Virus record (IMG/VR): IMGVR_UViG_3300002835_000018
Origin: a virus
Strand: one strand, 5' to 3'
Length of the DNA stretch: 64,000 nucleotides
Shown here: positions 1-64,000 of the stretch, piece after piece
Layout of the letters: each line of letters opens with the position of its first letter
Numbering within the stretch: position 1 is the first letter of the stretch
Position numbers and translations under genes: made by a program
The notes under the pieces: model-generated
What the model was told of the DNA's origin: nothing
The model's input: only the letters and a program-made list of their open reading frames with translations
The model's database searches: none

Positions 1-2
1 CA

Positions 3-515
3 ACTTATAGTGCGGTAAGTGCGAGTACATTTACAAATGCTGCAACAATACAGATTGATTCTGCTCCTATTGCTGGAACTAATCTAACTTTAACTAACGC
101 CTATGCACTTCGTGTTCTAACAGGAACCGATGCTGGCGTTGGTATAGTTATACGAGGCTCTTCTTCTCAGTCAGGAGATCTATTCAGAATACAAAACTTT
201 GGTGAAACTAAGCTACTTTATGTTGATAGTAACTACTCACTATATTTAGCAAGGTCTTTAAATCTAACTCCTTTTAATACTTCTGCTGGCAATACAAGCG
301 AATTAAGGTTCTATGAACTAGCAGCTAATGGAACAAACTATGTAGGATTTAAAGCTGGAGATAATATAGCAAGTAATGTAATATGGACTTTGCCAACTAC
401 AGATGGTGCTAATGGTGGAGTAATAATTACTAGTGGTGCTGGCGTATTGTCTTGGTCAACCGCCCCATCAGCAGCAAGCAATGTTTTCTTAGCTAACAAC
501 TTTGGAGGTTTATAA
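3..515 (+). CDS. Tail fibre protein, C-terminal part (5' truncated by the window)
   Basis: Frame 3 is open from the window start to TAA at 513-515 (not in the ORF track). It is T/A/G/N-rich and contains ELRFYELAANGTNYVGFKA..WTLPTTDG..GVLSW, typical of phage fibre segments. It overlaps the next ATG (TAATG). Confidence 0.65.
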   Translation, partial: TYSAVSASTFTNAATIQIDSAPIAGTNLTLTNAYALRVLTGTDAGVGIVIRGSSSQSGDLFRIQNFGETKLLYVDSNYSLYLARSLNLTPFNTSAGNTSELRFYELAANGTNYVGFKAGDNIASNVIWTLPTTDGANGGVIITSGAGVLSWSTAPSAASNVFLANNFGGL

Positions 516-961
516 TGCCAGTCACATCAACGCCTATCTTTGCTCAAGCACCATACTTTGTTGCAAAAACTCTTGCAGCACAAACAGCTTGTACCACTAG
601 AGGCCCAACAGCAACTGCTAGTCTTGCAGCAGCAAATATTGTAGAGGTTGTACCAACTTCTACTAATGGATTAAGAATTGATTCAATTCAAGTTAATGCT
701 TGCTCCACCTCTTTTACTTCTGCGACTGCTGGCAATATCGTAGGCATATGGGTATGGGATGGAACTACAGCTTATTTGTTTACAGAAATACTTGTGACTG
801 CTGTAACTCCATCCACTACTGTAGCTGGATTTACAACTACTTTGACTTTTGCCAACCCTCTTGTTTTACCATCTACATTTAAGCTTTTTGCCTCTGTTAG
901 TGTTACTACTACTGCTAGTACTACCGCATTGCAAGTTTGTGTAATGGGGGGAAGCTATTAA
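515..961 (+). CDS. Virion structural protein (beta-rich, fibre-associated)
   Basis: 148 aa, T/A/V-rich, GGAGG RBS, translationally coupled on both sides within the fibre cluster. Confidence 0.5.
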   Translation: MPVTSTPIFAQAPYFVAKTLAAQTACTTRGPTATASLAAANIVEVVPTSTNGLRIDSIQVNACSTSFTSATAGNIVGIWVWDGTTAYLFTEILVTAVTPSTTVAGFTTTLTFANPLVLPSTFKLFASVSVTTTASTTALQVCVMGGSY

Positions 962-1647
962 TGGCTGGAGCGTTTAACTATGGCATGATACCAAGTAATT
1001 CGCCAAAGGGTTCTGCGTTTCAAGCAGTTCAAGACACTTTTATATCATCTGGTATCATTCAAATGTTTGCTGGTTCTACTGCTCCAAATGGCTGGCTAAT
1101 ATGTGACGGAAGTACTGTTAGTAGAAGGACTTATGACGACTTATTTAAAGTAATAGGAACTACATATGGGGCTGGTAATTCTAATACTACATTTACATTA
1201 CCAGATATGAGAGGGCGATTACCTATCGGTGCTGGAACAGGCACATCGCTTACCACTAGAACTTTAGGGGCGAATTTGGGTGCAGAGACAGTAACATTAG
1301 CACAAACAAATCTTCCACCACATACCCATACCGCTACAGTTGGAACACAAAGTGCTAATCATACTCACACAGGAACAAGCGGTGATCAAAGCGTAAATCA
1401 TACACATAGTTATAACAAACCTATAGGAACTACTGGTTCACAAGTTGGGATTATAGATTCGCTTACTGCTAGTAGTTCGGGAACACCACAAACAGGTGGG
1501 AATTCTGTTGGTCACACTCATTCAACCACATTTGGAACTCAAAGTGCTACACATACACATAGTGTTACTAATTCAAACACAGGTAGTGGAACACCATTTG
1601 GTATTATGCCACCATCAATAGCCGTTAATTTTATTATTAAAATATAG
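961..1647 (+). CDS. Tail collar domain / short fibre protein 1
   Basis: Collar motif GIIQMFAGSTAPNGWLICDG..LF.VIGTTYG..TF.LPDMRGR, five HxH motifs, C-terminal VNFIIKI. Start moved to ATG 961 by alignment with its paralogs. Confidence 0.85.
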   Translation: MAGAFNYGMIPSNSPKGSAFQAVQDTFISSGIIQMFAGSTAPNGWLICDGSTVSRRTYDDLFKVIGTTYGAGNSNTTFTLPDMRGRLPIGAGTGTSLTTRTLGANLGAETVTLAQTNLPPHTHTATVGTQSANHTHTGTSGDQSVNHTHSYNKPIGTTGSQVGIIDSLTASSSGTPQTGGNSVGHTHSTTFGTQSATHTHSVTNSNTGSGTPFGIMPPSIAVNFIIKI

Positions 1648-1655
1648 GTGAAAAA

Positions 1656-2339
1656 TTGGCTGGATCTTTTTCTTATAATTCGATGCCTACTAACTCTCCA
1701 AAGGGAAGTTCATTTGAGCCTATAAAAACACCAATCATACCGACTGGTATAATAGAAATGTTTGCTGGTTCTGTTGCTCCAATCGGATGGTTAATTTGTG
1801 ATGGAAGTATTGTTAGTAGGGTAGCTTTTAGTGATTTGTTTAAAGTCATAGGCACTACTTATGGCGTTGGTAATTCTAATAGCACATTTACTTTACCAGA
1901 CATGAGAGGAAGACTACCTATTGGTGTTGGTTCTGGTTCTAGTTTAACCACAAGGACATTAGCAGCAACTTTTGGTGCAGAAACAGCTACATTGGCCGAA
2001 ACTAACTTGCCTTCTCACACACATGCAACTACGGTTGGAACAGAAAGTGTTACGCATACACACACAGGAACAAGTGGTGGTGAAAGTGCAAATCATGTAC
2101 ACAACTTTAGTCATACTGCGGGTACATCTGGCTCTTACGGATTAATGGACTCAGGAACAGCTAGTAGTTCTGGTCAACCTAGTACTGGTGGCATTCAGCA
2201 AAATCATACTCATGCTACTACAACAGGAACAGAAAGTGCTAATCACACACACTCAGTAACAAACTCAAATACTGGAAGTGGAACAGCTTTTGGAATTATG
2301 CCTCCGTCAATAGTTGTTAATTTCATTATTAAAATATAG
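1656..2339 (+). CDS. Tail collar domain / short fibre protein 2
   Basis: Paralog of 961..1647. TTG start after AGGTGA RBS; five HxH motifs. Confidence 0.85.
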   Translation: MAGSFSYNSMPTNSPKGSSFEPIKTPIIPTGIIEMFAGSVAPIGWLICDGSIVSRVAFSDLFKVIGTTYGVGNSNSTFTLPDMRGRLPIGVGSGSSLTTRTLAATFGAETATLAETNLPSHTHATTVGTESVTHTHTGTSGGESANHVHNFSHTAGTSGSYGLMDSGTASSSGQPSTGGIQQNHTHATTTGTESANHTHSVTNSNTGSGTAFGIMPPSIVVNFIIKI

Positions 2340-2347
2340 GTGAGCAA

Positions 2348-3031
2348 TTGGCTGGATCTTTTTCTTACAGCATGATACCAACCAACTCCCCAAAAGGAAG
2401 TTCGTTTCAAGGCTTGCAATCATCTTTTACTCCTATTGGTGTTATAAGATTTTTTGCTGGATCTGTAGTTCCTAACGGATGGCTTTTATGCAATGGAAGT
2501 GCTATTAGCAGAAAGACTTATGGCGATTTATTTAAAGTAATTGGAACTACTTATGGTTCTGGAAATTCTAACGATACTTTTACTTTGCCTGATATGAGAG
2601 GTAGAATTCCAATTTGTGCAGGAACAGGAACTTCTTTAACTACTAGAACTTTGGGTTCAAATGTAGGAGCAGAAACAGTTACTTTATCTGAAGCTAACAT
2701 GGCTTCTCATACTCATGCTACAACAGTAGGAACACAAACTGCAAATCATACACACTCAGGAACAAGTGGTACAGTATCTGTTGACCACACGCATGGTTGG
2801 GGAAGAAATGTTGGTTCATCTGGATCATATGGTTTAAGGGATGGTGCTAACAGAAGTGCTAACGGAACTCCTAATACGCAAGGTGCTCATCAAGGTCATA
2901 TTCATGGTACTACTACTGGTGTTGAAAGTTCCAATCATAATCATACAGTTACTAATTCTAGTACTGGAGGTGGAACTGCATTCGGGATTATTCCACCAGC
3001 GATAGTTGTTAATTTCATCATAAAAGCATAG
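2348..3031 (+). CDS. Tail collar domain / short fibre protein 3
   Basis: Third paralog. TTG start after AGGTGA RBS; five HxH motifs. Confidence 0.85.
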   Translation: MAGSFSYSMIPTNSPKGSSFQGLQSSFTPIGVIRFFAGSVVPNGWLLCNGSAISRKTYGDLFKVIGTTYGSGNSNDTFTLPDMRGRIPICAGTGTSLTTRTLGSNVGAETVTLSEANMASHTHATTVGTQTANHTHSGTSGTVSVDHTHGWGRNVGSSGSYGLRDGANRSANGTPNTQGAHQGHIHGTTTGVESSNHNHTVTNSSTGGGTAFGIIPPAIVVNFIIKA

Positions 3032-3039
3032 GAGCAAAA

Positions 3040-3600
3040 ATGTTAAGCTTAAGTATCATACTGACAAATAGGATAGATAACTCTGGAATAGCAACAGAGG
3101 ACATATACAACATTAATCTAATTAAAACAAATTCAGATGGTGTTTCAAGAAATATAACCATGCCAGTTTTACTTGACTCAGAAATTGGCAAATTTATAAC
3201 TAAACTATCTGATCAAACATGGGATTATATAGCTGCTGCACCTCCAGATGCTCTATCTCAAGCAAAGGCATGGTCATTCCAAAATATAGATAATGAATGG
3301 GCAGCTTTAGAAAAAGTTGGTTGGGATTCTGGTCGTGGCTATCGTTTAGGCATTTCTCCCTCTGATGTTGCACTTCTTGTGGGCGTGTTTTCTCTTGCAA
3401 AAGAGGCAGCAGCATTGGGCCTAGAACTTCCACACCTAATTAGCATGGATAATACACCTGTTATTTTCTCGTCTATAGAAGAAATGACTGGTGTTCTACT
3501 AGAATATGGACAAGCTCGCTCAGTTTTAGCTGGTATATATGCAGAAAAAAGAAAGGTGGTAGAGAATGCCACAGAAGTTGGTGTCACAGGTGTAATTTAA
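3040..3600 (+). CDS. Putative tail fibre assembly chaperone (DUF4376-like)
   Basis: Follows the fibre genes, AGGAG RBS, helical C-terminal half with a DNT.V motif. The call is mainly positional. Confidence 0.4.
   Translation: MLSLSIILTNRIDNSGIATEDIYNINLIKTNSDGVSRNITMPVLLDSEIGKFITKLSDQTWDYIAAAPPDALSQAKAWSFQNIDNEWAALEKVGWDSGRGYRLGISPSDVALLVGVFSLAKEAAALGLELPHLISMDNTPVIFSSIEEMTGVLLEYGQARSVLAGIYAEKRKVVENATEVGVTGVI
3589..3594 (+). promoter_or_regulatory. GGTGTA motif (candidate late promoter element)
   Basis: GGTGTA followed by an AT run at a gene boundary; one of five such copies. Confidence 0.4.
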
Positions 3601-3635
3601 TGTAGGCACAACTACATTATTTGGGGGTTAGAACA

Positions 3636-3923
3636 ATGGATGAAAAAGAAATTGTCCTATTAGTTGAACGATTGGGTGTTTCTTGTAGTTTCTTAATATT
3701 CTTTGTTTGGACAACCTATAAAGCAGCAAATTGGTTAGGCGAAAAGATTATCCTCCCTTTGCATGATAGACACATTAAATTTATAGATAGATTAGAAAAT
3801 GGACTAGAAAGTGTGGTTAAAAGCCAAGAAAATACTATGGGCATACTTAATCAGATATTGTTGAACACTAGAGAGCTACATGAACTTAAAAGGAATAAAA
3901 AGGAAACAACTAATGCAGAATGA
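3636..3923 (+). CDS. Holin-like membrane protein
   Basis: One hydrophobic segment (LGVSCSFLIFFVW) followed by a coiled coil and basic tail. GGGGG RBS before ATG 3636. Confidence 0.45.
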   Translation: MDEKEIVLLVERLGVSCSFLIFFVWTTYKAANWLGEKIILPLHDRHIKFIDRLENGLESVVKSQENTMGILNQILLNTRELHELKRNKKETTNAE

Positions 3924-4038
3924 AATTATTTACACAAATGACACTATTGTTGCTGTTGAATATACTGTATTAAATAGCAACGAGTGTACTTACATATACA
4001 CAAATGGGTTTGTACAAAATGAATTTCTTTCAATCTAA
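3913..4038 (+). CDS. Small hypothetical protein (41 aa, MQNEIIYTND...)
   Basis: AAGGA RBS, overlaps the upstream gene end and fills the gap. Below the ORF-track size cutoff. Confidence 0.4.
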   Translation: MQNEIIYTNDTIVAVEYTVLNSNECTYIYTNGFVQNEFLSI

Positions 4039-4068
4039 AAACAATAACCCAATTCTTAAGGGTTAAAA

Positions 4069-7000
4069 ATGCCTAATTGTATTGATCCACTAAGTTTGGG
4101 CATTAATCCATCTTATGAAGGTGAGATTTTTCTTTTTGGTGATTGTTCTTATACGGCAATAGAAAAAGATGGAAGTTTAAATTGGGAAACAAATGAAGAA
4201 TTAAAGGTTTATGGAGATTTTAGTACATGCACATCATCTTCTTGTAGTTGGACCTGGAATTTGGGCTACGGAGAACCAGGCTACTTTACATCATGGAGAA
4301 AGACATCTTCGTGCCCACAAGATGGCACATGTCTTTGTTCATATGAAGGATTTCCTAGTTTTAACGGAACGGAAAATCAAGTCGTATCTTATCCTTGTAT
4401 ATACCCAACTACAACTCAAGAACCAACAACTAGTACTTCTTCTACCACTAGTACTTCTTCTACCACTGGTACTTCTTCTACCACTGGTACTTCTTCTACC
4501 ACTGGTACTTCTTCTACCACTGGAACACCACTTACATCAGAACCTCCAGATCCAACCACACCACAACCCACTACTACTAATACCACTACTACAACTACAA
4601 CTACTTCAAATCCTTGTGCTCCTGGAGAATGGAATTGTTCTGGATATTGTAGACCTAAAGATCGATATAATTGTAGCGGGTGTGGAGATGCATGTTTAGA
4701 AGCACCTTTTGAAGATTGTTGTCCTAATCTTACTGGTGGTGGATTATCATGCACAGATTTGCTTTCTAACAATAATAATTGTGGTGGTTGTGGAATAATT
4801 TGTGCAGAAGGGGAAGTTTGTTGTTATGGAAATTGTATTACATTAGGAACAAATGAAAACTGTGCATCTTGTGGCGATTCAGTGCCAGAAGGTACGGTCT
4901 GTTGCGATCTTAATAATGATGGTATTTATGGATCAATTTCTCTTGACTATTGGAATCTAGGAAACCCTGGATCGTCTGATGATAATAATTGTGGATCATG
5001 TGGGAATGTGTGTGTTGCACCATATAGATGTAAAGACGGTGTGTGTACTGAAACAACAACATGTTTTGGTGGTTGTACTTGGGAATGGTTGGGGCCAGGA
5101 GGCTATTGGTATCAACTTAGTGATTGTAACCCATCATGTATTTGTGATTCTCCTACTGATGATGGAACTGAGTTTTATGAGTTTTTTGAATCTCCTTGTT
5201 ATTCTTTTGTAACAACGACTTCAGAACCAACTACAACGACTTCAGCACCAACCACAACGACTACAACCGCTAGTCCAACGACAACGACTACTACAACAAC
5301 AACCGATAGTCCAACGACTACTACGACTACTTCAGCACCGACTACAACGACTACAACCGATAGTCCAACGACTACTACGACTACTACGACTACTTCAGCA
5401 CCGACTACAACGACTACAACCGATAGTCCAACGACTACTACGACTACTACGACTACTTCAGCACCGACTACAACGACTACAACCGATAGTCCAACGACTA
5501 CTACGACTACTACGACTACTTCAGCACCGACTACAACGACTACAACCGATAGTCCAACGACTACTACGACTACTTCAGCACCGACTACAACGACTACAAC
5601 CGCTAGTCCAACGACAACGACTACAACCGCTAGTCCAACGACAACGACTACTTCAGCACCGACTACTACAACAACAACCGCAAGTCCAACGACTACAACG
5701 ACTACTACAACTACAACCACTACAACCACAAATCCTGATCCATGTTATGGGGTTTTTTGTGGTTTTGAACCAGGTTGGGATTGTTGTGGTGGAAATTGTT
5801 ATAACATATTTGGCGTTGATCAAATGATTTGTTGTGATGGACAACTAGTGTCTGGTAGATCTGGATCAACTTGTGGTTCATGTGAAAATGCTTGCCCAAG
5901 CGGTCAAGATTGTTGTACGCAAAACGGAGATGTTTTTACAAATTATTGTGCAGATTTAGAGTCAGATCCACTTAACTGTGGTTCATGTGGCAGTTATTGT
6001 GCTTCACCAAGTGTTTGTTGCCAAGGTCAATGTCTTCCAGATCCATCTCTTGTTACTAGTTTTCAAAAATGTTGCAATGGAACAATAATAGATTTTAAAG
6101 ATGACACAAATAATTGTGGTGATTGTGGAATAGTTTGTGGTGCAGGAGAAGCATGTTGCAATGGAATATGTATAGATATACTAAGCGACAAATATAATTG
6201 TGGATCATGTGGTTATAATTGTCCTCCAGAGTCTTATCCAGATTGCGTAAATGGTGTTTGCGTTACTGCTTCAACAACTACCACAACTACCACAACTACA
6301 ACGACTACCACAACTACAACTACAACTACAACTAGTACAACATCAAATCCACAATGCGATTATTCTTTAGCTCATTGGGTAGATCCAAACAACTTTGATC
6401 AAGATGAAATTCCACCTAAAACATCCTTTACTATAGGTATTTCAGAAACATTAGAGCTTAAATTTAGGGTTAGGGATATATATCAAGTAAATATAAATAG
6501 TGAAAATTTTAGTACTGTTACTCAGTGGCCTTGGTATCCATTGCCTTCGCCAGAAAATACATATGGCATATATGAAAAGGTAAATAATCAATATGCCTTA
6601 ATGGAGTTTGTTACTACTGGTACAATCGGAAGTAAATTCTATCTTTTAAATGAACAAGAATATCCATGTGTATCTGATAATTTTGCTTATTATAAATTCA
6701 TATCGCCTCCAGTTGGAACATATGTAATAAATTTTTACATGAATGATGGTTCATCTTTTGCACTTACGATTGATGTTATTGAAGGAACTACAACAACTAC
6801 AGATCCAAATACTACTACAACCACTACCACAACTGCTGCACCAACTACTACAACGACTGCAAGTCCAACGACTACGACTACAAGCACAACCGCAAGTCCA
6901 ACCACAACGACTACAACGACTACAACCGCTAGTCCAACCACAACGACAATAGCACCAACTACCACCACCACAACAACTACAAGTCCAACCACTACTACTA

Positions 7001-7404
7001 CAACGGTAAGTCCAACAACGACTACTTCTGCACCAGTTACTACAACTACTACAACATTAGCCCCAAATATAAATTCAATAAAATATAATTCTGGAGAAAC
7101 CTTAGAATTAAGGGCTACTGATGATTACTACGATGTAGATGGAAGAGCTATAGATTTTATATCTAATGATTATCCAGTATTAAATAACATAACAATTTTA
7201 TTTTTTGTAGATGGCAAAATAAATTTTGTAAAAACTTGTTTAGCTATAAATGCAACCACAATTAGATTAGAACTTGACCATCTTGAATTATCTGCTATTG
7301 GTGCTGGAAGATGGTCTTACGAAATAAGAGCAGTTTTTCTAAGTGGACATATTGTGACATTGGCTATTGGTAATTTAATTATAACTCCTGCTTTTGGAGA
7401 TTAA
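4069..7404 (+). CDS. Mucin-like Thr-rich and Cys-rich virion protein with C-terminal anchor-like domain
   Basis: Four long Thr/Ser/Pro tracts, 7-8 NCGxCGxxC (STIG1-like) repeats, two CxWxW modules, and a C-terminal domain shared with the next gene. Confidence 0.65.
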   Translation: MPNCIDPLSLGINPSYEGEIFLFGDCSYTAIEKDGSLNWETNEELKVYGDFSTCTSSSCSWTWNLGYGEPGYFTSWRKTSSCPQDGTCLCSYEGFPSFNGTENQVVSYPCIYPTTTQEPTTSTSSTTSTSSTTGTSSTTGTSSTTGTSSTTGTPLTSEPPDPTTPQPTTTNTTTTTTTTSNPCAPGEWNCSGYCRPKDRYNCSGCGDACLEAPFEDCCPNLTGGGLSCTDLLSNNNNCGGCGIICAEGEVCCYGNCITLGTNENCASCGDSVPEGTVCCDLNNDGIYGSISLDYWNLGNPGSSDDNNCGSCGNVCVAPYRCKDGVCTETTTCFGGCTWEWLGPGGYWYQLSDCNPSCICDSPTDDGTEFYEFFESPCYSFVTTTSEPTTTTSAPTTTTTTASPTTTTTTTTTDSPTTTTTTSAPTTTTTTDSPTTTTTTTTTSAPTTTTTTDSPTTTTTTTTTSAPTTTTTTDSPTTTTTTTTTSAPTTTTTTDSPTTTTTTSAPTTTTTTASPTTTTTTASPTTTTTSAPTTTTTTASPTTTTTTTTTTTTTTNPDPCYGVFCGFEPGWDCCGGNCYNIFGVDQMICCDGQLVSGRSGSTCGSCENACPSGQDCCTQNGDVFTNYCADLESDPLNCGSCGSYCASPSVCCQGQCLPDPSLVTSFQKCCNGTIIDFKDDTNNCGDCGIVCGAGEACCNGICIDILSDKYNCGSCGYNCPPESYPDCVNGVCVTASTTTTTTTTTTTTTTTTTTTTSTTSNPQCDYSLAHWVDPNNFDQDEIPPKTSFTIGISETLELKFRVRDIYQVNINSENFSTVTQWPWYPLPSPENTYGIYEKVNNQYALMEFVTTGTIGSKFYLLNEQEYPCVSDNFAYYKFISPPVGTYVINFYMNDGSSFALTIDVIEGTTTTTDPNTTTTTTTTAAPTTTTTASPTTTTTSTTASPTTTTTTTTTASPTTTTIAPTTTTTTTTSPTTTTTTVSPTTTTSAPVTTTTTTLAPNINSIKYNSGETLELRATDDYYDVDGRAIDFISNDYPVLNNITILFFVDGKINFVKTCLAINATTIRLELDHLELSAIGAGRWSYEIRAVFLSGHIVTLAIGNLIITPAFGD
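4429..4523 (+). repeat. 18-bp tandem repeat x5 (ACTRGTACTTCTTCTACC; T[S/G]TSST)
   Basis: Read directly from the sequence. Confidence 0.9.
5212..5730 (+). repeat. Thr-tract minisatellite with three identical 63-bp units (5332, 5395, 5458) plus degenerate copies
   Basis: TCAGCACCG recurs at 5332, 5395, 5458, 5521 and 5575. The unit encodes SAPTTTTTTDSPTTTTTTTTT. Confidence 0.9.
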
Positions 7405-7405
7405 C

Positions 7406-8050
7406 ATGGCATTTGAAATGGGTATAAGCTTATCTTTTGGTAAAAATTATGAAAATTGCACAACTTTATCTGCACAATTAATAAACGGAGATGGAACAAA
7501 TTACAATACTCCATATACAACTGGATTTGTAAATTTGACCAACGGTTATTTTTTGTTTACTCCAACAATACCAACATCTTTTAGAGGTGCTATCAAATTT
7601 TATTGTGCGACTGAATTTCTTGGTGCTTTAGCTATTAATCCAGAAGAATATGAAAACATAGATGTTAAAATTAGCACAAGGTGTAGTTCTACTGGAACTG
7701 GGGTTCCTACGCTAACAAATCCAATACCAATTAATCCAGCAGATCCTATAGAATTAAGATTAACTGATGATTATTTAGTAGAAGAGTCTAGATCTATAGA
7801 TATAACTTCTGTAAATTGGCCAGACCTAACTGATTCTTCCACCAGTTTTATAATTGATTCAATGCCAACATTTACTAAGGCAGCAGAATTGCTCAATGCA
7901 ACATCGTTAAGGGTTGAGTTAAGCAATGAAGAACTTCAGCAGATCGGTGCTGGTAGATGGTCTTATGAATTTAGGTCAGTTTTGTCAAATGGTCACATAA
8001 TAACCCTAGTAGTTGGCAATATTATAATCGTTCCACCATTTACTGATTAG
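7406..8050 (+). CDS. Virion structural protein sharing its C-terminal domain with the mucin-like protein
   Basis: ELR.TDDY...R.ID and IGAGRWSYE.R.V...GHI.TL..GN.I are shared with 4069..7404. GGAG RBS before ATG 7406. Confidence 0.6.
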   Translation: MAFEMGISLSFGKNYENCTTLSAQLINGDGTNYNTPYTTGFVNLTNGYFLFTPTIPTSFRGAIKFYCATEFLGALAINPEEYENIDVKISTRCSSTGTGVPTLTNPIPINPADPIELRLTDDYLVEESRSIDITSVNWPDLTDSSTSFIIDSMPTFTKAAELLNATSLRVELSNEELQQIGAGRWSYEFRSVLSNGHIITLVVGNIIIVPPFTD

Positions 8051-8055
8051 AATAC

Positions 8056-8061
8056 GGTGTA
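8056..8061 (+). promoter_or_regulatory. GGTGTA motif (candidate late promoter element)
   Basis: Intergenic copy upstream of the neck gene. Confidence 0.4.
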
Positions 8062-8092
8062 TTATTAGTTGTAATTATTACTAAATAACGAG

Positions 8093-8629
8093 GTGATTAT
8101 GTACTGGCAAGCAGAATTCATAACACTGTTAAGGGTTTTGATAGACGATCTTTCATCGCCACAAACATATAATGACAAAAGACTTACGCAAGTTTTGGCA
8201 GTAGCTGCTCAATTAGTTACAAATGAATTAAATTTTCCTAGTAAGTTTAGGGTTGATATTCAAGCTTTAACTATTGAACCAAGTCCAGTAGATAGAGAAT
8301 CAACCAGAGATGAAAATTTTATAAATTTAGTTTGTATAAAAGCAGCGTGTTTAATAGATCGTGGAGAAACTAGAAAATCTGTTGGTCAAGGAATTGCTAT
8401 TAGAGATGGTAGTTCTTCTATTGATCTTCGTGGCTCAATGGATGGTAGACTTAGATTGCTTGAAAAGGGCTGGTGTTCAGTATATGATGACACTAAGCTA
8501 GAATATCAGGCAAACAGAAATGGAACAATTGCTGGTGCAGCCATTATGACTCCATTCAGAGTTTTTGCTGGCTTTAGAGATATGGCGTACTATCCTTACA
8601 GTAGAGATGGTAGAAACTTTATTCAATAA
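8093..8629 (+). CDS. Putative head-tail adaptor
   Basis: LRVLIDD...Y.D..L N-terminus and helical pattern resembling gp6/gp15-type adaptors; lies upstream of other neck genes. Confidence 0.5.
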   Translation: MIMYWQAEFITLLRVLIDDLSSPQTYNDKRLTQVLAVAAQLVTNELNFPSKFRVDIQALTIEPSPVDRESTRDENFINLVCIKAACLIDRGETRKSVGQGIAIRDGSSSIDLRGSMDGRLRLLEKGWCSVYDDTKLEYQANRNGTIAGAAIMTPFRVFAGFRDMAYYPYSRDGRNFIQ

Positions 8630-8642
8630 CGAGGGTTTTTTC

Positions 8643-9101
8643 ATGGGAACAATTCATATTATTGGTGCTGGCATAGTAAATGGTTATTCAACAATTAATC
8701 CCACTGAAGGAAATCCAAGTGGCCAAATAATCAATTATGTTAGCGAAGGAAGAGCTACGACATCAGATACATTGGATTATCCAGCGATAGAAAGAAGTTT
8801 TGCTATTCCTATCGTTGATATTTCAAGGCCAGCAGTTTTTTCAGATGGTTCTTCAACCATACTTGCTTCTAATACAAGTCAGCAAATATTTTCTCCTAAC
8901 GATGACAGGCATTATTTATATTTTCAAAATGAGTCAGGCAACGATATGTATGTGGATTTTGGAATACCAGCAAACACTACTTCTTCTTTTAAAATACCAG
9001 CAAGTGGCAATTTAGTCTTTGATAGTGCTTTTATTCCAGCCTCCACTGTTAACATTATTTGTGCCACAAGTGGTGCTCGATTTATTGCAAAAGAAGCTTA
9101 A
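8643..9101 (+). CDS. Small beta-rich virion protein
   Basis: SQQIF..N..R.YLYFQN.S..DMYV.FG pattern seen in phage structural proteins. GAGG RBS before ATG 8643. Confidence 0.45.
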   Translation: MGTIHIIGAGIVNGYSTINPTEGNPSGQIINYVSEGRATTSDTLDYPAIERSFAIPIVDISRPAVFSDGSSTILASNTSQQIFSPNDDRHYLYFQNESGNDMYVDFGIPANTTSSFKIPASGNLVFDSAFIPASTVNIICATSGARFIAKEA

Positions 9102-9110
9102 TAAAAAGTG

Positions 9111-9139
9111 TTGATCATCTATATTGGCTGTTGTATCAT
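9111..9139 (+). promoter_or_regulatory. Sigma70-like promoter for the glycosyltransferase gene
   Basis: TTGATC - 17 nt - TATCAT, upstream of an AAGGAGG RBS. Confidence 0.45.
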
Positions 9140-9161
9140 ATAAAGGTACAGCAGCCTTTTT
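9126..9161 (+). terminator. Intrinsic terminator
   Basis: GGCTGTTGTA / TACAGCAGCC stem (one G-U pair) followed by TTTTT. Confidence 0.65.
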
Positions 9162-9186
9162 GTTTTAGGAAATAGAAGGAGGAAAT

Positions 9187-10974
9187 ATGATTCTTACAAT
9201 TGGCATGGCTACATACGATGATTTTGATGGGGTTTATTTCACTTTAGAAGCATTAAAAGCATATCAGGACTTAGAAGATGTAGAGTTGGTTGTGGTTGAC
9301 ACCAAAAAAGAATCTTGTAAAGACACAGCAAATACTTGCAATGCTCTTGGTGCAAAATACTTTCATAGGCCAGATAAAATTGGAACATCTGCCTCAAGAA
9401 ATCATGTGTTTGAAGTAGCAACTGGCAAATTTGTAATGTGTATTGACTGCCATGTTTTATTAGTTAAGGATGCTGTTAAAAAACTTAAAGAATATATTTA
9501 TGCAAACATTGATACTAAGGATTTAATTCAAGGCCCATTACTCTACGATGATCAAAAAAATATATCGACTCACTTTAAACCTGAGTGGCGTGGACAAATG
9601 TATGGAACTTGGGAAACAGATTCTAGGTATTTAACTCAAGAAAAGTTTGAAATACCTATGCAGGGTCTAGGATTATTTTGCATGAGGAAAGATGCTTGGC
9701 CAAAATTTAATTCCAACTTCCGTGGTTTTGGTGGTGAAGAAGGATACATTCAAGAAAAAACAAGGCAAAATGGTGGAAAAGCCATATGCTTATCTTGGTT
9801 AAAATGGATTCATAGATTTGCAAGACCAAAAGGTGTTCCATACCCATTAGATCTTAAAGACAGAATTATAAATTATTTAATTGGATGGTCTGAGTTGGGT
9901 ATGAATTATCAGGAGGTTTTGGAGTTTTTTAAGAAGTCTTTAAACACAAATCAAATAGGTGGGATACTTAATGAGTTTTCAAAAGCTTTAGGAACACCAA
10001 TGTCAATTTCTCCTGCCAAAGACTATAAAACAAGTAAAGTTGCTTATATATTAGACGATGAAAATAGTGAAACCTATAAAAATTTTAATTGGGCGTACCC
10101 TAAAATAACCTTAGAAGACAAGTCTTTTATTTCAGCTATGACAGACTTTGTTTCTAGAGATGAGGATTATTGTTTAATTGTAAAATCTGGTGAAGTAATT
10201 GATTTAAAAACTATAGAAAAAATCGATGAATGGATTGTTATTAAACAAAAAACTTTAAAAATAGCTTCATTAAATGAAATTGAAAAAAAATCTTTTAAAA
10301 GAAAAAATGAATTTTTCTCATATAGAATTGCAGATAATGTAGACATAGATCAAAGCAAGTCATTAATAATAAGTAAAGATTTTGCAAGATTGATATTAAA
10401 CAAAAATCAAAATTTAAAATTATCGGAATTAGCAAGAATAAATAATGTAATGCCATTTGTTTTAACAAAAAAAGAAATTCCATATAGGGTAAACCCAAAT
10501 TTAAATCATTTAGATAATGTATCTGGTGGTTTAGATTTTTGTGACATTAGAGAAATTGTTTGGGCAGCAAAAGGCAAATGGTGTTTAGATATTTCTTCCA
10601 TATGTCTTCAAACCACATTAGCATTATGCCAAAAAGGTCTTGGTATCGTAAGAGTTTACGACTTTCAAAATCAAGATAAAGAAACCCTTAAAAAAGAACT
10701 TGATGTATTTGGTTATGCTAATTTTATTATTGCAGACTTAGATGAAAACATAGAAGCTCCAGAAAATGGTGAAAGAGTTTTATTAATCAATTACAAAAAT
10801 ATTCCAGATTATTTAAAAGATTTTGCTTATGAAAAACAGGCATCGTTTTTAAGAAGTGGAGATGTTTTAATAATTGTTCATCCAGAAGAAGAAATTAAAG
10901 AAGTTTTTTCTGATGTTGCAGACTACAAGACTCAGTTTATTTCAGATAAGTGTTTAATAGCAGTAAAGTCATAA
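9187..10974 (+). CDS. GT-A fold glycosyltransferase (GT2/GT27-like) with additional C-terminal domains
   Basis: LTIGMATY, VVVD, SRN, DCH (DxH), PMQGLGLF, FGGEE and HRF motifs. The C-terminal 330 aa are unassigned. Confidence 0.8.
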   Translation: MILTIGMATYDDFDGVYFTLEALKAYQDLEDVELVVVDTKKESCKDTANTCNALGAKYFHRPDKIGTSASRNHVFEVATGKFVMCIDCHVLLVKDAVKKLKEYIYANIDTKDLIQGPLLYDDQKNISTHFKPEWRGQMYGTWETDSRYLTQEKFEIPMQGLGLFCMRKDAWPKFNSNFRGFGGEEGYIQEKTRQNGGKAICLSWLKWIHRFARPKGVPYPLDLKDRIINYLIGWSELGMNYQEVLEFFKKSLNTNQIGGILNEFSKALGTPMSISPAKDYKTSKVAYILDDENSETYKNFNWAYPKITLEDKSFISAMTDFVSRDEDYCLIVKSGEVIDLKTIEKIDEWIVIKQKTLKIASLNEIEKKSFKRKNEFFSYRIADNVDIDQSKSLIISKDFARLILNKNQNLKLSELARINNVMPFVLTKKEIPYRVNPNLNHLDNVSGGLDFCDIREIVWAAKGKWCLDISSICLQTTLALCQKGLGIVRVYDFQNQDKETLKKELDVFGYANFIIADLDENIEAPENGERVLLINYKNIPDYLKDFAYEKQASFLRSGDVLIIVHPEEEIKEVFSDVADYKTQFISDKCLIAVKS

Positions 10975-10983
10975 GTTTTTATC

Positions 10984-11009
10984 GGTGTATTTATTGTAAG
11001 GAGTACACC
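10984..11009 (+). promoter_or_regulatory. GGTGTA motif with inverted TACACC enclosing the RBS
   Basis: GGTGTA-tttattgtAAGGAG-TACACC, then ATG 11013. Confidence 0.5.
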
Positions 11010-11012
11010 ATC

Positions 11013-11534
11013 ATGGCAAAATTATTTACGCTTTCTGCTGATGTTAAAAAAATCGCCCAAGATGCTATAGATGATCTAATAGATCAGCTTGGCAAAGATT
11101 GTCTTCTTTTATTTCCGGCACTTCCAGAGATATGTGAAAACTGTGTTTTGGACCCAATTGGGAACAAATCATCAAACTACTGGATAAATGGTGGACCTAT
11201 ACCATTTCCAAATGGTTCTATTTGCCCTTCTTGCAATGGTTCTGGCTATCATTTTAAACAAATGACAAAACCTTTAAAGCTTCTTATTGGCAATAGCCCT
11301 TCAGAATGGTTTGTTAAAATGCCTTCTGGACTTCAAGTTCCAGCGGGAATGATACAAACAAAAGGATATATTTCAGATTTACCAGATGTTTTACAATCAA
11401 GGAAGCTAATTGTACAGATAAGCTTAGAACCTATGGTAAGATTCACATATGAACTCTATGGCGAACCTATTGATCAAGGAAACATCGTTCAAAACAGGTA
11501 TTGGGTAGGAATGTGGAGCAGGGTGGGTGCTTAA
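11013..11534 (+). CDS. Putative head closure / neck protein with Zn-binding insert
   Basis: CENC...CPSCNGSG motifs; position in the neck cluster; AAGGAG RBS. Confidence 0.5.
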   Translation: MAKLFTLSADVKKIAQDAIDDLIDQLGKDCLLLFPALPEICENCVLDPIGNKSSNYWINGGPIPFPNGSICPSCNGSGYHFKQMTKPLKLLIGNSPSEWFVKMPSGLQVPAGMIQTKGYISDLPDVLQSRKLIVQISLEPMVRFTYELYGEPIDQGNIVQNRYWVGMWSRVGA

Positions 11535-12179
11535 ATGAATAAATATACAGTTAGGATTGATGAAAATGAATTTTATAGTGCTGCAAACAAAGAAATTGTA
11601 AAAGTTGTTGGTGAATCTATTAGCTTTGCTATTAGAAAGACTAGAACTCTCTTTGTGCAAGAAATAAAAACGGCTTTAAGACAAGACATTGTTTATTTAG
11701 AGCTTTTAAATTATATTGATGGCATTCTTTATTATGATGTTGGTTTAGCAAATGCTGGACAAGTGGCAGAACAAATAGTTGAACTAGTGGCAAGCTCAAT
11801 AGAACTTAGAAAACTTCCTGCAAGAAGAAATGATTTGGGTGGAATAGGATTAACTGTTTTAAAAGATGGTATACAACCAATATTGTCTTTGCCAATGGGT
11901 TCTTATCAATCTAAGGGTGGAAAAGTTGATTGGTTAGATTGGCTTCTCACTGCTGGAACATCGGAAGTCATTTCTGGATATAGAGTTATGTACGGATTTT
12001 TTGACACATCAAGGACTGGACAGGCTATTATGGTTAAATCAAAAACTAAGGGATTCAGTATTGACCCTGATTATGCTGGAACAGAAAATGACAACTGGAT
12101 AACAAGATCTCTTAAAAGAGTTGAAGGAAATATATCAAATTTATTTCAAAAAGTTATAAAAGACTACATAAATATATAG
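11535..12179 (+). CDS. Putative neck / tail completion protein
   Basis: Position; WL.WLL..GT and AGT..DNWITR motifs reminiscent of HK97 gp10-like proteins. Confidence 0.4.
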   Translation: MNKYTVRIDENEFYSAANKEIVKVVGESISFAIRKTRTLFVQEIKTALRQDIVYLELLNYIDGILYYDVGLANAGQVAEQIVELVASSIELRKLPARRNDLGGIGLTVLKDGIQPILSLPMGSYQSKGGKVDWLDWLLTAGTSEVISGYRVMYGFFDTSRTGQAIMVKSKTKGFSIDPDYAGTENDNWITRSLKRVEGNISNLFQKVIKDYINI

Positions 12180-12186
12180 GTGAATA

Positions 12187-13152
12187 ATGGGAACATTGTC
12201 AAAATTTGCTGGAGTTGTTAATTATGGCGACCCATTATTTTCAGACACATTAGAATCGTCTGTTTATATGTTTATGCAAGCAGCTTTTTTGAACATTGGT
12301 GCTTTTACTAATGTTGTTATACCTACTGGAACATACCCATCTGGTGTTGGATCACATTCTTTTGAGCCTTATAAGCTTAGATTGGCAAGAGATCCAAGAT
12401 ATACATCAGGAAAAGCTTGGGAAGGCATCAGGTCTGAATGGGTTTGGGAATCATCTATTGATTATACAACTCAGCCGATATCTATTAGTGGTGTTTTTGT
12501 AAACAATAGCTTTTATGAAAATACTACTACTGGCCCCTCTGGTTTTAAAATAAACTATCCAGAAGGCAAAATAGTATTTAACACAGCACTACCAGCAACT
12601 TCAGTTGTTAAATGTGCTCATTCATATAGAAATGTTAGGGTTGCATCATCAGACACCAATTGGTTTCAATCTGTGCAATTCAACAGTTTTCGTGGGGATG
12701 ATGTTCAATTTTCTCAGAAGGGTTCTGGAACTTGGGATATTTTGGCAATGAATAGGGTGCAGCTTCCTGCTGTTGTTTTAGAGTCATTACCAGCAGTAAA
12801 TATGAAACCATATGAACTTGGTTCAATAAATAGGGTTCATTATCAAGATGTTTTTATGCATGTTATAGCGGAAACACCTTGGGATAGAAAACAAATACAC
12901 GACATAATTGTAAATCAGTATCAAAAAAGGATATCTTTAATAAATAAGAAAAAATTATTGGCAGATAATAAATACCCTCTTAATTTTGAAGGCAATATAG
13001 CACCTTCTGGTATAACTTATGATCAAATGTTGACCACTGGATACAGTTTGCAGCCTGTTTCTTGGGATAAAATTAGATCTCAAGAGCAAATTACTGCACC
13101 ACCAATGTTTGCAGCAACCATTAGGGTTACTTTCTCAATAGATTCTTTATGA
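12187..13152 (+). CDS. Putative tail terminator protein
   Basis: Immediately upstream of the tail tube; LPAVVLE...YELGS...VIAET..DR pattern. Confidence 0.5.
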   Translation: MGTLSKFAGVVNYGDPLFSDTLESSVYMFMQAAFLNIGAFTNVVIPTGTYPSGVGSHSFEPYKLRLARDPRYTSGKAWEGIRSEWVWESSIDYTTQPISISGVFVNNSFYENTTTGPSGFKINYPEGKIVFNTALPATSVVKCAHSYRNVRVASSDTNWFQSVQFNSFRGDDVQFSQKGSGTWDILAMNRVQLPAVVLESLPAVNMKPYELGSINRVHYQDVFMHVIAETPWDRKQIHDIIVNQYQKRISLINKKKLLADNKYPLNFEGNIAPSGITYDQMLTTGYSLQPVSWDKIRSQEQITAPPMFAATIRVTFSIDSL

Positions 13153-13156
13153 TTTT

Positions 13157-13205
13157 GGTGTATTTGTTAGGTGAGGGGCAGTTTTGTTTGGACAGACAAT
13201 ACACT
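13157..13205 (+). promoter_or_regulatory. GGTGTA motif with inverted AATACACT just before the RBS of the tail tube gene
   Basis: GGTGTATT (13157) and AATACACT (13198-13205), then AGGAG and ATG 13219. Confidence 0.5.
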
Positions 13206-13218
13206 TAGGAGAAAAGAA

Positions 13219-14310
13219 ATGTCAAATAGAAGAATTTTTTATGCTTGCCAAGCTGTAGGTATTGGCGGTGACGGTGTTGAACTTAATAGTGCAAACTTCC
13301 GTGAAATTCGTGGTTTACAAAGCGTTGGTATTAATACCACCTTTAATCTTGAACAAGTTTTTGAAATCGGTATGATTTCAATCTATGAAAACATCGAAAA
13401 TATTCCAGATGTTGAAATAACTCTTGAAAAAGTTCTTGATGGTTTCCCATTGATTTATCATCTTGCTACCAGTGATGGTTCCACTAGTGCTACCCTTGTT
13501 GGTAGATCTAATGCAAAAGCTGGCCTAGCACTTTCTATTGTTGATGATACTTTTGAAGCTGCTTCTGGAACACCAAACACAACTTGCTTTATCTCTGGTT
13601 GTTTTGTTAGCCAAGTTAGCTATAAAGTTGCAGTAGATGGAAATGCTACTGAATCAGTAACTTTGGTTGCCAACAATAAAACTTGGTCAACTGGCACTAC
13701 TTGGACTGCTGATTTCCAACCAGTAGATGTTCCAGGAACAGGTGCTGTTCCAGGAAGTACTTGGGATGCTGATCCATATGATGATGCAACTGCATCTGCT
13801 GGTCAAATTGCCTCTGGTATTGCTCGTAGGCAACATGTTGACATGGCTCAATCATTGTTTCCAAAATGTATTCCTGGTATTGATGGAACAGGTAAAAACA
13901 CTTTGGATAGTATTCTTAAGTGCTATAAAACATCTTTCCAATCTTTTTCGACCTCTGCTAATCTTGGTCGTGAACAGATTCTTGAGCTTGGTCGCAAAGC
14001 ACCATATTTCCGTTATGTTAAATTTCCAGTAGCAGTTACTTGCGAATTGGCAGTTATAAGCAAGAACGGTGATCAAATTGGTGCAACTGAAGATGGTGTT
14101 CTTGGTAACGGTAAAAACCTTAATGATGAAACCATTAAGTTGTATTTAACCGAAGGCACTGTTATTGATCTTGGTGGCAAGAACAAGTTGCAGTCTGCTA
14201 ATTATCAAGGTGGTGGAACTGACGGTGGCAATGCTACTGTTACTTACAGCTTCCAGACCTTTAATGATTTCAAGGTTACGCACACTAAAGATCCTGGTTC
14301 TTTTTCGTAA
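13219..14310 (+). CDS. Major tail tube protein
   Basis: GLQSVGI.T.F.LEQVFE.G and internally repeated REQILELG motifs, strong RBS, followed by a terminator and the chaperone/TMP genes. Confidence 0.7.
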   Translation: MSNRRIFYACQAVGIGGDGVELNSANFREIRGLQSVGINTTFNLEQVFEIGMISIYENIENIPDVEITLEKVLDGFPLIYHLATSDGSTSATLVGRSNAKAGLALSIVDDTFEAASGTPNTTCFISGCFVSQVSYKVAVDGNATESVTLVANNKTWSTGTTWTADFQPVDVPGTGAVPGSTWDADPYDDATASAGQIASGIARRQHVDMAQSLFPKCIPGIDGTGKNTLDSILKCYKTSFQSFSTSANLGREQILELGRKAPYFRYVKFPVAVTCELAVISKNGDQIGATEDGVLGNGKNLNDETIKLYLTEGTVIDLGGKNKLQSANYQGGGTDGGNATVTYSFQTFNDFKVTHTKDPGSFS

Positions 14311-14331
14311 CGGTTAATTGATTTAATAAAC

Positions 14332-14367
14332 GAGTCGCAAGTAACCCTTGCGACTCCTTTAATTTTT
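14332..14367 (+). terminator. Intrinsic terminator
   Basis: Perfect 10-bp stem GAGTCGCAAG-taacc-CTTGCGACTC followed by CTTTAATTTTT. Confidence 0.8.
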
Positions 14368-14378
14368 AGGAACATTGG

Positions 14379-15425
14379 ATGGAACAGGCAATAAAGGAAC
14401 TCTACATTAGTAGAATCATTTCTGGATTTTTTCGTTGCAAAGTAAACGGAAAAGTTTATCTAATAAAACAACCAGATCGCCATACAAGACATATCGCACA
14501 AGAGATATATTTAGAAGCATTGCGAGATGCTGAATTAGATGGTTTATATAACGACAAAGAAATAAAAGAATTTTTATACGAAAACTCAATTTGGTCTGAA
14601 GAAAAAGAAAACGACTTAAAACAAGTTCAACAAGATATAGAAGACTATAAAGTAAAACTTTTTCAAGCAGCTTTCAAATCTGAAGAAAGAAAAGTTCTTA
14701 GAAAATTTTTAAGTATGGCAAAAGAAAAAATGTCTGAGTTACTACAACAAAAAAATTACTACAATCACCTATCGTGTTCTGGAACAGCCTCAATGATGAG
14801 GATTCGTTATCTAGTTGGTAAAAGCCTATATAATGAAGATGGCACTAGGGTTTGGGAAAACGATGACTTTTGGAAAAATGTAGAACCTTTGCTAGAAGAA
14901 GTTACAACAATTTTTATAGACAGTAGAATAAGCGAAGAAGACTTTAGGGAGATGGCTAGAACAGAGCCTTGGAGATCTACTTGGTCTTGCAAGAAGTGTG
15001 AACGAGAAGTTTTTGGTGTTCCAACCGTAGATTTAACAGAAGATCAAAAATCTTTAGTGATTTGGTCTACTATGTATGATAATATTTATGAACACCCAAG
15101 TTGTCCACAGCAGGAAATAGTTGACGATGATGACTTGATAGATGGATGGATGATTGTGCAAAGGAAAGAAAGACAGAAAAATCAAACAAAATTACAAGTA
15201 GAAGACCTGATATCTAATGATAAGATTAAGAATAGCGGAGAAGTTTTTGTTATAGGGCAATCAAAAAGTGATCGAGAAAGAATTGATTCATTGAATGATG
15301 ATAATGCAAAAAATATAAAAAGACAAAGATTGAAAATGATTCAAGAAAAGGGTTTTTTAAACGAAGTAGACATGCCAGATACAAAACTTGATTTACAGAT
15401 GCAATCTAATAAATTAAGGAGATAA
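14379..15425 (+). CDS. Tail assembly chaperone (long, GT-like)
   Basis: Between the tube and TMP genes; N-terminal half is paralogous to 15795..16658. Confidence 0.55.
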   Translation: MEQAIKELYISRIISGFFRCKVNGKVYLIKQPDRHTRHIAQEIYLEALRDAELDGLYNDKEIKEFLYENSIWSEEKENDLKQVQQDIEDYKVKLFQAAFKSEERKVLRKFLSMAKEKMSELLQQKNYYNHLSCSGTASMMRIRYLVGKSLYNEDGTRVWENDDFWKNVEPLLEEVTTIFIDSRISEEDFREMARTEPWRSTWSCKKCEREVFGVPTVDLTEDQKSLVIWSTMYDNIYEHPSCPQQEIVDDDDLIDGWMIVQRKERQKNQTKLQVEDLISNDKIKNSGEVFVIGQSKSDRERIDSLNDDNAKNIKRQRLKMIQEKGFLNEVDMPDTKLDLQMQSNKLRR

Positions 15426-15427
15426 AA

Positions 15428-15811
15428 ATGGATGTTGAAAAACAAATGCAGGATGCGTTAAGATTAAGTCAGGAGGAAAATGAAAAGGGTAAAAAAAAAT
15501 ATCAATCAGATTCAAGAGCTAGGCTTTTTAAAATTACTAGCACAAAAGTTAGGACTGCCTTTATTGGTGCGTTATCTTCTTTTGAGCAAAATTTTGGAGA
15601 GCTTTGGGGGCATCGCTTGCCAGAAAGTGAACTGACAGATGAACAGTTAGAATGGAAGCAATTATGGGAAGAATGTAGAACGGCAGTACTCAACAACGGT
15701 AATCATCAAATAAGAGCAGTAGAAAATGAGATGGGCCAGTATGCGATTTCTTGGAATAGACACCAGACTTTTCTAAAAACAAAGGAGGACAAAGATGAGT
15801 GTCAACGATAA
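15428..15811 (+). CDS. Hypothetical protein in the tail chaperone region
   Basis: 127-aa helical ORF with AAGGAG RBS. Confidence 0.5.
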   Translation: MDVEKQMQDALRLSQEENEKGKKKYQSDSRARLFKITSTKVRTAFIGALSSFEQNFGELWGHRLPESELTDEQLEWKQLWEECRTAVLNNGNHQIRAVENEMGQYAISWNRHQTFLKTKEDKDECQR

Positions 15812-16658
15812 CAAGAAGGTTTTTAAGGTAACTCTTGATAGCAAAGAGATGGAATTGTGCGTAATTCGCCCTAATGTCAAACAACGACAAGAAGGGCAAA
15901 AGACATACAATAAGGCATTTCGGGATGCAGTCGAATCAGGTGCTATCCTTCGTGCTAAAGTAAACAATGTGATGCGAGAGCAGAACTTGTGGGATGACAA
16001 TAAGGAAGCTCAGTATAAAAAATTAATTGAAAAAATTAATTCTAATGAAAGAAAGATCAAGTCTGGCGGTATTAAACTGTCTGAGGCAAAGGACTTAGCC
16101 CTTCAAATGAAGAAAGACAGGGCTGAACTTAGGTCGCTTACATCTGAGCGTTCTTCGTTAGATTCAAATACTGCTGAAGGTCAAGCAGATAATGCACAAT
16201 TCAATTACTGGGTTAGTGCTTGTACGGTGTATTCAGATACGGGTAAAACTTATTATGCTAGTTATGAAGACTATCTAAATAGGGATGATGACCCAGTAAC
16301 TAATCCAGCAGCAAGTAACCTAGCGTTGATGCTGTATAACCTTGATCCAGACTACGAAAAAAAGCTTCCAGAGAATGAATTTCTTAAGAAGTACAAGTTT
16401 GTAGATCAAGACTTGAATTTTGTTAATAAAAGTGGCCACAGGGTTGATTCCGAAGGAAGATTAGTCAACAAAGATGGCAGATATATCAATGAAAAAGATG
16501 AACTAATTGATATTCATGGCAATCTGGTTGATGAAAAAGGGGAGTATATTGTTGAATTTACTCCATTCTTGGATGATGAAGGCAAGCCCTTGGCTGAAAA
16601 AGCTGAAAAGGTTCAAGCGGTTGAACCTGTTGAAAAGAAAGATATCGAAAGTAAGTAA
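15795..16658 (+). CDS. Tail assembly chaperone (G-like) with C-terminal beta-hairpin repeats
   Basis: Directly upstream of the TMP; AAGGAGG RBS; VD.EG.LV type repeats. Confidence 0.55.
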   Translation: MSVNDNKKVFKVTLDSKEMELCVIRPNVKQRQEGQKTYNKAFRDAVESGAILRAKVNNVMREQNLWDDNKEAQYKKLIEKINSNERKIKSGGIKLSEAKDLALQMKKDRAELRSLTSERSSLDSNTAEGQADNAQFNYWVSACTVYSDTGKTYYASYEDYLNRDDDPVTNPAASNLALMLYNLDPDYEKKLPENEFLKKYKFVDQDLNFVNKSGHRVDSEGRLVNKDGRYINEKDELIDIHGNLVDEKGEYIVEFTPFLDDEGKPLAEKAEKVQAVEPVEKKDIESK

Positions 16659-16681
16659 TAACGGACAGTATCTTCAAAGAT

Positions 16682-16727
16682 GGGTAGTGAGTAATCGTAC
16701 ATTTACGCTTATTCCCTGCCCTTTTTT
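16682..16727 (+). terminator. Long imperfect hairpin plus U-tract immediately upstream of the TMP
   Basis: GGGTAG/CTGCCC, GAGTAA/TTATTC and CGTA/TACG stems followed by TTTTTT. Confidence 0.55.
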
Positions 16728-16741
16728 ATTGGGGTGAAAAA

Positions 16742-19700
16742 ATGGCTTTTAATTTAACGGCACAGTTGAGTGTAGCATTAAATACGGCATCTTTAAAAAA
16801 TGCTGCTAACACTATCAATAGTCAATTGAAAGATGTTGGTGCAGTATCTTTGGGTATACCAAAAAATGATGCAGATAATTTAAGATATATTAAAGTGCAA
16901 GCAGCAGAAGCTAGTACTGCTATGGAACAGTTTGGTAGACAGTCAGGTTTAGCTGCTAAAAGATTTGTTGCTTTTACACTTACTGCTGGAGCTATTATCA
17001 CTTTTACATCTTCTCTAAAGCAAGCATTAACTGCTGCTGTAGAGTTTGATCGTGAAATGGTTAGATTGACTCAGGTTTCTACAGACAGTGTTGGACAAGT
17101 TGGTGCTGTAGGTAATGAAGTAAGTAGACTGTCAAAGAATTATGGCGTTTCCAGCAAAGACCTGCTTACAACGGCAGTGACATTAAAACAAGCTAACTTA
17201 AGTTTAGCAGACACTAAGGTTGCACTTGAAGCATTGGCTCAAGCTGCATTAGCCCCAAGCTTTGACAACCTGAGAGATACTACCGAAGGTGCTATTGCGG
17301 TTATGAATCAGTTTGGCATAAGTGCAAAAGACTTGGGTAATGCTCTCGGTGCAATCAATGCTGTTGCTGCTGAATTTGCTGTTGAAGCTCAAGACTTAAT
17401 TGAAGGTGTTCGTAAAGCTGGTGGTGCTTTTAAATCTGCTGGCGGTGACTTAAATGAATTTTTAGCATTATTCACATCAATTAGGCAAACAACTAGAGAA
17501 AGTGCAGAAAGTATTGGTACTGGCCTTAGAACTATATTTACTAGGGTACAGCGTAATGAAACTGTTGAAGCACTTAAGGATATTGGCGTACAGCTAAGAT
17601 ATACGGCAGACGAAGCTAGGGCTGCTGGCGATTTGGGTCTTGCAAATCAATTTGTTGGACCATATGAGGCTGTTAAAAGGCTTTCTGGTGCTCTTAATGA
17701 GCTTAGATCTACTGATCCAAGGTTTAGTGCCATTATCGAAGAACTTGGTGGATATAGGCAGATCTCCAAGGTTATACCACTTATTCAAGAATTTGGTGTC
17801 GCACAGAAAGCTTTAGGTATCGCCCAAATAGGTGGTGCTTCTCTTGCTCTAAATGCTGCACAAGCACAAGAGGCTTTTGGCGTAAAAATACAAAAGGTTA
17901 AAGAAGAATTTGCAGATTTTATTAGAAATCTTACCAATACATCTTCGTTTAGATCGCTCATAGATTTACTTCTTGGTGCTGCTTCTGCTGGTATTGCACT
18001 TGCTGATTCTTTAAAAGGAATTTTGCCAGTTATAACTGCTATTGCAGCAGTGAAGACGGTTCAAAGTTTAACTAGTTTTACAAAGGGTTTTGCTAGTACG
18101 GCTTTTGCTCCTGCACCAGCAAGTCAACCAAGTACTTTTTCTCCATTTTTGCCAACTGGGGGAAGAAAAGCTTCTGGTGGAATAATTAAAATGGCAAAGG
18201 GTGGAATTGTACCAGGAGTTGGTAGGGGAGATAAGGTTCCTGCATTGTTAGAACCTGGTGAGTTGGTTATTCCAAGAAATCGTTTTGATATGGGTGGAAA
18301 AGTATTAGATGTTATTAAAGAAACTGGTAAAACATCATTAAATGATTTATATGATCCAGAATTAGATGCGTATAAATTTATTGGACAAATAAAAAGAAAT
18401 AAATTAGGCAAATATGATAAATATAGAAAAGATTCGGAAAGAATGTTAAACGCTGGAAAAAATGTTTATGAAAATGAAATGGCTAATCCTAAATCAACTC
18501 CACAAAAAGCTGTTGAAAAAGCTAATTCTGCTGTTACAAAAGCTTTTGGAAGAAAGGTTGTGGGTGGAAGAGATAATTTTTTAGGTCAACTTGGGGAAAA
18601 TTATTTTAAGGTTAAAATCGGAGAAGGTAGTCAAAGTCAATACAATCAAATTGCTGGAGCTTTAGGCGAAGCCGATACTGCTAAAAAATTAAGAAGAAAT
18701 CCACAAACATCTAATTATGTAAAACTTCCAAATCAACAAGGAATGGATTTTATAGGTGACGATAAGTTAATTGAAACAAAGGTAACGAAAAATCAAGTTC
18801 CAGACATAGAAATTATAGCCAAGGCATTATTATATGAGGGAAAACTTGCTAATATAAATCCAAAAAGTTCTTATAAAAATCAAAGAGATGATTCAATTAA
18901 TTTATCTAATTTATCAGTATACGAATCATTTGAAAAAAAATTAGCTCTTGGAGGTTTAGTTCCAGGCGTTGGTAACACTGATAGTGTTCCATTAGATTTG
19001 CCAATTGGTTCTTATGTAATTAAAAAATCTTCAGTTAATAGCATAGGTGCTTCAAACTTATCTCGACTTGGAAGGGCTAGTGGTGGGGTTATTCCATCGT
19101 TGGTTATGCCAGGAGAATACATTTATACTCCAGATGAAACAAAGAAAATTGGAGTTCCTAACTTAGACCATATGAATACGACTGGCAGAAAGAAATTTGC
19201 TAGGGGTGGTTATGGCAGTTTAACAAAAGAAGAAATAAAAATTGCAAAACAGGTTGAAGGACAACTTAGGATACCAACAAATAAAGCAGAAAAAAGACAG
19301 AACAGACAAGAAGCAATAGCTGTTGCAGAAGATGTTACCAATACAACTAAACAAGTAAAAGCACTTGAACCTATTTATAAACAGCAAGCTAATAAGGTTG
19401 CTCAAGGTCAAAAAAATGAGGAAAACATAAATGCTGCAAGAGCAGAAATTCTAAAAACAATGGAAGAAAGAAAGGGAATATTAAAAGATGTTAAAGCAAA
19501 AGAACAAGAAGAAAGAGATATTCAAGCTAGACACATATCAAACGCTAAAGCTAAAGAGCAAGAAATTAGAGGTCTTGAAACTCAAAAAAGAGGTGTTGCT
19601 GTTGGAAGTAGAGAAGAAAAAGCAATTGATAAAAAGATACAAGCTGCAACAAGAGTTAAAACAAACTATGAAAACTTAGCAGCTAATAAGCAAGCAAGTA

Positions 19701-22700
19701 TTGATGCTGCTGCTTCAACAACAGCAGAAGCACAAAAAAATGTTGGTCAAAGTGTAAACAATTTAAAACAAGTAAATCAAAGTGCTGCTAGAAATAAAGC
19801 ATTCGTTGATCAGGCACAAAAAGATCTGGAAAAAACAGGATCAGAAATTAATGCATTAAAGAACAAATATAAAGATAATCCAGATGGAAATATTACAAAA
19901 GATGGAAAAGTAATAACATCAACTTATGGCGATGCTTATAAAAAAGAAATAAGGAAAGAACTTTCTAATTATAAAAAACTTTATGGCGAAGAAGCAACTG
20001 GTGGCACTCGTAAAGAAATTAGAGAAAATACTGCTCAAAGATTGAAGGCTGGTTATTTTAATCAAATAAAATCTTTTTCTGAAGCAAAAGGTTTAGAATT
20101 TGATGAAAAGTTTGCAAATAAGCAAGCTCAACAAATGGCTAGGGAAACCGTTGCTGGAAGAAGAAAGTTTGAAGTTTCATCTAAGGGCGAATTTTATGAT
20201 CCAGTTTTGGCCAATAGGTTAAAAACACAAGGTTATACAGAAACAGGTCAAAAGAAAATACTCAGAAAAGTTACTGATTTTGGAAAAGGTCTTGTTTCAA
20301 AAGAAGGTCTTCAAAATAGTTCTTTTGCTGTTAGTAGCGGTATTGGTCTTATAGCTTCAGCAGTAGGTCCACAAGCAGAAGATTATAAAAAGGCTGTTGC
20401 TGGTGGAGCAGAAGGTGAAAGCATAGTAAAGGCTGGTGCTGGAATTTCTGGTGGTTTAACAGGTGCTGCTACTGGATTGGCGATTGGAAGTTTTGCTGGT
20501 CCTTTTGGTATGGCTGTTGGTGCATTGATTGGTGGATTTACTGGTATAGTATCAGGTTTAACTGATGCTAAAAAACAAATCTCAAGCATAAAATTAGAAG
20601 AAGCTGGCAATAAGTTGAAAAATGCTTTTGAAGTTGCTGCTGCATCATTTGGAAAAATATCACAAGAAAATCTTAATGAAATTACAACCCTTCAATCAAA
20701 AATTGATGACGAAATTTCAACAAAAAGTGCAGCTTCTACTACCTTTTTTAGTAGAAAAAGTTATGCAAGTCAAGAAGCAACAAATACTGCTGTAGAAAGA
20801 AGAAATCAATATGCTGCACAAGCTGGTGGTATAAATGCCCTTTTGTCAAAACAACTTCAAGAGGATATAAAAAGTTCGCCTGTTGTTAGAGATGAGCAGG
20901 GAAAAAGAAAACCATATGAAATTGAAGGGTTTTTTAAAGATAGTGCAAACATAAGTCAGATTGCAAGATTGGCAATTGGTTTAGATCAACCAATAAGTAA
21001 GATTAAAAAACAGCTTGAAACATTTGCAAAAGATTTTGAGAAACAACAAAATGCTGCTAAAAGTCAAGCACAAGCAATTGAGGGGGCACAAAAATTAAGT
21101 ATAGCATTTTCTCTTATTGCTGATGCTTCAACTAATGCTGCTAATACGCTCAACAATTTAACACCAGCTTTTCAAACTATAACTGATTCACTATCTTCAA
21201 ATTTTTCAGTATCGCAAAAACAAAAAATATCAAATGAAATTCAATTGCCTTCCATAGACCCAACTGGGTTTAAGACTAATTTAAAAAATATTACTGGCGG
21301 TCTTGGTTCATCGGGAGAAAATCTACAATCTTCTGGAACAGTATTGGCAGAAATGTCTTCAATACTCCCCAATATTCTTGCGAATATAAGACCAAATGAT
21401 ATGGGTGGTGGTAAAGATCCACAATCAGCATTGCGTAGTGCTTTGACTCAACAATTAAAAGGTGTTGGTGGTCTTGATGAAACCCAAATACAAAGCTATG
21501 TAAATTCAGTCGTTGGAAAAATGGGTGAAGACTTTACAAAAATGCTTTCAGAGTCTGGTGGCGATTATAATGAACTTGCAAAAAAATTAATGTCAAATGT
21601 TTCTGATCCATTCTTAAATGCTTTTAAAACCATAACGGTTAACTTAGAAAAAGCAGCAGACACATATGTTGCTGGAATAAATAAATTAGTTCAAGCAACG
21701 CTTACAACTGTGCAGGAATTTGATAAGCTTTCAAAAATTCAACAGCAAACAAGAAATATTAGGACAAATATAGCTATTGAAGATGAGGTAAAAAGACAAA
21801 AAAAAGCAAGACCATTTTCTGATGTGAATGAAAATGTAATAGGTTTGAATATGACAAATGTGGCAGATCAAACTCAAGCATTTAGAGAACAACAGGCTAG
21901 ATTAGCTGGCGTTAATGTAAATGGTCAACAATTGACACCAGATGAAATACAAGCAAAAATAGAGCAAAATAGAGCCAGAACAGAACAGGCACAAACAAAA
22001 CAAAACAATTCAAAATTAACTGCTACAGAAGGCAGGGGCGATTATGTTGAAGCAACAAATGAATTAGGTAGATTAAAAGTAGAGGCTTCTCTTCTTAACC
22101 AAGCTATGAAAAATCTTGCTGATTCAACCGAAGAGATTTCTGCGATTGAGCAAAGGGTTGGAAAAATAAGACAAGAAATAGCAAAAGAAGAACAAGATAA
22201 TGCAAGAAAACAATCTGAAACAGAAAACAAAGGTGAAAAATTATTAACATCGTCACCAGAACAATTGCAAAGGCTTCAAGCTGGAAGTCAATTAGCAAAT
22301 GTAGCAAAATCAATTGGTGGAAATCTTTTGAGGTTTAATGTTGAACAAAGAAAAGCTATTTTTGAATATTTAGATTTTTCTGGAGATGAAGGCAAAAAAT
22401 TAAAATCTCAATTTTTACAAGCAAGTGGTTTTGTTTCTAAACCAGAAACAGCAATGCAAGATAAGTTTGGTCCACAATTAGCACAATTAAATCAACAGCT
22501 TCTTGCAGTAATGGCGGTAAGAGAACAGGCACAGATAAATATAATAAAAGATCAGCAAACTTTGCAGGGAGAATTTTTTACAAAACTATCTGCACAAAAT
22601 GAAGTTTTCTTTACAAGACTAGGGCAACAATTGTTAATGCCACAAGTGGCTCAACAACAGCAGATTCAATTAGAAAGCAATGCAAAATTAGTAGATATGA

Positions 22701-25700
22701 AAGCTTCAGAAAAGTCTGTTGCATTATTTAATCCATTAGATGCACTTGCTATACAAAATAAAGAGGTTGGTGGTGGTCAAGCTTATTACAACAATAAGAT
22801 AAGGCCAAAAACCAAAGACATAACTTCTTTCTTGCTTGCTGAAGAAGAAAGAAAAAAGATAGCAGAATTACAACCAGGGGTTGGAAAAGATAGTACAGCT
22901 ATAGCAATTAACGCTTTGGCTGGCGGTAATCTTGCTGCTAAGTTACCATCGGCACTTGCTCAAAATAAAGCTGTTCAAACTGCCAATATTGACTTAGGCA
23001 AACTATCTGAAGAAATACAAGCTGCTAATAAAGGTGGTACAGATTCTACACAATTAGCATCAATAATAACTGCTGCTATTGGTAAGAGGCTTGCTACTCT
23101 TCGAGCAGAACAAGAACAAGTTCAAGGAAATTTAGCTGGATCATTAGGTCTTAAAATTACTACTGATCAAAAAGGCAATAGAGATATAGCTAAAGATCAA
23201 GATCCTACTAAGGGTGGTGTTGGTGGTTTTGTAACAGATTTAATTAAAAATAATGTTACTGGTGCTGCTTTTACACAAGCTACTGAAGATGTAAAAAGGC
23301 TTGGCAATGTTATTGGCACACAATTTACTGCTCAAATGGGTATTCTTGAAGCACAAACAACAGCAGCAACAACACAAATAGCAGCATTAAATATTCAAAT
23401 AGCAGCTTTAGGAAAACCAAAACCTCCAGTACCAAATGCTCAAAATGTAAATGCTATTGCACCACCACAAGTGGCAAATCCACCAGTTGCACAAAACAAT
23501 CTTGTTAGACCACAAGGTATACCATTTGCACCAGCGAGATTAAGCACTGGCGGTATGGTAACCCATTCTTCTGCGATAGTTGGTGCAGATCCAAAAGTAT
23601 TTAAGCCAATAGGTCCAGATACAATACCAGCTATGTTGAATGATGGCGAATATGTGGTTAACGCAAAAGCAACATCTGAAAATCTTCCTTTGCTACAAGC
23701 CTTAAATGGCGGTGGAACAGTTAAACCTACAAAAGCAATGAATGATGGCGGTGCTGTTAAATATTTGGCTGGCGGTGCTTTTGTTGGTGGTCCTGCTGGT
23801 GCTGGTGTTGCTGTTAATGCAGTTGAATTAAAAAGAATTATAGATGATGAAAGACAAAGAAGGGTTGATCTTGCTATATTACAAAAATTTGGAAACCTTA
23901 GAGGTTCTTGGAGAAGAAATGCTTTAAATAACTCTTTGAGAATACAAGCTGGAGATAGTAATCTTACGAATATTCCTTATCAGGGTGGACAGTTTATTGC
24001 AAGTGCAATAGTTTCTCCTGCGTTTGATGAACCTTGGACTCCAATTAAAGATATAACAACCGCAGGGTTAAAAACAAATAATTTAAATCCGCAACAAAAA
24101 GAAGCTTTAAATAAAAAAGCTATATTTGGAATGCCATTAAATATTAAACCAGTTCATTATCAGTGGATTACTGGAATTACAGACAAGTACATTCGTGGTG
24201 ATTTAACACAACAACAAAAAAACACTAATATTAATGCTAATCAAAGTGTTTTTGATGTAACAGCAAAAGATGCACAAGGAAATAGCAAAGAATATTATAG
24301 AAGAAGGGCAAAATTAGACCCATTTTTTCAAGGCTTATTAGTATATGGTGCTCCAGTACAGTTTGGAGAAAATAAAAAATTTAGTGATACATTTGGATTT
24401 GATCTTGCGGATGAAAATTTTCCAGTGTTAGGTTTTTCTAAGGGCGGTCAAGCTGGTCGTAAAACTCCAGCTATGGTTCAATCTGGAGAATTTATTGTTG
24501 GTGCAGATAAAGCTAAAAAGAATAAGGGTCTTTTAGATCATATGAATGGCGGGGGTAAGGTTAGTTATTTAAGCTTGGGAGGTATGAGTGAAGCAGATGA
24601 GTTTATGAGAAATTCATCTAAACCAGGTGTTCAAAACATATTACAAACTTTTAGGAATAATGATAGTGGTCCAGGTAATCTTAAAATTAAAAGGATGGAC
24701 CCACTTAACACAACTGGCGTAGCAACAAGGGGCACTGAATATCTTTTAGAAAGAGCAAGACACTACCTTGGAGAACGAATAGCTAATCAATTTTCAAGAA
24801 TTTTAAGTAAACCAGCAGAAGATGTTGGACCAGATAGAAGAGTTATGAAAAAAATGCAGATGTTTCAAGATATTCTGCCTACATTAGAAAAAAATCCAGA
24901 ACAACTTGAGAGCACAAGAGGGTTTTACAATATAAAAAGAGACACAGCAGTAACTTTAATACGAGGTGAAGCTGGACCAGTCCAGCCCCAATCGTCACGA
25001 AAAACCACTAGGCATGAATTTGGTGGTCATGCTCTTACATATGCTGCTGAAAAACCTGGAGCCAAGCTTAAAAATTCAATATTTGGATCTCTTGGATTAG
25101 ACACGCTTGAGAACTTGTTTAAACCAACAAGAACAGTTGCTGAAACACACGCTAGAATTGTTGAAGAAAAAAGTCCAGCAGCTTCATTAAAAAGAATGAT
25201 AAGTTTTTTATCTAATCAAAAAGCAGCCAATGCTTATGGTGCTAACCCAATTTTAGGTAAAGATGCATTAGGATTTCATGCACAAGCCCTTAAAGATTTA
25301 CAAGGAAATAAAGGTCAGATTCCAATAGATGGTCTTTTATCAGGGGCTGGTAAAGGTAAAGAGGCAGAACTTTTTAAAGAATTTTTGACAAGAGCAGGTA
25401 AAAAAACATCATCCATAAGTGAAGTAGCTGGTAAGTCCTACATTAATGCAAAAGCATTTGTTGGTGCTGGTCTTTTAAATCCTAAAAAATCTATAGGTGC
25501 AGGATTAGTTGCAGCAGCATCTTTATTTGGTTCTACTGGAAAATCATATGGACAAGAAGCAATTAAAGCCAAAGATAGTGATTCAATTGTAATACCAGGA
25601 TATGAATCAACAGAAGAACAAATAAAAGCTGATAACGATTTGAAAGCTATACAAGCAAATGAAAAGTTTTGGGAAAATGCTATTATGGCAGGGTATATTG

Positions 25701-28700
25701 CTTCTCCTTTTGCTGCTGTTGGTACTGTTGCTTTAGCATCAAGATATAGAACTAATCAAAAAATAGCTGGTTTATTTCCAGATGATGTAGATGCTCAAAA
25801 AAAATATAGGAAAGGAAGTGCAGCCGACAGAATGATAATGATTAAAAATTTAAAGTATACCGAAGAAGGAAAAAGTTTAGTAAAAACATATGAGTCTTTT
25901 ATAAAAGACACAACTAATAAAGGTATAGTTACTAGAAATGTACCATTTGCTGGATTTTTTGGTCGTCTTGGTAAAGGTATTGGTAAGTTTGGCGTAAATA
26001 CTGTCAAGGGTATTGGTAATATTGTTGGCGATTTTAACAGTGGTGAGCTTCAGTCAAATATTATAAAAAGTATTGGTATTGGCAAATCAGACGAAATACC
26101 AATGAATAAAGCTGGTGGAGTAGATTGGGGTAAAAATATTCCAACCAATCAAATAGAAGCTAGTATAAAAAGTCCAGATACCACTCCACAAATGAGGGCT
26201 GTTTTACAAAAAATATTGGATGAAAGAGCAGGAAAACCAACTTCAGAAGTTTCAACAAATCCAGTTGTTTCAGAAACATCAAATAATCCTATTAAAGTTG
26301 AAAAAGTAATTAATGATCTTTCTAATTTTGAACGAAATAAAAATGTTTCAATGAAACAAATAAAAGATTTAAATTTAAGCGACCTTAAAAAAATATATGA
26401 AAATAAAAATCTTCCTAAAAAATATAGAGAACAAGCACAAACAGAAAGATTTAATAGAATTGTAAACGATAAAACAAATAATAATATTGCTGCAAACAAG
26501 CAAGATTTTGTAAATGAATTTAAAAAATTAAGTCCGCTTGATCAAAACAGATTTGTAACTATGTATGAGGCAGATCAGTTAACAGCACCATTAGATTCAG
26601 AAATACCAAAACCAAAAACAAACGAAGCAAAACCAGTTGTAATAGAAAAACCAATTAAAAATAGTACCAATAATAATATTTACGAATTTTTAAAGAGTAA
26701 AAAAGTTCCAGAAAACATAATAAAAGCCACACTTAAAAAAACCTCAAGATTTTTAGAAAGTCCTATTGCACAACCAATAACTAAAAAAATTGCATTGGAT
26801 ATTGCCAATGACATAAAAACAAGAATGGTTACTGCTTCACAAAAATCTACAGAGGGTAAACCTAATGAGTTACAACTTTCAAAAGAAAAGTATAAGGCAG
26901 ATGCCAACAAGTTTTTACAAAATGAATTGGATGCTAGATATGGTGAAAGAAAATTAATTTCTAAAAATGGGCTTAAACCTCTTAAATTAACTAGAGAAAC
27001 ACCAATTCCTGGTAATGTAATAGCGGAAATTCAATCCAGAAACCCTTATCTTTTAGCAAATCAGATTTACAACGCAAGAGAAAATGCTGCCACTGCTAAT
27101 TTTAGAACAGAAGGATTATCAGTAGAACAAATTCAAGCTAAAAAAATAGAATATGCTAAAAGAGCAGCCATTTTTCGAAACATAAAAAGTGCAGAACAAC
27201 AAAGAGCAATATCGCTTGCTCAAGCAAGAGAGGTCATTAGATTAGAAAATATAGCTTTACAAGAAGTAGAAGGTTTTAAAAGAGCAGAAGGTGCAAGAAA
27301 AAGAATAGAAAATGCTAATAAAGAAATAGAAAGACAAAACGCAGCAAAAAATAAAAATGTAATTGGAATAAAACCAGATGGTGAAGTAAAAGCTGGAAAA
27401 GTTCAAGTGAAAGTGGAAAAAAAAGTTCGGGATGTATTTAATATAAAACCAGATGAAGTAAAAGCCGAAAAAAATCTTGGCATTCCTAAAGAAATTCCAA
27501 AAGAGATATATGGTTTAAAACCAGATCCAGTAAAAACAGATATAACAAATAAAACTGAACCAAGCAAAGTACCACCAAAAGTTGATGTAACAACAGGCAA
27601 TAAACCAAATCTAAATGATGCAGGAAAAGGAACAGTTGTTCCAACAACAACAGAGGGAAGAACTGGTGTTCAACCAAGCAAAGTACCACCATCAGAATTA
27701 GTTGGACCACTACCACCAACACCAGAACAAATAGCAGCAGAAGCAGCAGCAAAAGCTGAAACAGCAAAAGCAACTGAAGCAGCTAAAGCAGAACCAGCAG
27801 CAAAAAACAATGCACCTGTTGAAGCACCAAAAACTGTTAGACAAATTTTAGAAAAAAACGGTGTCACTCCAAGTGAAATGGCTCAAGTACAAAATCAATT
27901 TCCAGATATTGCAAAAGGTAGAAAAATTAATGAAATAATGAAAGCTGTCCAACGAGTAAGAGAAAAAAATAAAGCAAGTTTTGTGGAAACAAACAATCAA
28001 CTAATTAGAGCAAACAATAACTCTAAAACTATAATTGGCAATAGTTCAAAATTCAATATGATCGATGGTGGAAAAACAATACAAAAATATGGCACTTATG
28101 CACAAATAGCATTGCCACTCGTTAAAACATCAATTGTTGATTATATGAATGGTGTTGATCCAAGTGAAATTAAGAAAAAGTTGGGTGCAGAAGCATTAAC
28201 TTCAGCAGCACTTATACCTCTGTTTGAAGGTCTTACAAGAATACCAAAAGTAGCTCCATTTGCTGGACCTTTAGGATTAGCATTTCTGCCTCAAACAGCT
28301 ACTGACTTAGAAAAAATAGGAACGGCTCTGACCACTAACAAAAATCAAGGTCAAATTAAATCTGTTGTTGAAAATTATGGAACAGTTTTTCCAGAAATTG
28401 CAAATCTATACGACAAGAAAAAATATGAAAGTTCAAGTTTAATACTTGGAGAAAGCGATGCTGATACAACACTTGCTGGACAAGGAGCTTCTTATCTTGG
28501 AACAATAGCTGCTGGAGCACTTGCTGGAAGTGCTATTCCTATTCCTGGTGGCACATTACTTGGTGGTGCAGCCGGATTTTTAATTGCTTCTTATAAATTT
28601 TTAAGAGATACATATGCTAGAAATTTAAAACTAAGAAAAAACGATGAGGCTAAAACACTAAGAAAGTATTTACAACCAAGGTTTGATGCTAGAGGTATGG

Positions 28701-31696
28701 GTTCCGACAATGCTGCTTTTTTTGATGACAAGGATGATACATTATACACAAAATTACTCAAAGAAAACCCATCTTTGTTTTTCAACAACTTTTCTGATGA
28801 AATTGAATCTTATGGAATAGTAACGGATAGGAGATATGGAGATTTAAAAAATCAAAGATATCTTAATGAAAACCCCTATACATCAATAGAAGATGCAATA
28901 CTTTTTGAAAAGTTAAAAGATGACAAAGGCAAAGGCGAGAGAGGAATGCCAGAGTCGTTTATCTCAGAAATAACTCCTTTGCAAAAAAGTGGGGCAAGTG
29001 AAGGACAACTTAATAAAATCAGAGAAAAATATGAATCAAAAAATGCAGCCACAGATTTCATTTTGAAAAAACTTGGAAAAGGTGATGTTGAAAAAATAAA
29101 CGACTATGATAAAAGTGCAATATTTGGAAGATTGTTTAAACAAGATAAAAACATATTAAATATTGAAGAGCTTGGACCAAAAATATTGTTTGACGATCAA
29201 AATGAACAAAAAATAGTAGAAATAGCAAAATCACTTGGTGTTAAGATGCCAGATGATCAAGAATATTCTATAAAAGATTTAAATACAAATTATGATGTTT
29301 TTAGAAAAAATTTAAAGCTAGAACAGTTGGCTCAAAATATAAAAACTACTGCAAATCTTGAAAACTTAGAAGGTCAAACAATATTAAGTGCAAGTGAAAA
29401 ACTAAAAAAACAAAAAGGTGGACTTTATGTATTACCAATTCAAAGAAGAAGACTTGATGACTATATAAATCAAACATATAAAGAAGTTTCTAATTTAATG
29501 GAACCAACTTATACAGTTGACGGATTAGAGGGAGCAGAACCAAGAAAAATAGATACAGATAAGGAAAAAAGAAAAAATTTACAAAAAAATATTGAAAACG
29601 AATTATTTAATGGGTCTTATGAGGAAGATGCAACAAAAACAGATTTGCTAAATTATGTTAAATTAATGAAAAATATAAATCAGAAAAAATATTATAAAGA
29701 TAGAAATTATGGTGTGGAAGAAATAAAATATGCTGGCCTATTGCCACAATATCAAAATATTGAAATTGAAAAAAGACAAAAAGAAAATGCTTTAATATTA
29801 GAACAATTTAGCAAAGACTTTGGTAAAAAACTTACTGCAATAGTTCCATTCTTCAACAACAATTTATTCAACACAAAATTTGATGCATTGCAATATAGTT
29901 CTAATGATGGAAATGTACAAACCAAAGAGGACTTCTTTAAATATGATAAAGATAAAATAAAAAAAGATTTAAATATTCCAGAGAAAGAAGAAGTGGTTTC
30001 AAAAAACATATATGACTATTTTGAAAAAAACAAGAGTATAAAATACAATTGGATTGGTGCTAAAGAAAATAATTTAGATCAACCAATAGCTATGGCCTCT
30101 GGCGGTATTGTTCCAAGCAGTGCTCCAAACCCTGACCCATCCTTCTTTGTCGCAAAGGGCAGTGATACTGTACCAGCAATACTATCTCCTGGTGAGTATG
30201 TAGTTAATGCTAGGGCAACTGCTGCTAATCTCCCTCTCTTGCAAAATCTTAACAGTGGTGGGGCGGTAAAGTACTTATATCGTGGTGGTGATCTTCAAGC
30301 TATAAACCCATACTATGCTAGGCTTTCTGGACAATCTCCAGGCAGAGGATACATTAACTCTCGTGGAAGACAAAGGACAGACTTTGATATAGGGGCACAG
30401 GGTTATTTAGCCTCTAAAAACTTTAACCCTAGAAGTAACGCAAACACTCTTAATAATTTGGCTAATTATGCAGCAGATAGATCAGGATTTTTAAACAAGC
30501 CAGGATATGGAAGATACACTTACAATAGTTTCTATGGACCAAAACACTCAAAAGAATTTGGTGGTGATGGCTATGGTTCTACTTCTTTTAGCGGTAGAAA
30601 TGCAATTCCTGATTATCTTGGTGGACTAAATGCGTTATCTGATTCTCGATATGGCTCACCAAAAATGGCTGGTGTTACAAAATTCGCACTCGAAGATTGG
30701 GCTTTCGAAGATATTCTTAACAATAGAGAAATTTCCAGAGGGCCAATTGGTGGTTATCAAATGTCCGATGTTGGAAGCAGATACATATCTGGATTAATTG
30801 GTGGACCACCCGCTGATAAAGTAAGTCTTAAAGACTATATGAATGAACTTGGTTTTAGTAAGGCTGGAAATCAAACATTCCAAGGCGTTAGTGCTAACAA
30901 AGCATTAGCAATGGGAAGCCTTGCTGATACTCCAGGAAGTAATGTGGGCATAGCTCAACAGGCAATATCTTCAATACAAACTAAAGGTTTAGGAAACCTA
31001 TCGGTAAACAATACAGATGTGGCAGCAGCTACAGCTTTAGATACTATTAAAAATGCAAGAATGTCGCACTATAATCAGCCAAGAAGATTTTTTGCCAACG
31101 GTGGCTCAACCACTGATACTCAACCAGCTATGTTAACACCAGGAGAGTTTGTTGTAAGTAAACCAGCAGTAGATAGAGTTGGAACTGCATTTTTAGATAG
31201 AGTAAACAATTATGCTAAAGGTGGAAAAGTTGGTTATTATCAAAATGGAACTGGTAGTTCTAATTCTGGAAGTGGACCAATTTTAGGTGTTGATTTTAAA
31301 ATACTTCAATCTGCATCCGAAAATTTACAAGGTGTAGCAGGACTTGTGAGTTCGGCTGTAATACAATTAGGAACATCTTTTGGACAAGCTGCTGGTACAA
31401 TAACATCATCAATGTCATTAATTGATAAAGTTGGATCACTAATGAATAGCTCATCATCAGCAATGTACTCTAGTAGTCTTGCTTTTGAAAGAGCAGTCAA
31501 CAATCTAGCATCTGCACTAGATCGTGTACCAAAAACAATAAACTTGGCTATTGCACCATTATCATTGAATGTAAGCTTTAATACCCCAAGCGTACTAGCA
31601 GCAATACAACAATCATTGTCTGGTATAACAACTAATGTTGCAGGAATGATTCGTTCAGCAATTGAAGACAACAATAATGATCAAATGAGGGCATAA
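16742..31696 (+). CDS. Giant tape measure protein (4984 aa), polyvalent
   Basis: N-terminal TP901-type TMP domain (AVEFDREM, FAVEAQDL..G..KAG, IGTGLRTIF.R), long coiled coils, Gly-rich hydrophobic segments and repeated D.VPA.L.PGE.V modules. Follows the tube and chaperone genes. Confidence 0.85.
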   Translation: MAFNLTAQLSVALNTASLKNAANTINSQLKDVGAVSLGIPKNDADNLRYIKVQAAEASTAMEQFGRQSGLAAKRFVAFTLTAGAIITFTSSLKQALTAAVEFDREMVRLTQVSTDSVGQVGAVGNEVSRLSKNYGVSSKDLLTTAVTLKQANLSLADTKVALEALAQAALAPSFDNLRDTTEGAIAVMNQFGISAKDLGNALGAINAVAAEFAVEAQDLIEGVRKAGGAFKSAGGDLNEFLALFTSIRQTTRESAESIGTGLRTIFTRVQRNETVEALKDIGVQLRYTADEARAAGDLGLANQFVGPYEAVKRLSGALNELRSTDPRFSAIIEELGGYRQISKVIPLIQEFGVAQKALGIAQIGGASLALNAAQAQEAFGVKIQKVKEEFADFIRNLTNTSSFRSLIDLLLGAASAGIALADSLKGILPVITAIAAVKTVQSLTSFTKGFASTAFAPAPASQPSTFSPFLPTGGRKASGGIIKMAKGGIVPGVGRGDKVPALLEPGELVIPRNRFDMGGKVLDVIKETGKTSLNDLYDPELDAYKFIGQIKRNKLGKYDKYRKDSERMLNAGKNVYENEMANPKSTPQKAVEKANSAVTKAFGRKVVGGRDNFLGQLGENYFKVKIGEGSQSQYNQIAGALGEADTAKKLRRNPQTSNYVKLPNQQGMDFIGDDKLIETKVTKNQVPDIEIIAKALLYEGKLANINPKSSYKNQRDDSINLSNLSVYESFEKKLALGGLVPGVGNTDSVPLDLPIGSYVIKKSSVNSIGASNLSRLGRASGGVIPSLVMPGEYIYTPDETKKIGVPNLDHMNTTGRKKFARGGYGSLTKEEIKIAKQVEGQLRIPTNKAEKRQNRQEAIAVAEDVTNTTKQVKALEPIYKQQANKVAQGQKNEENINAARAEILKTMEERKGILKDVKAKEQEERDIQARHISNAKAKEQEIRGLETQKRGVAVGSREEKAIDKKIQAATRVKTNYENLAANKQASIDAAASTTAEAQKNVGQSVNNLKQVNQSAARNKAFVDQAQKDLEKTGSEINALKNKYKDNPDGNITKDGKVITSTYGDAYKKEIRKELSNYKKLYGEEATGGTRKEIRENTAQRLKAGYFNQIKSFSEAKGLEFDEKFANKQAQQMARETVAGRRKFEVSSKGEFYDPVLANRLKTQGYTETGQKKILRKVTDFGKGLVSKEGLQNSSFAVSSGIGLIASAVGPQAEDYKKAVAGGAEGESIVKAGAGISGGLTGAATGLAIGSFAGPFGMAVGALIGGFTGIVSGLTDAKKQISSIKLEEAGNKLKNAFEVAAASFGKISQENLNEITTLQSKIDDEISTKSAASTTFFSRKSYASQEATNTAVERRNQYAAQAGGINALLSKQLQEDIKSSPVVRDEQGKRKPYEIEGFFKDSANISQIARLAIGLDQPISKIKKQLETFAKDFEKQQNAAKSQAQAIEGAQKLSIAFSLIADASTNAANTLNNLTPAFQTITDSLSSNFSVSQKQKISNEIQLPSIDPTGFKTNLKNITGGLGSSGENLQSSGTVLAEMSSILPNILANIRPNDMGGGKDPQSALRSALTQQLKGVGGLDETQIQSYVNSVVGKMGEDFTKMLSESGGDYNELAKKLMSNVSDPFLNAFKTITVNLEKAADTYVAGINKLVQATLTTVQEFDKLSKIQQQTRNIRTNIAIEDEVKRQKKARPFSDVNENVIGLNMTNVADQTQAFREQQARLAGVNVNGQQLTPDEIQAKIEQNRARTEQAQTKQNNSKLTATEGRGDYVEATNELGRLKVEASLLNQAMKNLADSTEEISAIEQRVGKIRQEIAKEEQDNARKQSETENKGEKLLTSSPEQLQRLQAGSQLANVAKSIGGNLLRFNVEQRKAIFEYLDFSGDEGKKLKSQFLQASGFVSKPETAMQDKFGPQLAQLNQQLLAVMAVREQAQINIIKDQQTLQGEFFTKLSAQNEVFFTRLGQQLLMPQVAQQQQIQLESNAKLVDMKASEKSVALFNPLDALAIQNKEVGGGQAYYNNKIRPKTKDITSFLLAEEERKKIAELQPGVGKDSTAIAINALAGGNLAAKLPSALAQNKAVQTANIDLGKLSEEIQAANKGGTDSTQLASIITAAIGKRLATLRAEQEQVQGNLAGSLGLKITTDQKGNRDIAKDQDPTKGGVGGFVTDLIKNNVTGAAFTQATEDVKRLGNVIGTQFTAQMGILEAQTTAATTQIAALNIQIAALGKPKPPVPNAQNVNAIAPPQVANPPVAQNNLVRPQGIPFAPARLSTGGMVTHSSAIVGADPKVFKPIGPDTIPAMLNDGEYVVNAKATSENLPLLQALNGGGTVKPTKAMNDGGAVKYLAGGAFVGGPAGAGVAVNAVELKRIIDDERQRRVDLAILQKFGNLRGSWRRNALNNSLRIQAGDSNLTNIPYQGGQFIASAIVSPAFDEPWTPIKDITTAGLKTNNLNPQQKEALNKKAIFGMPLNIKPVHYQWITGITDKYIRGDLTQQQKNTNINANQSVFDVTAKDAQGNSKEYYRRRAKLDPFFQGLLVYGAPVQFGENKKFSDTFGFDLADENFPVLGFSKGGQAGRKTPAMVQSGEFIVGADKAKKNKGLLDHMNGGGKVSYLSLGGMSEADEFMRNSSKPGVQNILQTFRNNDSGPGNLKIKRMDPLNTTGVATRGTEYLLERARHYLGERIANQFSRILSKPAEDVGPDRRVMKKMQMFQDILPTLEKNPEQLESTRGFYNIKRDTAVTLIRGEAGPVQPQSSRKTTRHEFGGHALTYAAEKPGAKLKNSIFGSLGLDTLENLFKPTRTVAETHARIVEEKSPAASLKRMISFLSNQKAANAYGANPILGKDALGFHAQALKDLQGNKGQIPIDGLLSGAGKGKEAELFKEFLTRAGKKTSSISEVAGKSYINAKAFVGAGLLNPKKSIGAGLVAAASLFGSTGKSYGQEAIKAKDSDSIVIPGYESTEEQIKADNDLKAIQANEKFWENAIMAGYIASPFAAVGTVALASRYRTNQKIAGLFPDDVDAQKKYRKGSAADRMIMIKNLKYTEEGKSLVKTYESFIKDTTNKGIVTRNVPFAGFFGRLGKGIGKFGVNTVKGIGNIVGDFNSGELQSNIIKSIGIGKSDEIPMNKAGGVDWGKNIPTNQIEASIKSPDTTPQMRAVLQKILDERAGKPTSEVSTNPVVSETSNNPIKVEKVINDLSNFERNKNVSMKQIKDLNLSDLKKIYENKNLPKKYREQAQTERFNRIVNDKTNNNIAANKQDFVNEFKKLSPLDQNRFVTMYEADQLTAPLDSEIPKPKTNEAKPVVIEKPIKNSTNNNIYEFLKSKKVPENIIKATLKKTSRFLESPIAQPITKKIALDIANDIKTRMVTASQKSTEGKPNELQLSKEKYKADANKFLQNELDARYGERKLISKNGLKPLKLTRETPIPGNVIAEIQSRNPYLLANQIYNARENAATANFRTEGLSVEQIQAKKIEYAKRAAIFRNIKSAEQQRAISLAQAREVIRLENIALQEVEGFKRAEGARKRIENANKEIERQNAAKNKNVIGIKPDGEVKAGKVQVKVEKKVRDVFNIKPDEVKAEKNLGIPKEIPKEIYGLKPDPVKTDITNKTEPSKVPPKVDVTTGNKPNLNDAGKGTVVPTTTEGRTGVQPSKVPPSELVGPLPPTPEQIAAEAAAKAETAKATEAAKAEPAAKNNAPVEAPKTVRQILEKNGVTPSEMAQVQNQFPDIAKGRKINEIMKAVQRVREKNKASFVETNNQLIRANNNSKTIIGNSSKFNMIDGGKTIQKYGTYAQIALPLVKTSIVDYMNGVDPSEIKKKLGAEALTSAALIPLFEGLTRIPKVAPFAGPLGLAFLPQTATDLEKIGTALTTNKNQGQIKSVVENYGTVFPEIANLYDKKKYESSSLILGESDADTTLAGQGASYLGTIAAGALAGSAIPIPGGTLLGGAAGFLIASYKFLRDTYARNLKLRKNDEAKTLRKYLQPRFDARGMGSDNAAFFDDKDDTLYTKLLKENPSLFFNNFSDEIESYGIVTDRRYGDLKNQRYLNENPYTSIEDAILFEKLKDDKGKGERGMPESFISEITPLQKSGASEGQLNKIREKYESKNAATDFILKKLGKGDVEKINDYDKSAIFGRLFKQDKNILNIEELGPKILFDDQNEQKIVEIAKSLGVKMPDDQEYSIKDLNTNYDVFRKNLKLEQLAQNIKTTANLENLEGQTILSASEKLKKQKGGLYVLPIQRRRLDDYINQTYKEVSNLMEPTYTVDGLEGAEPRKIDTDKEKRKNLQKNIENELFNGSYEEDATKTDLLNYVKLMKNINQKKYYKDRNYGVEEIKYAGLLPQYQNIEIEKRQKENALILEQFSKDFGKKLTAIVPFFNNNLFNTKFDALQYSSNDGNVQTKEDFFKYDKDKIKKDLNIPEKEEVVSKNIYDYFEKNKSIKYNWIGAKENNLDQPIAMASGGIVPSSAPNPDPSFFVAKGSDTVPAILSPGEYVVNARATAANLPLLQNLNSGGAVKYLYRGGDLQAINPYYARLSGQSPGRGYINSRGRQRTDFDIGAQGYLASKNFNPRSNANTLNNLANYAADRSGFLNKPGYGRYTYNSFYGPKHSKEFGGDGYGSTSFSGRNAIPDYLGGLNALSDSRYGSPKMAGVTKFALEDWAFEDILNNREISRGPIGGYQMSDVGSRYISGLIGGPPADKVSLKDYMNELGFSKAGNQTFQGVSANKALAMGSLADTPGSNVGIAQQAISSIQTKGLGNLSVNNTDVAAATALDTIKNARMSHYNQPRRFFANGGSTTDTQPAMLTPGEFVVSKPAVDRVGTAFLDRVNNYAKGGKVGYYQNGTGSSNSGSGPILGVDFKILQSASENLQGVAGLVSSAVIQLGTSFGQAAGTITSSMSLIDKVGSLMNSSSSAMYSSSLAFERAVNNLASALDRVPKTINLAIAPLSLNVSFNTPSVLAAIQQSLSGITTNVAGMIRSAIEDNNNDQMRA

Positions 31697-31697
31697 A

Positions 31698-33677
31698 ATG
31701 CCATTAACGCATCAGTGGAAATTCAATGGCGACTTGAATGATAGTATAGGAAACTTAGATTTTTCTAATACTAGAGGTCTTGTCACATTTGTTGATGGGC
31801 TAGTTCAAAAATGTTTAAACTTTCAAGATGGCTATCATGGCCCATTAACTAGTGGTGTGTTTACACAATCAAACCCATTACCATCAACTGTAGATGCTCC
31901 TTGGACAATATCTTTTTGGGTAAAAAGTGTTGAAGAAGACATTATATTTCAGATATACGGTGGTGGAGATACAAGATTTTACATTTCAATAAAAACATCA
32001 ACAAATAGTTTAAGTGTTGGATTTAATAATGGTTTTGATTCTGGAGTAGCTTTAATAAAATTAGGTGCTAATGATTTTAATCAACAGTTTACAAACATAA
32101 TAATTGTTTATAAAGGCCCAACTGAACCATTATCTTTAGCCTTAAATGGAACACAACAAGATCTTTTTTTTGATGGCACAACACCAAGTCCAGACACATT
32201 AGATTATTCAATACCGTTTAGCACAGAGAGAATAGTTGATAATACAAATTTATTTTTTATAACCAACACCTCTAGTGGCTATCAATTAGATGATTTAAGA
32301 ATATATGACGAAGCAATTGATTCTACAGAAATAGCACAAATACAAACTATCTACTGTAATGAGATAACTACTGAAACACAATTAGTCATAACTACTCAAC
32401 CAACAGGCACTTACACCAATGTTGCTTTAGGTGCTACAGTCATAGAGGTTAGAGATGCTTACAATCAAGTAGTAACTTCTTCTAATTTACGAGTTACAGC
32501 AGAAATATATACTGGAACAGGAACATTTGTTGGTACAACTATGGTTCAAGCCGTAGATGGTATAGCAACATTTTCAAATTTAAAAATATATCCAGGTGGA
32601 GATTTTACTTTAAGGTTTACAAACCCATGTATAACTCCTGCCATAAGTGACAGCTTTTCACTAATTTATTTTTTGGACTCAATAAATGTTGGAATACCAA
32701 ATGTTTCATTGTTTATTAAAAACGCAGAAGAAAATAATGTAAGCTTATTTACTCATGGAAATAAAGATTATATTAAAACCATGACGATGTTTTTAAAGTC
32801 AAACCCTATCTCTGCATTAAGTTTGTTTGTTAAATCAAATGCTAAAAATACTTCTTTAAAAAATCTATATGTTAGAGGTGCTTATTCAAATACATCAACA
32901 TTGTTCATAGAAGGTGCTGGAAGAAGCACAAGAATCAGAAGGTTGTTCACTAAATCATTTCCAGAAAATTCAATGCCATTATTTATAATTTCAAACATGC
33001 AATCAAATTTAACTATGTTTGTAAAATGCATAGTTGATGACAAAATGCAATTGTTTTTAAAACAAGATCCGCAAAAAATGTTGCCTCTTTATATTAGTGG
33101 ACCAAAAAGAATAGCTTTCAATGGCAAAACAAACCTTTATATGCAAGGCGATGAGGCAGTAAGAATATTTTATAGAGGAATGAATCTTTTTGTTAGAAGC
33201 TCTGAACAGCAAAGTCTAAATTTATATATGGAAGTTCCATTAATAGGTGATCTTTCTAGTGGTATGAGCTTGTATACACAATCTTTAACAATTAAGAAAA
33301 ATATTGAAAATTATTTAAATCTAACATTGTTTAATGACATTTTGGGAAAAACCATAGAGAAAACACTTTACATAGAAGGAACTGGAACATCTCAGGGTTA
33401 TCTGCCAAATAATGGGCAAATAGACTTGTTTGTATCTAGAGATAATGAACATTATGCAAATATTATGAATTTATTTACAGAAGGTAAAGCATCCTTAAAT
33501 AATTATGTGGACTTATTTCAAAAAGGGCACGACAATTTAAATTCTTCTGTTAATTTAAGCATTCCAAATGTTGTAGTAGGAGCAGACAATAAACTGTATT
33601 TATATATACATGGGCTTAGTTTTTACACAAACCACTTTGCCGATATGGACATGTACATAAAAGTAGACGAGGTATAA
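31698..33677 (+). CDS. Tail-associated protein with LamG/concanavalin-like domain, Ig-like domain and LF-repeat region
   Basis: HQWKFNGDLND, WTISFWVK and LDDLRIYD (LamG-like); LVITTQP..GIATFSNL (Ig-like); roughly 13-aa LxLF[IV] repeats. Confidence 0.65.
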   Translation: MPLTHQWKFNGDLNDSIGNLDFSNTRGLVTFVDGLVQKCLNFQDGYHGPLTSGVFTQSNPLPSTVDAPWTISFWVKSVEEDIIFQIYGGGDTRFYISIKTSTNSLSVGFNNGFDSGVALIKLGANDFNQQFTNIIIVYKGPTEPLSLALNGTQQDLFFDGTTPSPDTLDYSIPFSTERIVDNTNLFFITNTSSGYQLDDLRIYDEAIDSTEIAQIQTIYCNEITTETQLVITTQPTGTYTNVALGATVIEVRDAYNQVVTSSNLRVTAEIYTGTGTFVGTTMVQAVDGIATFSNLKIYPGGDFTLRFTNPCITPAISDSFSLIYFLDSINVGIPNVSLFIKNAEENNVSLFTHGNKDYIKTMTMFLKSNPISALSLFVKSNAKNTSLKNLYVRGAYSNTSTLFIEGAGRSTRIRRLFTKSFPENSMPLFIISNMQSNLTMFVKCIVDDKMQLFLKQDPQKMLPLYISGPKRIAFNGKTNLYMQGDEAVRIFYRGMNLFVRSSEQQSLNLYMEVPLIGDLSSGMSLYTQSLTIKKNIENYLNLTLFNDILGKTIEKTLYIEGTGTSQGYLPNNGQIDLFVSRDNEHYANIMNLFTEGKASLNNYVDLFQKGHDNLNSSVNLSIPNVVVGADNKLYLYIHGLSFYTNHFADMDMYIKVDEV

Positions 33678-33678
33678 A

Positions 33679-34962
33679 ATGCCAGCAATTTTCAATGGCT
33701 TACAATTAGACCCAATACAATCAGTAAGCGTATCTCAACAAACAGAGTTTTTGACAAGTGGAAAGCTATCAAAGTATCTTTTTAACATATCTGTAAAAGG
33801 AAAAATAGTAGCTTCTCAAAGTGCAAAAAATGCTACAAAACACACTTGGATACTCGGACAACAACAAACCATAAATTCAAAGTGTGCGTATAGTTCAGAT
33901 GGTGAAACAAAAGACTTTTCATTTACATCTAGGAATGGAACTGGCACATTTTCTTGTAGCGGTAGGATAAAATCTGTTTCTTTTGATGAAGGAACTTGGG
34001 TTGATTATTCAGATTACACCATTGAAATGGAAGCTGATTCATTTACATATAATGGGGTAAAAGTTCCATCAAAAGATGAGATAAACTTAAATTTTGATGA
34101 GTCTTGGACTGTAGAAATAAATGATGAAGATAAAAGGTTTACAAAAGTATCTCATAAAATTTCTGCAAAATGTAAAGACATAAAAGATGCTAGTGGATGG
34201 ACTGCTGGATGGAAAAAAGCCAAAGCAAAAGTCGATGCAAACATAGCCGATACAATACCAAATGATATAAGTGGTGCTACTGATGGAACATTTAGCAATG
34301 CACACAATAGAAAGTTGTCTTATAGGTTAAATGTATTAACTGGTGAAGTTTCTGCTGATGTTGAATTATCATATCATGATCCAGCTAGTGGAGAATCTGC
34401 ATTAGCAAGTCATGATCAAACAATAACAGAAAAGAACGACTCTAATTCTTTTAGGGGAACAACTTCAATCAGTGGAACTATAACAGGATTAAACGGTGGA
34501 GATAATGATAGATATGGTCCAGCATCTGATTTGTGGGAAACTGTTAAGGATGGAATAATCGCAGATTATGAAGATGTTACAATTTTATCAACATCAGAAA
34601 CTCATGATCAGATTAAAGGAATAATTAGTTACGATTATCAAATAGAAGATTATCCTAAACCAGCAGATGGATCAAAAACTAGAAAGGTAAATATAACACA
34701 AATGGGTCCAGAAGCTAATCCACCAGATACATATGTAACACATCAAACAATATATGGGGGAAAAGGACCACTATTTCAAGATATTAGTATAAAAAAAGTT
34801 CATACAAAAACTGTAACAATAGAAGCTGTTTCTCTTACTGATCCCACATTAAATACGCTAGAATATGCTCCAGATGCTGATTATATAATCGAATCTGACA
34901 ATGTACAAAGAAACATTGCTGCTGGTAAAAAAACAAGAACCACAGTTTTTATATGGGAGTAA
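33679..34962 (+). CDS. Tail tip / distal tail protein, paralog A
   Basis: Downstream of the TMP, beta-rich, aligns with 34966..36213. Confidence 0.5.
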   Translation: MPAIFNGLQLDPIQSVSVSQQTEFLTSGKLSKYLFNISVKGKIVASQSAKNATKHTWILGQQQTINSKCAYSSDGETKDFSFTSRNGTGTFSCSGRIKSVSFDEGTWVDYSDYTIEMEADSFTYNGVKVPSKDEINLNFDESWTVEINDEDKRFTKVSHKISAKCKDIKDASGWTAGWKKAKAKVDANIADTIPNDISGATDGTFSNAHNRKLSYRLNVLTGEVSADVELSYHDPASGESALASHDQTITEKNDSNSFRGTTSISGTITGLNGGDNDRYGPASDLWETVKDGIIADYEDVTILSTSETHDQIKGIISYDYQIEDYPKPADGSKTRKVNITQMGPEANPPDTYVTHQTIYGGKGPLFQDISIKKVHTKTVTIEAVSLTDPTLNTLEYAPDADYIIESDNVQRNIAAGKKTRTTVFIWE

Positions 34963-34965
34963 TAA

Positions 34966-36213
34966 ATGGCAATCACCCTTAATGGAACGACTATAATTCC
35001 AACACCGTTTGTAACAGCACAAACAGAAAATGAATTTAAAGAAAATGGCAAAGTAAAAAAGAGCGTATTAACAGTAACCTTAAAGGGAAAAGCACTTTCT
35101 CTTGAAAAACAAAATGGGGTAGTTGTAGATCTTGCACAAGCTGATGAAAAAGGAAGACTTGGTTATATAAATAGTGCTCATTCACTAATAGAAGGATTGG
35201 TTGTTCATTCTGTAAATGATCTATTTGTTACTGGAACAATGAGTGCCCCTTTTCTTTCTGGTAAGGTGAAATTAAAATCAAAATCTTATCAAATTGATGC
35301 GAGCAATGTTTTTGCTGATTACACAATAGTTTTTGAAAAAGTTTTATTTGAATCACAAGATGTTGATGAAAATTGGTCTTTAGATCCAGCAGATGAGTAT
35401 AACAGATTTGTAAAAGTAACAAGATCTAGAAGTATTACATTAAATAGTTCTGAAACTGCAACTTATCAATTAGCTATAGCAAAATTGCCAGCTTCATCTA
35501 GTTTTACTGATGGTGCAAGTTATTTGCCAGCCACAACAGGTTCGGCTTACAATAAAACGACTAACTATACAGTTAACACTGAAAAAAACTCAGTTGAATG
35601 CACAGAAAGTTGGACTGTATGCAATACAAGTGCTTTAGTTGAAGAAACATATTCTATAAAAGAATCTTCTGACTCAATTTATAAAACTTTCTCAAAACAA
35701 ATAAGTATAAAAGGACTTGCTGGTGAAGGAGGTGGAGATAAGTACGCAAACGCAAACGCATATTTTTCAACAATGACAATTCCAGAAATTGGAGATTCCT
35801 ATGAAGGTTCTGACACAGATAAAATAAAATCTATTTCTGTTTCAAGGAACATTATAAGTGGAACCATAACGGTAAACATGGATGCTTCTGGTGGAATTGA
35901 AGAGGATGGTGAGATTTATAGGACTGTAGATATAACTGATAATGTACCAACAGAATTTTATGCTTCTATTGCAGCAATTGGAAAAGAGTCAGGACCAATA
36001 TTACAAAGATTTGGAACTAAAAAACAGGGTAGTTTGTCTGTAAACATTACGGTAATATATAAGGATGGAGGTTATAATGAACCATCCGTTAGTAAGTATA
36101 AGCCTTCAGATGGAACCAGTTATTTTGTTGATAAAGATGAAATGACTTTTGATGAAAGAACTGGAAAAGTTACCAGAAGTATTACTTGGACTTATGGTGG
36201 GGAATTTGTTTAA
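34966..36213 (+). CDS. Tail tip / distal tail protein, paralog B
   Basis: Shares NG...P, KGK, DYTI, DE.W, GP..Q and G..TR motifs with the upstream gene. Confidence 0.5.
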   Translation: MAITLNGTTIIPTPFVTAQTENEFKENGKVKKSVLTVTLKGKALSLEKQNGVVVDLAQADEKGRLGYINSAHSLIEGLVVHSVNDLFVTGTMSAPFLSGKVKLKSKSYQIDASNVFADYTIVFEKVLFESQDVDENWSLDPADEYNRFVKVTRSRSITLNSSETATYQLAIAKLPASSSFTDGASYLPATTGSAYNKTTNYTVNTEKNSVECTESWTVCNTSALVEETYSIKESSDSIYKTFSKQISIKGLAGEGGGDKYANANAYFSTMTIPEIGDSYEGSDTDKIKSISVSRNIISGTITVNMDASGGIEEDGEIYRTVDITDNVPTEFYASIAAIGKESGPILQRFGTKKQGSLSVNITVIYKDGGYNEPSVSKYKPSDGTSYFVDKDEMTFDERTGKVTRSITWTYGGEFV

Positions 36214-36239
36214 AAACAATTTTATTGGCGGGTCACAAA

Positions 36240-39200
36240 ATGGCATTTGATGTTCAAACATTTCTTGGTCTTAAGGTTATAGATTTTTCATCTAGTGTTG
36301 GATGGAATGATGCTGGTTCAACTTTAACAGTAAAAATGGCTCCCGAAGATGGTCAGACTATAGAGTCTTACACTATTGGTAAAGCTATGGACTTTAGTTT
36401 TAAAGGAAAATTTACCTTTGTTGGTTTTTTAGATAGGGTTGTAGAAAGGCATAGTAGCGGTGGAATTACTTATGAAGCTACATTAAGTGAGGGAAAAGAA
36501 ATCTTAAGAAATGTCCAATGTGTAGTTGGAAATTTTTACGGAAATAAAGATGATGGTGACTGTTTAGTTGATAATTATTTTAATGTTTTTAGATATTATG
36601 AAAAAAGTGGTTATGGACTAGCAAATTCAAATGCATCTGGAATGAGTGTTAATGCATTTGTTGCTGGCGTTGGAGCATTGTCTGGCATATGTGGGGTTAG
36701 AAGTGGCAATGAACGATATGGCGTTGATATATCTGCAATATTAACAGGTCTTCCTGATTACTATAGAATACCTGGGCCAAAAGTTGGCTTGCTAGATGTT
36801 GTTTCACAAATATGTGATGCTACTGGTCATATGTGGAGATTAGTTTTAGAAGGAAAAACTTTTAGGATAAAATTGCAATCTCTTGCACAAGATGCAGCCA
36901 ATCAAAAAGTTGTAGATAGCATAAAGACAATGGCGAAAAATAAAAAGTGCATATCTTGGGATGCTGGAAATGAAGCAGCAAATGGTGTTACTTGTAATTT
37001 TGTTGTGTGGGGTGGGGCAAAAGAACAAACCATATTGTTCGATAGAGGTTTTGATACATATACTGATCCAAATTCAGTTATTAAATACTATTGGGGTGTT
37101 GACATAAATGGAACCCCTCAGACAAAAATTAATTATGAGGTTAAAACATATTATAATCTTCTAGGACAAGCTTACACTTTAGAAGTAATGGAAAACATAA
37201 ATATTCCAGCTATTGGTATTGAAGATATAGAAGGCGGTAACTATTACTTAACAAATTCTTTAGAATTACAATGTGTTATGGGTTCTCAAGAATCTTGGGA
37301 ATTTTATCTTGAACTTTATGAACCAGGAAGATATGCAAATATTTTTTTAAGAGGGGCTAGAGATTGGGATGCTGATCGTCTTTATTGGAGCCGTTTTGGT
37401 GGTGCTGGTACAACTACATTAAGAAGATATTTTTCAGAAAAAGAAAATGATATTGGCGTAAGAAGAGCAGCAAGATTGTATTCATATTTAAAAAGTTATT
37501 GTGAAACATATTGGGGAAAACAATTTTTAGTTCAAGTAAATGGTGGGGGTAGTTCTAATCTTAAAGGAAGAGCGAATAACATCGGTCCTGATGGTGAAAC
37601 TAGCAAAACTGGAGGATTAACAGTAAGAAATAAACTAGAAAAAAAATCACCACAAGACTCATTAACGGATGAACAAAATGGAACATACAACATTCTTCCA
37701 TCTCAAAGTGGGTGGATGGACCCAACTCAAGTTGTTTCTAGTCCATTTGCAAGCATTCCAACACCAATATTTGATGGACAATTTAAAGACCCCAAAGGAA
37801 AACTGCAAAATTGGGCAGTCATACAAGCAACACCAGGAACATATCAAATAGATGACACAAGTGCAGACTGCTATGTGCTAGGAAATTACATTTATTTAAA
37901 ATTGACCGTTTCTGATAAATATATCATGGTTGATGGAAAAGAACATATTCATGTTTCTTTGCCACAATCTGTACTTTTACTAGGTCCAGAAAACGAAAGA
38001 TCAGAACTTGGGCATGATCCATTAGCAAGATTTCTTTTTGGGATATTTAATGGGGTAACTCAGATAGGTTCGTCTGATCTTTTCAAAGTTGGATTTATAC
38101 CAATCACTCCACGATTAATGGCAATAGGTCTTGTTGCTACCACTAATGATGCATATGGTCCTTGGTACATGAATAGTGGTAAAGGTGGTCTTACTAAAGT
38201 TGAAAATGATTCAAGCCTTACACCTTGGGAATTTGGCTCAGGTGCAAATTTAGGAGAAGTTTTTTCAAAAAAAATAAAAGACATACAACCAATTGACAAG
38301 TTTGAAACTGGAAGCTTGACAATGGTATCTGCTCCAGAGCATAGTCTTGGAGATGAGTTGGTTAAAAACGGTGCTATTGTAACATCTGTTGGTGTAAATT
38401 ATGGTCCTAATGGAGTAACAACCCAATACTCTTTTAGAACATTTACGCCAAGATTTGGTGTAACATCAGAAATTGTAATAAATAGAATGAGGCAACAAAC
38501 AGCAAGACAAAATGAAGACAGAAGAAATATTTTAAAAGCCTATATGGACACAATTGCACGACAACAGTCTGCAAATCGTTCAGAAATGGGCGGTAAGATA
38601 AGATCTTTCTTCTTAGACTTTTTAGGTCGAAGACATGACAGAATGAGTCCACATGCTTTAATGGTTATGGGTATTGGTATAGCTAATGCTGGTCCTGGTG
38701 CATATTTTGGTATTGGTATGTACTCAAGAACAAAAACTCTTGGTGCATCATATAAGCAAAATGAATCAATGAAAGATCTTGCTGATAAAGAGCTTGATTC
38801 TGTACAAATAAATTCTAAAGCAGTCGCATCAATGGATACATTATATGTTCCATTTAGAAATAATTTTGCAAATAGTGGTGGAGCATTTGAATCAACATCT
38901 GGATACTTGCCACATTGCTGGCCAGTAACACCAGATGTTTTAGTTACTCAAAAATTTACAAATTATAGAGATCCACAATATGAAAGAGGCGATAAATTAG
39001 TTGATATTAGACAAGGTAAAGTTCCAACATCTATAACATACAATCCTTTTAAAAGATTTTGTCATTTTGACACATTGATAGATTGTAATCAAAACTATTG
39101 GGATAATCATAATGAACCAACAAAATATTTTTCAACCGCAGGATCTGTAGGTGCTGGCTCTCAACCTATAGATGTTAATGCTATTGCTCTTCGTGGACCA

Positions 39201-41039
39201 CTGATGGTTTCTGGATGGGGAGTTGATCTTTGGTCAGGTTATGTTGTACCAAATGCAGATCAAGGATTTATCAATGATTATGGTTTAACACACAAGTTTA
39301 CTCCAGATCCTTATGTTGTTCCAAATGCTCCTTGGGAAGCAGCACAAAACAAACTAACTGGCCCAGTTGATCTTGTATGGGATTCAGCAAGGGGTGTGTG
39401 GACTTCTCATGATGTTGTTAGGGTGCAATCATCGAATAATATTGCAGGAAGCAATTTCACATGCAATACATCTGGAAGACTTTCGTATGCATTTATGCAA
39501 ATGTATACTAATGATCTGTTGAGTAATCAGTATGTTCAAGTCTATAATCTTTCAAGCAAACCTCAAATAAGAAATACTCAAACTCTTGCACACTATTCTG
39601 TTTTTGACAATAGGTGGTATATAAAGGGCGAAGGTTCAATACCTAGATACAATGATTTAAAAGTACAAGCAAAAATATATGAGGCATTATGTCCAAAAGA
39701 AGCAAATTGTAAAATCAACATCACAAGTGGTGTCCCAACAGAGGGAGAGAATAAAAGTGCATATAATTACTATGCAGATTTTGAAGTAACAGAACATGTA
39801 ACAGATATTTACACAGTCCCGATACGACAGGATGATGGCAAAACAATAGAATGTCCAGAACATAAGTCTGTAGATGTCATACGAACATTTGGTATGAGTG
39901 AAGGTGTGCCATATGTTGATGGTATAACAACATGTCCAGATGGAACAATAGTTCCAATCATAAATACATTGTGGTTTTGGCATGGTCTTGCAAAAGAAGT
40001 AATTTTGCCAGAAGAGGGTTCAGAATGTGAGGGGCATGAAGATCCTGATACTACTAGTACTACTAGTGCCCCAACTACTACTCCAACCACTACTCCTGCA
40101 CCACCAGGATATTGTGTTGTTGAAACAGGAGTGGGAACACAGTGTTATAACTGTAGTGCAGATTGTGGAGCCGAACTTGTTTTACAAGGACCATACCCAC
40201 TAGCTGAATGCGAATCATATTTACCAGGACTTAATGCTGGTTGCTCAATGACACTTGTTTTTGATGATCCATGCTTTAGTTGTTATTATGATGCAAATGG
40301 AGAATATACTGGTCCAAATAAAGTTGAAAATTGTAATATGGATAGGGATCAGCAAAATGCAAATATACCAGCATGTACTACTACTACTACGCCAGCACCT
40401 TGTGATACATACTACTTATATCAAAATGAAGAGACATTTTGTCATTATTGTTCAACAGCACCAAATGGCACTGGAGGATATCCAGGAACATTAATCGATG
40501 GAGTTTGTGAAAATGGTTGCGAAGCTGCAAGAGCAATAGCTGATTCTGAAGACCCAAGATGTCAAGGTTGCTATAAGATTACTGGTGGTTGTGATCAAAG
40601 CACTTGTTACACATGTAGAAGTTGTGAAACTGGTGAATCGGGAGAGTATACAAATTTAGATGATTGTATGCAACAAGCAGATTCACAAAATGCTCAATGT
40701 GATCCAATATGTACAACAACCAGTACCACTACTACAACTCCTGATCCTACAACTAGTACTACAACAACTACTCCTGCCCCAACATGCGTAACTGTTGTTG
40801 AAGCTGTTGTATGTTCCCCACAAAGTCCTGGTGATGGTTATGTTAGTGGTGGTGGCGATATATGGACAAAAAGTGTTAGTGTTGCAAAATGTTCAACACA
40901 ACCTCTTCCTCCAGCGGTTTTTGGCTCAAGTTTTCCAAATTTGGAAGTTAAACTACTAAGAGCAGAGCTTAAAGCTTTGACTAAAAAGTTTGTTCAATTG
41001 GTTGATGTCCTTGAGAAAAATGACATAAAGGTGTTTTAA
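36240..41039 (+). CDS. Baseplate hub / central tail fibre with Cys-rich and Thr-rich C-terminus
   Basis: Hub-like N-terminus (FLG..V..F.S.VGW....STL.V), Cys-rich C-terminus with Thr/Pro tracts, terminal coiled coil. Start taken at ATG 36240. Confidence 0.6.
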   Translation: MAFDVQTFLGLKVIDFSSSVGWNDAGSTLTVKMAPEDGQTIESYTIGKAMDFSFKGKFTFVGFLDRVVERHSSGGITYEATLSEGKEILRNVQCVVGNFYGNKDDGDCLVDNYFNVFRYYEKSGYGLANSNASGMSVNAFVAGVGALSGICGVRSGNERYGVDISAILTGLPDYYRIPGPKVGLLDVVSQICDATGHMWRLVLEGKTFRIKLQSLAQDAANQKVVDSIKTMAKNKKCISWDAGNEAANGVTCNFVVWGGAKEQTILFDRGFDTYTDPNSVIKYYWGVDINGTPQTKINYEVKTYYNLLGQAYTLEVMENINIPAIGIEDIEGGNYYLTNSLELQCVMGSQESWEFYLELYEPGRYANIFLRGARDWDADRLYWSRFGGAGTTTLRRYFSEKENDIGVRRAARLYSYLKSYCETYWGKQFLVQVNGGGSSNLKGRANNIGPDGETSKTGGLTVRNKLEKKSPQDSLTDEQNGTYNILPSQSGWMDPTQVVSSPFASIPTPIFDGQFKDPKGKLQNWAVIQATPGTYQIDDTSADCYVLGNYIYLKLTVSDKYIMVDGKEHIHVSLPQSVLLLGPENERSELGHDPLARFLFGIFNGVTQIGSSDLFKVGFIPITPRLMAIGLVATTNDAYGPWYMNSGKGGLTKVENDSSLTPWEFGSGANLGEVFSKKIKDIQPIDKFETGSLTMVSAPEHSLGDELVKNGAIVTSVGVNYGPNGVTTQYSFRTFTPRFGVTSEIVINRMRQQTARQNEDRRNILKAYMDTIARQQSANRSEMGGKIRSFFLDFLGRRHDRMSPHALMVMGIGIANAGPGAYFGIGMYSRTKTLGASYKQNESMKDLADKELDSVQINSKAVASMDTLYVPFRNNFANSGGAFESTSGYLPHCWPVTPDVLVTQKFTNYRDPQYERGDKLVDIRQGKVPTSITYNPFKRFCHFDTLIDCNQNYWDNHNEPTKYFSTAGSVGAGSQPIDVNAIALRGPLMVSGWGVDLWSGYVVPNADQGFINDYGLTHKFTPDPYVVPNAPWEAAQNKLTGPVDLVWDSARGVWTSHDVVRVQSSNNIAGSNFTCNTSGRLSYAFMQMYTNDLLSNQYVQVYNLSSKPQIRNTQTLAHYSVFDNRWYIKGEGSIPRYNDLKVQAKIYEALCPKEANCKINITSGVPTEGENKSAYNYYADFEVTEHVTDIYTVPIRQDDGKTIECPEHKSVDVIRTFGMSEGVPYVDGITTCPDGTIVPIINTLWFWHGLAKEVILPEEGSECEGHEDPDTTSTTSAPTTTPTTTPAPPGYCVVETGVGTQCYNCSADCGAELVLQGPYPLAECESYLPGLNAGCSMTLVFDDPCFSCYYDANGEYTGPNKVENCNMDRDQQNANIPACTTTTTPAPCDTYYLYQNEETFCHYCSTAPNGTGGYPGTLIDGVCENGCEAARAIADSEDPRCQGCYKITGGCDQSTCYTCRSCETGESGEYTNLDDCMQQADSQNAQCDPICTTTSTTTTTPDPTTSTTTTTPAPTCVTVVEAVVCSPQSPGDGYVSGGGDIWTKSVSVAKCSTQPLPPAVFGSSFPNLEVKLLRAELKALTKKFVQLVDVLEKNDIKVF

Positions 41040-41040
41040 T

Positions 41041-42312
41041 ATGCCATGTAATTGTTGCACACCAGGTGGTTGTAAATGCAGAGTGCCAAAGAATGATCCA
41101 AATGCTGAAGTTGAATCATTTGACACTTATCCATTTTCATATAACATGGGTTATAAAATTGCTCCTTGGATACATAGGAAATACCCAAAACCAATGTCAA
41201 CGCTAACATGGTTGCCATTAATTAGTCCAGGAAATGGTTCACAGTACATAGCAGACAATGCAACTTTTAAAGAAAATGGAGATCTTTATTGGGCTGGAGA
41301 TATAGGGTGGCAAGCTCAGAGTAGAAGTGGTACACCAGCAGGATATGGTTCAGTTACATCAGGACTTTCTGGTTCAGTATTTTCTGGATATCTTGTTGAA
41401 GATTGGGATGGAGATAGTTCAGCTTGGCTAGGTGCTCCAGGTGGAGTTAATCCAGCACATGTACTTTCAATTTTTAGCCTTGAAGAAAAACAAGATAATG
41501 TTAAAAGAGAATGTCAATTATGGGCAAAATTCACAAAAGCAACTTTGTTCCAAGACGAAGAAAATGGACTCTATTATTACAATGTACAAGACTGGTCTGA
41601 GCCAGAAATAATTCATTCTGTAAAATGGGATGAACCAACTGGGCCTATGATTATTGTTGATGTACCAAGCAAATACTTTAACGGTCCAGATGGGGTAGAA
41701 CTAAGATATTTTTGTACTGATCCATGTGGTGCAGATGCAACGAATGGATCAACTTGGATTATAAATGGGCAAGCAAGCTATATAACTGAATCAGTAATAG
41801 AATTTCCATTAGATTATTGTAAATCATATGGTAAAGGTGAGACAACTACAAAAGTTGAATATGTAGATTGTGGCATAGCTAGTTTCACCGTAATAAATAA
41901 ATCTGAAAAACTATTTTTGTCTGTATATCAAAGTTGTGGTTATCAATATGGTTTTGGACTAAGTTTTTTTACTCCTTCGGTTCCTGGTTTTTGCGGTGTC
42001 CAACCTCCTGAGCCTTGCCAAGACCAATACCAGAATCCTTATACCTGTTGCGGTAACACATGGGGTGGATATACACAAGAAGCCGATGGAACAACTAGTT
42101 GTTCGTATTTCCATTCACTTCCACCTGGGGCTTATTTTCAAGAAGATCATTACAATAGACAACTAATAGACTCAAAAACAGTAATACTAAACGGTATTTG
42201 GACTAATTATCCTGATAGTTGGACTCTTTCTTATAATTGCTCAACAATGAAAGGTACACAAGATCCTTCTGTAGAATATAAACTTGGAACTGTGGTTGTA
42301 ACTGGTGTATAA
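41041..42312 (+). CDS. Cys-rich tail-associated protein
   Basis: Starts MPCNCCTPGGCKC; G/Y/W/C-rich; coupled to the hub gene. Confidence 0.45.
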   Translation: MPCNCCTPGGCKCRVPKNDPNAEVESFDTYPFSYNMGYKIAPWIHRKYPKPMSTLTWLPLISPGNGSQYIADNATFKENGDLYWAGDIGWQAQSRSGTPAGYGSVTSGLSGSVFSGYLVEDWDGDSSAWLGAPGGVNPAHVLSIFSLEEKQDNVKRECQLWAKFTKATLFQDEENGLYYYNVQDWSEPEIIHSVKWDEPTGPMIIVDVPSKYFNGPDGVELRYFCTDPCGADATNGSTWIINGQASYITESVIEFPLDYCKSYGKGETTTKVEYVDCGIASFTVINKSEKLFLSVYQSCGYQYGFGLSFFTPSVPGFCGVQPPEPCQDQYQNPYTCCGNTWGGYTQEADGTTSCSYFHSLPPGAYFQEDHYNRQLIDSKTVILNGIWTNYPDSWTLSYNCSTMKGTQDPSVEYKLGTVVVTGV

Positions 42313-42324
42313 TATTATGTACAT
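42304..42324 (+). promoter_or_regulatory. GGTGTA motif with inverted TGTACAT before the RBS
   Basis: GGTGTATAATATTATGTACAT-AGGAG, then ATG 42337. Confidence 0.45.
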
Positions 42325-42336
42325 AGGAGAAAAAAT

Positions 42337-42948
42337 ATGGCTACAATTAGTTTTTTTGCTGGCGATGCTTCTCTTGAAAACATTATATCTAGCGGTATAG
42401 GTTTTTATGGGTCTAGCGGTTTTGGGTCATCTGTTGCTGTTGGACAATATCAGGATGATACCTATATAACCGATAGTCAAGGTGCAACAAATGGCGGTAA
42501 AGCCAAAAATATAAAGTATTTTAACACTGCATCTGGTTATCCTAACGGTAGTGCTGCAAGGCACTTACGAACAATAGCAAATGGTCTTGCCACTTTAAAT
42601 GTTAGATTTACCCATACCACTGGGGTAAAAACTCAAAATACAAAACTTAGAATTTATGACAGGACAAGTATATCTAATGAAGCAAGCGGTGTTACTACCA
42701 AAGTTGCAGAATTGATTCATCCAGCTTCAAATGAAGATTTGATTGGCTCTGGAAGCAATACTTGGTCAACGCCAGCAGGAACTGGCTATATGACCCTTAC
42801 AGATTCTCCTGGTACATCAGGATTAAGCCCAAGTGGTTCTAACACTATTGATAGTAGACATGATTGGTACTTAGCACTTTCTGCTAGTCCAGATACGATT
42901 GGATCTAAGACTCAGTATGCTCTTTGGGTTGAGCTTGAATATCTCTAA
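42337..42948 (+). CDS. Virion structural protein
   Basis: G/S/T-rich 203 aa with strong RBS; last gene of the + block. Confidence 0.45.
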   Translation: MATISFFAGDASLENIISSGIGFYGSSGFGSSVAVGQYQDDTYITDSQGATNGGKAKNIKYFNTASGYPNGSAARHLRTIANGLATLNVRFTHTTGVKTQNTKLRIYDRTSISNEASGVTTKVAELIHPASNEDLIGSGSNTWSTPAGTGYMTLTDSPGTSGLSPSGSNTIDSRHDWYLALSASPDTIGSKTQYALWVELEYL

Positions 42949-42977
42949 TAGATAGTTCTTTTTTAAGCAAATTATAA

Positions 42978-43031
42978 AGCTCCTTTGACCAATCGGCATC
43001 AAAGCCTTTCAGCCAAAGGAGTTCTTCTTTT
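42978..43031. terminator. Possible bidirectional terminator at the convergence point
   Basis: CTCCTTTG / CAAAGGAG inverted repeat with inner GGC/GCC pairing, between converging genes. Confidence 0.35.
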
Positions 43032-43058
43032 ATATCATCTATTGTCATAGATTCGATA

Positions 43059-43445
43059 TTAAGGCACTTCATCTACATTACCGCCCTTGTACTTAGACCA
43101 ACCATTATGCGAGCCGTATGACCCATTTTCACGGTCTGGCTTGCCATTAGCATCAAGCTTACGAATTGGAAAAATTCCAGAACCGTCTTGCTTTTGACCA
43201 AAGTTTAACCTTGCCCTACATTTTGGATTAGAACAACTCATCTCAAAATATTCATAAAACTTTTTATTTTTTTCTACATTTCTTGTTTTAGGCACAATGT
43301 GTTCTTCACCACAAACACCGCACTTTTCTTCATTGAGCACTTCAGCAAGAGTTGCAATTTCTCTAAAAAGATCTTTTACAGACTCAGATTCAATTTCTAC
43401 AGTGCAAATTTTAAAAGGTACAATAGCCTTCATTACTTTCTCCAA
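43059..43445 (-). CDS. Zn-ribbon hypothetical protein
   Basis: CGVCG ... CSNPKC motifs; overlaps the annealase gene. Confidence 0.55.
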   Translation of the reverse strand: MEKVMKAIVPFKICTVEIESESVKDLFREIATLAEVLNEEKCGVCGEEHIVPKTRNVEKNKKFYEYFEMSCSNPKCRARLNFGQKQDGSGIFPIRKLDANGKPDRENGSYGSHNGWSKYKGGNVDEVP

Positions 43446-44125
43446 TTGGGGTTATAACCCTTATACTTAGGGTTAATCGATGCATTATTACGCTGAAGCT
43501 CAGATAGATGGGCTATGATAGCCACTGCTGACCTATAAGGAACTTCCTCCAACCTACCACTAAAGCTGAAGCTTTTTGAGTCACCCAAATAAACAGGAAC
43601 ATTGATATCGTTCCTATTACACAGAGTTTCGATAAAACTCATTTGAGTAGCTGTTATTTTTCCGTTAGACCCGTTTTCTTCGGCTGGAACAAGGCCAGCT
43701 TCTTCCGCTGCAATTATTTTGCGTAGTCTAAGTAATTTTCTTAATGCTCTTCCTTCGGCCCTAGTTTCTGCAACCGCTGATGCAAATACTGCAAACCTTG
43801 GATCACAATTTCCAGCATAACAATCTGCTAGGCTTGTTTGCTCAAATGTTAAGTCAGAGCCATTTAAGGATTTAACTATAACAGTGTATGATACTACACA
43901 TCGCCCATCGTTATCTGGATTGGGTGATTGGACAATATTTGCTTTTCCAGAGATGATTGGCCCAATTAAAAGTTCAGCAACTCGCCTTAATCCATCTACA
44001 GTTGGATTTCCATCAACTAGCTCATCTTGCTGAAAATGTGAAAGAACATGTTCGTTCCATTCGGGGCTGTTGCTGTTAATTTTTTCTTCTACCACTTGCA
44101 ATTCTTCTGCTACTTTCTTAACCAT
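43433..44125 (-). CDS. ssDNA annealing protein (Rad52/Sak/Erf-like)
   Basis: A.AETRAEGRALRKLL helix motif; C-terminal ITATQM.FI..L small domain. Confidence 0.55.
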   Translation of the reverse strand: MVKKVAEELQVVEEKINSNSPEWNEHVLSHFQQDELVDGNPTVDGLRRVAELLIGPIISGKANIVQSPNPDNDGRCVVSYTVIVKSLNGSDLTFEQTSLADCYAGNCDPRFAVFASAVAETRAEGRALRKLLRLRKIIAAEEAGLVPAEENGSNGKITATQMSFIETLCNRNDINVPVYLGDSKSFSFSGRLEEVPYRSAVAIIAHLSELQRNNASINPKYKGYNPNWRK

Positions 44126-44127
44126 TT

Positions 44128-44892
44128 TTACTCCAGTTCGTATAATCCTTCCAATGATCCTTCTTTTATCAATTCTAGCGTATCAAGAAGTTTTTTCAAG
44201 ATAGTTCTCATATAAAAGCCAGAACTGTTACCGCTTATGTTTTTTATTCTTATTAACTTCATTCCAGAATTCAATAGCAATCCAGTTTTTTTAGTGTCAC
44301 TTTTTAATTGTTTTTCATATTTTTCCGTTCCCCAAATAGCCTTAAAGTGTGTTGGGCCATCAACTTCTATCCCTACTTTATATTCGGGAATATAAATGTC
44401 GATATGTTGTCTTTCGCCTATCACATAGAATTCTTTATGGAAATCTGCTTTAATTTTATTTTGTCTTATTCCGTTAATTAAAAACTTTTCAAGCTTAGAA
44501 CCATTTTCAGCAGCTTCTCTAACTGATTCTGCTGCTTTTTTTTGCATTTCTTCAATTTTACTTAAAGGCATAGCCTCCCAATTTTTCTTAGAAACAATCG
44601 ACCTTCTTTCTCTTTCATTCTTGTCCATTGATTCCCAAGAATTGGCCATAGAGTCACTTATCTTTATCTTCGTTTCTTCTGTTAGCTTTTTACCTTTAGT
44701 TGGATGAAAACATCTTCCTGTTGCTAAAGCTTTTGCTTGAGCTTCTGACTTATCTCTTAATGGTATACCAAATGAAACTAATGCCCTTCTTATTTTGTTG
44801 GGATAAGTCTCTGAAACTTCCGCTATTTCATAAGTTGATTGTTGTAATTCAACATAATGTTTATGCAAAAATTCATATGTTAACTTTTTCAT
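44128..44892 (-). CDS. Free-standing homing endonuclease-like protein (HTH, NUMOD3-like and Vsr/DUF559-type nuclease)
   Basis: STYEIAE..RRAL..FGI (HTH), KGKKLTEETKIKISDS (NUMOD3-like), IDIYIP....IEVDGPTH (Vsr-like). Confidence 0.7.
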   Translation of the reverse strand: MKKLTYEFLHKHYVELQQSTYEIAEVSETYPNKIRRALVSFGIPLRDKSEAQAKALATGRCFHPTKGKKLTEETKIKISDSMANSWESMDKNERERRSIVSKKNWEAMPLSKIEEMQKKAAESVREAAENGSKLEKFLINGIRQNKIKADFHKEFYVIGERQHIDIYIPEYKVGIEVDGPTHFKAIWGTEKYEKQLKSDTKKTGLLLNSGMKLIRIKNISGNSSGFYMRTILKKLLDTLELIKEGSLEGLYELE

Positions 44893-45325
44893 GTTTTTTC
44901 CCCACTATGTTATCTAAGTCAAAGTTATAAGCTATTCTAGCTTTAATGTTCCATGAATCATATATCGATTTACTATGATCTTCACTTCTTGCAATAAGTT
45001 CTATTCTCTTATTAGCATAAATGTTTTTGATGTCTTCATACTCATGCACACCGTAAACCCATTCTAAATCCCACACATAAAAATATACGATTTTAATCTT
45101 TGGGTTCAACAACATACTTTTAGCAGAGTATAGGCATGTAGCCACATGATAATCGGCATTTGAATACCACATGTCATAATATGTAAGTATACTAAAGCCA
45201 AAGCTTTTATTAAGAAACATTTCTTTGTTTGAATATACTACAATGTTGTGTTTTGAACATTGATTTCTTATATCAAAAAGAAGCTGATCTCTTTTAATTT
45301 TATTTACAGCAATTGCTATTTCCAC
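44873..45325 (-). CDS. Glycosyltransferase-like fragment / hypothetical protein
   Basis: YFYVWDLEW and IARS pattern resembling a GT-B N-terminal half. Confidence 0.35.
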   Translation of the reverse strand: MEIAIAVNKIKRDQLLFDIRNQCSKHNIVVYSNKEMFLNKSFGFSILTYYDMWYSNADYHVATCLYSAKSMLLNPKIKIVYFYVWDLEWVYGVHEYEDIKNIYANKRIELIARSEDHSKSIYDSWNIKARIAYNFDLDNIVGKKHEKVNI

Positions 45326-46034
45326 TAAACAATTCCTCTCTTACTATTCCTGTTGTATTAACAGAAGAGTTTAATCTTATGTGGTCCTTCATTACAGCAC
45401 ATATGCCTTCATGTTTTTCTTTTGGTGCTAAAATAATCATTGTGTTCTCATCCATCTTTCCACCCCAAGCACCAGACAATCTACAATCAGAATAAATCTT
45501 GTAAATAAATTCATTTGCAGAATTTGGATCTAATTGAGTTTTTATTCTCCAATAAGAATCTATTAACTTTCCCATAAATTTAAAGTCATTGTCTATATAT
45601 GCATTATAAGCATCATCCACCATTTTATGAATAATTCCAATATTAAAATTTTCTATTGGTTTTACTTTACTGTATTTAAAATATTTTCTTCTTATGTGAA
45701 ATATTAACAGTTTATTAAAAAAATCGCTAGAGCTATCTATTTCGACATTATTCCATATTGTTGAAGATTTATTTATACAATTAAATTTTCCGAATATAGA
45801 TGTGTAACAAGAAGGGAAATCATCAGAATCTATCAAATTTAACATTTTTGATTTTGCTGTACTATAATTTTTAAAACATCTTTTATAAAAGTCTTTTGTT
45901 TTTTTGTCTATAAAGAAAGATTTAACATTTCCAAATTTGCTTAAGTAACTAAAATTACACGATGAAAAAATCATGCATTTTGTTGAATACTCTCCAATTA
46001 TAGAAATTGGTTTTGGTACTTTATATATTATCAT
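45300..46034 (-). CDS. Degenerate GHMP sugar kinase (HddA-like)
   Basis: MII.K.P..IS..G start, G.L....W..K and GAWGGK motifs. The GLGSS and GAGGGG loops are eroded. Confidence 0.55.
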   Translation of the reverse strand: MIIYKVPKPISIIGEYSTKCMIFSSCNFSYLSKFGNVKSFFIDKKTKDFYKRCFKNYSTAKSKMLNLIDSDDFPSCYTSIFGKFNCINKSSTIWNNVEIDSSSDFFNKLLIFHIRRKYFKYSKVKPIENFNIGIIHKMVDDAYNAYIDNDFKFMGKLIDSYWRIKTQLDPNSANEFIYKIYSDCRLSGAWGGKMDENTMIILAPKEKHEGICAVMKDHIRLNSSVNTTGIVREELFSGNSNCCK

Positions 46035-46723
46035 TAATTTTCCAAGATTTTATCTATTAATTCTAGGTCTATTGTTTCAAGATGTTCTTTTGGATCAGGA
46101 TCTTTTGGTTCTAAATAAAAACATTCGTGTTCTGAAAACAATGTTTCTTTATTATCTAATGAATCAACTGTTGATTGTGTTATATAATCTATGTTTTTCT
46201 CAGGATAGTTTTCAGTATATATTGGGTGTTTTTTACACTCATTAGCTAAAAAACTACAGAAGTTTGAAGAGTACTCACTTATTGCCTCTTGAACATATAA
46301 CGGCACTAAGTACGACCTCATTTGCACAACTTTATCGTCTTGTATTTGATCGCAAAATGATTTAAAGGATTTGCCATAACATATTGATCTTGGGCTTATG
46401 TAAATTCTTTTATTGGAAGAAAATTTTTCACAAATTGCATAAGCAAGTTTTTTGCTTTTTCTTATAGAGTCTATTTTATAATGTTCTAAAAGTGCAGCAT
46501 TATTTATTTTTATTATTTTTGGACATATTCTTGCAACATAATTATACATTTCTTTTGCTATGTCACCACATTCCCCATCGTCTATAGCTATCACATTATA
46601 TTCGTTATTATTTAGTTCTTCAGATATCCACCATAAAGACTTTTTAATAACATCTGGAGATTGGCCATATCCTAATAAAATGCTTAATATTTCTTTGTTA
46701 GATCCATCGCAACATTGGTACAT
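46034..46723 (-). CDS. GT-A-like hypothetical protein
   Basis: LSILL...VIAIDDG motif; otherwise divergent. Confidence 0.35.
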   Translation of the reverse strand: MYQCCDGSNKEILSILLGYGQSPDVIKKSLWWISEELNNNEYNVIAIDDGECGDIAKEMYNYVARICPKIIKINNAALLEHYKIDSIRKSKKLAYAICEKFSSNKRIYISPRSICYGKSFKSFCDQIQDDKVVQMRSYLVPLYVQEAISEYSSNFCSFLANECKKHPIYTENYPEKNIDYITQSTVDSLDNKETLFSEHECFYLEPKDPDPKEHLETIDLELIDKILEN

Positions 46724-47562
46724 TTTATTGAATCCTCCTTAAGTCCTATAGCATCTAGTATAACTGAAACCCTGTGGTGTGACAAATGATTATTTTTTAT
46801 AAATTCCGAATTGGTTTTTATATTTTCGTATGCTATTTCTGGATTTCTAATTATGTTCAAAAGATTTTCAAAAAAAGATTCTTCGTCTGAAAAACATAAA
46901 GATTTATCTTTTAAAACATTTTTTAACCATGTGCTTTTATAAGAAACTATTGGTCTATTACATAGATATGTATATAGTGGCCAGCTTTTATTGTTTAAAT
47001 CATCTAAATATAAAGATGTTGTTGAAGAACATATTGCATCTTTTATTTTGTCTGGTTTAATTTTTCCCAAATATGTTGTAAAAGGCCACTTTGTATTTCC
47101 CCAACATTTAACCCTAAACATAGAAAAACACTTTGAAAGAATGTACTCTTTTACATAGTCGCCTATGTAGCATATGTCAGATATCATATTTATATTTGTT
47201 TTTGGTTTTAATGACAGATAAAGATCGCAAGATTCTTCTACAAACATGCAATTTAAATTTTCATTTTTTGAAATGTAAAAAACATTTAGTTTATCTTTGA
47301 GTTTTTCCTTGTCTTCTTCTGAATCAATAAAAACAAATGTTTTACAGTATTCATTTCCAACAATAGCTTTGCATGATGCCCTGTTTAATAGTGCTGCATG
47401 GGTTATAAATATGGAAGGTTTTTTTTCTTCAAAAGCATCAATTATTGCTTTTTCTTTCCTATTCAAAAAAAAGAAATCATGACCTATTGAGGAAAATGCT
47501 TTACCCCATCCAAACATTTCTTTTTCATCCAATGGATATTCCATGTCACACAGAACATTCAT
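46684..47562 (-). CDS. CgeB/YkvP-like GT-B glycosyltransferase
   Basis: SDICYIG, KCWG..W, YLG and C-terminal H...HR motifs. Confidence 0.5.
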   Translation of the reverse strand: MNVLCDMEYPLDEKEMFGWGKAFSSIGHDFFFLNRKEKAIIDAFEEKKPSIFITHAALLNRASCKAIVGNEYCKTFVFIDSEEDKEKLKDKLNVFYISKNENLNCMFVEESCDLYLSLKPKTNINMISDICYIGDYVKEYILSKCFSMFRVKCWGNTKWPFTTYLGKIKPDKIKDAICSSTTSLYLDDLNNKSWPLYTYLCNRPIVSYKSTWLKNVLKDKSLCFSDEESFFENLLNIIRNPEIAYENIKTNSEFIKNNHLSHHRVSVILDAIGLKEDSIKCTNVAMDLTKKY

Positions 47563-48249
47563 TTAAATTCTCCTTACAAGCTTTTTAGCTCTAGCTATAT
47601 CTTTAGATGTATCTATTTCAACAAGCTTCCACTTCTTGTTTATTTGTGGCTTTATAATACCACCCATATCTATCACATCATTAAGTATTTCAAAAGAGAA
47701 TTTTTTTTCAGATCTTTCTAGAACAATCATTTTTTTAAAGAACTCCATTTCTTTTCCTATTAAACAAACTATTTGGCCCCATTTGGGATTTAAGCCATAA
47801 CAGAAATTAGTTATTTGGCCTTCTACTATGTTAACGCCAACTTCAGAAGATCTTTGATTTATGTTTGTATCAATAGCAATCCAAGATGAGTTTTTTGGCA
47901 TTGTGTTAAATATTTCACCAGTGAAAACCAAATCGCCATTGACTATTAAAATCTTTTTGCAATGACATTTATCCAATGCTATTTTAATTGAAAGACAAAC
48001 ATTGGAGCTTTTATACCTTTTATTCTCAACACAAACAATGTCTTGATCAACTATTTCAAATATTTTTTCTTTTTGAAAACCACAGACTACAATTATTTTT
48101 GATTTTGGAAAAAAGTTTCTTAAAATTTTAATTTGTCTGCTTAAAACTGTTTCTTCTTTGTCTATGCGTATTGATGCTTTGGGGCCATATGCCTTCATTC
48201 TTTTGCCAAGACCAGCAACTGGTATAATAATACATATATCATTTGTCAT
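47563..48249 (-). CDS. NTP transferase (LicC-like / sugar-phosphate nucleotidyltransferase)
   Basis: IIP.AGLGKRM...PK, VVCGF, N..Y..SN, NGDLVF and EIDT..D motifs. Confidence 0.8.
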   Translation of the reverse strand: MTNDICIIIPVAGLGKRMKAYGPKASIRIDKEETVLSRQIKILRNFFPKSKIIVVCGFQKEKIFEIVDQDIVCVENKRYKSSNVCLSIKIALDKCHCKKILIVNGDLVFTGEIFNTMPKNSSWIAIDTNINQRSSEVGVNIVEGQITNFCYGLNPKWGQIVCLIGKEMEFFKKMIVLERSEKKFSFEILNDVIDMGGIIKPQINKKWKLVEIDTSKDIARAKKLVRRI

Positions 48250-49021
48250 TTTTTATTTTTTCTAATATTCTTCGCCAGTTTTTAGACCAAACTTCCTCAG
48301 AAACAACATTGGTAGAATTATAACTTCCTGTCCTAACGATTGTAAAATTTTTTGGAATATGATAAGCAATAAAATGCTTAGACATTCTTATCCAAAGATC
48401 CCAATCTTCTGCAACACGCATAGTCTCATCAAAAAGTCCTATTTTTTCAAAAACATATTTAGGAACTAAATTGCACGATGGCATTATACATTCTTGTAAT
48501 ATTTTTTCAGAACAAAAAGCTTCTTTGTGCTGTTGAAAACTTATATTGTTTTCACAATCAAAATTTATATAATCGCAATATACAGCACCAATTGATCCCC
48601 ATCCACTAATTAAAGCATACAAGCTTTCTTTTAATTTTCCGCTTATGTGCATATCGTCAGAATCTAAAAACGAATAAACATCAGTATTTTCCCAATAAAA
48701 CTTTATGCCTATGTTTCTTGCAGCAGATGGTCCTCTGCACTCATTACAAGCTATTAGTGTTATTTCAACATCTGTTTTTTTATATTTGCCTGTTATACCA
48801 GATATTCCAGATGATTCAGAAGCTTTTGGATCTGATAAAAGACCATAAACTTTTCTGGCTGATCCATCGGTAGAACCATCATCTACAACAACTATCCTTT
48901 TATTAGAATAGTCATCATAAACAACGCTATCAATAGCATCCTCTATCCATCTACCATAATTGTGATTTGGTATTACTATGGATATTAGTGGTTTTTCATG
49001 CAAGGACATACTTCTTCGCAT
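48239..49021 (-). CDS. GT2 glycosyltransferase
   Basis: ISIVIP.HN, VVDDGSTD, GPSAARN, FLDSDD and EDWDLW motifs. Confidence 0.9.
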   Translation of the reverse strand: MRRSMSLHEKPLISIVIPNHNYGRWIEDAIDSVVYDDYSNKRIVVVDDGSTDGSARKVYGLLSDPKASESSGISGITGKYKKTDVEITLIACNECRGPSAARNIGIKFYWENTDVYSFLDSDDMHISGKLKESLYALISGWGSIGAVYCDYINFDCENNISFQQHKEAFCSEKILQECIMPSCNLVPKYVFEKIGLFDETMRVAEDWDLWIRMSKHFIAYHIPKNFTIVRTGSYNSTNVVSEEVWSKNWRRILEKIKNDK

Positions 49022-49812
49022 TTCTTAAGTAGGTGCATCAAATCGCTTTGAACTGCAAGATAATTCAACTTTTCTAAAAAGGTGTGTGCTGGTTTATCAT
49101 CTTCTTCCTCAATGAAAGCTTCTTCATTGCCCCTTAGTGCATTAAAAGCATATGTTTGATAAACAGAGCCATTTCCTTCTTCATCAACCCCATGAAGCAC
49201 AATGAATCTTTTCATCTGATCACAAATAGCTTCATCAATCTCTTTAACGAAAGCTTTGGGTATATCAAATCCACAATTAAAAAGTGCAAAATATGTAGAC
49301 TTACTATTTTGAACAGAGACATTTATTGCTCTAGATCCCAACCAATATTCATCTATTATTTGTTTTATGTTCCATTTAAATGTACAGTTTAATTTATGAA
49401 TCATGGATATAATTTCTGATGGCTTTATACCTGATGAAACACAAAAAATAACTTCGTAAAATTGAACATCTTGATCGGATATTTGCTGAATTGTTTTCTT
49501 TAAATCTTCCATGTTTTCATTAAATACATTTATAACGGCAGCAATTTTGGGCGACATTTGCTTTCTAGTTAGTTTCATACTTTCTTTAACATCTTGATTA
49601 GCAGCAATCATAGATGACTTAGTTCTATAAGCCATACAAGCATGTTTTTCTAGAACAAAAAATTCTTTTTCATCATCATAAGATTCTGTTATTGTAATAT
49701 TGTTTTCTTTAAGTTTTTCCAACTTATTAAAATGACAACCAATTTGAGTTTTTTCAGACTCTTCATAAATTGCATAAAAACAATTTTTACAGCTTGTGTG
49801 CAAATTACTCAC
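48985..49812 (-). CDS. Hypothetical protein with Cys-containing N-terminus and GT-A-like C-terminus
   Basis: SCKNC..GC N-terminus; IAAVI..L.KTI..I..Q...EVI pattern. Confidence 0.35.
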   Translation of the reverse strand: MSNLHTSCKNCFYAIYEESEKTQIGCHFNKLEKLKENNITITESYDDEKEFFVLEKHACMAYRTKSSMIAANQDVKESMKLTRKQMSPKIAAVINVFNENMEDLKKTIQQISDQDVQFYEVIFCVSSGIKPSEIISMIHKLNCTFKWNIKQIIDEYWLGSRAINVSVQNSKSTYFALFNCGFDIPKAFVKEIDEAICDQMKRFIVLHGVDEEGNGSVYQTYAFNALRGNEEAFIEEEDDKPAHTFLEKLNYLAVQSDLMHLLKKCEEVCPCMKNH

Positions 49813-50279
49813 TTAACTCTCCTAACTTTAATATATGAAATAAAACCGTCTATTTTACAATATTCTATCTTAGAACCAATGGATAAAAAAAACTTCTTTA
49901 ATTCAATCAATGAAGATCCAGATTTAAAAAATTGCCAACCTTCATTTTGCTCGCCATAAATAAGTTTCTTTGCATCTAAAACATCTAATTGTCCAGAGGT
50001 TAAAGCCCTACATATCTCTACAAAATCAAAAAAGGATATGACAATTGTACCATCGTATTTTAATTTTTTGTACCAATTAATTAAAACATCTTTTGTTTTG
50101 TTAAATTCAATATAATTTAAAACATTAACAGCTAATATTTCATCTGCTTCACCATCATCTACAATCGAATCTAAATTCTCAGGATGACAATTTTCAAATT
50201 TATCATTTTTAACAAAATTGGTATTAACATATCCATTTAGATATTCGTTTGAGTTTCCAAAACAAATGTTTATTTTCAT
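49809..50279 (-). CDS. Class I SAM methyltransferase-like protein (degenerate motif I)
   Basis: KIN..G....GYVN, DEI.A..VL, W...LK.DG; typical of small MTases in glycan clusters. Confidence 0.6.
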   Translation of the reverse strand: MKINICFGNSNEYLNGYVNTNFVKNDKFENCHPENLDSIVDDGEADEILAVNVLNYIEFNKTKDVLINWYKKLKYDGTIVISFFDFVEICRALTSGQLDVLDAKKLIYGEQNEGWQFFKSGSSLIELKKFFLSIGSKIEYCKIDGFISYIKVRRVK

Positions 50280-50280
50280 T

Positions 50281-51261
50281 TTATTTACCTAAAGATCTAC
50301 CTAAAACATAATCCCATTTTTGCGTAAATACACTCAAAGAAAATTTATCAATAATTGTTTGTCTAGCATTCTTTCCAATCTCTCTACACATGTCTGGATT
50401 TTTTAAACAAACTTCTAAATTTTTTCTAATTTCATCTTTGTCATTTGAAATAAAACCATTTTTGCCATTTTCTATAAATGATTCTATCATTTCGTTTTTA
50501 GTAGTAACAACACAACACCCACAAGACATAGCTTCAAGCAAGGTAGTTGGAACTGGACTATGTATAGAGGTATTTAAAAATATAGAGTTTCTGTTATAGA
50601 TGTCAATAAGTTCTTCTGTATTTTTAGCTGGCTTAGAAAAGTTGGGCGTATCACCAGCTACATAGACTGGAAGATCTTTTGTTACTTCTTTCCAGAGTGT
50701 AAAACCACATTCATAATCTCTATTTATCCAATCGTTTACAATACTTAATACTTGATTTTCTCTTTTTATATTTTTGTTGTGAAATATAGAACTGTTTATT
50801 CCATGATCAATAACATAATATGCATAATCTGCTTCCCATGTTTTAGCAGAATAATCAGATATAAATATGTTTGTGTCACCAATCATATGTTTAAATTTTT
50901 TTCTGTCTTCAAACATTTCAGTGTGCTCAATGCAAACAAGTGGAATGCTTAAATACTTTGCTATTTCAAAAGCTAAATTAAATTGCACAAATTTGCTTTG
51001 AGAAATTATTAAATCAAAATCTATGTATGTTGGTATATCACTTAAAAGTGAGACATTATTTAACATAGTATGATTTTTAGGAATATCTGAAAAATTTAAA
51101 TTCCAAGTTTTAATTTTAGAATTATTGATAACCCAAAAGTTTGCATTAACATCAGCCATATTAGACTGATATCTTTCATGGGTAGAGAATGTTAGAATGT
51201 TAAGTCTTTGACCAGTTTTTCTAGTCGAAGATCTTAATATGTTATTAACATTGTGGTGCAT
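50281..51261 (-). CDS. GT4 (GT-B) glycosyltransferase
   Basis: HGI, FLNTS..SP.P..LLEAMSCG and NGF motifs. Confidence 0.85.
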   Translation of the reverse strand: MHHNVNNILRSSTRKTGQRLNILTFSTHERYQSNMADVNANFWVINNSKIKTWNLNFSDIPKNHTMLNNVSLLSDIPTYIDFDLIISQSKFVQFNLAFEIAKYLSIPLVCIEHTEMFEDRKKFKHMIGDTNIFISDYSAKTWEADYAYYVIDHGINSSIFHNKNIKRENQVLSIVNDWINRDYECGFTLWKEVTKDLPVYVAGDTPNFSKPAKNTEELIDIYNRNSIFLNTSIHSPVPTTLLEAMSCGCCVVTTKNEMIESFIENGKNGFISNDKDEIRKNLEVCLKNPDMCREIGKNARQTIIDKFSLSVFTQKWDYVLGRSLGK

Positions 51262-52007
51262 TATTCACCAAGCTGTTCTATTATATATTTAATAAGGCCA
51301 TGTCTTTGAACATCTTCAGATGTCAAGAATACCTTACCAATATCATTGTGGTCAAGCCTATCAAGCAACCAATTCATTGTATTTCCTTCTGAATGCGGTA
51401 AATCCGTTTGAGTATGATCGCCACAAATAATAACCTTTGATTCTTGCCCAAATCTAGTAAGAAACATTTTTAATTGTCTTCTAGTAGCATTTTGTGCTTC
51501 ATCTAAAATAATTACAGAGTTGTGGAATGTTCTTCCCCTCATTATTTCCAATGGGCATATTTCCAAAACTTCATCGGTTTTTATTTTACGCATTTTTGTT
51601 TTGGTCATAAACTTACCAAATACTTCAAGCATAGCTGTCATAAATGGTTCTGTTTTTTCTTTTAAATCTCCAGGGAACGCACCAAGTCTTTGGCCACATT
51701 CAACTAAAGGTCTAGCAATAATTATTTTTTCTATCTTTAAATCGATAAGCATTTCTGCTGCTATTCCACAAGCTATATATGTTTTTCCTGTTCCAGCAAC
51801 ACCAGAACATATGGTTACTGTTTTGCTGTATACTGAATTCATATATGTTTCTTGATTTTTTGTTTTTGGTTTTAATTTATTGCTATTGGCACTTTCTTTT
51901 TGCTCATCAGCAGACTTATCCCTTTCATCTCTCCAAGAAATAGTTTTTTCTAATTCTGCATTATTAGCTTCTTCTAACCAGTTCTGTTTTCTTTTCTTTT
52001 GTGACAT
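51261..52007 (-). CDS. phoH: PhoH-like ATPase
   Basis: G.AGTGKT, RP.VE, MRGRTF, ILDEAQN, LTR.G, GD..Q.D and RH motifs. Confidence 0.92.
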   Translation of the reverse strand: MSQKKRKQNWLEEANNAELEKTISWRDERDKSADEQKESANSNKLKPKTKNQETYMNSVYSKTVTICSGVAGTGKTYIACGIAAEMLIDLKIEKIIIARPLVECGQRLGAFPGDLKEKTEPFMTAMLEVFGKFMTKTKMRKIKTDEVLEICPLEIMRGRTFHNSVIILDEAQNATRRQLKMFLTRFGQESKVIICGDHTQTDLPHSEGNTMNWLLDRLDHNDIGKVFLTSEDVQRHGLIKYIIEQLGE

Positions 52008-53094
52008 TTTTTAATACCTCAAGAAAGATTGAACCCACTTTTTCATGGGAGAATTCGTAAGCACGATCTAAAGCATTTGCAGCTTTTGACCTCCTAATTC
52101 CTTCCTTTGCGTAACACTCTCTCATCTTTCTCTTTAAATCCAGTATATCTACTGAAAACCAATTTTCACCAGATGTATATATATCATCTGTTTGTTTATC
52201 AGCAGCAAATACTGGTTCCTCAAAACCATTAACTAACCAACCAACAGATTCATCTATATATTCAAGATATCCAGTGCAATTAGTGACAATTGGAGTTTTA
52301 CCAAAAGCCATTGCATCAAAAGCTGGTATACCCCAAGCTTCACCATAAGACGGTTGCACAAAAGCATCACATGTATAATGAAGTCTATTTATGTCTTCGT
52401 TTGACATTCTTTCTGTAATAGTAACAACTTTTGGTGGATTTTTTATACAAAGACCATCAAGTATTTTTCCACAATAATCATAAAATTCATAAGTTGAATT
52501 ATTGGTTTTAACCAATAGGCAAACAGGCTCAGATTCAGAAAACTCTGTAAAATAAGCCTTTAACAATGCAGAAAAGTTTTTTCTCTTTGTTGTTTCACCT
52601 ATTGTATAAAATACAAAATCAGAATCTGAAACTTGTGATGTTATGGTTTCAAGTTTTTCATATTTTTCAATGTATCTAGAAAAATCTCTAGCGTGAGGAA
52701 CTACATGCAATGGCGTACTTACTCCACTGCTCAAACAAGAATTAATCATTTGTTTATTTATTACAACATTAGCATCCATTAAGTTTAAATAATTTTTCCA
52801 TCCAGACATTTTAAAGTTGCTGGTTTCATAAGCAAAAAGACCAATGTTGTAGTCAAAATCGCCATTGTACTGCATATGAATTGGCAACATATGTTGAATA
52901 ACAATGTCACAATTTTTTGAACTTTTAGATTCAAGTTTAGCCACTATTGGATTAGGAACATAATCTAAATTATTAAGTTTTAAAGGTCTACAAACAACAT
53001 CAACACCAACAGAATTTAAAGAAAGAATATAATCTTCTGCTGCTTGACCATAACCTGTTCCATCACGATAAACGCCTATATAAAGAACCTTCAT
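51964..53094 (-). CDS. GT4 (GT-B) glycosyltransferase
   Basis: TGYG.AA, RKN, PSYGEAWGIPAFDAMA.G motifs. Confidence 0.85.
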   Translation of the reverse strand: MKVLYIGVYRDGTGYGQAAEDYILSLNSVGVDVVCRPLKLNNLDYVPNPIVAKLESKSSKNCDIVIQHMLPIHMQYNGDFDYNIGLFAYETSNFKMSGWKNYLNLMDANVVINKQMINSCLSSGVSTPLHVVPHARDFSRYIEKYEKLETITSQVSDSDFVFYTIGETTKRKNFSALLKAYFTEFSESEPVCLLVKTNNSTYEFYDYCGKILDGLCIKNPPKVVTITERMSNEDINRLHYTCDAFVQPSYGEAWGIPAFDAMAFGKTPIVTNCTGYLEYIDESVGWLVNGFEEPVFAADKQTDDIYTSGENWFSVDILDLKRKMRECYAKEGIRRSKAANALDRAYEFSHEKVGSIFLEVLKNVTKEKKTELVRRS

Positions 53095-54590
53095 TTTTTT
53101 ACCCTTAAAGACTCATAATGGTTATAAGAATCAAATATTGAAGAAAGTTCTTTTAAAACCTTTTGTTTATCGTGCATTCTGTTGTTTAATTTAAATAAAC
53201 ACTTTTGTTTAATATGACCCAAATTTATTGGAATTTTTTTAAAAATCTTTTCAATGATCTCGTTGTTAGAGTTGCAATCTTTAAAATCTTTTGGCATTTC
53301 AACAAACTTTGGAGGCAAATCCCATTTGTTTTCTTGTTCTATTGAATAGAAAATGTTTTTAATTTTGTCGAATGTTTTTTCGTATGTATAATTTTTAACA
53401 ACTAAATCTCTTGTTTTTTTAGATATTGCTTTCCTTATAGGATATGGCTTTTTGAAAAAGTCGATGCAAATATCACTAAAACTAGAATTGTCTGGCAAAG
53501 CAAACTTTCTATTTGTTTCAACCTCATATGTATATCTTTGGACTTTTATTGGATAACCTTCTAGTTTTTTAACTATATCAGTCATTGCACTATAGTCTAC
53601 AGCACAAACTGGTACACCGCATGATGCTGCTTCAACTAGTGGCATACCAAAACCTTCTGCACAAGAGTATTGCACATATAGATCCATAAGGTTATACACC
53701 ATAACCATATCATCTCTTTTTGAGCCTTTTGACACTCTAGGAAATGTGCAATTGACCTGTTTACAATTATTACATTGTATAATCGCACCACAAAAAGAAG
53801 AGATTGAAAGTTTAAAACAGTTGTTGCAGTTATAAGAAAAAAGAACCTTGTTGGATATTTTTGGTCTTTCTGCAATAAGTCTAGGTATATTCCAACCAAC
53901 ATCTGGATAAGTTGTATGAAGATACAAAAAACATTTTTCAGAAATTTCTTTTGGTGCTTTATCTAAAAACTCAGAAAATGCATCAAGAAGATCTGGAATA
54001 AGTTTTCTTTTTTGGTTCCTCATTACAGAGCCAATAATTAATGATTCTTCATTTATTCCATGTTGTTTCTTAAATTTAATTTTATCTTCAACAGGTTTAA
54101 AGTTGGTGTCAAATCCTGGAGATGCTGAACCTAAAATGTTTATACTAGGATATAGACTTGCAAGTTCTTCTGCTGCCCAATCAGAGTATGTTAAAACATG
54201 ATCTGCTCTGCTTATAGTGTCAACCCAATCAACATCTAATGGCAAAGCATCAACAGTTGGCATGTAGACCCATTTAAAGTTGTTTCTTAATACAGAATCG
54301 CCAATAAATTCATCTACCCAAGGATCTCTAAATGACCAAACTATATCTGGTTTAAAATCTATTAAAACATCATTTAATATATCTTCACCAAAGATGTTTG
54401 ACTTTTTTGGAACAACATAACTTTTCCAAGGTATTTCATCTGATCTACTGTCGCTTCCATGACAACTTATTTCAGCAAGATCAAAGTCCTTGGTGTCATA
54501 AAGCCTCTTCATTATCTGGAAACCATAATTGGAATATCCAGAATTAAGATAAGAGGCTTCACTAACAAGAAGGACTTTTCTTTTTTGCAT
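53091..54590 (-). CDS. GT4 (GT-B) glycosyltransferase with Zn-ribbon insert
   Basis: SGY, RNQ.RK and EGFGMPLVEAASCG motifs; CNNC..CNNC insert. Confidence 0.85.
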   Translation of the reverse strand: MQKRKVLLVSEASYLNSGYSNYGFQIMKRLYDTKDFDLAEISCHGSDSRSDEIPWKSYVVPKKSNIFGEDILNDVLIDFKPDIVWSFRDPWVDEFIGDSVLRNNFKWVYMPTVDALPLDVDWVDTISRADHVLTYSDWAAEELASLYPSINILGSASPGFDTNFKPVEDKIKFKKQHGINEESLIIGSVMRNQKRKLIPDLLDAFSEFLDKAPKEISEKCFLYLHTTYPDVGWNIPRLIAERPKISNKVLFSYNCNNCFKLSISSFCGAIIQCNNCKQVNCTFPRVSKGSKRDDMVMVYNLMDLYVQYSCAEGFGMPLVEAASCGVPVCAVDYSAMTDIVKKLEGYPIKVQRYTYEVETNRKFALPDNSSFSDICIDFFKKPYPIRKAISKKTRDLVVKNYTYEKTFDKIKNIFYSIEQENKWDLPPKFVEMPKDFKDCNSNNEIIEKIFKKIPINLGHIKQKCLFKLNNRMHDKQKVLKELSSIFDSYNHYESLRVKK

Positions 54591-54591
54591 A

Positions 54592-54963
54592 TTAGATTAC
54601 TTCTTCTTCGTCAACATTTTCAATGTTTGAATACGCATCTTCCTGTTTTTGATCTACATACCAAAATTTTTGTACAAGAAATTTAATTTTATATCTATTC
54701 TTTCCGGTGTCTTTATCAATCCAATTATCTGTTTTTGCAGATGTATGTACTAATATCCTAGAACCTTTTTTAAAATACTTGTTTATTAAATCAGCGGTTC
54801 CTTCCCAAGCTACACAATCAATAAATGTTGTGTCTGCTTTATCTTTATTGCCAGTATTTGGGTTTCTAACAGCCATAGAAAAATTTATTACATTTTTTCC
54901 ATTTTGTAATTGTACATATTCTGGTTCTCTAGTTAAACGACCCATAAAACTACAAATGTTCAT
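54592..54963 (-). CDS. ssb: Single-stranded DNA-binding protein
   Basis: GRLTREPE, F..CVAW..TA, KGS.I motifs and acidic tail. Confidence 0.9.
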   Translation of the reverse strand: MNICSFMGRLTREPEYVQLQNGKNVINFSMAVRNPNTGNKDKADTTFIDCVAWEGTADLINKYFKKGSRILVHTSAKTDNWIDKDTGKNRYKIKFLVQKFWYVDQKQEDAYSNIENVDEEEVI

Positions 54964-54971
54964 TTCTGCTC

Positions 54972-56594
54972 CTAAATTTGAAAAACCTTTTTAACTAAAA
55001 GAGAATCACTACCCCTGCTTTTTTCACCATGAATTAAAACAGTATTGCCCTCTTTTAACAAAGACGAACTATCTTTGTACGAGTCTGGAAAACATATTAC
55101 ATCATCCACTTTTCCAGTTGAATCTGATATAGACATAAAAGCCATTTTAGATCCTGGAGATTTACCAGCCTTTGTTACAACCTCTTTGCATCTTCGTATT
55201 TCAACTCCAAAAATCATAAAACCAGTTTTTCCATTTAAAAATTCTTTGCATGTAGTATTGGCTTGTGCAGTATCGCATGAATCAATTGCGTTACAAGTCA
55301 AAGAAATGCCCAAAGCATCCTTTTCTGACCAAATTAACCATTGAGGAAGATCAATGTGTGGAGATGGTGGATTAATAAGCAAATTGGCCAAGTCCTTCAA
55401 AAACAATACCCTGTTTTGGTTAGAGCAACCACCATTTTCCTTTTTTGGTTTTGCTGCTGAAGATATTAATTCAGCAATAGTAGATTCTGTAAAATTAATT
55501 TTAATCCATTCTCTTTCTTTATCTGTTAACTGTACCCAAGAATTATATTCTGCTAAAAGTTTTTGTCTACATGAATTATATCTTTTAAATCCACCAACAG
55601 ATATTAGTTTTATTATAGTAGAGCTTGGTATTTCATCGGAACAAAATACTACGAAATTTTCCCAAGTATTTAGCTTATCTTTGTTCTTTTCCATAGATGC
55701 TTTAAGTTTATTGAATTGTGATTCACCAATACCTTTAATATCAGTGATACCAAACCATATGTTTAAACCATCAGTTGCAAAATTTTTATTTAGTTTAAAA
55801 GCATCTGGTGCTAAAACATCGATGTTAAATTTTCTTGCATCTTCAACAAGATCCATTATCTCAAGTTGAGAATCGAGCTTATCCTTTGCGTAATATAACC
55901 AACTGCAATAAAACTGAACTGGAAAATGACTTTTTAAATAAGCAGTATCGTATCCAGTTAAACCATAACAACAACTATGACTTTTATTAAATGAGTACCT
56001 TTGACTTTGTTCAATCCAACTAAATATTTCTTCGGCCTGTTTTTCGCTTACAACCTCAACTTTTTTAGCACCTTCAATAAATAATTTTTTACATTTTGCC
56101 ATTTCACTAGCAAGCTTTTTACCCATAGCCTTTCTTAGCTTATCAGCTTCTTGCAAGGTAAAGCCAGCTACAGACTTAGATAACTCCATAGCCTGTTCTT
56201 GAAACACCAATGATCCATATGTTGACTTCAAAATTTCATCAACAACAGGATGATATGACTCAACTGGTTCTTCAAAGTTGGCTCTTTTGCAATAGTGGGC
56301 GGTCATACTAATGCCGTTTTCATCTAATGCACGAAGTGTTCCTGGCCTAATCAATGCACCAATGGCAGATAAATGTTCTGCGTTCTTTGGCCTTAGTCGT
56401 TTACTCCATTGTTTACCAAGATCTGATTCAAGCTGGAATACGCCTTTTGTGTCACCTCTGGCAAATAAATCCCAAGTTGACTGACAATATGGCAATTTTA
56501 ATGGATCAACTTCCATTAAGGGTAAAGCACCTTCTATCTTAGATTCTTCAATTATTGGCCAAGAACAACCACATTCAAACTTATAATATTTCAT
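54972..56594 (-). CDS. dnaE: DNA polymerase III alpha, C-terminal half (fingers, HhH, OB)
   Basis: GVFQLES, ALIRPG, FQEQ.M, AD.LRKAMGKK, YSFNKSH, IKGIGE and MAF..I.D motifs. Confidence 0.9.
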   Translation of the reverse strand: MKYYKFECGCSWPIIEESKIEGALPLMEVDPLKLPYCQSTWDLFARGDTKGVFQLESDLGKQWSKRLRPKNAEHLSAIGALIRPGTLRALDENGISMTAHYCKRANFEEPVESYHPVVDEILKSTYGSLVFQEQAMELSKSVAGFTLQEADKLRKAMGKKLASEMAKCKKLFIEGAKKVEVVSEKQAEEIFSWIEQSQRYSFNKSHSCCYGLTGYDTAYLKSHFPVQFYCSWLYYAKDKLDSQLEIMDLVEDARKFNIDVLAPDAFKLNKNFATDGLNIWFGITDIKGIGESQFNKLKASMEKNKDKLNTWENFVVFCSDEIPSSTIIKLISVGGFKRYNSCRQKLLAEYNSWVQLTDKEREWIKINFTESTIAELISSAAKPKKENGGCSNQNRVLFLKDLANLLINPPSPHIDLPQWLIWSEKDALGISLTCNAIDSCDTAQANTTCKEFLNGKTGFMIFGVEIRRCKEVVTKAGKSPGSKMAFMSISDSTGKVDDVICFPDSYKDSSSLLKEGNTVLIHGEKSRGSDSLLVKKVFQI

Positions 56595-56596
56595 AA

Positions 56597-57235
56597 TTAC
56601 TTTCTAAATGCATCTTTAAATTTAATCTTTGGAAAAATGCTTCTGTGCAACTTTAAAAAGTGCAAAATAATATCAGAAGTCTGCAAAACATCGGTTAAAG
56701 CATCATGAGCATTAGCCTTAGATAATCCAAAAAAGTCTCTAAGTGTATCCATCTTGTAATTTGGAACTACTGTAGTGTTATCAAACCACAACATCATTAT
56801 TTCATCAAGATCATACATGTTTCTTCTATTTAACAAATTTTGATTTCCGTTTTTATCTACATAACCAAGCTCTGAGCAAACCCTTTGAAAAATTGGCATG
56901 TCAAAATGTCTTATGTTTTTCCCTGCTGGAATTGGTGCAGAAATATTTCCTTTGCCGTTATTAAACATAGAAATAAAATCTGAAAGCTTTTTCCAAACAG
57001 CATCAATGCTTGGTGCAAGCTTCAATTCTTCTCTTGTCTTTTTATTTATTGCAAGAGCTTCATCTTGAAGATTGTTAAAATCTCTTGGCTTTATCAATGT
57101 TTCAAAAATACCGTCTTTGATTGGTTCAAGAGTTTTTCTATTTATTGCCATAGCTGCAACTTGAATAACTTCGCACTTGTTTATATCTAAAGATCCAGTT
57201 TCAAAATCAAAAACCATAATTGTATTACTATACAT
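56597..57235 (-). CDS. DEDDh 3'-5' exonuclease (DnaQ-like)
   Basis: FDFETG, N..FD and HDALTDV motifs. Confidence 0.88.
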   Translation of the reverse strand: MYSNTIMVFDFETGSLDINKCEVIQVAAMAINRKTLEPIKDGIFETLIKPRDFNNLQDEALAINKKTREELKLAPSIDAVWKKLSDFISMFNNGKGNISAPIPAGKNIRHFDMPIFQRVCSELGYVDKNGNQNLLNRRNMYDLDEIMMLWFDNTTVVPNYKMDTLRDFFGLSKANAHDALTDVLQTSDIILHFLKLHRSIFPKIKFKDAFRK

Positions 57236-57505
57236 TTATTCCTCATTCTCTGTAAATTGTAAAATAATGGATTCTTCTTCATCGGTTGTAATATCTAATT
57301 TAAAGTTATTGTCATCAGCAGAATCAAAAAATTCTTTTTCTATAACAAAATCACCGTTGTTTTTTAACACAATGGCTTTAAGTATTTTTATAAATTGCAA
57401 AGAAAGTTGACTTTTTGAATTTTGACATTCTGATAGAGCTTGAACCAATCCCATTTGTTGAGATACTAGTTTTGCTATTAATTCAATTTCTTCTTTTTCA
57501 CTCAT
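57236..57505 (-). CDS. Hypothetical protein (89 aa)
   Basis: Coupled between dnaE-N and the exonuclease; AAAGGA RBS. Confidence 0.55.
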   Translation of the reverse strand: MSEKEEIELIAKLVSQQMGLVQALSECQNSKSQLSLQFIKILKAIVLKNNGDFVIEKEFFDSADDNNFKLDITTDEEESIILQFTENEE

Positions 57506-59411
57506 TTTCTTTTCCTTTCAATAAATTTATGCACCCCATTATTTTATCTAAAACTGCAACCCCTAAAATATCAAACTTAACTAAACCAATTGATTCAAGA
57601 TCTGACATTTCAAGACCAGCAATCATTTGCTTATTCTTTTTATCGTAAATCATAGGACATATATCTTTTAAAGGAGTATGGCTTATGACAATTCCAGCAG
57701 CATGTTTTCCTTGGCTACGCTTGGTTCCTTCAAGCCTAATTGCTTGTGCAAACTCTTTTGACAATTTTCCTGTTATATTACCATGTTCGTCTATCTGACA
57801 ATAATCTTTAAGCTTTGAAGGAATATTTTCTAGTGCCCAACCAATGATTGACGATTCTCCACCATCTTCCTTCATTTCTTGAAGCTGTTCAGATATTTCA
57901 GCTTCATCAGGTATGTTTTTTGTAATAGCATTACTTTCATCAAAGGAAAAACCGTGTGCCCTCAATACATCTTTTAAAGCACCTCTGCCCTGCATCCTAC
58001 TATATGTTATCATTTGCGAAACATTTTCTTCTTTGTACTTTGATTTAATATAATCAATAACCTTGTCTCTTTTGGTGATTGGAAAATCACAATCTATATC
58101 AGGAAGACTTACATGACCAGGAACATTTCTTCCAGCGTTATAAAAACGCTCAAAAACTAAATTGTGCTCAATTGGATCTACTTGAGTTATTCCAAGCAAA
58201 TAAGAAACCATACAACCAGCACCTGATCCACGCCCTCTTCCTGTTAACCATCCTTGTTTTCTAGCCCAATTACAATAATCTTGAACAATTAAAAAGTAAC
58301 CTTCAAGACCAGCATCACCTATAACAGAAAGCTCATTTTTAATTCTTCCAACATAATTTTCAAACTTTGATGAATCTTTTTCTAAATCTGAAAACTTTTC
58401 TTTCCAACCGTTTCTACAAAGCTCTCTTAAATAATCGTGTTCATTTTTGCTTTCTGGACATTCAAAACTTGGAAGAACCGATTTTTTTGTTAAAGAATAA
58501 TTCTCGCACATCTCTTCAATCAACAAACAGTTTTTTAATTCTTCTGGTTCATGAAGGGCTAAAATCTCTTCAGTAGATGGAATGTAATATCTATTTGATT
58601 TAAAGAAGCTAGATAATCCAAAATCTTCGTGTTTATCTAAAGATGACCTTACTTTAGAAAGAGTTGTTTCCATAGATGCACACAAGATTATTCTTTGATC
58701 AGAAGCATCCTCTTGTTTAGCGTAATGAGCATCAGGAGTAGCTATTGCCTTAATGCCTGTTTCTTTAGATAGTTTTCTAAGACATTCAGCAAGGACTACA
58801 GAACAATGTAGATTGTCTTTATCGAAAAGCTGTATTTCAATAAAAAAGTTTTCTTTGCCAAAAATGTCTTGATGCTTAGAACATAATTTTTTAGATTCTT
58901 CAAACCAATCGTCTTTAATTAAAGCTCTTGCTTCTTCTGGACTGGCACACTTGTATGCCTCATCTGGAAAAATGCATCTGGCCAATTGTGTTCCTGGGTG
59001 TCCAGAGAATGCTATTAAGTTTTTTGAATATGGTGCAAAATCTTCCAAGCTTAGTCTAGGCTTATAATAAAAATAATCTTTATTGTTTGATAAAGATGAT
59101 AGCTTTATAAGCTCAGACCAGCCAGAAATATTTTTAGCAAGAACACACAAGTGAGAATTTTTAGAATTAGTTTTATCATGAATCAAAGCACTTTGACTAC
59201 ATATGTAAAACTCACAACCTAGTATTGGTTTTATTTCTTCTGCAACACATGCTTTATTAAAAGAAATAGAGCCAGAAATAGTTCCATGATCAGTAAGAGC
59301 TATAGACTTGTGCCCAAGACTTTTAGCTCTTTTTGCCATAGATTCTGGCTTTGTTAAACCATCTAAAAGACTATAGTGAGAATGACAATGTAATGCTGTC
59401 CAATTATTCAT
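57498..59411 (-). CDS. dnaE: DNA polymerase III alpha, N-terminal half (PHP and palm)
   Basis: LH.HSHYSLLDG, TDHG, GRGSGAG, FERF, PDID.DF, GKHAAG and KFDILG motifs. Confidence 0.92.
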   Translation of the reverse strand: MNNWTALHCHSHYSLLDGLTKPESMAKRAKSLGHKSIALTDHGTISGSISFNKACVAEEIKPILGCEFYICSQSALIHDKTNSKNSHLCVLAKNISGWSELIKLSSLSNNKDYFYYKPRLSLEDFAPYSKNLIAFSGHPGTQLARCIFPDEAYKCASPEEARALIKDDWFEESKKLCSKHQDIFGKENFFIEIQLFDKDNLHCSVVLAECLRKLSKETGIKAIATPDAHYAKQEDASDQRIILCASMETTLSKVRSSLDKHEDFGLSSFFKSNRYYIPSTEEILALHEPEELKNCLLIEEMCENYSLTKKSVLPSFECPESKNEHDYLRELCRNGWKEKFSDLEKDSSKFENYVGRIKNELSVIGDAGLEGYFLIVQDYCNWARKQGWLTGRGRGSGAGCMVSYLLGITQVDPIEHNLVFERFYNAGRNVPGHVSLPDIDCDFPITKRDKVIDYIKSKYKEENVSQMITYSRMQGRGALKDVLRAHGFSFDESNAITKNIPDEAEISEQLQEMKEDGGESSIIGWALENIPSKLKDYCQIDEHGNITGKLSKEFAQAIRLEGTKRSQGKHAAGIVISHTPLKDICPMIYDKKNKQMIAGLEMSDLESIGLVKFDILGVAVLDKIMGCINLLKGKENE

Positions 59412-59428
59412 GTGCTGTTCCTAAAATT

Positions 59429-60127
59429 TTACTTTCTTAAATATTCTTTTACAATTAAACTAGACCAATTTTCCCAGTTCTTTTCTTCAACTTTAATAAT
59501 TTCTTTTTTAACAAAAGAACCTTCTGCCAATGCTTCTTCTTTAACTTTAAAAGTTGAATGATCTTGAAGATTGACACTATACACAACCCCAAAATGAACA
59601 GAGCTTACATCATTTGAGTCATCGTTTATTAATCCGATAAAGTGTGCATTTCTCAAATTGGAAAACTCAACTTCTTCTTCAATTTCTCTTTTACATGCAT
59701 TAGTGATAGTTTCACCATTTAGTCCATCGCATGGATTAACATGTCCACCAACACCCAATGACCATAAATCATGCAATCTATTTTCAGATCCTTTTTTAGA
59801 TCTTTGATAACAAAATGTTGAATCTCCACGATTGATCAAACAATATGGTATAACTTGTTTATAAGATTTGTCGTTTTCTGCAATATCACGATCAATATAA
59901 AACATATTGTCTGTCGAAAGAATTTTATCTCTCAAATTTTTCGCTTCAACTCCAGTAATGAATCCTTGAAACGAATCATTTTCCAATAATTCATTTTTAA
60001 AAACAAGAACCTTTTCACCATTGTATTTAGGTTCATATTTAACAATTTCTGGTGCAGGAGTTGGTGTTGTTCCAACTTCTTCTTTTTTGTTAGTAAAAAC
60101 AATGTCTTCCCATCTCCAATCAGCCAT
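59429..60127 (-). CDS. Nudix-family phosphoesterase
   Basis: KQVIPY, E.RLH, SLGVGGHVN..D, REIEEE and VHFG motifs. Start at 60127 after GGGAG. Confidence 0.8.
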   Translation of the reverse strand: MADWRWEDIVFTNKKEEVGTTPTPAPEIVKYEPKYNGEKVLVFKNELLENDSFQGFITGVEAKNLRDKILSTDNMFYIDRDIAENDKSYKQVIPYCLINRGDSTFCYQRSKKGSENRLHDLWSLGVGGHVNPCDGLNGETITNACKREIEEEVEFSNLRNAHFIGLINDDSNDVSSVHFGVVYSVNLQDHSTFKVKEEALAEGSFVKKEIIKVEEKNWENWSSLIVKEYLRK

Positions 60128-61148
60128 TTTGATTCTCCCTATTAGATTGACCACCACCATCGCCATAAGATTTTACGGTATCTTTTTTGGCATGTTTAAC
60201 ATACGCATTATTAATACCAAGCTGTATTAACTCTTGATGCATATGATCACATATTGATTCATTTTCGGAATCTTTATGTTTTTCTTTATAGAAACTGCAA
60301 AGTCTAATGCATTTCCATTTGTCTTTTCCATAGTCTATTATTCTTGATGGCCTATTGCAATTCTTAATTTTTTCAAACTCTTTTTTTATCATTTCTTCAG
60401 TTGTTTTTATATCATCTTTTTGAAAACACAAAGAAAATGGTCCACCAGCTTTAACAAAAAATATTGTCATAATTATCATGTTTTCATTTGGATACAATTC
60501 ATTTAAGGCATAATGATACAATCTAAGCTGAAAATCATTGTACAAATCATCATAACCCTTCTCTTTTCCTGTTGACCAATTTTTTCTTTCTCCTGTTTTC
60601 CAATCAACATATTCTACTGTTTTTGAATCAACCCTTGTTATTAAGTCCATAGTTCCTTTTATTCGCAACTTTCCAGAAATTATTTGCCCATCTGGAAGAA
60701 AATAATCATAATTTGCCCAAGGTTTATCAATTTCAATGTCAAAATACTGTTCTGGCATCACAATATTTCTAGTTAGTGGTGAAAACATGCCATTATTAAA
60801 TAATAGAACATCCCACAACCACTTAGTGCATTCTTTAAAATCAAGATCTGTCCATTCATGTGTACTTTTGTTTTTATAATGATTGAAACCAGCCAATATT
60901 GCTGTTTCTGGTGACATTTCTGATGTTATAAACTCCATACCTAATTCAGAATCAGAGAACGAAATTGTTCCATTTTGTAGGCAAAGTTTTTTATTTGCCA
61001 ACAATTCTAAACCTTTATGTACGACATTACCTTTTTCTGCCTTTTTATTGGAGTCATCTTTAAAGCCAAGATTATAGGTCAACCAATACTTGTGCTGACA
61101 CCAAGAGTATGATGATACAGAACTAGACCTTAAGTAAGTTATAATCAC
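60120..61148 (-). CDS. PD-(D/E)XK exonuclease (Cas4/RecB-like)
   Basis: S.S....C, G..VH, E, G.MD, VDWKTG, QL..Y and C-terminal C..LC..C motifs. Confidence 0.85.
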   Translation of the reverse strand: MIITYLRSSSVSSYSWCQHKYWLTYNLGFKDDSNKKAEKGNVVHKGLELLANKKLCLQNGTISFSDSELGMEFITSEMSPETAILAGFNHYKNKSTHEWTDLDFKECTKWLWDVLLFNNGMFSPLTRNIVMPEQYFDIEIDKPWANYDYFLPDGQIISGKLRIKGTMDLITRVDSKTVEYVDWKTGERKNWSTGKEKGYDDLYNDFQLRLYHYALNELYPNENMIIMTIFFVKAGGPFSLCFQKDDIKTTEEMIKKEFEKIKNCNRPSRIIDYGKDKWKCIRLCSFYKEKHKDSENESICDHMHQELIQLGINNAYVKHAKKDTVKSYGDGGGQSNRENQNG

Positions 61149-61770
61149 TCTTTATCCAATCTAATTTCTTAAGAATTTTTAAAATTTCTGCTTTTTGTTC
61201 TTCTTTTGTCATTTTTTGATTGTCTAAAACAATATCAAATTTTTCACTGTTGTCCAATTCATTTTCGCTTATATGGTAATCATCTTCAGTGCTTTTTGTT
61301 AATCTTATAACAATTCCACCTTTTGCTTTAATGCTATCTATTTCATTTTCAAATCTTGCATCAGTAATGAAATTTAATGGACAATGACCATTTCTTATTT
61401 CATTAAAACAAGCATTTATATGTATGTCTTTGCACATTCTTCTGGCTATACCAGTTCCAAATTCCTGCAAAAATTCTCTAGCTGTCATTTTACCTGTTGG
61501 GGCTACTTCTTTTCCAATTTTGATTTCTTCGTAGTGTGGAAGATCTTCCCATAAATAATTTGTCAAAGTTTTTTTATCTTCAAATGATCCAAAGACTTGT
61601 TTGTGTCTTAAGCCAAAAAAGTCAATGGCTATTTTTTTCATTGGTTGTGCAAAAGAATAAATGGCTGATCTACAACCAAAAAGAGCCACAGAATTAAATG
61701 AAAGAAATCCAGCAATAGTATCTTTGCCAGAACCCTTTTTTCCAGAAAACCCAATTATTTTTTGTATCAC
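61123..61770 (-). CDS. Deoxynucleoside monophosphate kinase
   Basis: GFSGKKGSGKDT, FA.P.K, RE.LQ.FGT, D.RF.NE and H.SE motifs. Confidence 0.88.
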   Translation of the reverse strand: MIQKIIGFSGKKGSGKDTIAGFLSFNSVALFGCRSAIYSFAQPMKKIAIDFFGLRHKQVFGSFEDKKTLTNYLWEDLPHYEEIKIGKEVAPTGKMTAREFLQEFGTGIARRMCKDIHINACFNEIRNGHCPLNFITDARFENEIDSIKAKGGIVIRLTKSTEDDYHISENELDNSEKFDIVLDNQKMTKEEQKAEILKILKKLDWIKSDYNLLKV

Positions 61771-62882
61771 AGCTTTTCCATAATGGGGAGTAAAAAACTT
61801 TTAACATCATCCACACTCATCTCACCAATATCTTTAAAACCATTCGGCAATTTTGGCTTAATTATTTTGAACATTCTACCAAGAGAAGATTCTATGCTAT
61901 TTCCAGCTTTTAAACCAGCCTCATCTGAATCAAACAATAGGATTAAATACAAAGCTCCAGATGACTCTAGTAAAATCTGTTGTGCATCTGTTAAAGATGA
62001 CCCAAATACAGCTAATGAATTTTTAATTCCAGATTCAGCAATTCTCCAAACATCTCCTGGTCCTTCCACCAATATGGCAACGCCAGTTTTTTTAATAGCC
62101 TCAATTGCAAAATTATAATTGTATAAATAATCTTTTTTAGAAAAACCTTTATTGTGACACCACTTAGACATATGAACATAACCATTGCAACTCGCTTCTT
62201 GTTCATGATAATGTTTACATGCTTCACACTTTTTATATTTTGTTCTTCCTGTGAAACCAACTATAAATTTTCCATCGGCATCATATACTGGAACAACTAC
62301 TCTGTCTTTAAATATGCCAACAGAAGAATTAGATTCCCCTATATCATAATTATTTAAACATTCTTCAGTATAACCCCTAGAAAGATAATATTTAGATGGT
62401 ATTGATAAGCTTGATCTTACAGAAGTCTTACTCCACTTATCTTGTTTTTCTTTTGTGGTCTTTGTAAATGCCGAAGACTCTAATATATTTTTAGTTTTAT
62501 TTGTAGATAATTTATCATCAATTGAAAAATCGTACAAGCTTTTTATTAAGTACAATGTTTCTGCAAATGATGCTATTTTATCTCCAGCTTTTGACCAGTT
62601 ATATTTACTGTGACTTATTAAACCTCTAATAAAACCAATGCTGTTATTGATAAAGTTTTTTTCACAATGGTGCGTGTAGCATATCCAGTTTCCTACATGT
62701 GTATTGCCAGATGTAAAAATATTGAATGCGGTTTTATTATCTCCACCATGTATTGGACATGGGCCAGAAAGATAAGCATCAGTGTAATTTAATTCAATAT
62801 CGAAGTGGTTTAAAACAACATCTATATTTTTTGAAATTATTTTATTTGCTAATTTAAAATCAATTTGTTCCTGAGATTTCAT
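61767..62882 (-). CDS. dnaG: DnaG-type DNA primase
   Basis: CPIH..C...C zinc finger, F.GR, VEG..D and D.D.AG Toprim motifs. Confidence 0.88.
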   Translation of the reverse strand: MKSQEQIDFKLANKIISKNIDVVLNHFDIELNYTDAYLSGPCPIHGGDNKTAFNIFTSGNTHVGNWICYTHHCEKNFINNSIGFIRGLISHSKYNWSKAGDKIASFAETLYLIKSLYDFSIDDKLSTNKTKNILESSAFTKTTKEKQDKWSKTSVRSSLSIPSKYYLSRGYTEECLNNYDIGESNSSVGIFKDRVVVPVYDADGKFIVGFTGRTKYKKCEACKHYHEQEASCNGYVHMSKWCHNKGFSKKDYLYNYNFAIEAIKKTGVAILVEGPGDVWRIAESGIKNSLAVFGSSLTDAQQILLESSGALYLILLFDSDEAGLKAGNSIESSLGRMFKIIKPKLPNGFKDIGEMSVDDVKSFLLPIMEKL

Positions 62883-63999
62883 CTGGTAGTTCCTCTATTT
62901 GAAAACCATTATTAATTCTTGTTGATCTAAGTTTATAAAACTCATTTCTAGTTGGACCTTCTGTTATTCTTCCATATTCATAATTTCCAGATATATTGAT
63001 GTAATCACCAGCATCAATACCCTTGCCATGCCTTGCAACAACTGGTATGAGTTTTAAGTTGTATGAAATATTATTGTCTGAAACGCTTTCATCTGCCATT
63101 TCCTCTTCTGTTTTACGCTTATAGATTGAAAAATTACTACACAACCACAAAATTCTATCAGAGCCTGATGCAACATCTGTGTCTTCTCTTGTTATGCCAT
63201 CTCTGTTTAATTGAGTAAAGGCCAAACAAGCAACCCCATATTGAACCATGAAATTGTGAAGACTCGTCATTAAAAAACCTAGTGCTTGATATTCAGCAAT
63301 ATTTTTTGATATTGTTCCATCATCCATCAATTTTATATAGTCAAGTATTATCAAACATGGTTTTGCTTTGCCAAAATCATCTAATCCAACATCTTTTATA
63401 ACCCATCTTCTAGCAAGACTTAAAACTTCATCAAAGCTTTTTCCAGCAATAGACTTATATTTAAATGGCATATCTTTTAATGCATTTGAGGCATCGTAGA
63501 CCCTTTTCTTTTTTGAGGAATCTTTTGAAAAAGATCCATTTTCAATATCTTCGATTTTAATGTTACCCATACAAGCCAATAGTCTATGCCAATGATCTTT
63601 CGCTGTCATTTCAGTATCAAACATTAAGACAGGTATACCTTGTTTAGCAACATTCATTGCAACATTATCTGCAAAAAATGATTTGCCTGTTTTCATTCTT
63701 GCACCAATTAAATTAACTGTGCCTGGCCTAAGACCGCCTCCAATAGCCCTATCGTAAACTTTAAAACCCGATGAAATACCAAGTTGAGATATTGGATTAT
63801 CTTCTAAAAACTTTACATAATCATCTAAACCTTCAGATATTTCTTTTGGACTTGGGTCTTCTGCATTTGAAATTTTAAAAGTTTGATCTAATACAGTTGC
63901 TTCTGCAAGAGAAACTATTTGTGAAATAGGCTCATCACCTGTCATACCCAATAATTCAGTTGCACAATTAGATAAGTTGTATGCTAAGGTCTTAGCAAT
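62860..63999 (-). CDS. dnaB: DnaB-like replicative helicase (5' truncated by the window)
   Basis: GAR..TGKS Walker A, EM, LDYI and QLNR motifs. The frame stays open to the window end. Confidence 0.9.
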   Translation of the reverse strand: MAKTLAYNLSNCATELLGMTGDEPISQIVSLAEATVLDQTFKISNAEDPSPKEISEGLDDYVKFLEDNPISQLGISSGFKVYDRAIGGGLRPGTVNLIGARMKTGKSFFADNVAMNVAKQGIPVLMFDTEMTAKDHWHRLLACMGNIKIEDIENGSFSKDSSKKKRVYDASNALKDMPFKYKSIAGKSFDEVLSLARRWVIKDVGLDDFGKAKPCLIILDYIKLMDDGTISKNIAEYQALGFLMTSLHNFMVQYGVACLAFTQLNRDGITREDTDVASGSDRILWLCSNFSIYKRKTEEEMADESVSDNNISYNLKLIPVVARHGKGIDAGDYINISGNYEYGRITEGPTRNEFYKLRSTRINNGFQIEELPDEISGTN

Positions 64000-64000
64000 T

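Follow-up and report, generated by a model that had tools for sequence, protein, structure and literature searches.

To our knowledge, dense glycosylation of threonine tracts of the mucin type is regarded as a eukaryotic trait ("mucin-type" is used loosely here; in the strict sense it means alpha-GalNAc), and, as far as we know, phage virion glycosylation has been proven only in a few actinobacteriophages. In mycobacteriophages, it was reportedly described by Freeman et al. in Cell Host Microbe in 2023. The glycosyltransferases (GTs) of family GT60 from Dictyostelium and Trypanosoma use mucin-like Thr-rich proteins as acceptors, and we know of no solved GT60 structure for comparison. The streptococcal Pgf-type system works outside the cytoplasm with lipid-linked sugars and membrane enzymes of the GT-C type. 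Its acceptor sites are Ser/Thr-rich disordered regions of surface proteins, which are O-glycosylated (PMC12041528, PMC5856776). Only GT27 and GT60, both of them Ser/Thr polypeptide GT families, have DxH in place of DxD, and in GT27 the C-terminal His (C-His) binds the metal (Taujale et al. 2020, PMC7185993). GT60 has prokaryotic members (PMC7185993). According to PMC12619734, GTs encoded by mycobacteriophages act in the cytoplasm on structural proteins of the phage itself, with glycans at the capsid and tail-tube C-termini. Our literature search found no report of a GT27-like system for poly-Thr in bacteria or phages.

Here, we analysed a stretch of 64,000 nucleotides of viral DNA (the window), in which a GT gene lies downstream of a gene for a protein with long Thr tracts (Table 1). 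This large phage comes up repeatedly in lakes: it is near-complete in 14 DNA runs dated 2016-2024. We propose with moderate confidence, on computational support, that ORF 9187-10974 encodes a soluble cytoplasmic polypeptide O-glycosyltransferase acting on poly-Thr linkers. The pairing of this enzyme with Thr tracts is found again in numerous phages and bacteria, so a sugar coat that the phage itself puts on its appendages is probable.

Table 1. Features of the window discussed in the text
Feature	Position	Strand	Basis or remark
Display protein, 1111 aa, multi-domain, four Thr/PTS tracts, proposed acceptor	4069..7404	+	Translation, composition, Stig1/MXAN_6577-like matches
Thr/PTS tract 1	4405..4626 (aa ~113-186)	+	TGTSST repeats, then T run
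Cys-rich block A, Stig1-like modules	4627..5223	+	PF04885 and NF041328 matches
Thr tract 2, about 175 aa	5224..5748	+	T4-14 runs, SAP/DSP/ASP spacers
Cys-rich block B, Stig1-like modules	5749..6255	+	Best Pfam stretch aa 665-732
Thr tract 3, about 30 T	6256..6357	+	Translation, composition
Thr tract 4	6778..7062	+	T runs, AAP/ASP/SP/VSP/APV spacers
C-terminal domain, ~110 aa, conserved	7063..7401	+	Similarity to next ORF, relatives
218-aa ORF, C-terminal domain common to 4069-7404	7394..8050	+	Homologue at 8208-8864 of relative L001
Pair of small conserved ORFs (178 aa, about 152 aa)	8093..9101	+	Synteny kept in every close relative
Terminator-like hairpin, 12-bp stem then T run	9126..9156	+	30 nt before GT start
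GT-A catalytic domain, aa 1-270	9187..9996	+	Pfam GT2, model pLDDT 91, GT27 best structural match, invariant residues
Middle domain, small GT-A-like alpha/beta fold	10033..10479 (aa ~283-431)	+	
C-terminal domain, putative class I methyltransferase fold	10483..10971 (aa ~433-595)	+	
Post-tape-measure protein, 1617 aa, second candidate acceptor	36186..41039	+	Two short Thr tracts near C-terminus
GT cluster: three or four GT-B (GT4-type), one GT2, IspD-like nucleotidyltransferase	44128..54590	-	

The GT ORF (595 aa, plus strand) starts 1783 nt past the end of ORF 4069-7404. Its first motif, GTSASRN..ATGKFVMCIDCH (aa 66-89), is followed in order by PMQGLGLF (157-164), FGGEE (181-185), NGG (195-197) and HRF (209-211). 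The features of the GT-A domain are the DxH (D87 and H89), the QGxG loop (159-162), the GEE (183-185) and the C-His (H209). Across 26-36 diverse homologues, the family alignments show no substitution of D87, H89 or H209. D87-C-H89 lies at the end of beta4 and H209 on a late strand, and this fits the secondary structure of the model. An assignment as inverting or retaining from the GEE motif was dropped because the sequence cannot decide it. Pfam Glycos_transf_2 (PF00535) scored 43.7 bits over aa 5-107 (gathering cut-off 23.3), and it matched 26 of 26 family members. Neither a signal peptide nor a TM segment was found in the protein.

The closest 3D similarity of the predicted GT-A domain was to GT27 catalytic domains, with 13-16% identity; examples are mouse GalNAc-T1 (8v9q), human GalNAc-T2 (2ffu/6nqt) and T. 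gondii GalNAc-T3 (8uhv). The count of GT27 entries in the Foldseek lists is inflated because the PDB heavily over-represents GT27. The phage GT shares with GT27 the DxH metal motif and the C-terminal His in a GT-A domain. In contrast, it has no HMM-level similarity to GT27 and no Glyco_transf_7C match (among 26 family members, PF02709 matched one, at E 0.09), and it has GT-A-like and methyltransferase-like domains where GT27 has a ricin-type lectin (Ricin_B_lectin gave no Pfam match). Moreover, GT27 enzymes are type II Golgi membrane proteins, whereas the phage GT is predicted to be a soluble, cytoplasmic enzyme of a prokaryotic/viral family. An earlier note on this DNA compared the motif order of this enzyme with that of GT27; the likeness holds for the structure and for the DxH/C-His, and it does not hold at the sequence level, where the Pfam match is to GT2 only and a lectin domain is missing.

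The phage GT resembles GT60 (UDP-GlcNAc:polypeptide alpha-GlcNAc-transferases of protists and some prokaryotes) in the DxH and in the proposed glycosylation of Ser/Thr in polypeptides. However, the GT60 model in Pfam ("GlcNAc" glycosyltransferase, which we take to be PF11397) was absent from 9187-10974 at E<=0.01 and from 26 of 26 family members at E<=1. The likeness to the Pgf-type system is that Ser/Thr-rich low-complexity linkers are O-glycosylated in bacteria; the phage GT differs in being a soluble GT-A enzyme without a membrane part. The mycobacteriophage systems come from another host and habitat, whereas the present phage is a freshwater, low-GC phage. The acceptors given for them in PMC12619734 also differ from the one proposed here, a multi-domain display protein with long linkers of poly-Thr. 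Judging from the models, the GT family is a compact, previously unnamed structural neighbour of the GT27/GT60/GT7/GT2-chondroitin group. Among 1.84 billion representatives, it comprises 1,305 clusters (50% identity) at E<=1e-30 and 3,087 at E<=1e-3, and its phage and bacterial members are 45-57% identical. A tblastn search with the GT against 50,697 deposited phage genomes gave no match.

ORF 4069-7404 is open throughout (1111 codons without a stop), and a signal peptide was not found in its product. The protein contains 288 Thr (25.9%), 104 Ser, 78 Pro and 73 Cys. Its four Thr/PTS tracts lie at about aa 113-186, 386-560, 730-763 and 904-998, and the longest consists of T runs with SAP/DSP/ASP spacers over about 175 aa. 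This Thr-tract content is far beyond chance expectation; when all ORFs of the 64 kb window were tested, only 36186-41039 passed besides it. All four ACN codons are in use in the tracts. Tract 1 contains an 18-nt tandem repeat (4429-4523), and tract 2 contains 5.2 copies of a 63-nt unit with 92% matches. In related strains, these tracts vary in length in-frame, by 72 nt in tract 1 and by 15-nt and 24-nt indels in tract 2. The Cys-rich blocks between the tracts matched Pfam Stig1 (PF04885, E 3.7e-20, three stretches) and the NCBIfam model of an MXAN_6577-like Cys-rich protein (NF041328, E 7.8e-19). The C-terminus is 46% identical to that of the next ORF, 7394..8050 (E 2e-32). This domain is kept in relatives with differing N-terminal parts, and it is a possible virion-attachment module. 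In the same slot, relatives encode proteins that are built differently: globular domains are swapped, for example for lactonase propellers or ten Stig1 modules, and the T or PT linkers stay.

The GT gene is on the structural-gene strand, between the fibre genes and the tape measure. Three fibre genes with a tail-collar domain lie at 937-3031, and a relative of the 4984-aa ORF at 16742-31696 carries PhageMin_Tail. These genes support a virion-module setting for the GT. A GT gene in or near the structural module is one feature of virion-glycosylation systems of the mycobacteriophage type. The two ORFs at 8093..9101 are possibly head-tail joining proteins; the leads are weak, namely phrog_33692 (function unknown) and an SU10-adaptor cluster (language-model score 0.90). 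The ORFs flanking the GT had no Pfam, PHROG or PDB match, and a PDB sequence search with four flanking structural-module ORFs found nothing; the neck operon named in the earlier note is accordingly a putative label. PHROGs gave nothing for 4069-7404 or 9187-10974 and no specific function for the ORFs at 7.4-15.4 kb; 36186..41039 had no Pfam match. The cluster at 44128..54590, on the strand opposite to the GT, has PhoH interleaved, SSB flanking and polymerase genes around it. The earlier note suggested that the GTs at 44.9-54.6 kb perhaps extend the glycan. The phage encodes at least five GTs besides 9187-10974. The earlier note had pointed to a virion-module protein with Thr tracts separated by Cys-rich domains and to a GT with ordered motifs in the same module. 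We found the four tracts, the longest of about 175 aa, with Stig1-like blocks between them; all of the listed motifs are present in the stated order in an ORF that begins 1.78 kb downstream, and the tail-collar and PhageMin_Tail genes bear out the virion-module setting.

The terminator-like hairpin lies between the GT and the upstream genes, and this counts against the proposal. RNA-library contigs from a ~93-95% relative span the region. Contigs end near the hairpin in three runs and span it in one, which is weak, and we did not take them as expression evidence because contigs cannot prove transcription. The sequence GGTGTAWTWWT was considered as a late-promoter box and rejected, since allowing one mismatch gave no enrichment (21 versus 15.8 expected). 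The exact sequence occurs only twice, at 8056 and 10984, and these two sites alone are suggestive. A scan for sigma-70 promoters gave a count at or below expectation.

Of 73 phage loci, covered over +/-10 kb, 35 have the GT gene directly downstream of a Thr/PTS-tract gene, as do 21 of 71 bacterial loci; the GT gene is almost never upstream of one. Under a strict rule (ORF end within 3 kb, same strand, GT clusters at 70% identity), phages had a Thr-tract ORF upstream of the GT in 14 of 21 clusters and downstream in 0 of 21. Under a looser PTS rule, there were 39 ORFs in 218 kb upstream versus 1 in 206 kb downstream. The bacterial set had a single genome for each species, from Chloroflexota, Alphaproteobacteria, Gemmatimonadota, Actinomycetota, Desulfobulbales and Planctomycetota; strict Thr-tract ORFs numbered 18 in 143 kb (<=2 kb upstream) versus 3 in 308 kb further upstream. 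The bacterial partners are small proteins with a signal peptide, Stig1-like Cys-rich modules and poly-Thr tails, and this build matches the phage protein. Among cultured bacteria, Desulfofustis glycolicus DSM 9705 carries the gene pair; Bradyrhizobium diazoefficiens SZCCT0138 carries the GT. The pairing has a scattered distribution on the GT tree, with 24 state changes among 125 rows. No Thr-tract gene lies nearby in roughly half of the phage loci and in 70% of those from bacteria; among these loci are L016 (sister clade) and those of a podovirus-like clade in which a ~345-aa gene precedes the GT. A PhoH-based search found nothing beyond close relatives of this phage; therefore, it is a control within the lineage rather than a general background. 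The earlier note had proposed that the phage glycosylates its own Thr tracts. Structure comparison, in which GT27 was the best match of the GT-A domain, and co-occurrence, with the GT immediately downstream in many phage clades and several bacterial phyla, were both favourable, and the proposal is supported computationally.

The enzyme might instead act on a non-protein acceptor (LPS, teichoic acid, capsule, a lipid carrier or phage DNA), in which case adjacency to the Thr gene would reflect a shared "surface" neighbourhood, and a change of the host envelope glycan could, for example, block superinfection. We consider this unlikely. The nearest solved relatives by sequence agree with it: the family profile found no GT27 chain among all PDB sequences at E<=0.01 and matched TarP, TarS, a PglI-like enzyme and DPMS, whose acceptors are polysaccharides, teichoic acid or lipids, and this result counts against a polypeptide acceptor. 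With phmmer, the sole PDB match of the GT was the PglI-like enzyme, and it was marginal. There is no NCBIfam model specific to the GT or its homologues, and the weak NCBIfam similarities of the GT are to EPS, colanic-acid and PNAG GTs. Numerous family members lack a Thr-tract neighbour, and the classical phage GTs cited in PMC12619734 act on DNA or O-antigen. However, TarP and TarS (GT2 wall-teichoic-acid GlcNAc-transferases with poly-ribitol-phosphate as the acceptor) have DxD in place of DxH, carry trimerisation domains that are absent from the phage GT and are less similar to it in structure than GT27 is. DxH with C-His is a polypeptide-GT signature, and the GT has no TM segment for a membrane-bound acceptor. 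Its gene is in the structural and not the replication module; known phage DNA GTs occur in a different setting, and no base-hypermodification genes adjoin 9187-10974. Moreover, the same-strand, directional, immediately-upstream pairing occurs in unrelated phage clades and six bacterial phyla.

It is less probable still that the enzyme glycosylates other virion proteins (capsid, tail tube or fibre termini) and that the Thr tracts are unmodified flexible linkers. The glycan sites of mycobacteriophages and the podovirus-like clade, where the ~345-aa gene belongs to the structural module, are consistent with such acceptors, and Thr/Pro linkers are widespread without proven glycosylation. Nevertheless, this would leave the strong upstream enrichment in phages unexplained, and the bacterial homologues, which have no virions, follow small secreted poly-Thr proteins. 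Finally, the GT-A domain might add a second sugar to a glycan begun by the host or by an enzyme of the 44-54 kb cluster, as the elongating enzymes K4CP, B4GALNT1 and COLGALT1 among its structural neighbours and the other GTs of the phage would allow; this is very improbable, because its best structural matches are initiating enzymes, the bacterial member is often the sole GT next to the poly-Thr gene, and some bacterial members are fused to a second, different GT2, a natural elongator.

For the polypeptide O-glycosyltransferase that we favour, we infer the acceptor, the sugar donor, the timing and the biological role as follows. The N-terminal GT-A domain of the three-domain enzyme would be metal-dependent and would use a nucleotide sugar. 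The sugar would be moved directly onto Thr hydroxyls without a lipid carrier, in the cytoplasm and late in infection, while virions assemble or beforehand. The targets would be the poly-Thr linkers of 4069-7404 and probably also the 1617-aa tail protein. The glycosylated tracts would form stiff, hydrated, protease-resistant spacers that keep the Cys-rich (Stig1-like) modules off the particle. For the two C-terminal domains, GT-A-like and methyltransferase-like, possible roles are glycan elongation, glycan methylation or substrate docking.

If this is true, a widespread, well-delimited family paired with poly-Thr proteins in freshwater phages and six bacterial phyla would extend the chemistry to prokaryotes and their viruses. 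A function would be given to thousands of "GT2 family / hypothetical" genes, and the poly-Thr linkers that are common in environmental phage fibre proteins would be explained. Many aquatic virions would carry a glycan coat, with possible effects on adsorption, protease resistance, aggregation and grazing. More tentatively, at somewhat less than even confidence, we suggest a conserved prokaryotic/phage module for poly-Thr O-glycosylation, in which the GT-A family with DxH/C-His would be the initiating enzyme and a structural sister of GT27/GT60. With such a module, bacteria would modify small exported Cys-rich/poly-Thr proteins, and diverse tailed phages would build glycan-brush spacers on their virion appendages. 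It could be the prokaryotic counterpart, or even the source, of mucin-type O-glycosylation.

The ORF of the Thr-tract protein is open over all 1111 codons. Its product contains 288 Thr (25.9%), and also 73 Cys although it is made in the cytoplasm. In Pfam, both blocks that separate tracts 1 to 3 match Stig1 (PF04885; three stretches, E 3.7e-20), and in NCBIfam they match the entry "MXAN_6577-like cysteine-rich protein"; disulfide formation or metal binding by the Stig1-like modules presumably takes place only once the cell has lysed. Thus, translation, composition and domain matches agree with the earlier note, which had described four PTS tracts and Cys-rich blocks in this protein. The tracts draw on all four ACN codons. 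The tract DNA carries young tandem duplications, including a 63-nt unit (5.2 copies, 92% identity), and tract length varies among related strains by in-frame indels of 3, 15, 24 and 72 nt.

The window belongs to a large tailed phage of siphovirus type that has not been cultured. A near-identical IMG/VR contig of 109.7 kb was found, and at least 14 metagenome runs on freshwater or lake samples (2016 to 2024) contain near-complete copies of the phage. The features are collected in the table. Because a relative of the 4984-aa ORF carries PhageMin_Tail, this ORF was assigned as the tape measure, and its exceptional length implies a very long tail. The + strand gene order (fibres, Thr-tract protein, tape measure, tail proteins) shows that the module around the GT is structural, which supports a virion-module setting for the two genes. 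Searches with flanking ORFs gave no match that would bear out the narrower "neck operon" label of the earlier note. A strong terminator-like hairpin lies at 9126-9156 (12-bp stem with 6 GC pairs, then TTTTTGTTTT), 30 nt ahead of the start codon of the GT. In three runs, RNA-library contigs of a related strain are interrupted near 9089-9182; in one run they read across the hairpin. As a lead only, the hairpin may lower GT expression relative to the upstream genes. A proposed late box, GGTGTAWTWWT, has only two exact copies in the window (8056-8066 and 10984-10994), which flank the unit 8093-10974 comprising the two small ORFs and the GT; at one mismatch it is not enriched over shuffles in the window.

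Features of the window, with example loci from bacteria (L101 to L173) that carry a GT-family member
Feature	Position	Strand	Remarks
Three tandem paralogous fibre genes	937-3031	+	236, 227, 227 aa; each with phage tail-collar domain and Gp10_C-like C-terminus; upstream of Thr-tract protein
Thr-tract protein	4069-7404	+	1111 aa
Thr/PTS tract 1	aa ~113-186	+	TGTSST repeats, then T run
Thr tract 2	aa ~386-560	+	~175 residues; T4-T14 runs; sole breaks SAP, DSP or ASP
Thr tract 3	aa ~730-763	+	
Thr tract 4	aa ~904-998	+	
218-aa ORF	after Thr-tract protein	+	C-terminal 110 aa 46% identical to Thr-tract protein C-terminus
Two small conserved ORFs	between 218-aa ORF and GT	+	
GT	9187-10974	+	595 aa; start 1783 nt downstream of Thr-tract ORF
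Seven ORFs without annotation	between GT and 4984-aa ORF	+	
Tape measure	16742-31696	+	4984 aa; relative with PhageMin_Tail has 4805 aa
Large post-tape-measure proteins	downstream of 4984-aa ORF	+	one (36186-41039) with two short Thr tracts
GT4-type GT, weak	46684-47562	-	
IspD-like nucleotidyltransferase	47563-48249	-	within cluster 44128-54963
GT2	48239-49021	-	within cluster 44128-54963
GT4-type GTs	50281-51261, 51964-53094, 53091-54590	-	
PhoH	51261-52007	-	interleaved in GT cluster
SSB	54592-54963	-	flanks GT cluster
Bacterial example loci	L101 7299-9683, L108 1500-4143, L156 6508-8876, L165 6519-9314, L173 6062-9329		GT directly after small Tat/Sec-signal partner (Stig1-like Cys-rich modules and/or nearly pure poly-Thr)

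All GT motifs quoted in the earlier note were found, in the order stated, in the 595-aa translation. Pfam recognised only the nucleotide-binding half of the catalytic domain (GT2, aa 5-107, E 3.7e-11). An AlphaFold model built from 36 homologues reached pLDDT 91 and pTM 0.90, and its top Foldseek matches in the PDB were almost all ppGalNAc-transferases of GT27 (E 5.5e-13). An exhaustive alignment against 48,161 representative chains, independent of Foldseek, gave 18.2 for K4CP, 18.0 for RmlT, 17.9 for B4GALNT1, 17.1 for TarS, 16.7 for TarP and 14.1 for SunS. Two family alignments show no variation at D87 and H89 (the DxH motif), at H209, at Q159/G160 and E185, or in the W207-x-H-R-F block. According to Taujale et al. 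(eLife 2020, PMC7185993), DxH takes the place of DxD only in GT27 and GT60, these families have Ser/Thr polypeptide glycosylation in common, and the C-His ligates the metal in GT27. At the sequence level, the family profile matched TarP (1.3e-6), TarS, a PglI-like enzyme and DPMS among all PDB sequences and no GT27 chain. Glyco_transf_7C matched one of 26 family members (E 0.09) and the GT60 model none of the 26; neither a lectin domain nor a membrane anchor was found in the GT. Membership in GT27 or GT60 by sequence was rejected, since the profile search, Glyco_transf_7C, the GT60 model and the lectin result all speak against it. The GT family is compact, with clear limits: of 1.84 billion representatives, 1,305 match it at E<=1e-30, and relaxing the cut-off to E<=1e-3 raises the number to only 3,087. 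Phage and bacterial members share 45-57% identity over ~265 residues.

The earlier note had asked whether the GT co-occurs with Thr-tract proteins in related phages. In 80 viral loci with a GT-family member (flanks of up to 10 kb), stop-to-stop ORFs of 100 aa or more were scored for Thr tracts, a tract counting as strict when 15 residues included 10 T or more. At 70% GT identity, a same-strand strict Thr-tract ORF ended within 3 kb upstream in 14 of 21 clusters, as against 0 of 21 downstream; at 90% identity the counts were 14/37 and 0/34. Thus, co-occurrence was borne out. Many of the upstream ORFs end 10-60 nt ahead of the GT start. Under the looser PTS rule, 35 of 73 loci were positive, with 39 ORFs in 218 kb upstream versus one in 206 kb downstream; this rule adds the sister clade of the window phage, which has syntenic proteins with TP and STS repeats. 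Around PhoH in the same lineages, 299 kb contained two Thr-tract matches, apparently one gene at a locus edge. The phage partners carry adhesin-like domains (Calx-beta, InlB-B-repeat-like, FGE-sulfatase-like, Laminin-G and fn3). A podovirus-like clade (viral loci L047-L050, L055, L057, L061, L064, L065, L071-L075 and L078) has a family GT of ~285-300 aa whose immediate upstream neighbour is a ~345-aa gene; they lie in a conserved block of structural appearance, with a ~495-aa gene and other conserved ORFs upstream. Because no Thr tract was found near the GT in this clade, its acceptor may be a different virion protein.

In close relatives (GT 86-93% identical), the protein at the position of the Thr-tract protein ranges from 1030 to >2300 aa. 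It has Stig1 modules, beta-propellers of the lactonase type or an N-terminus resembling a protease; in every case its linkers are T-rich, and the same C-terminal domain or the 218-aa ORF comes next. With spacers conserved and heads not, the pattern agrees with a display protein or adhesin that is anchored to the virion. This hypervariable cassette upstream of the GT spans 856-7770 in the viral locus L001 and recurs in its relatives L005, L006, L008, L011 and L012. One relative encodes a protein of >2304 aa in which four lactonase-type beta-propellers accompany a protease-like N-terminus, another has ten Stig1 modules, and T or PT linkers connect the parts in all of them. For the 7-kb stretch in L001, metagenome gene calling gave no gene, and part of the tract is hidden by N; protein catalogues therefore probably contain too few proteins of this kind.

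The bacterial set comprised 78 loci (L100-L177), one genome per species. Within 2 kb upstream on the GT strand (143 kb in total), 18 strict Thr-tract ORFs were counted; regions lying further upstream had 3 in 308 kb, and downstream there were 10 in 466 kb. The carriers, from six phyla, are Chloroflexota, Alphaproteobacteria, Gemmatimonadota, Actinomycetota, Desulfobulbales and Planctomycetota. The partners inspected are small, with an N-terminal Tat/Sec-like signal (…SRRxxLK…, …VPAHA) followed by Stig1-like Cys-rich modules and poly-Thr, or by almost pure poly-Thr; judged from sequence, the phage protein is built in the same way. Mapped onto a tree of 125 GT domains, the Thr-tract trait is scattered over both halves with 24 state changes, and therefore does not reflect one inherited neighbourhood. 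Fusions are common among the bacterial GTs, the added part being a second GT2, DUF7164, ATP-grasp, a FemAB-like domain or a MauE/DoxX membrane domain (the last in a homologue of the GT at bacterial locus L100). Among cultured carriers, both genes of the pair occur in Desulfofustis glycolicus DSM 9705, and the GT occurs in Bradyrhizobium diazoefficiens SZCCT0138.

Phage particles assemble in the cytoplasm, out of reach of the host's periplasmic lipid-linked O-glycosylation. A soluble GT using nucleotide sugars directly would be the only plausible route to glycosylated virion proteins. We consider it rather probable that the N-terminal domain of the GT puts sugar straight onto the Thr tracts, which would then serve as stiff glycan-brush spacers. 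That the acceptor is a non-protein molecule seems unlikely. We give still less credence to another virion protein as acceptor, with the Thr linkers left bare, and a GT that elongates rather than initiates is the least probable of all. Under direct glycosylation of the Thr tracts, the GT is predicted from sequence and model to work like GT27 and GT60, as a DxH/C-His GT-A enzyme with Thr-tract partners, whereas by the sequence criteria tested it belongs to neither. The nearest phage precedent is mycobacteriophage virion glycosylation, which according to the summary in PMC12619734 targets capsid and tail-tube termini. Our literature search found no description of the GT family or of its poly-Thr pairing, and the bacterial pairs look like an undescribed maturation system for poly-Thr proteins.

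What the first reader, a model, noticed from the sequence alone, without database searches (positions are those of the whole stretch)
16742..31696. Giant TMP built as a polyprotein: about 7 GG-bounded modules bracketing cargo domains
Seen: the module [FYLM]xxGG...D.[VI]PA.L..GE[YF]V....L..[LM]N...[FY]xxGG occurs at about 18158-18300, 18935-19210 (two copies), 23540-23776, 24434-24583, 30092-30289 and 31091-31249. Globular, non-coiled-coil segments lie between paired modules (18300-18930, 23780-24430, from 24585, 30290-31090). Known: one such motif is common near TMP C-termini, TMPs are ejected into the host, and at about 0.15 nm per residue 4984 aa would imply a tail of about 750 nm. Inference: only part of the protein is a ruler. 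The repeated modules may be processing or docking sites (di-Gly cleavage) or recombination junctions that let the TMP carry swappable effectors into the cell.
Basis: partly seen in the sequence, partly recalled or inferred. Interest (0 to 1): 0.85.

Follow-up and report, generated by a model that had tools for sequence, protein, structure and literature searches.

The report
Giant tape measure with swappable cassettes
The 4,984-residue tail "ruler" protein of an uncultured phage is punctuated by seven copies of a short motif also found where phages lambda and T5 cut their own rulers, and related phages exchange the enzyme-like segments lying between these motifs, so the tail probably delivers ready-made enzymes into the host, although neither cutting nor delivery has been shown.

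Summary
Window 16742-31696 (+) is one intact 4,984-aa tape measure protein (TMP). It has seven Gly-flanked modules at the stated coordinates. Six are recovered by leave-one-out profiles; M2 is a divergent copy.

- **What the module is:** the known TMP C-terminal motif. It matches lambda gpH 732-781 and mycobacteriophage Douge gp16 (two copies), and TMPs of TM4, Nodularia and Gordonia phages.
- **Family pattern:** all 121 giant relatives carry 2-8 copies. Copy number tracks protein length (r = 0.80 over 228 proteins).
- **Cassette exchange:** a relative at least 95% identical in DNA across most of the gene has an unalignable segment exactly between the end of M1 and the start of M2. A backbone only about 50% identical carries the window's cassette at 98%.
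- **Cargo:** enzyme-like by motif only, a D-x8-ExK nuclease-like domain and an HExxxH...E...H domain. Relatives hold Pfam-supported ADP-ribosyltransferases in the same slot.
- **Cleavage:** inferred only. T5's mapped cut (R1127|AEGG) precedes the [AS]xGG motif that starts most modules. A cut there in lambda fits the mass of gpH*.
- **"Too long to be a ruler":** not supported. P23-45 (5,002 aa) and Nodularia phage 2AV2 (3,404 aa, 795 nm tail) show such rulers exist.

This scan reported the same architecture in at least seven other genomes. I found no publication describing it.

The parts
16742..18169 (+). N-terminal conserved TMP domain (aa 1-476), with two hydrophobic helices (aa 70-93 and 402-446)
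   Evidence: Pfam PhageMin_Tail matches aa 126-337 at E 4e-24, and PHROGs TMP families match. It is the only part shared by all 119 relatives, at 52-98% identity. Hydropathy.
18170..18298 (+). Module M1 (aa 477-519). It starts with ASGG/AKGG and ends with FDMGG.
   Evidence: Leave-one-out score 16.3 bits. It is the left border of the exchanged cassette.
18299..18940 (+). Cargo-1 (aa 520-733): a PD-(D/E)xK-like putative nuclease with G667, D669, E678 and K680 (motif starts at nt 18740)
   Evidence: G-x-D-x8-E-x-K is invariant down to a 28%-identical homologue. The nearest named ESM Atlas clusters are Tox-REase-3/5/7/9 at 0.85-0.88, which is a lead only. The model places D and ExK on adjacent strands, but its pLDDT is 45. 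There is no Pfam or PDB hit.
18941..19210 (+). Tandem modules M2 (aa 734-778, divergent) and M3 (aa 779-823)
   Evidence: They form the right border of the exchanged cassette. They are nearly identical in relatives that carry the other cassette.
19211..23539 (+). Long helical K/Q/E/A-rich ruler segment (aa 824-2266) with a Gly-zipper hydrophobic hairpin at aa 1244-1276
   Evidence: Weak Pfam Gly-zipper_Omp match. Hydropathy. Its second half is the most widely conserved internal region, found in 43 relatives.
23540..23776 (+). Module M4 (aa 2267-2345)
   Evidence: Leave-one-out score 34.6 bits.
23777..24433 (+). Cargo-2 (aa 2346-2564): a compact alpha/beta domain of unknown fold
   Evidence: AF2 pLDDT is 60-88 over aa about 2372-2562. 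No match in PDB or Atlas fold searches. Present in 15 close relatives at 35-84% identity.
24434..24583 (+). Module M5 (aa 2565-2614)
   Evidence: Leave-one-out score 22.7 bits.
24584..25441 (+). HExxxH...E...H domain (aa 2615-2900; H2758, E2759 and H2763 begin at nt 25013): a putative metal-dependent hydrolase
   Evidence: H, E, H, a downstream E and a further H are invariant in a three-clade alignment. The domain was found only in giant TMPs among 1.84 billion representatives. It sits in a different slot, M1-M2, in the P0019/24/28/29 clade. There is no Pfam hit and the model has low confidence.
25442..30091 (+). Long variable region (aa 2901-4450): K/N/E-rich and Pro-rich stretches, with hydrophobic segments at aa 2980-3000 and 3916-3950
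   Evidence: It is the most variable part among close relatives. Hydropathy. No Pfam hits.
30092..30289 (+). Module M6 (aa 4451-4516), the best-conserved copy
   Evidence: Leave-one-out score 53.7 bits. About 65 aa are nearly invariant across otherwise divergent relatives.
30290..31090 (+). Cargo-3 (aa 4517-4783): G/S/A/N/Y-rich, function unknown
   Evidence: It is a divergence island (56-91% nt) between M6 and M7, which are 96-99% identical, in the comparison with L009. The Atlas search gave no recognisable features.
31091..31249 (+). Module M7 (aa 4784-4836)
   Evidence: Leave-one-out score 25.9 bits.
31250..31693 (+). C-terminal Ser/Ala-rich tail (aa 4837-4984), probably the hub-binding end
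   Evidence: This is an inference by analogy with the resolved C-termini of T5 pb2, lambda gpH 818-849 and Douge gp16 1658-1699. It diverges from L009 at 56-87% nt.

Best explanation
This is the tail tape measure protein of an uncultured phage. The phage genome is at least 125 kb and about 33% G+C.

Besides the usual TMP parts, the protein carries a row of cassettes. The usual parts are the conserved N-terminal domain, long helical stretches with Gly-zipper membrane hairpins, and a C-terminal hub-binding tail. The cassettes are fenced by a conserved element: a short [F/K/R/L/Y/M]|[AS]xGG motif, usually extended into a module of about 50-70 aa. The module consensus reads roughly GG-VP...D-VPA-L-PGE-V......L--LN-GG. 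It is the same motif that sits next to the maturation cleavage region of lambda gpH.

**Shown here**
- The fences are conserved throughout a family of more than 200 TMPs.
- Fence number grows with protein length.
- Related phages have exchanged or radically diversified the segments between fences, with borders exactly at the fences.

**Inferred**
- The cassettes are enzymes: a PD-(D/E)xK-type nuclease and an HExxxH metal hydrolase in this protein, and ADP-ribosyltransferases in relatives.
- They travel in the tail lumen as part of the TMP and are expelled into the host envelope or cytoplasm ahead of the DNA. There they act on host targets or defences.
- The fences are maturation cleavage sites of the T5/lambda type, cut just before [AS]xGG. 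Cutting would release the cassettes as separate polypeptides.

The whole polypeptide can still serve as the length ruler.
For: **TMP identity.** PF10145 matches at E 4e-24 and PHROGs TMP families match. Gene order is conserved in relatives: ORFs of 348, 121-127 and 285-294 aa lie upstream, and ORFs of 350-659 aa lie downstream.

**Module identity.**
- A profile of the seven copies hits Douge gp16 twice (E 4e-9) and lambda gpH 730-782. The family profile scores lambda gpH 732-781 at 20.5 bits.
- tblastn hits in 35 cultured phages nearly all fall under genes annotated as tape measure protein.
- TM4 gp17 has one copy and the Nodularia phage TMPs have two.

**Family pattern.**
- There are 662 modules in 121 relatives, with 2-8 in each protein.
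- Module count correlates with length at r = 0.80 over 228 proteins.

**Exchange at fences.**
- The relative P0003 (locus L009) is at least 95% identical in nucleotides across most of the gene. It drops to 22-59% between aa about 517 and 735. The borders fall at 'RF-xGG' and 'ALGG'.
- P0009 carries cargo-1 at 98% identity on a backbone only about 50% identical.
- The HExxxH domain occupies different slots in different clades.
- 152 short cassettes fall into 62 sequence clusters, 41 of them singletons.

**Cargo in relatives.** ART-PolyVal (P0048 aa 534-743) and ADPrib_exo_Tox (P0054 aa 600-749, P0078, P0090) lie in slot 1. Bare [AS]xGG motifs flank them, for example P0054 'RM|ATGG' at 569 and 'ML|AEGG' at 749.

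**Cleavage anchor.**
- T5 pb2 is cut after R1127 (PMC10038345). The sequence there is PR|AEGG, one of only two [AS]xGG motifs in 1,219 aa.
- Lambda gpH residues 1-733, which end just before ATGG, weigh 79.8 kDa. gpH* is reported at about 78 kDa.
- 510 of 655 family modules start with [AS]xGG. The background rate is 1.85 per 1,000 aa.

**Published precedent for an enzyme on a TMP.** P23-45 gp96 carries a virion RNA polymerase (PMC10770324).
Against: - No direct evidence exists that this protein, or any family member, is cleaved, or that its cassettes enter the host.
- The family profile does not score T5 pb2 (-4.6 bits). The T5 link therefore rests on a four-residue motif.
- The lambda cleavage site is unknown (PMC12617516).
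- The cargo assignments in this protein rest on motifs alone. There is no Pfam hit even at E 10 and no hit by sequence against PDB. Both AF2 models have mean pLDDT of about 45. Fold searches found nothing above noise.
- The two cargo-1 alleles may be diverged homologues rather than unrelated swaps: hhalign gives E 2e-4 and probability 45% over the D...ExK core.
- The HExxxH spacing is not the classical zincin HExxH.
- The 1,836 residues after M5 contain no fence, so much of the protein does not fit a simple 'cargo between paired modules' picture.
- P23-45 gp96 carries its enzyme without any such module.
Confidence: 0.55

Rival explanations
1. The modules are assembly or structural joints rather than cleavage sites. 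On this view they re-nucleate the TMP oligomer, or dock it to the tube wall or to the tail assembly chaperones, on either side of each inserted domain. The protein stays in one piece, as is assumed for P23-45 gp96. Cassette exchange at modules is then only a by-product of their sequence conservation.
For: - About 65 residues of M6 are nearly invariant across otherwise divergent relatives. That is far more than a protease site needs.
- Modules occur in pairs or tandems around cassettes.
- In lambda, the stretch holding the module (gpH about 690-817) stays in the virion as part of gpHC.
- P23-45 shows that a TMP-borne enzyme can work while fused.
Against: - AF2 predicts the modules as disordered when alone.
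- The one mapped TMP cut (T5) and the mass-inferred cut in lambda coincide with the motif that starts the modules.
- Bare [AS]xGG motifs, without the rest of the module, also fence Pfam-defined domains in relatives.
Confidence: 0.3
2. The inter-module segments are not cytoplasmic effectors. They are envelope-penetration equipment: pore formers, cell-wall hydrolases or binders, and periplasmic factors. They vary because they track host envelope diversity, like the muralytic motifs of T5 pb2, TM4 gp17 and P1 Sit.
For: - All experimentally characterised TMP inserts other than the P23-45 RNA polymerase are muralytic.
- The protein has several Gly-zipper or hydrophobic hairpins.
- Cargo-2 and cargo-3 have no recognisable enzyme motif.
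Against: - The recognisable domains have cytoplasmic-type targets. Relatives carry NAD-dependent ADP-ribosyltransferases. This protein has a D...ExK nuclease-like motif, whose nearest Atlas clusters are Tox-REase families.
- No lysozyme, SLT, M23 or NlpC/P60 domain was detected.
Confidence: 0.13
3. The giant ORF is an assembly chimera or a decaying gene, and the repeats are a meaningless low-complexity feature.
For: The sequence comes from a metagenome. Most of the protein has no database annotation.
Against: - The identical protein lies on a 124,923-bp contig.
- Collinear relatives of 42-89% identity come from many independent samples and sources, including ENA, JGI, Logan and NCBI.
- The frame is open for 14,955 nt.
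- The modules are conserved at protein level but are only 65-71% identical at DNA level.
Confidence: 0.02

Closest known systems
Lambda gpH and its maturation (gpH to gpH* plus gpHC)
   Same: The repeated module is homologous to gpH residues 732-781. In lambda this stretch lies directly after the Gly-rich region where gpH is cut. Like the modules here, it is bounded by ATGG on both sides.
   Different: Lambda has one copy near the C-terminus and no enzyme cassette. The window's protein has seven copies spread over 4,984 aa. The lambda cut site and its protease are still unknown (PMC12617516).
T5 TMP pb2 (pb2* plus pb2C, cut after R1127; Linares et al. 2023, PMC10038345)
   Same: A TMP is cut during tail assembly between its hydrophobic stretch and an enzyme-like C-terminal piece that stays in the tail. 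The cut precedes AEGG, the motif that starts most modules here.
   Different: The family module profile does not detect pb2 (-4.6 bits). T5 has one cut and one cargo, and that cargo is muralytic.
Thermus phage P23-45 gp96 (5,002-aa TMP with an N-terminal virion RNA polymerase; Chaban et al. 2024, PMC10770324)
   Same: It is a giant TMP of the same size that carries a working enzyme into the host and still sets an extremely long tail.
   Different: It has one N-terminal enzyme, no gpHC-type modules, and no reported cassette exchange or cleavage.
Polyvalent proteins of phages and conjugative elements (Iyer et al. 2017, PMC5512222)
   Same: Both are giant multi-domain proteins delivered with the DNA. 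Both carry mixed effector domains, including ART-PolyVal, which is present in relative P0048. Both are proposed to be processed into separate units.
   Different: That paper never mentions tape measure proteins. Its carriers are head or conjugation proteins, and its proposed processing enzyme is the MPTase domain. No MPTase-PolyVal match is found here, and the fences are a different element.
Embedded motifs of mycobacteriophage TMPs (TM4 gp17, Douge gp16) and TMP-related CIS effectors (Sle1/Tme; PMC13277306)
   Same: TM4 gp17 (aa 701-752) and Douge gp16 (two copies) contain the same module. CIS effectors related to TMPs have exchangeable functional domains.
   Different: They have one or two modules and single inserts. 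The modules themselves have not been described as fences in the papers I could search.

Membership tests
Phage tail tape measure protein (Pfam PF10145 PhageMin_Tail / TP901 family) | Match to the family profile above the curated threshold | tested here: met
   PF10145 scores 86 bits against a cut-off of 33.2, at E 4e-24, over aa 126-337. phrog_4211, phrog_167 and phrog_28 also match.
Phage tail tape measure protein (Pfam PF10145 PhageMin_Tail / TP901 family) | Position in the tail gene block, after chaperone-like ORFs and before the distal tail or hub genes | tested here: inconclusive
   Gene order is conserved in six relatives. The neighbours themselves have no family match, apart from Laminin_G_3 in the 659-aa downstream protein.
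Phage tail tape measure protein (Pfam PF10145 PhageMin_Tail / TP901 family) | Protein length sets tail length | not testable with these tools
   The phage is uncultured, so there is no EM. Precedents are 2AV2 (3,404 aa, 795 nm) and P23-45 (5,002 aa).
Lambda gpHC-type TMP module | Profile-level sequence homology to the gpH 730-782 region | tested here: met
   E 0.07 with the seven-copy profile, and Douge gp16 at E 4e-9; 20.5 bits and conditional E 2e-8 with the family profile.
Lambda gpHC-type TMP module | Maturation cleavage next to the module | not testable with these tools
   Only mass compatibility in lambda and the T5 motif coincidence are available.
T5 pb2-type cleavage site | The [AS]xGG motif directly follows the cut bond | tested here: met
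   The motif is present at the start of M1-M7 and at 510 of 655 family modules. This shows presence of the motif only, not cleavage.
T5 pb2-type cleavage site | Homology of the surrounding region to pb2 residues 1128 onward | tested here: not met
   The family module profile scores pb2 at -4.6 bits.
Polyvalent proteins (Iyer et al. 2017) | Several unrelated effector or enzyme domains in one giant polypeptide | tested here: inconclusive
   In this protein the evidence is at motif level only, from the nuclease-like and HExxxH domains. Relatives have Pfam-supported ART domains.
Polyvalent proteins (Iyer et al. 2017) | MPTase-PolyVal zincin peptidase domain | tested here: not met
   No Pfam match at E up to 10 for the HExxxH segment or its homologues.
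PD-(D/E)xK nuclease superfamily (cargo-1) | Conserved D...(D/E)xK catalytic motif on adjacent strands | tested here: met
   D669, E678 and K680 are invariant in seven sequences down to 28% identity. The model places them on strands 189-193 and 196-200 in segment numbering. The other cassette allele has D-x9-E-x-K.
PD-(D/E)xK nuclease superfamily (cargo-1) | Alpha-beta-beta-beta-alpha-beta core fold, or a profile match to a member family | tested here: inconclusive
   The AF2 model has pLDDT 45. The best restriction-enzyme match is BsaWI at Z 5.0, within noise. There is no Pfam or PDB sequence hit. Atlas feature neighbours are Tox-REase families at 0.85-0.88, a lead only.
Zincin metallopeptidases (HExxxH segment) | HExxH motif with a third ligand downstream | tested here: inconclusive
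   The window has HEFGGH, which is HExxxH. The P0008 clade has HERFH, which is HExxH. A downstream E and a further H are invariant. The fold was not resolved.

The most novel reading that the evidence does not exclude
The gpHC-type module, with its leading [AS]xGG, is a universal self-contained processing cassette of long-tailed phages. It would be cut at the same bond in lambda, T5 and these giants. Giant TMPs would then be true polyproteins that release several independent host-directed enzymes (nucleases, ADP-ribosyltransferases, metal hydrolases) from the tail lumen ahead of the DNA. This would be a second virion route for protein delivery, with cassettes traded between phages at the fences.
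Probability: 0.3. Interest if true: 0.85.

Novelty: new variant of a known kind. Interest (0 to 1): 0.62.

Why it matters
If the reading is right, the tail lumen is a modular delivery compartment for host-directed enzymes, not only a ruler and a channel.

It would also give a concrete, testable candidate for a question open since the 1970s, namely where lambda gpH is cut. The prediction is the bond before A734-T-G-G. The same motif would predict processing sites in hundreds of uncharacterised TMPs.

The fences would also be natural splice points for putting designed cargo into phage tails in laboratory phage-host systems.

If the modules are instead uncut joints, they still mark a conserved and undescribed element of TMP architecture.

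Tried and rejected
- **Homotrimer of module M6** (complex prediction, three copies). No verdict; scores were 0.05 and 0.15 against a mark of 0.42. Not used as evidence either way.
- **AF2 of M1-cargo-1-M2-M3** **and of M4-cargo-2-M5-HExxxH**. Mean pLDDT was 45 and 46. The modules came out disordered, and only cargo-2 was confidently folded.
- **Fold searches** (VIA wide, Foldseek PDB, Atlas). Nothing rose above noise, so no fold is assigned to cargo-2 or to the HExxxH domain.
- **Pfam on the cargo segments and their homologues at E up to 10**, **PHROGs on the neighbours** **and PDB sequence searches of the cargo profiles**. No meaningful hits.
- **Stand-alone homologues of cargo-1**. None by the word-index search.
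- **blastn of the gene against cultured phages**. No match.
- **Whole genome of the window.** Not held.
- **Resemblance to the LepB/LexA 'SM-P-L--GD-V' box.** I considered whether the module's D-VPA-L--GE-V might mark an S24/S26 peptidase. I rejected this by inspection: the position of the would-be nucleophile is not conserved among the seven copies, and the module is far too short.
The T5 cut mapped by mass spectrometry lies two residues before the GG.
- **Recent intragenic duplication or gene conversion of modules.** Rejected, because the copies are only 65-71% identical in DNA.
Full report

The region 16742-31696 (+) is a single open frame of 4,984 codons.

| Module | aa |
|---|---|
| M1 | 477-519 |
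| M2 | 734-778 |
| M3 | 779-823 |
| M4 | 2267-2345 |
| M5 | 2565-2614 |
| M6 | 4451-4516 |
| M7 | 4784-4836 |

- Profiles built from six copies find the seventh at 16-54 bits for M1 and M4-M7, and at 8.5 bits for M3.
- The best score in 200 shuffles of the protein was 4.1 bits or less.
- M2 is not recovered this way and is a divergent copy.
- At DNA level the copies are only 65-71% alike. They are old paralogues kept by selection on the protein.

**2. What is the protein?**

- Pfam finds only PhageMin_Tail (aa 126-337, E 4e-24), and PHROGs finds TMP families at the N-terminus.
- The identical protein lies on a 124,923-bp metagenomic contig.
- 146 giant relatives of 2.7-7.1 thousand aa and at least 220 shorter ones exist in ENA, JGI, Logan and NCBI data.
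- Gene order around the gene is conserved in relatives.
- No cultured phage matches at DNA level, and no whole genome is held for the window.

**3. What is the module?**

- A profile of the seven copies hits solved TMP chains only. These are Douge gp16 twice (aa 972-1011 and 1414-1461, E 4e-9), lambda gpH 730-782, and one further TMP.
- A family profile scores lambda gpH 732-781 at 20.5 bits.
- tblastn with M6 finds 35 cultured-phage records, nearly all under genes annotated as tape measure protein. They include Gordonia, Mycobacterium TM4, Nodularia, Dinoroseobacter, Erythrobacter and Clavibacter phages.
- TM4 gp17 has one copy (aa 701-752). The Nodularia TMPs have two in tandem.

The module is therefore an ordinary, widespread TMP element. 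What is unusual here is its multiplicity and its placement.

In lambda, gpH is cut in the Gly-rich region at about residues 690-710 into gpH* and gpHC. The part of gpHC that holds the module (about 690-817) is unresolved by cryo-EM. The site and the protease are unknown (PMC12617516).

**4.

- The module profile hits every one of 121 giant relatives, 662 copies in all, with 2-8 per protein.
- Over 228 family members of 1.9-7.1 thousand aa, module count correlates with length at r = 0.80. It rises from about 2.8 copies at 2,000 aa to about 6 above 4,500 aa.
- Only the N-terminal 480 aa, the modules, part of the central helical region and the extreme C-terminus are shared widely. The segments between modules are not.
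- 152 short inter-module segments of 450 aa or less fall into 62 sequence clusters, 41 of them singletons.

**5. Exchange happens exactly at the fences.**

- The closest relative is P0003, on locus L009. It is at least 95% identical in nucleotides across most of the gene.
- Identity collapses to 22-59% between aa about 517 and 735.
- In the protein alignment, identity stops at the 'RF-xGG' end of M1 and resumes at the 'ALGG' start of M2.
- Two more divergence islands lie between M6 and M7, and after M7.
- Conversely, P0009 carries the window's cargo-1 at 98% identity on a backbone that is otherwise about 50% identical.
- The HExxxH domain that follows M5 here sits between M1 and M2 in the P0019/P0024/P0028/P0029 clade.

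A caveat applies to cargo-1. The two alleles may be very diverged homologues rather than unrelated genes. Both have a D-x8/9-E-x-K core, and hhalign links them weakly (E 2e-4, probability 45%).

**6. What is the cargo?**

- **Cargo-1** (aa 520-733).
  - G667, D669, E678 and K680 are invariant down to a 28%-identical homologue.
  - The low-confidence model places D and ExK on adjacent strands.
  - The nearest named ESM Atlas clusters are Tox-REase families at 0.85-0.88, which is only a lead.
- **HExxxH segment** (aa 2615-2900).
  - H, E, H, a downstream E and a further H are invariant across three clades.
  - Among 1.84 billion representatives it was found only in giant TMPs.
- **Cargo-2.** It folds confidently (pLDDT 60-88) but matches nothing.
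- **Cargo-3.** It is Gly/Ser/Asn/Tyr-rich and unrecognised.
- **No profile support.** None of these segments has a Pfam hit.
- **Relatives.**
  - Slot 1 holds Pfam-supported ADP-ribosyltransferases: ART-PolyVal in P0048, and ADPrib_exo_Tox in P0054, P0078 and P0090.
  - Precomputed annotations list a staphylococcal-nuclease domain and small T2SSF_N-like inserts.
  - In P0054 the ART domain, as defined by Pfam, is fenced by 'RM|ATGG' and 'ML|AEGG'. Similar bare motifs fence the P0048 ART and the P0019 nuclease-like cassette.

**7. Are the fences cut?** There is no direct evidence. Three indirect points bear on it.

- T5 pb2 is cut after R1127 according to mass spectrometry (PMC10038345). The sequence there is PR|AEGG, one of only two [AS]xGG motifs in 1,219 residues.
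- In lambda the module is bounded by ATGG on both sides. Residues 1-733 weigh 79.8 kDa, close to the roughly 78 kDa reported for gpH*.
- 510 of 655 family modules begin with [AS]xGG, preceded by F, K, R, L, Y or M. The background rate is 1.85 per 1,000 aa.

Against this:

- The family profile does not recognise pb2.
- About 65 residues of M6 are nearly invariant, which is more than a protease site needs. That leaves room for a docking or oligomerisation role.
- A homotrimer prediction gave no verdict.

**8. The ruler argument.**

Published cases argue otherwise.

- P23-45 gp96 has 5,002 residues. It defines an 'extraordinarily long tail' and carries an active RNA polymerase (PMC10770324).
- Nodularia phage 2AV2 has a 3,404-aa TMP with two modules and a 795-nm tail.

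Embedded domains therefore need not be excluded from the ruler. P23-45 gp96 has no such modules, so the fenced multi-cassette design is a distinct variant.

**9. Prior knowledge and novelty.**

- The polyvalent-protein paper does not mention tape measure proteins.
- My searches found single-enzyme TMPs and TMP-related CIS effectors with exchangeable domains. They found no description of fenced cassette arrays.
- Earlier reports of this scan describe the same architecture in at least seven other genomes, and they pointed me to the T5, lambda and P23-45 precedents. I checked each of these on the papers and sequences myself.

I class this as a new variant of a known kind. It is well supported as an architecture and as a pattern of exchange. 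Cleavage and delivery remain unproven.

Noticed in passing
window 4069-7404 (+): A 1,111-aa protein in the virion gene block matches the plant Stigma-specific STIG1-like Cys-rich family (PF04885, E 3.7e-20, three stretches). This is an odd family to find in a phage structural region.
   Followed up: no
window 9187-10974 (+): A 595-aa protein with an N-terminal family-2 glycosyltransferase domain (E 3.7e-11) sits among the structural genes upstream of the tail block.
   Followed up: no
window 937-3031 (+): Three tandem ORFs of similar size (236, 227 and 227 aa). The one tested (1656-2339) has a Phage Tail Collar domain plus Gp10_C. They look like a fibre or collar gene triplication.
   Followed up: no
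window 15428-15811 and 15795-16658 (+): The two ORFs just upstream of the TMP (127 and 287 aa) overlap by 17 nt, with the second in the +1 frame. This is not the usual -1 G/GT arrangement. The pair is conserved in relatives as 121-127 aa plus 285-294 aa. Neither has a family match.
   Followed up: partly
window 31698-33677 (+): The 659-aa protein directly after the TMP carries a ConA-like Laminin_G_3 domain (E 2.4e-6). It has the same length, 659 aa, in close relatives. It may be a distal tail protein with a sugar-binding insert.
   Followed up: no
P0009 aa about 823-884 (relative; also P0014 on L008): A 61-aa insert directly after M3 resembles the T2SSF_N domain (PF28597 in the precomputed annotations). 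It is a mini-cassette at a fence.
   Followed up: partly
L018 (Nodularia phage vB_NpeS-2AV2) 4983-15197: A 795-nm tail for a 3,404-aa TMP gives 0.23 nm per residue, well above the 0.15 nm of an alpha-helix. The usual ruler rule does not hold for this phage, or the tail measurement or gene model needs checking.
   Followed up: no
L016 (phage T5) pb2 aa 1128-1155: The T5 stretch called a metallopeptidase motif, directly after the cut (AEGGMMYPGV...GEHGTEVV), resembles by eye the start of module M1 (AKGGIVPGVG...EPGELVI). The family profile does not score it. It may be a very diverged copy of the module.
   Followed up: partly
window about 42950-43060: Coding strand and GC skew switch here, from the + strand structural block to a long - strand block.
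   Followed up: no
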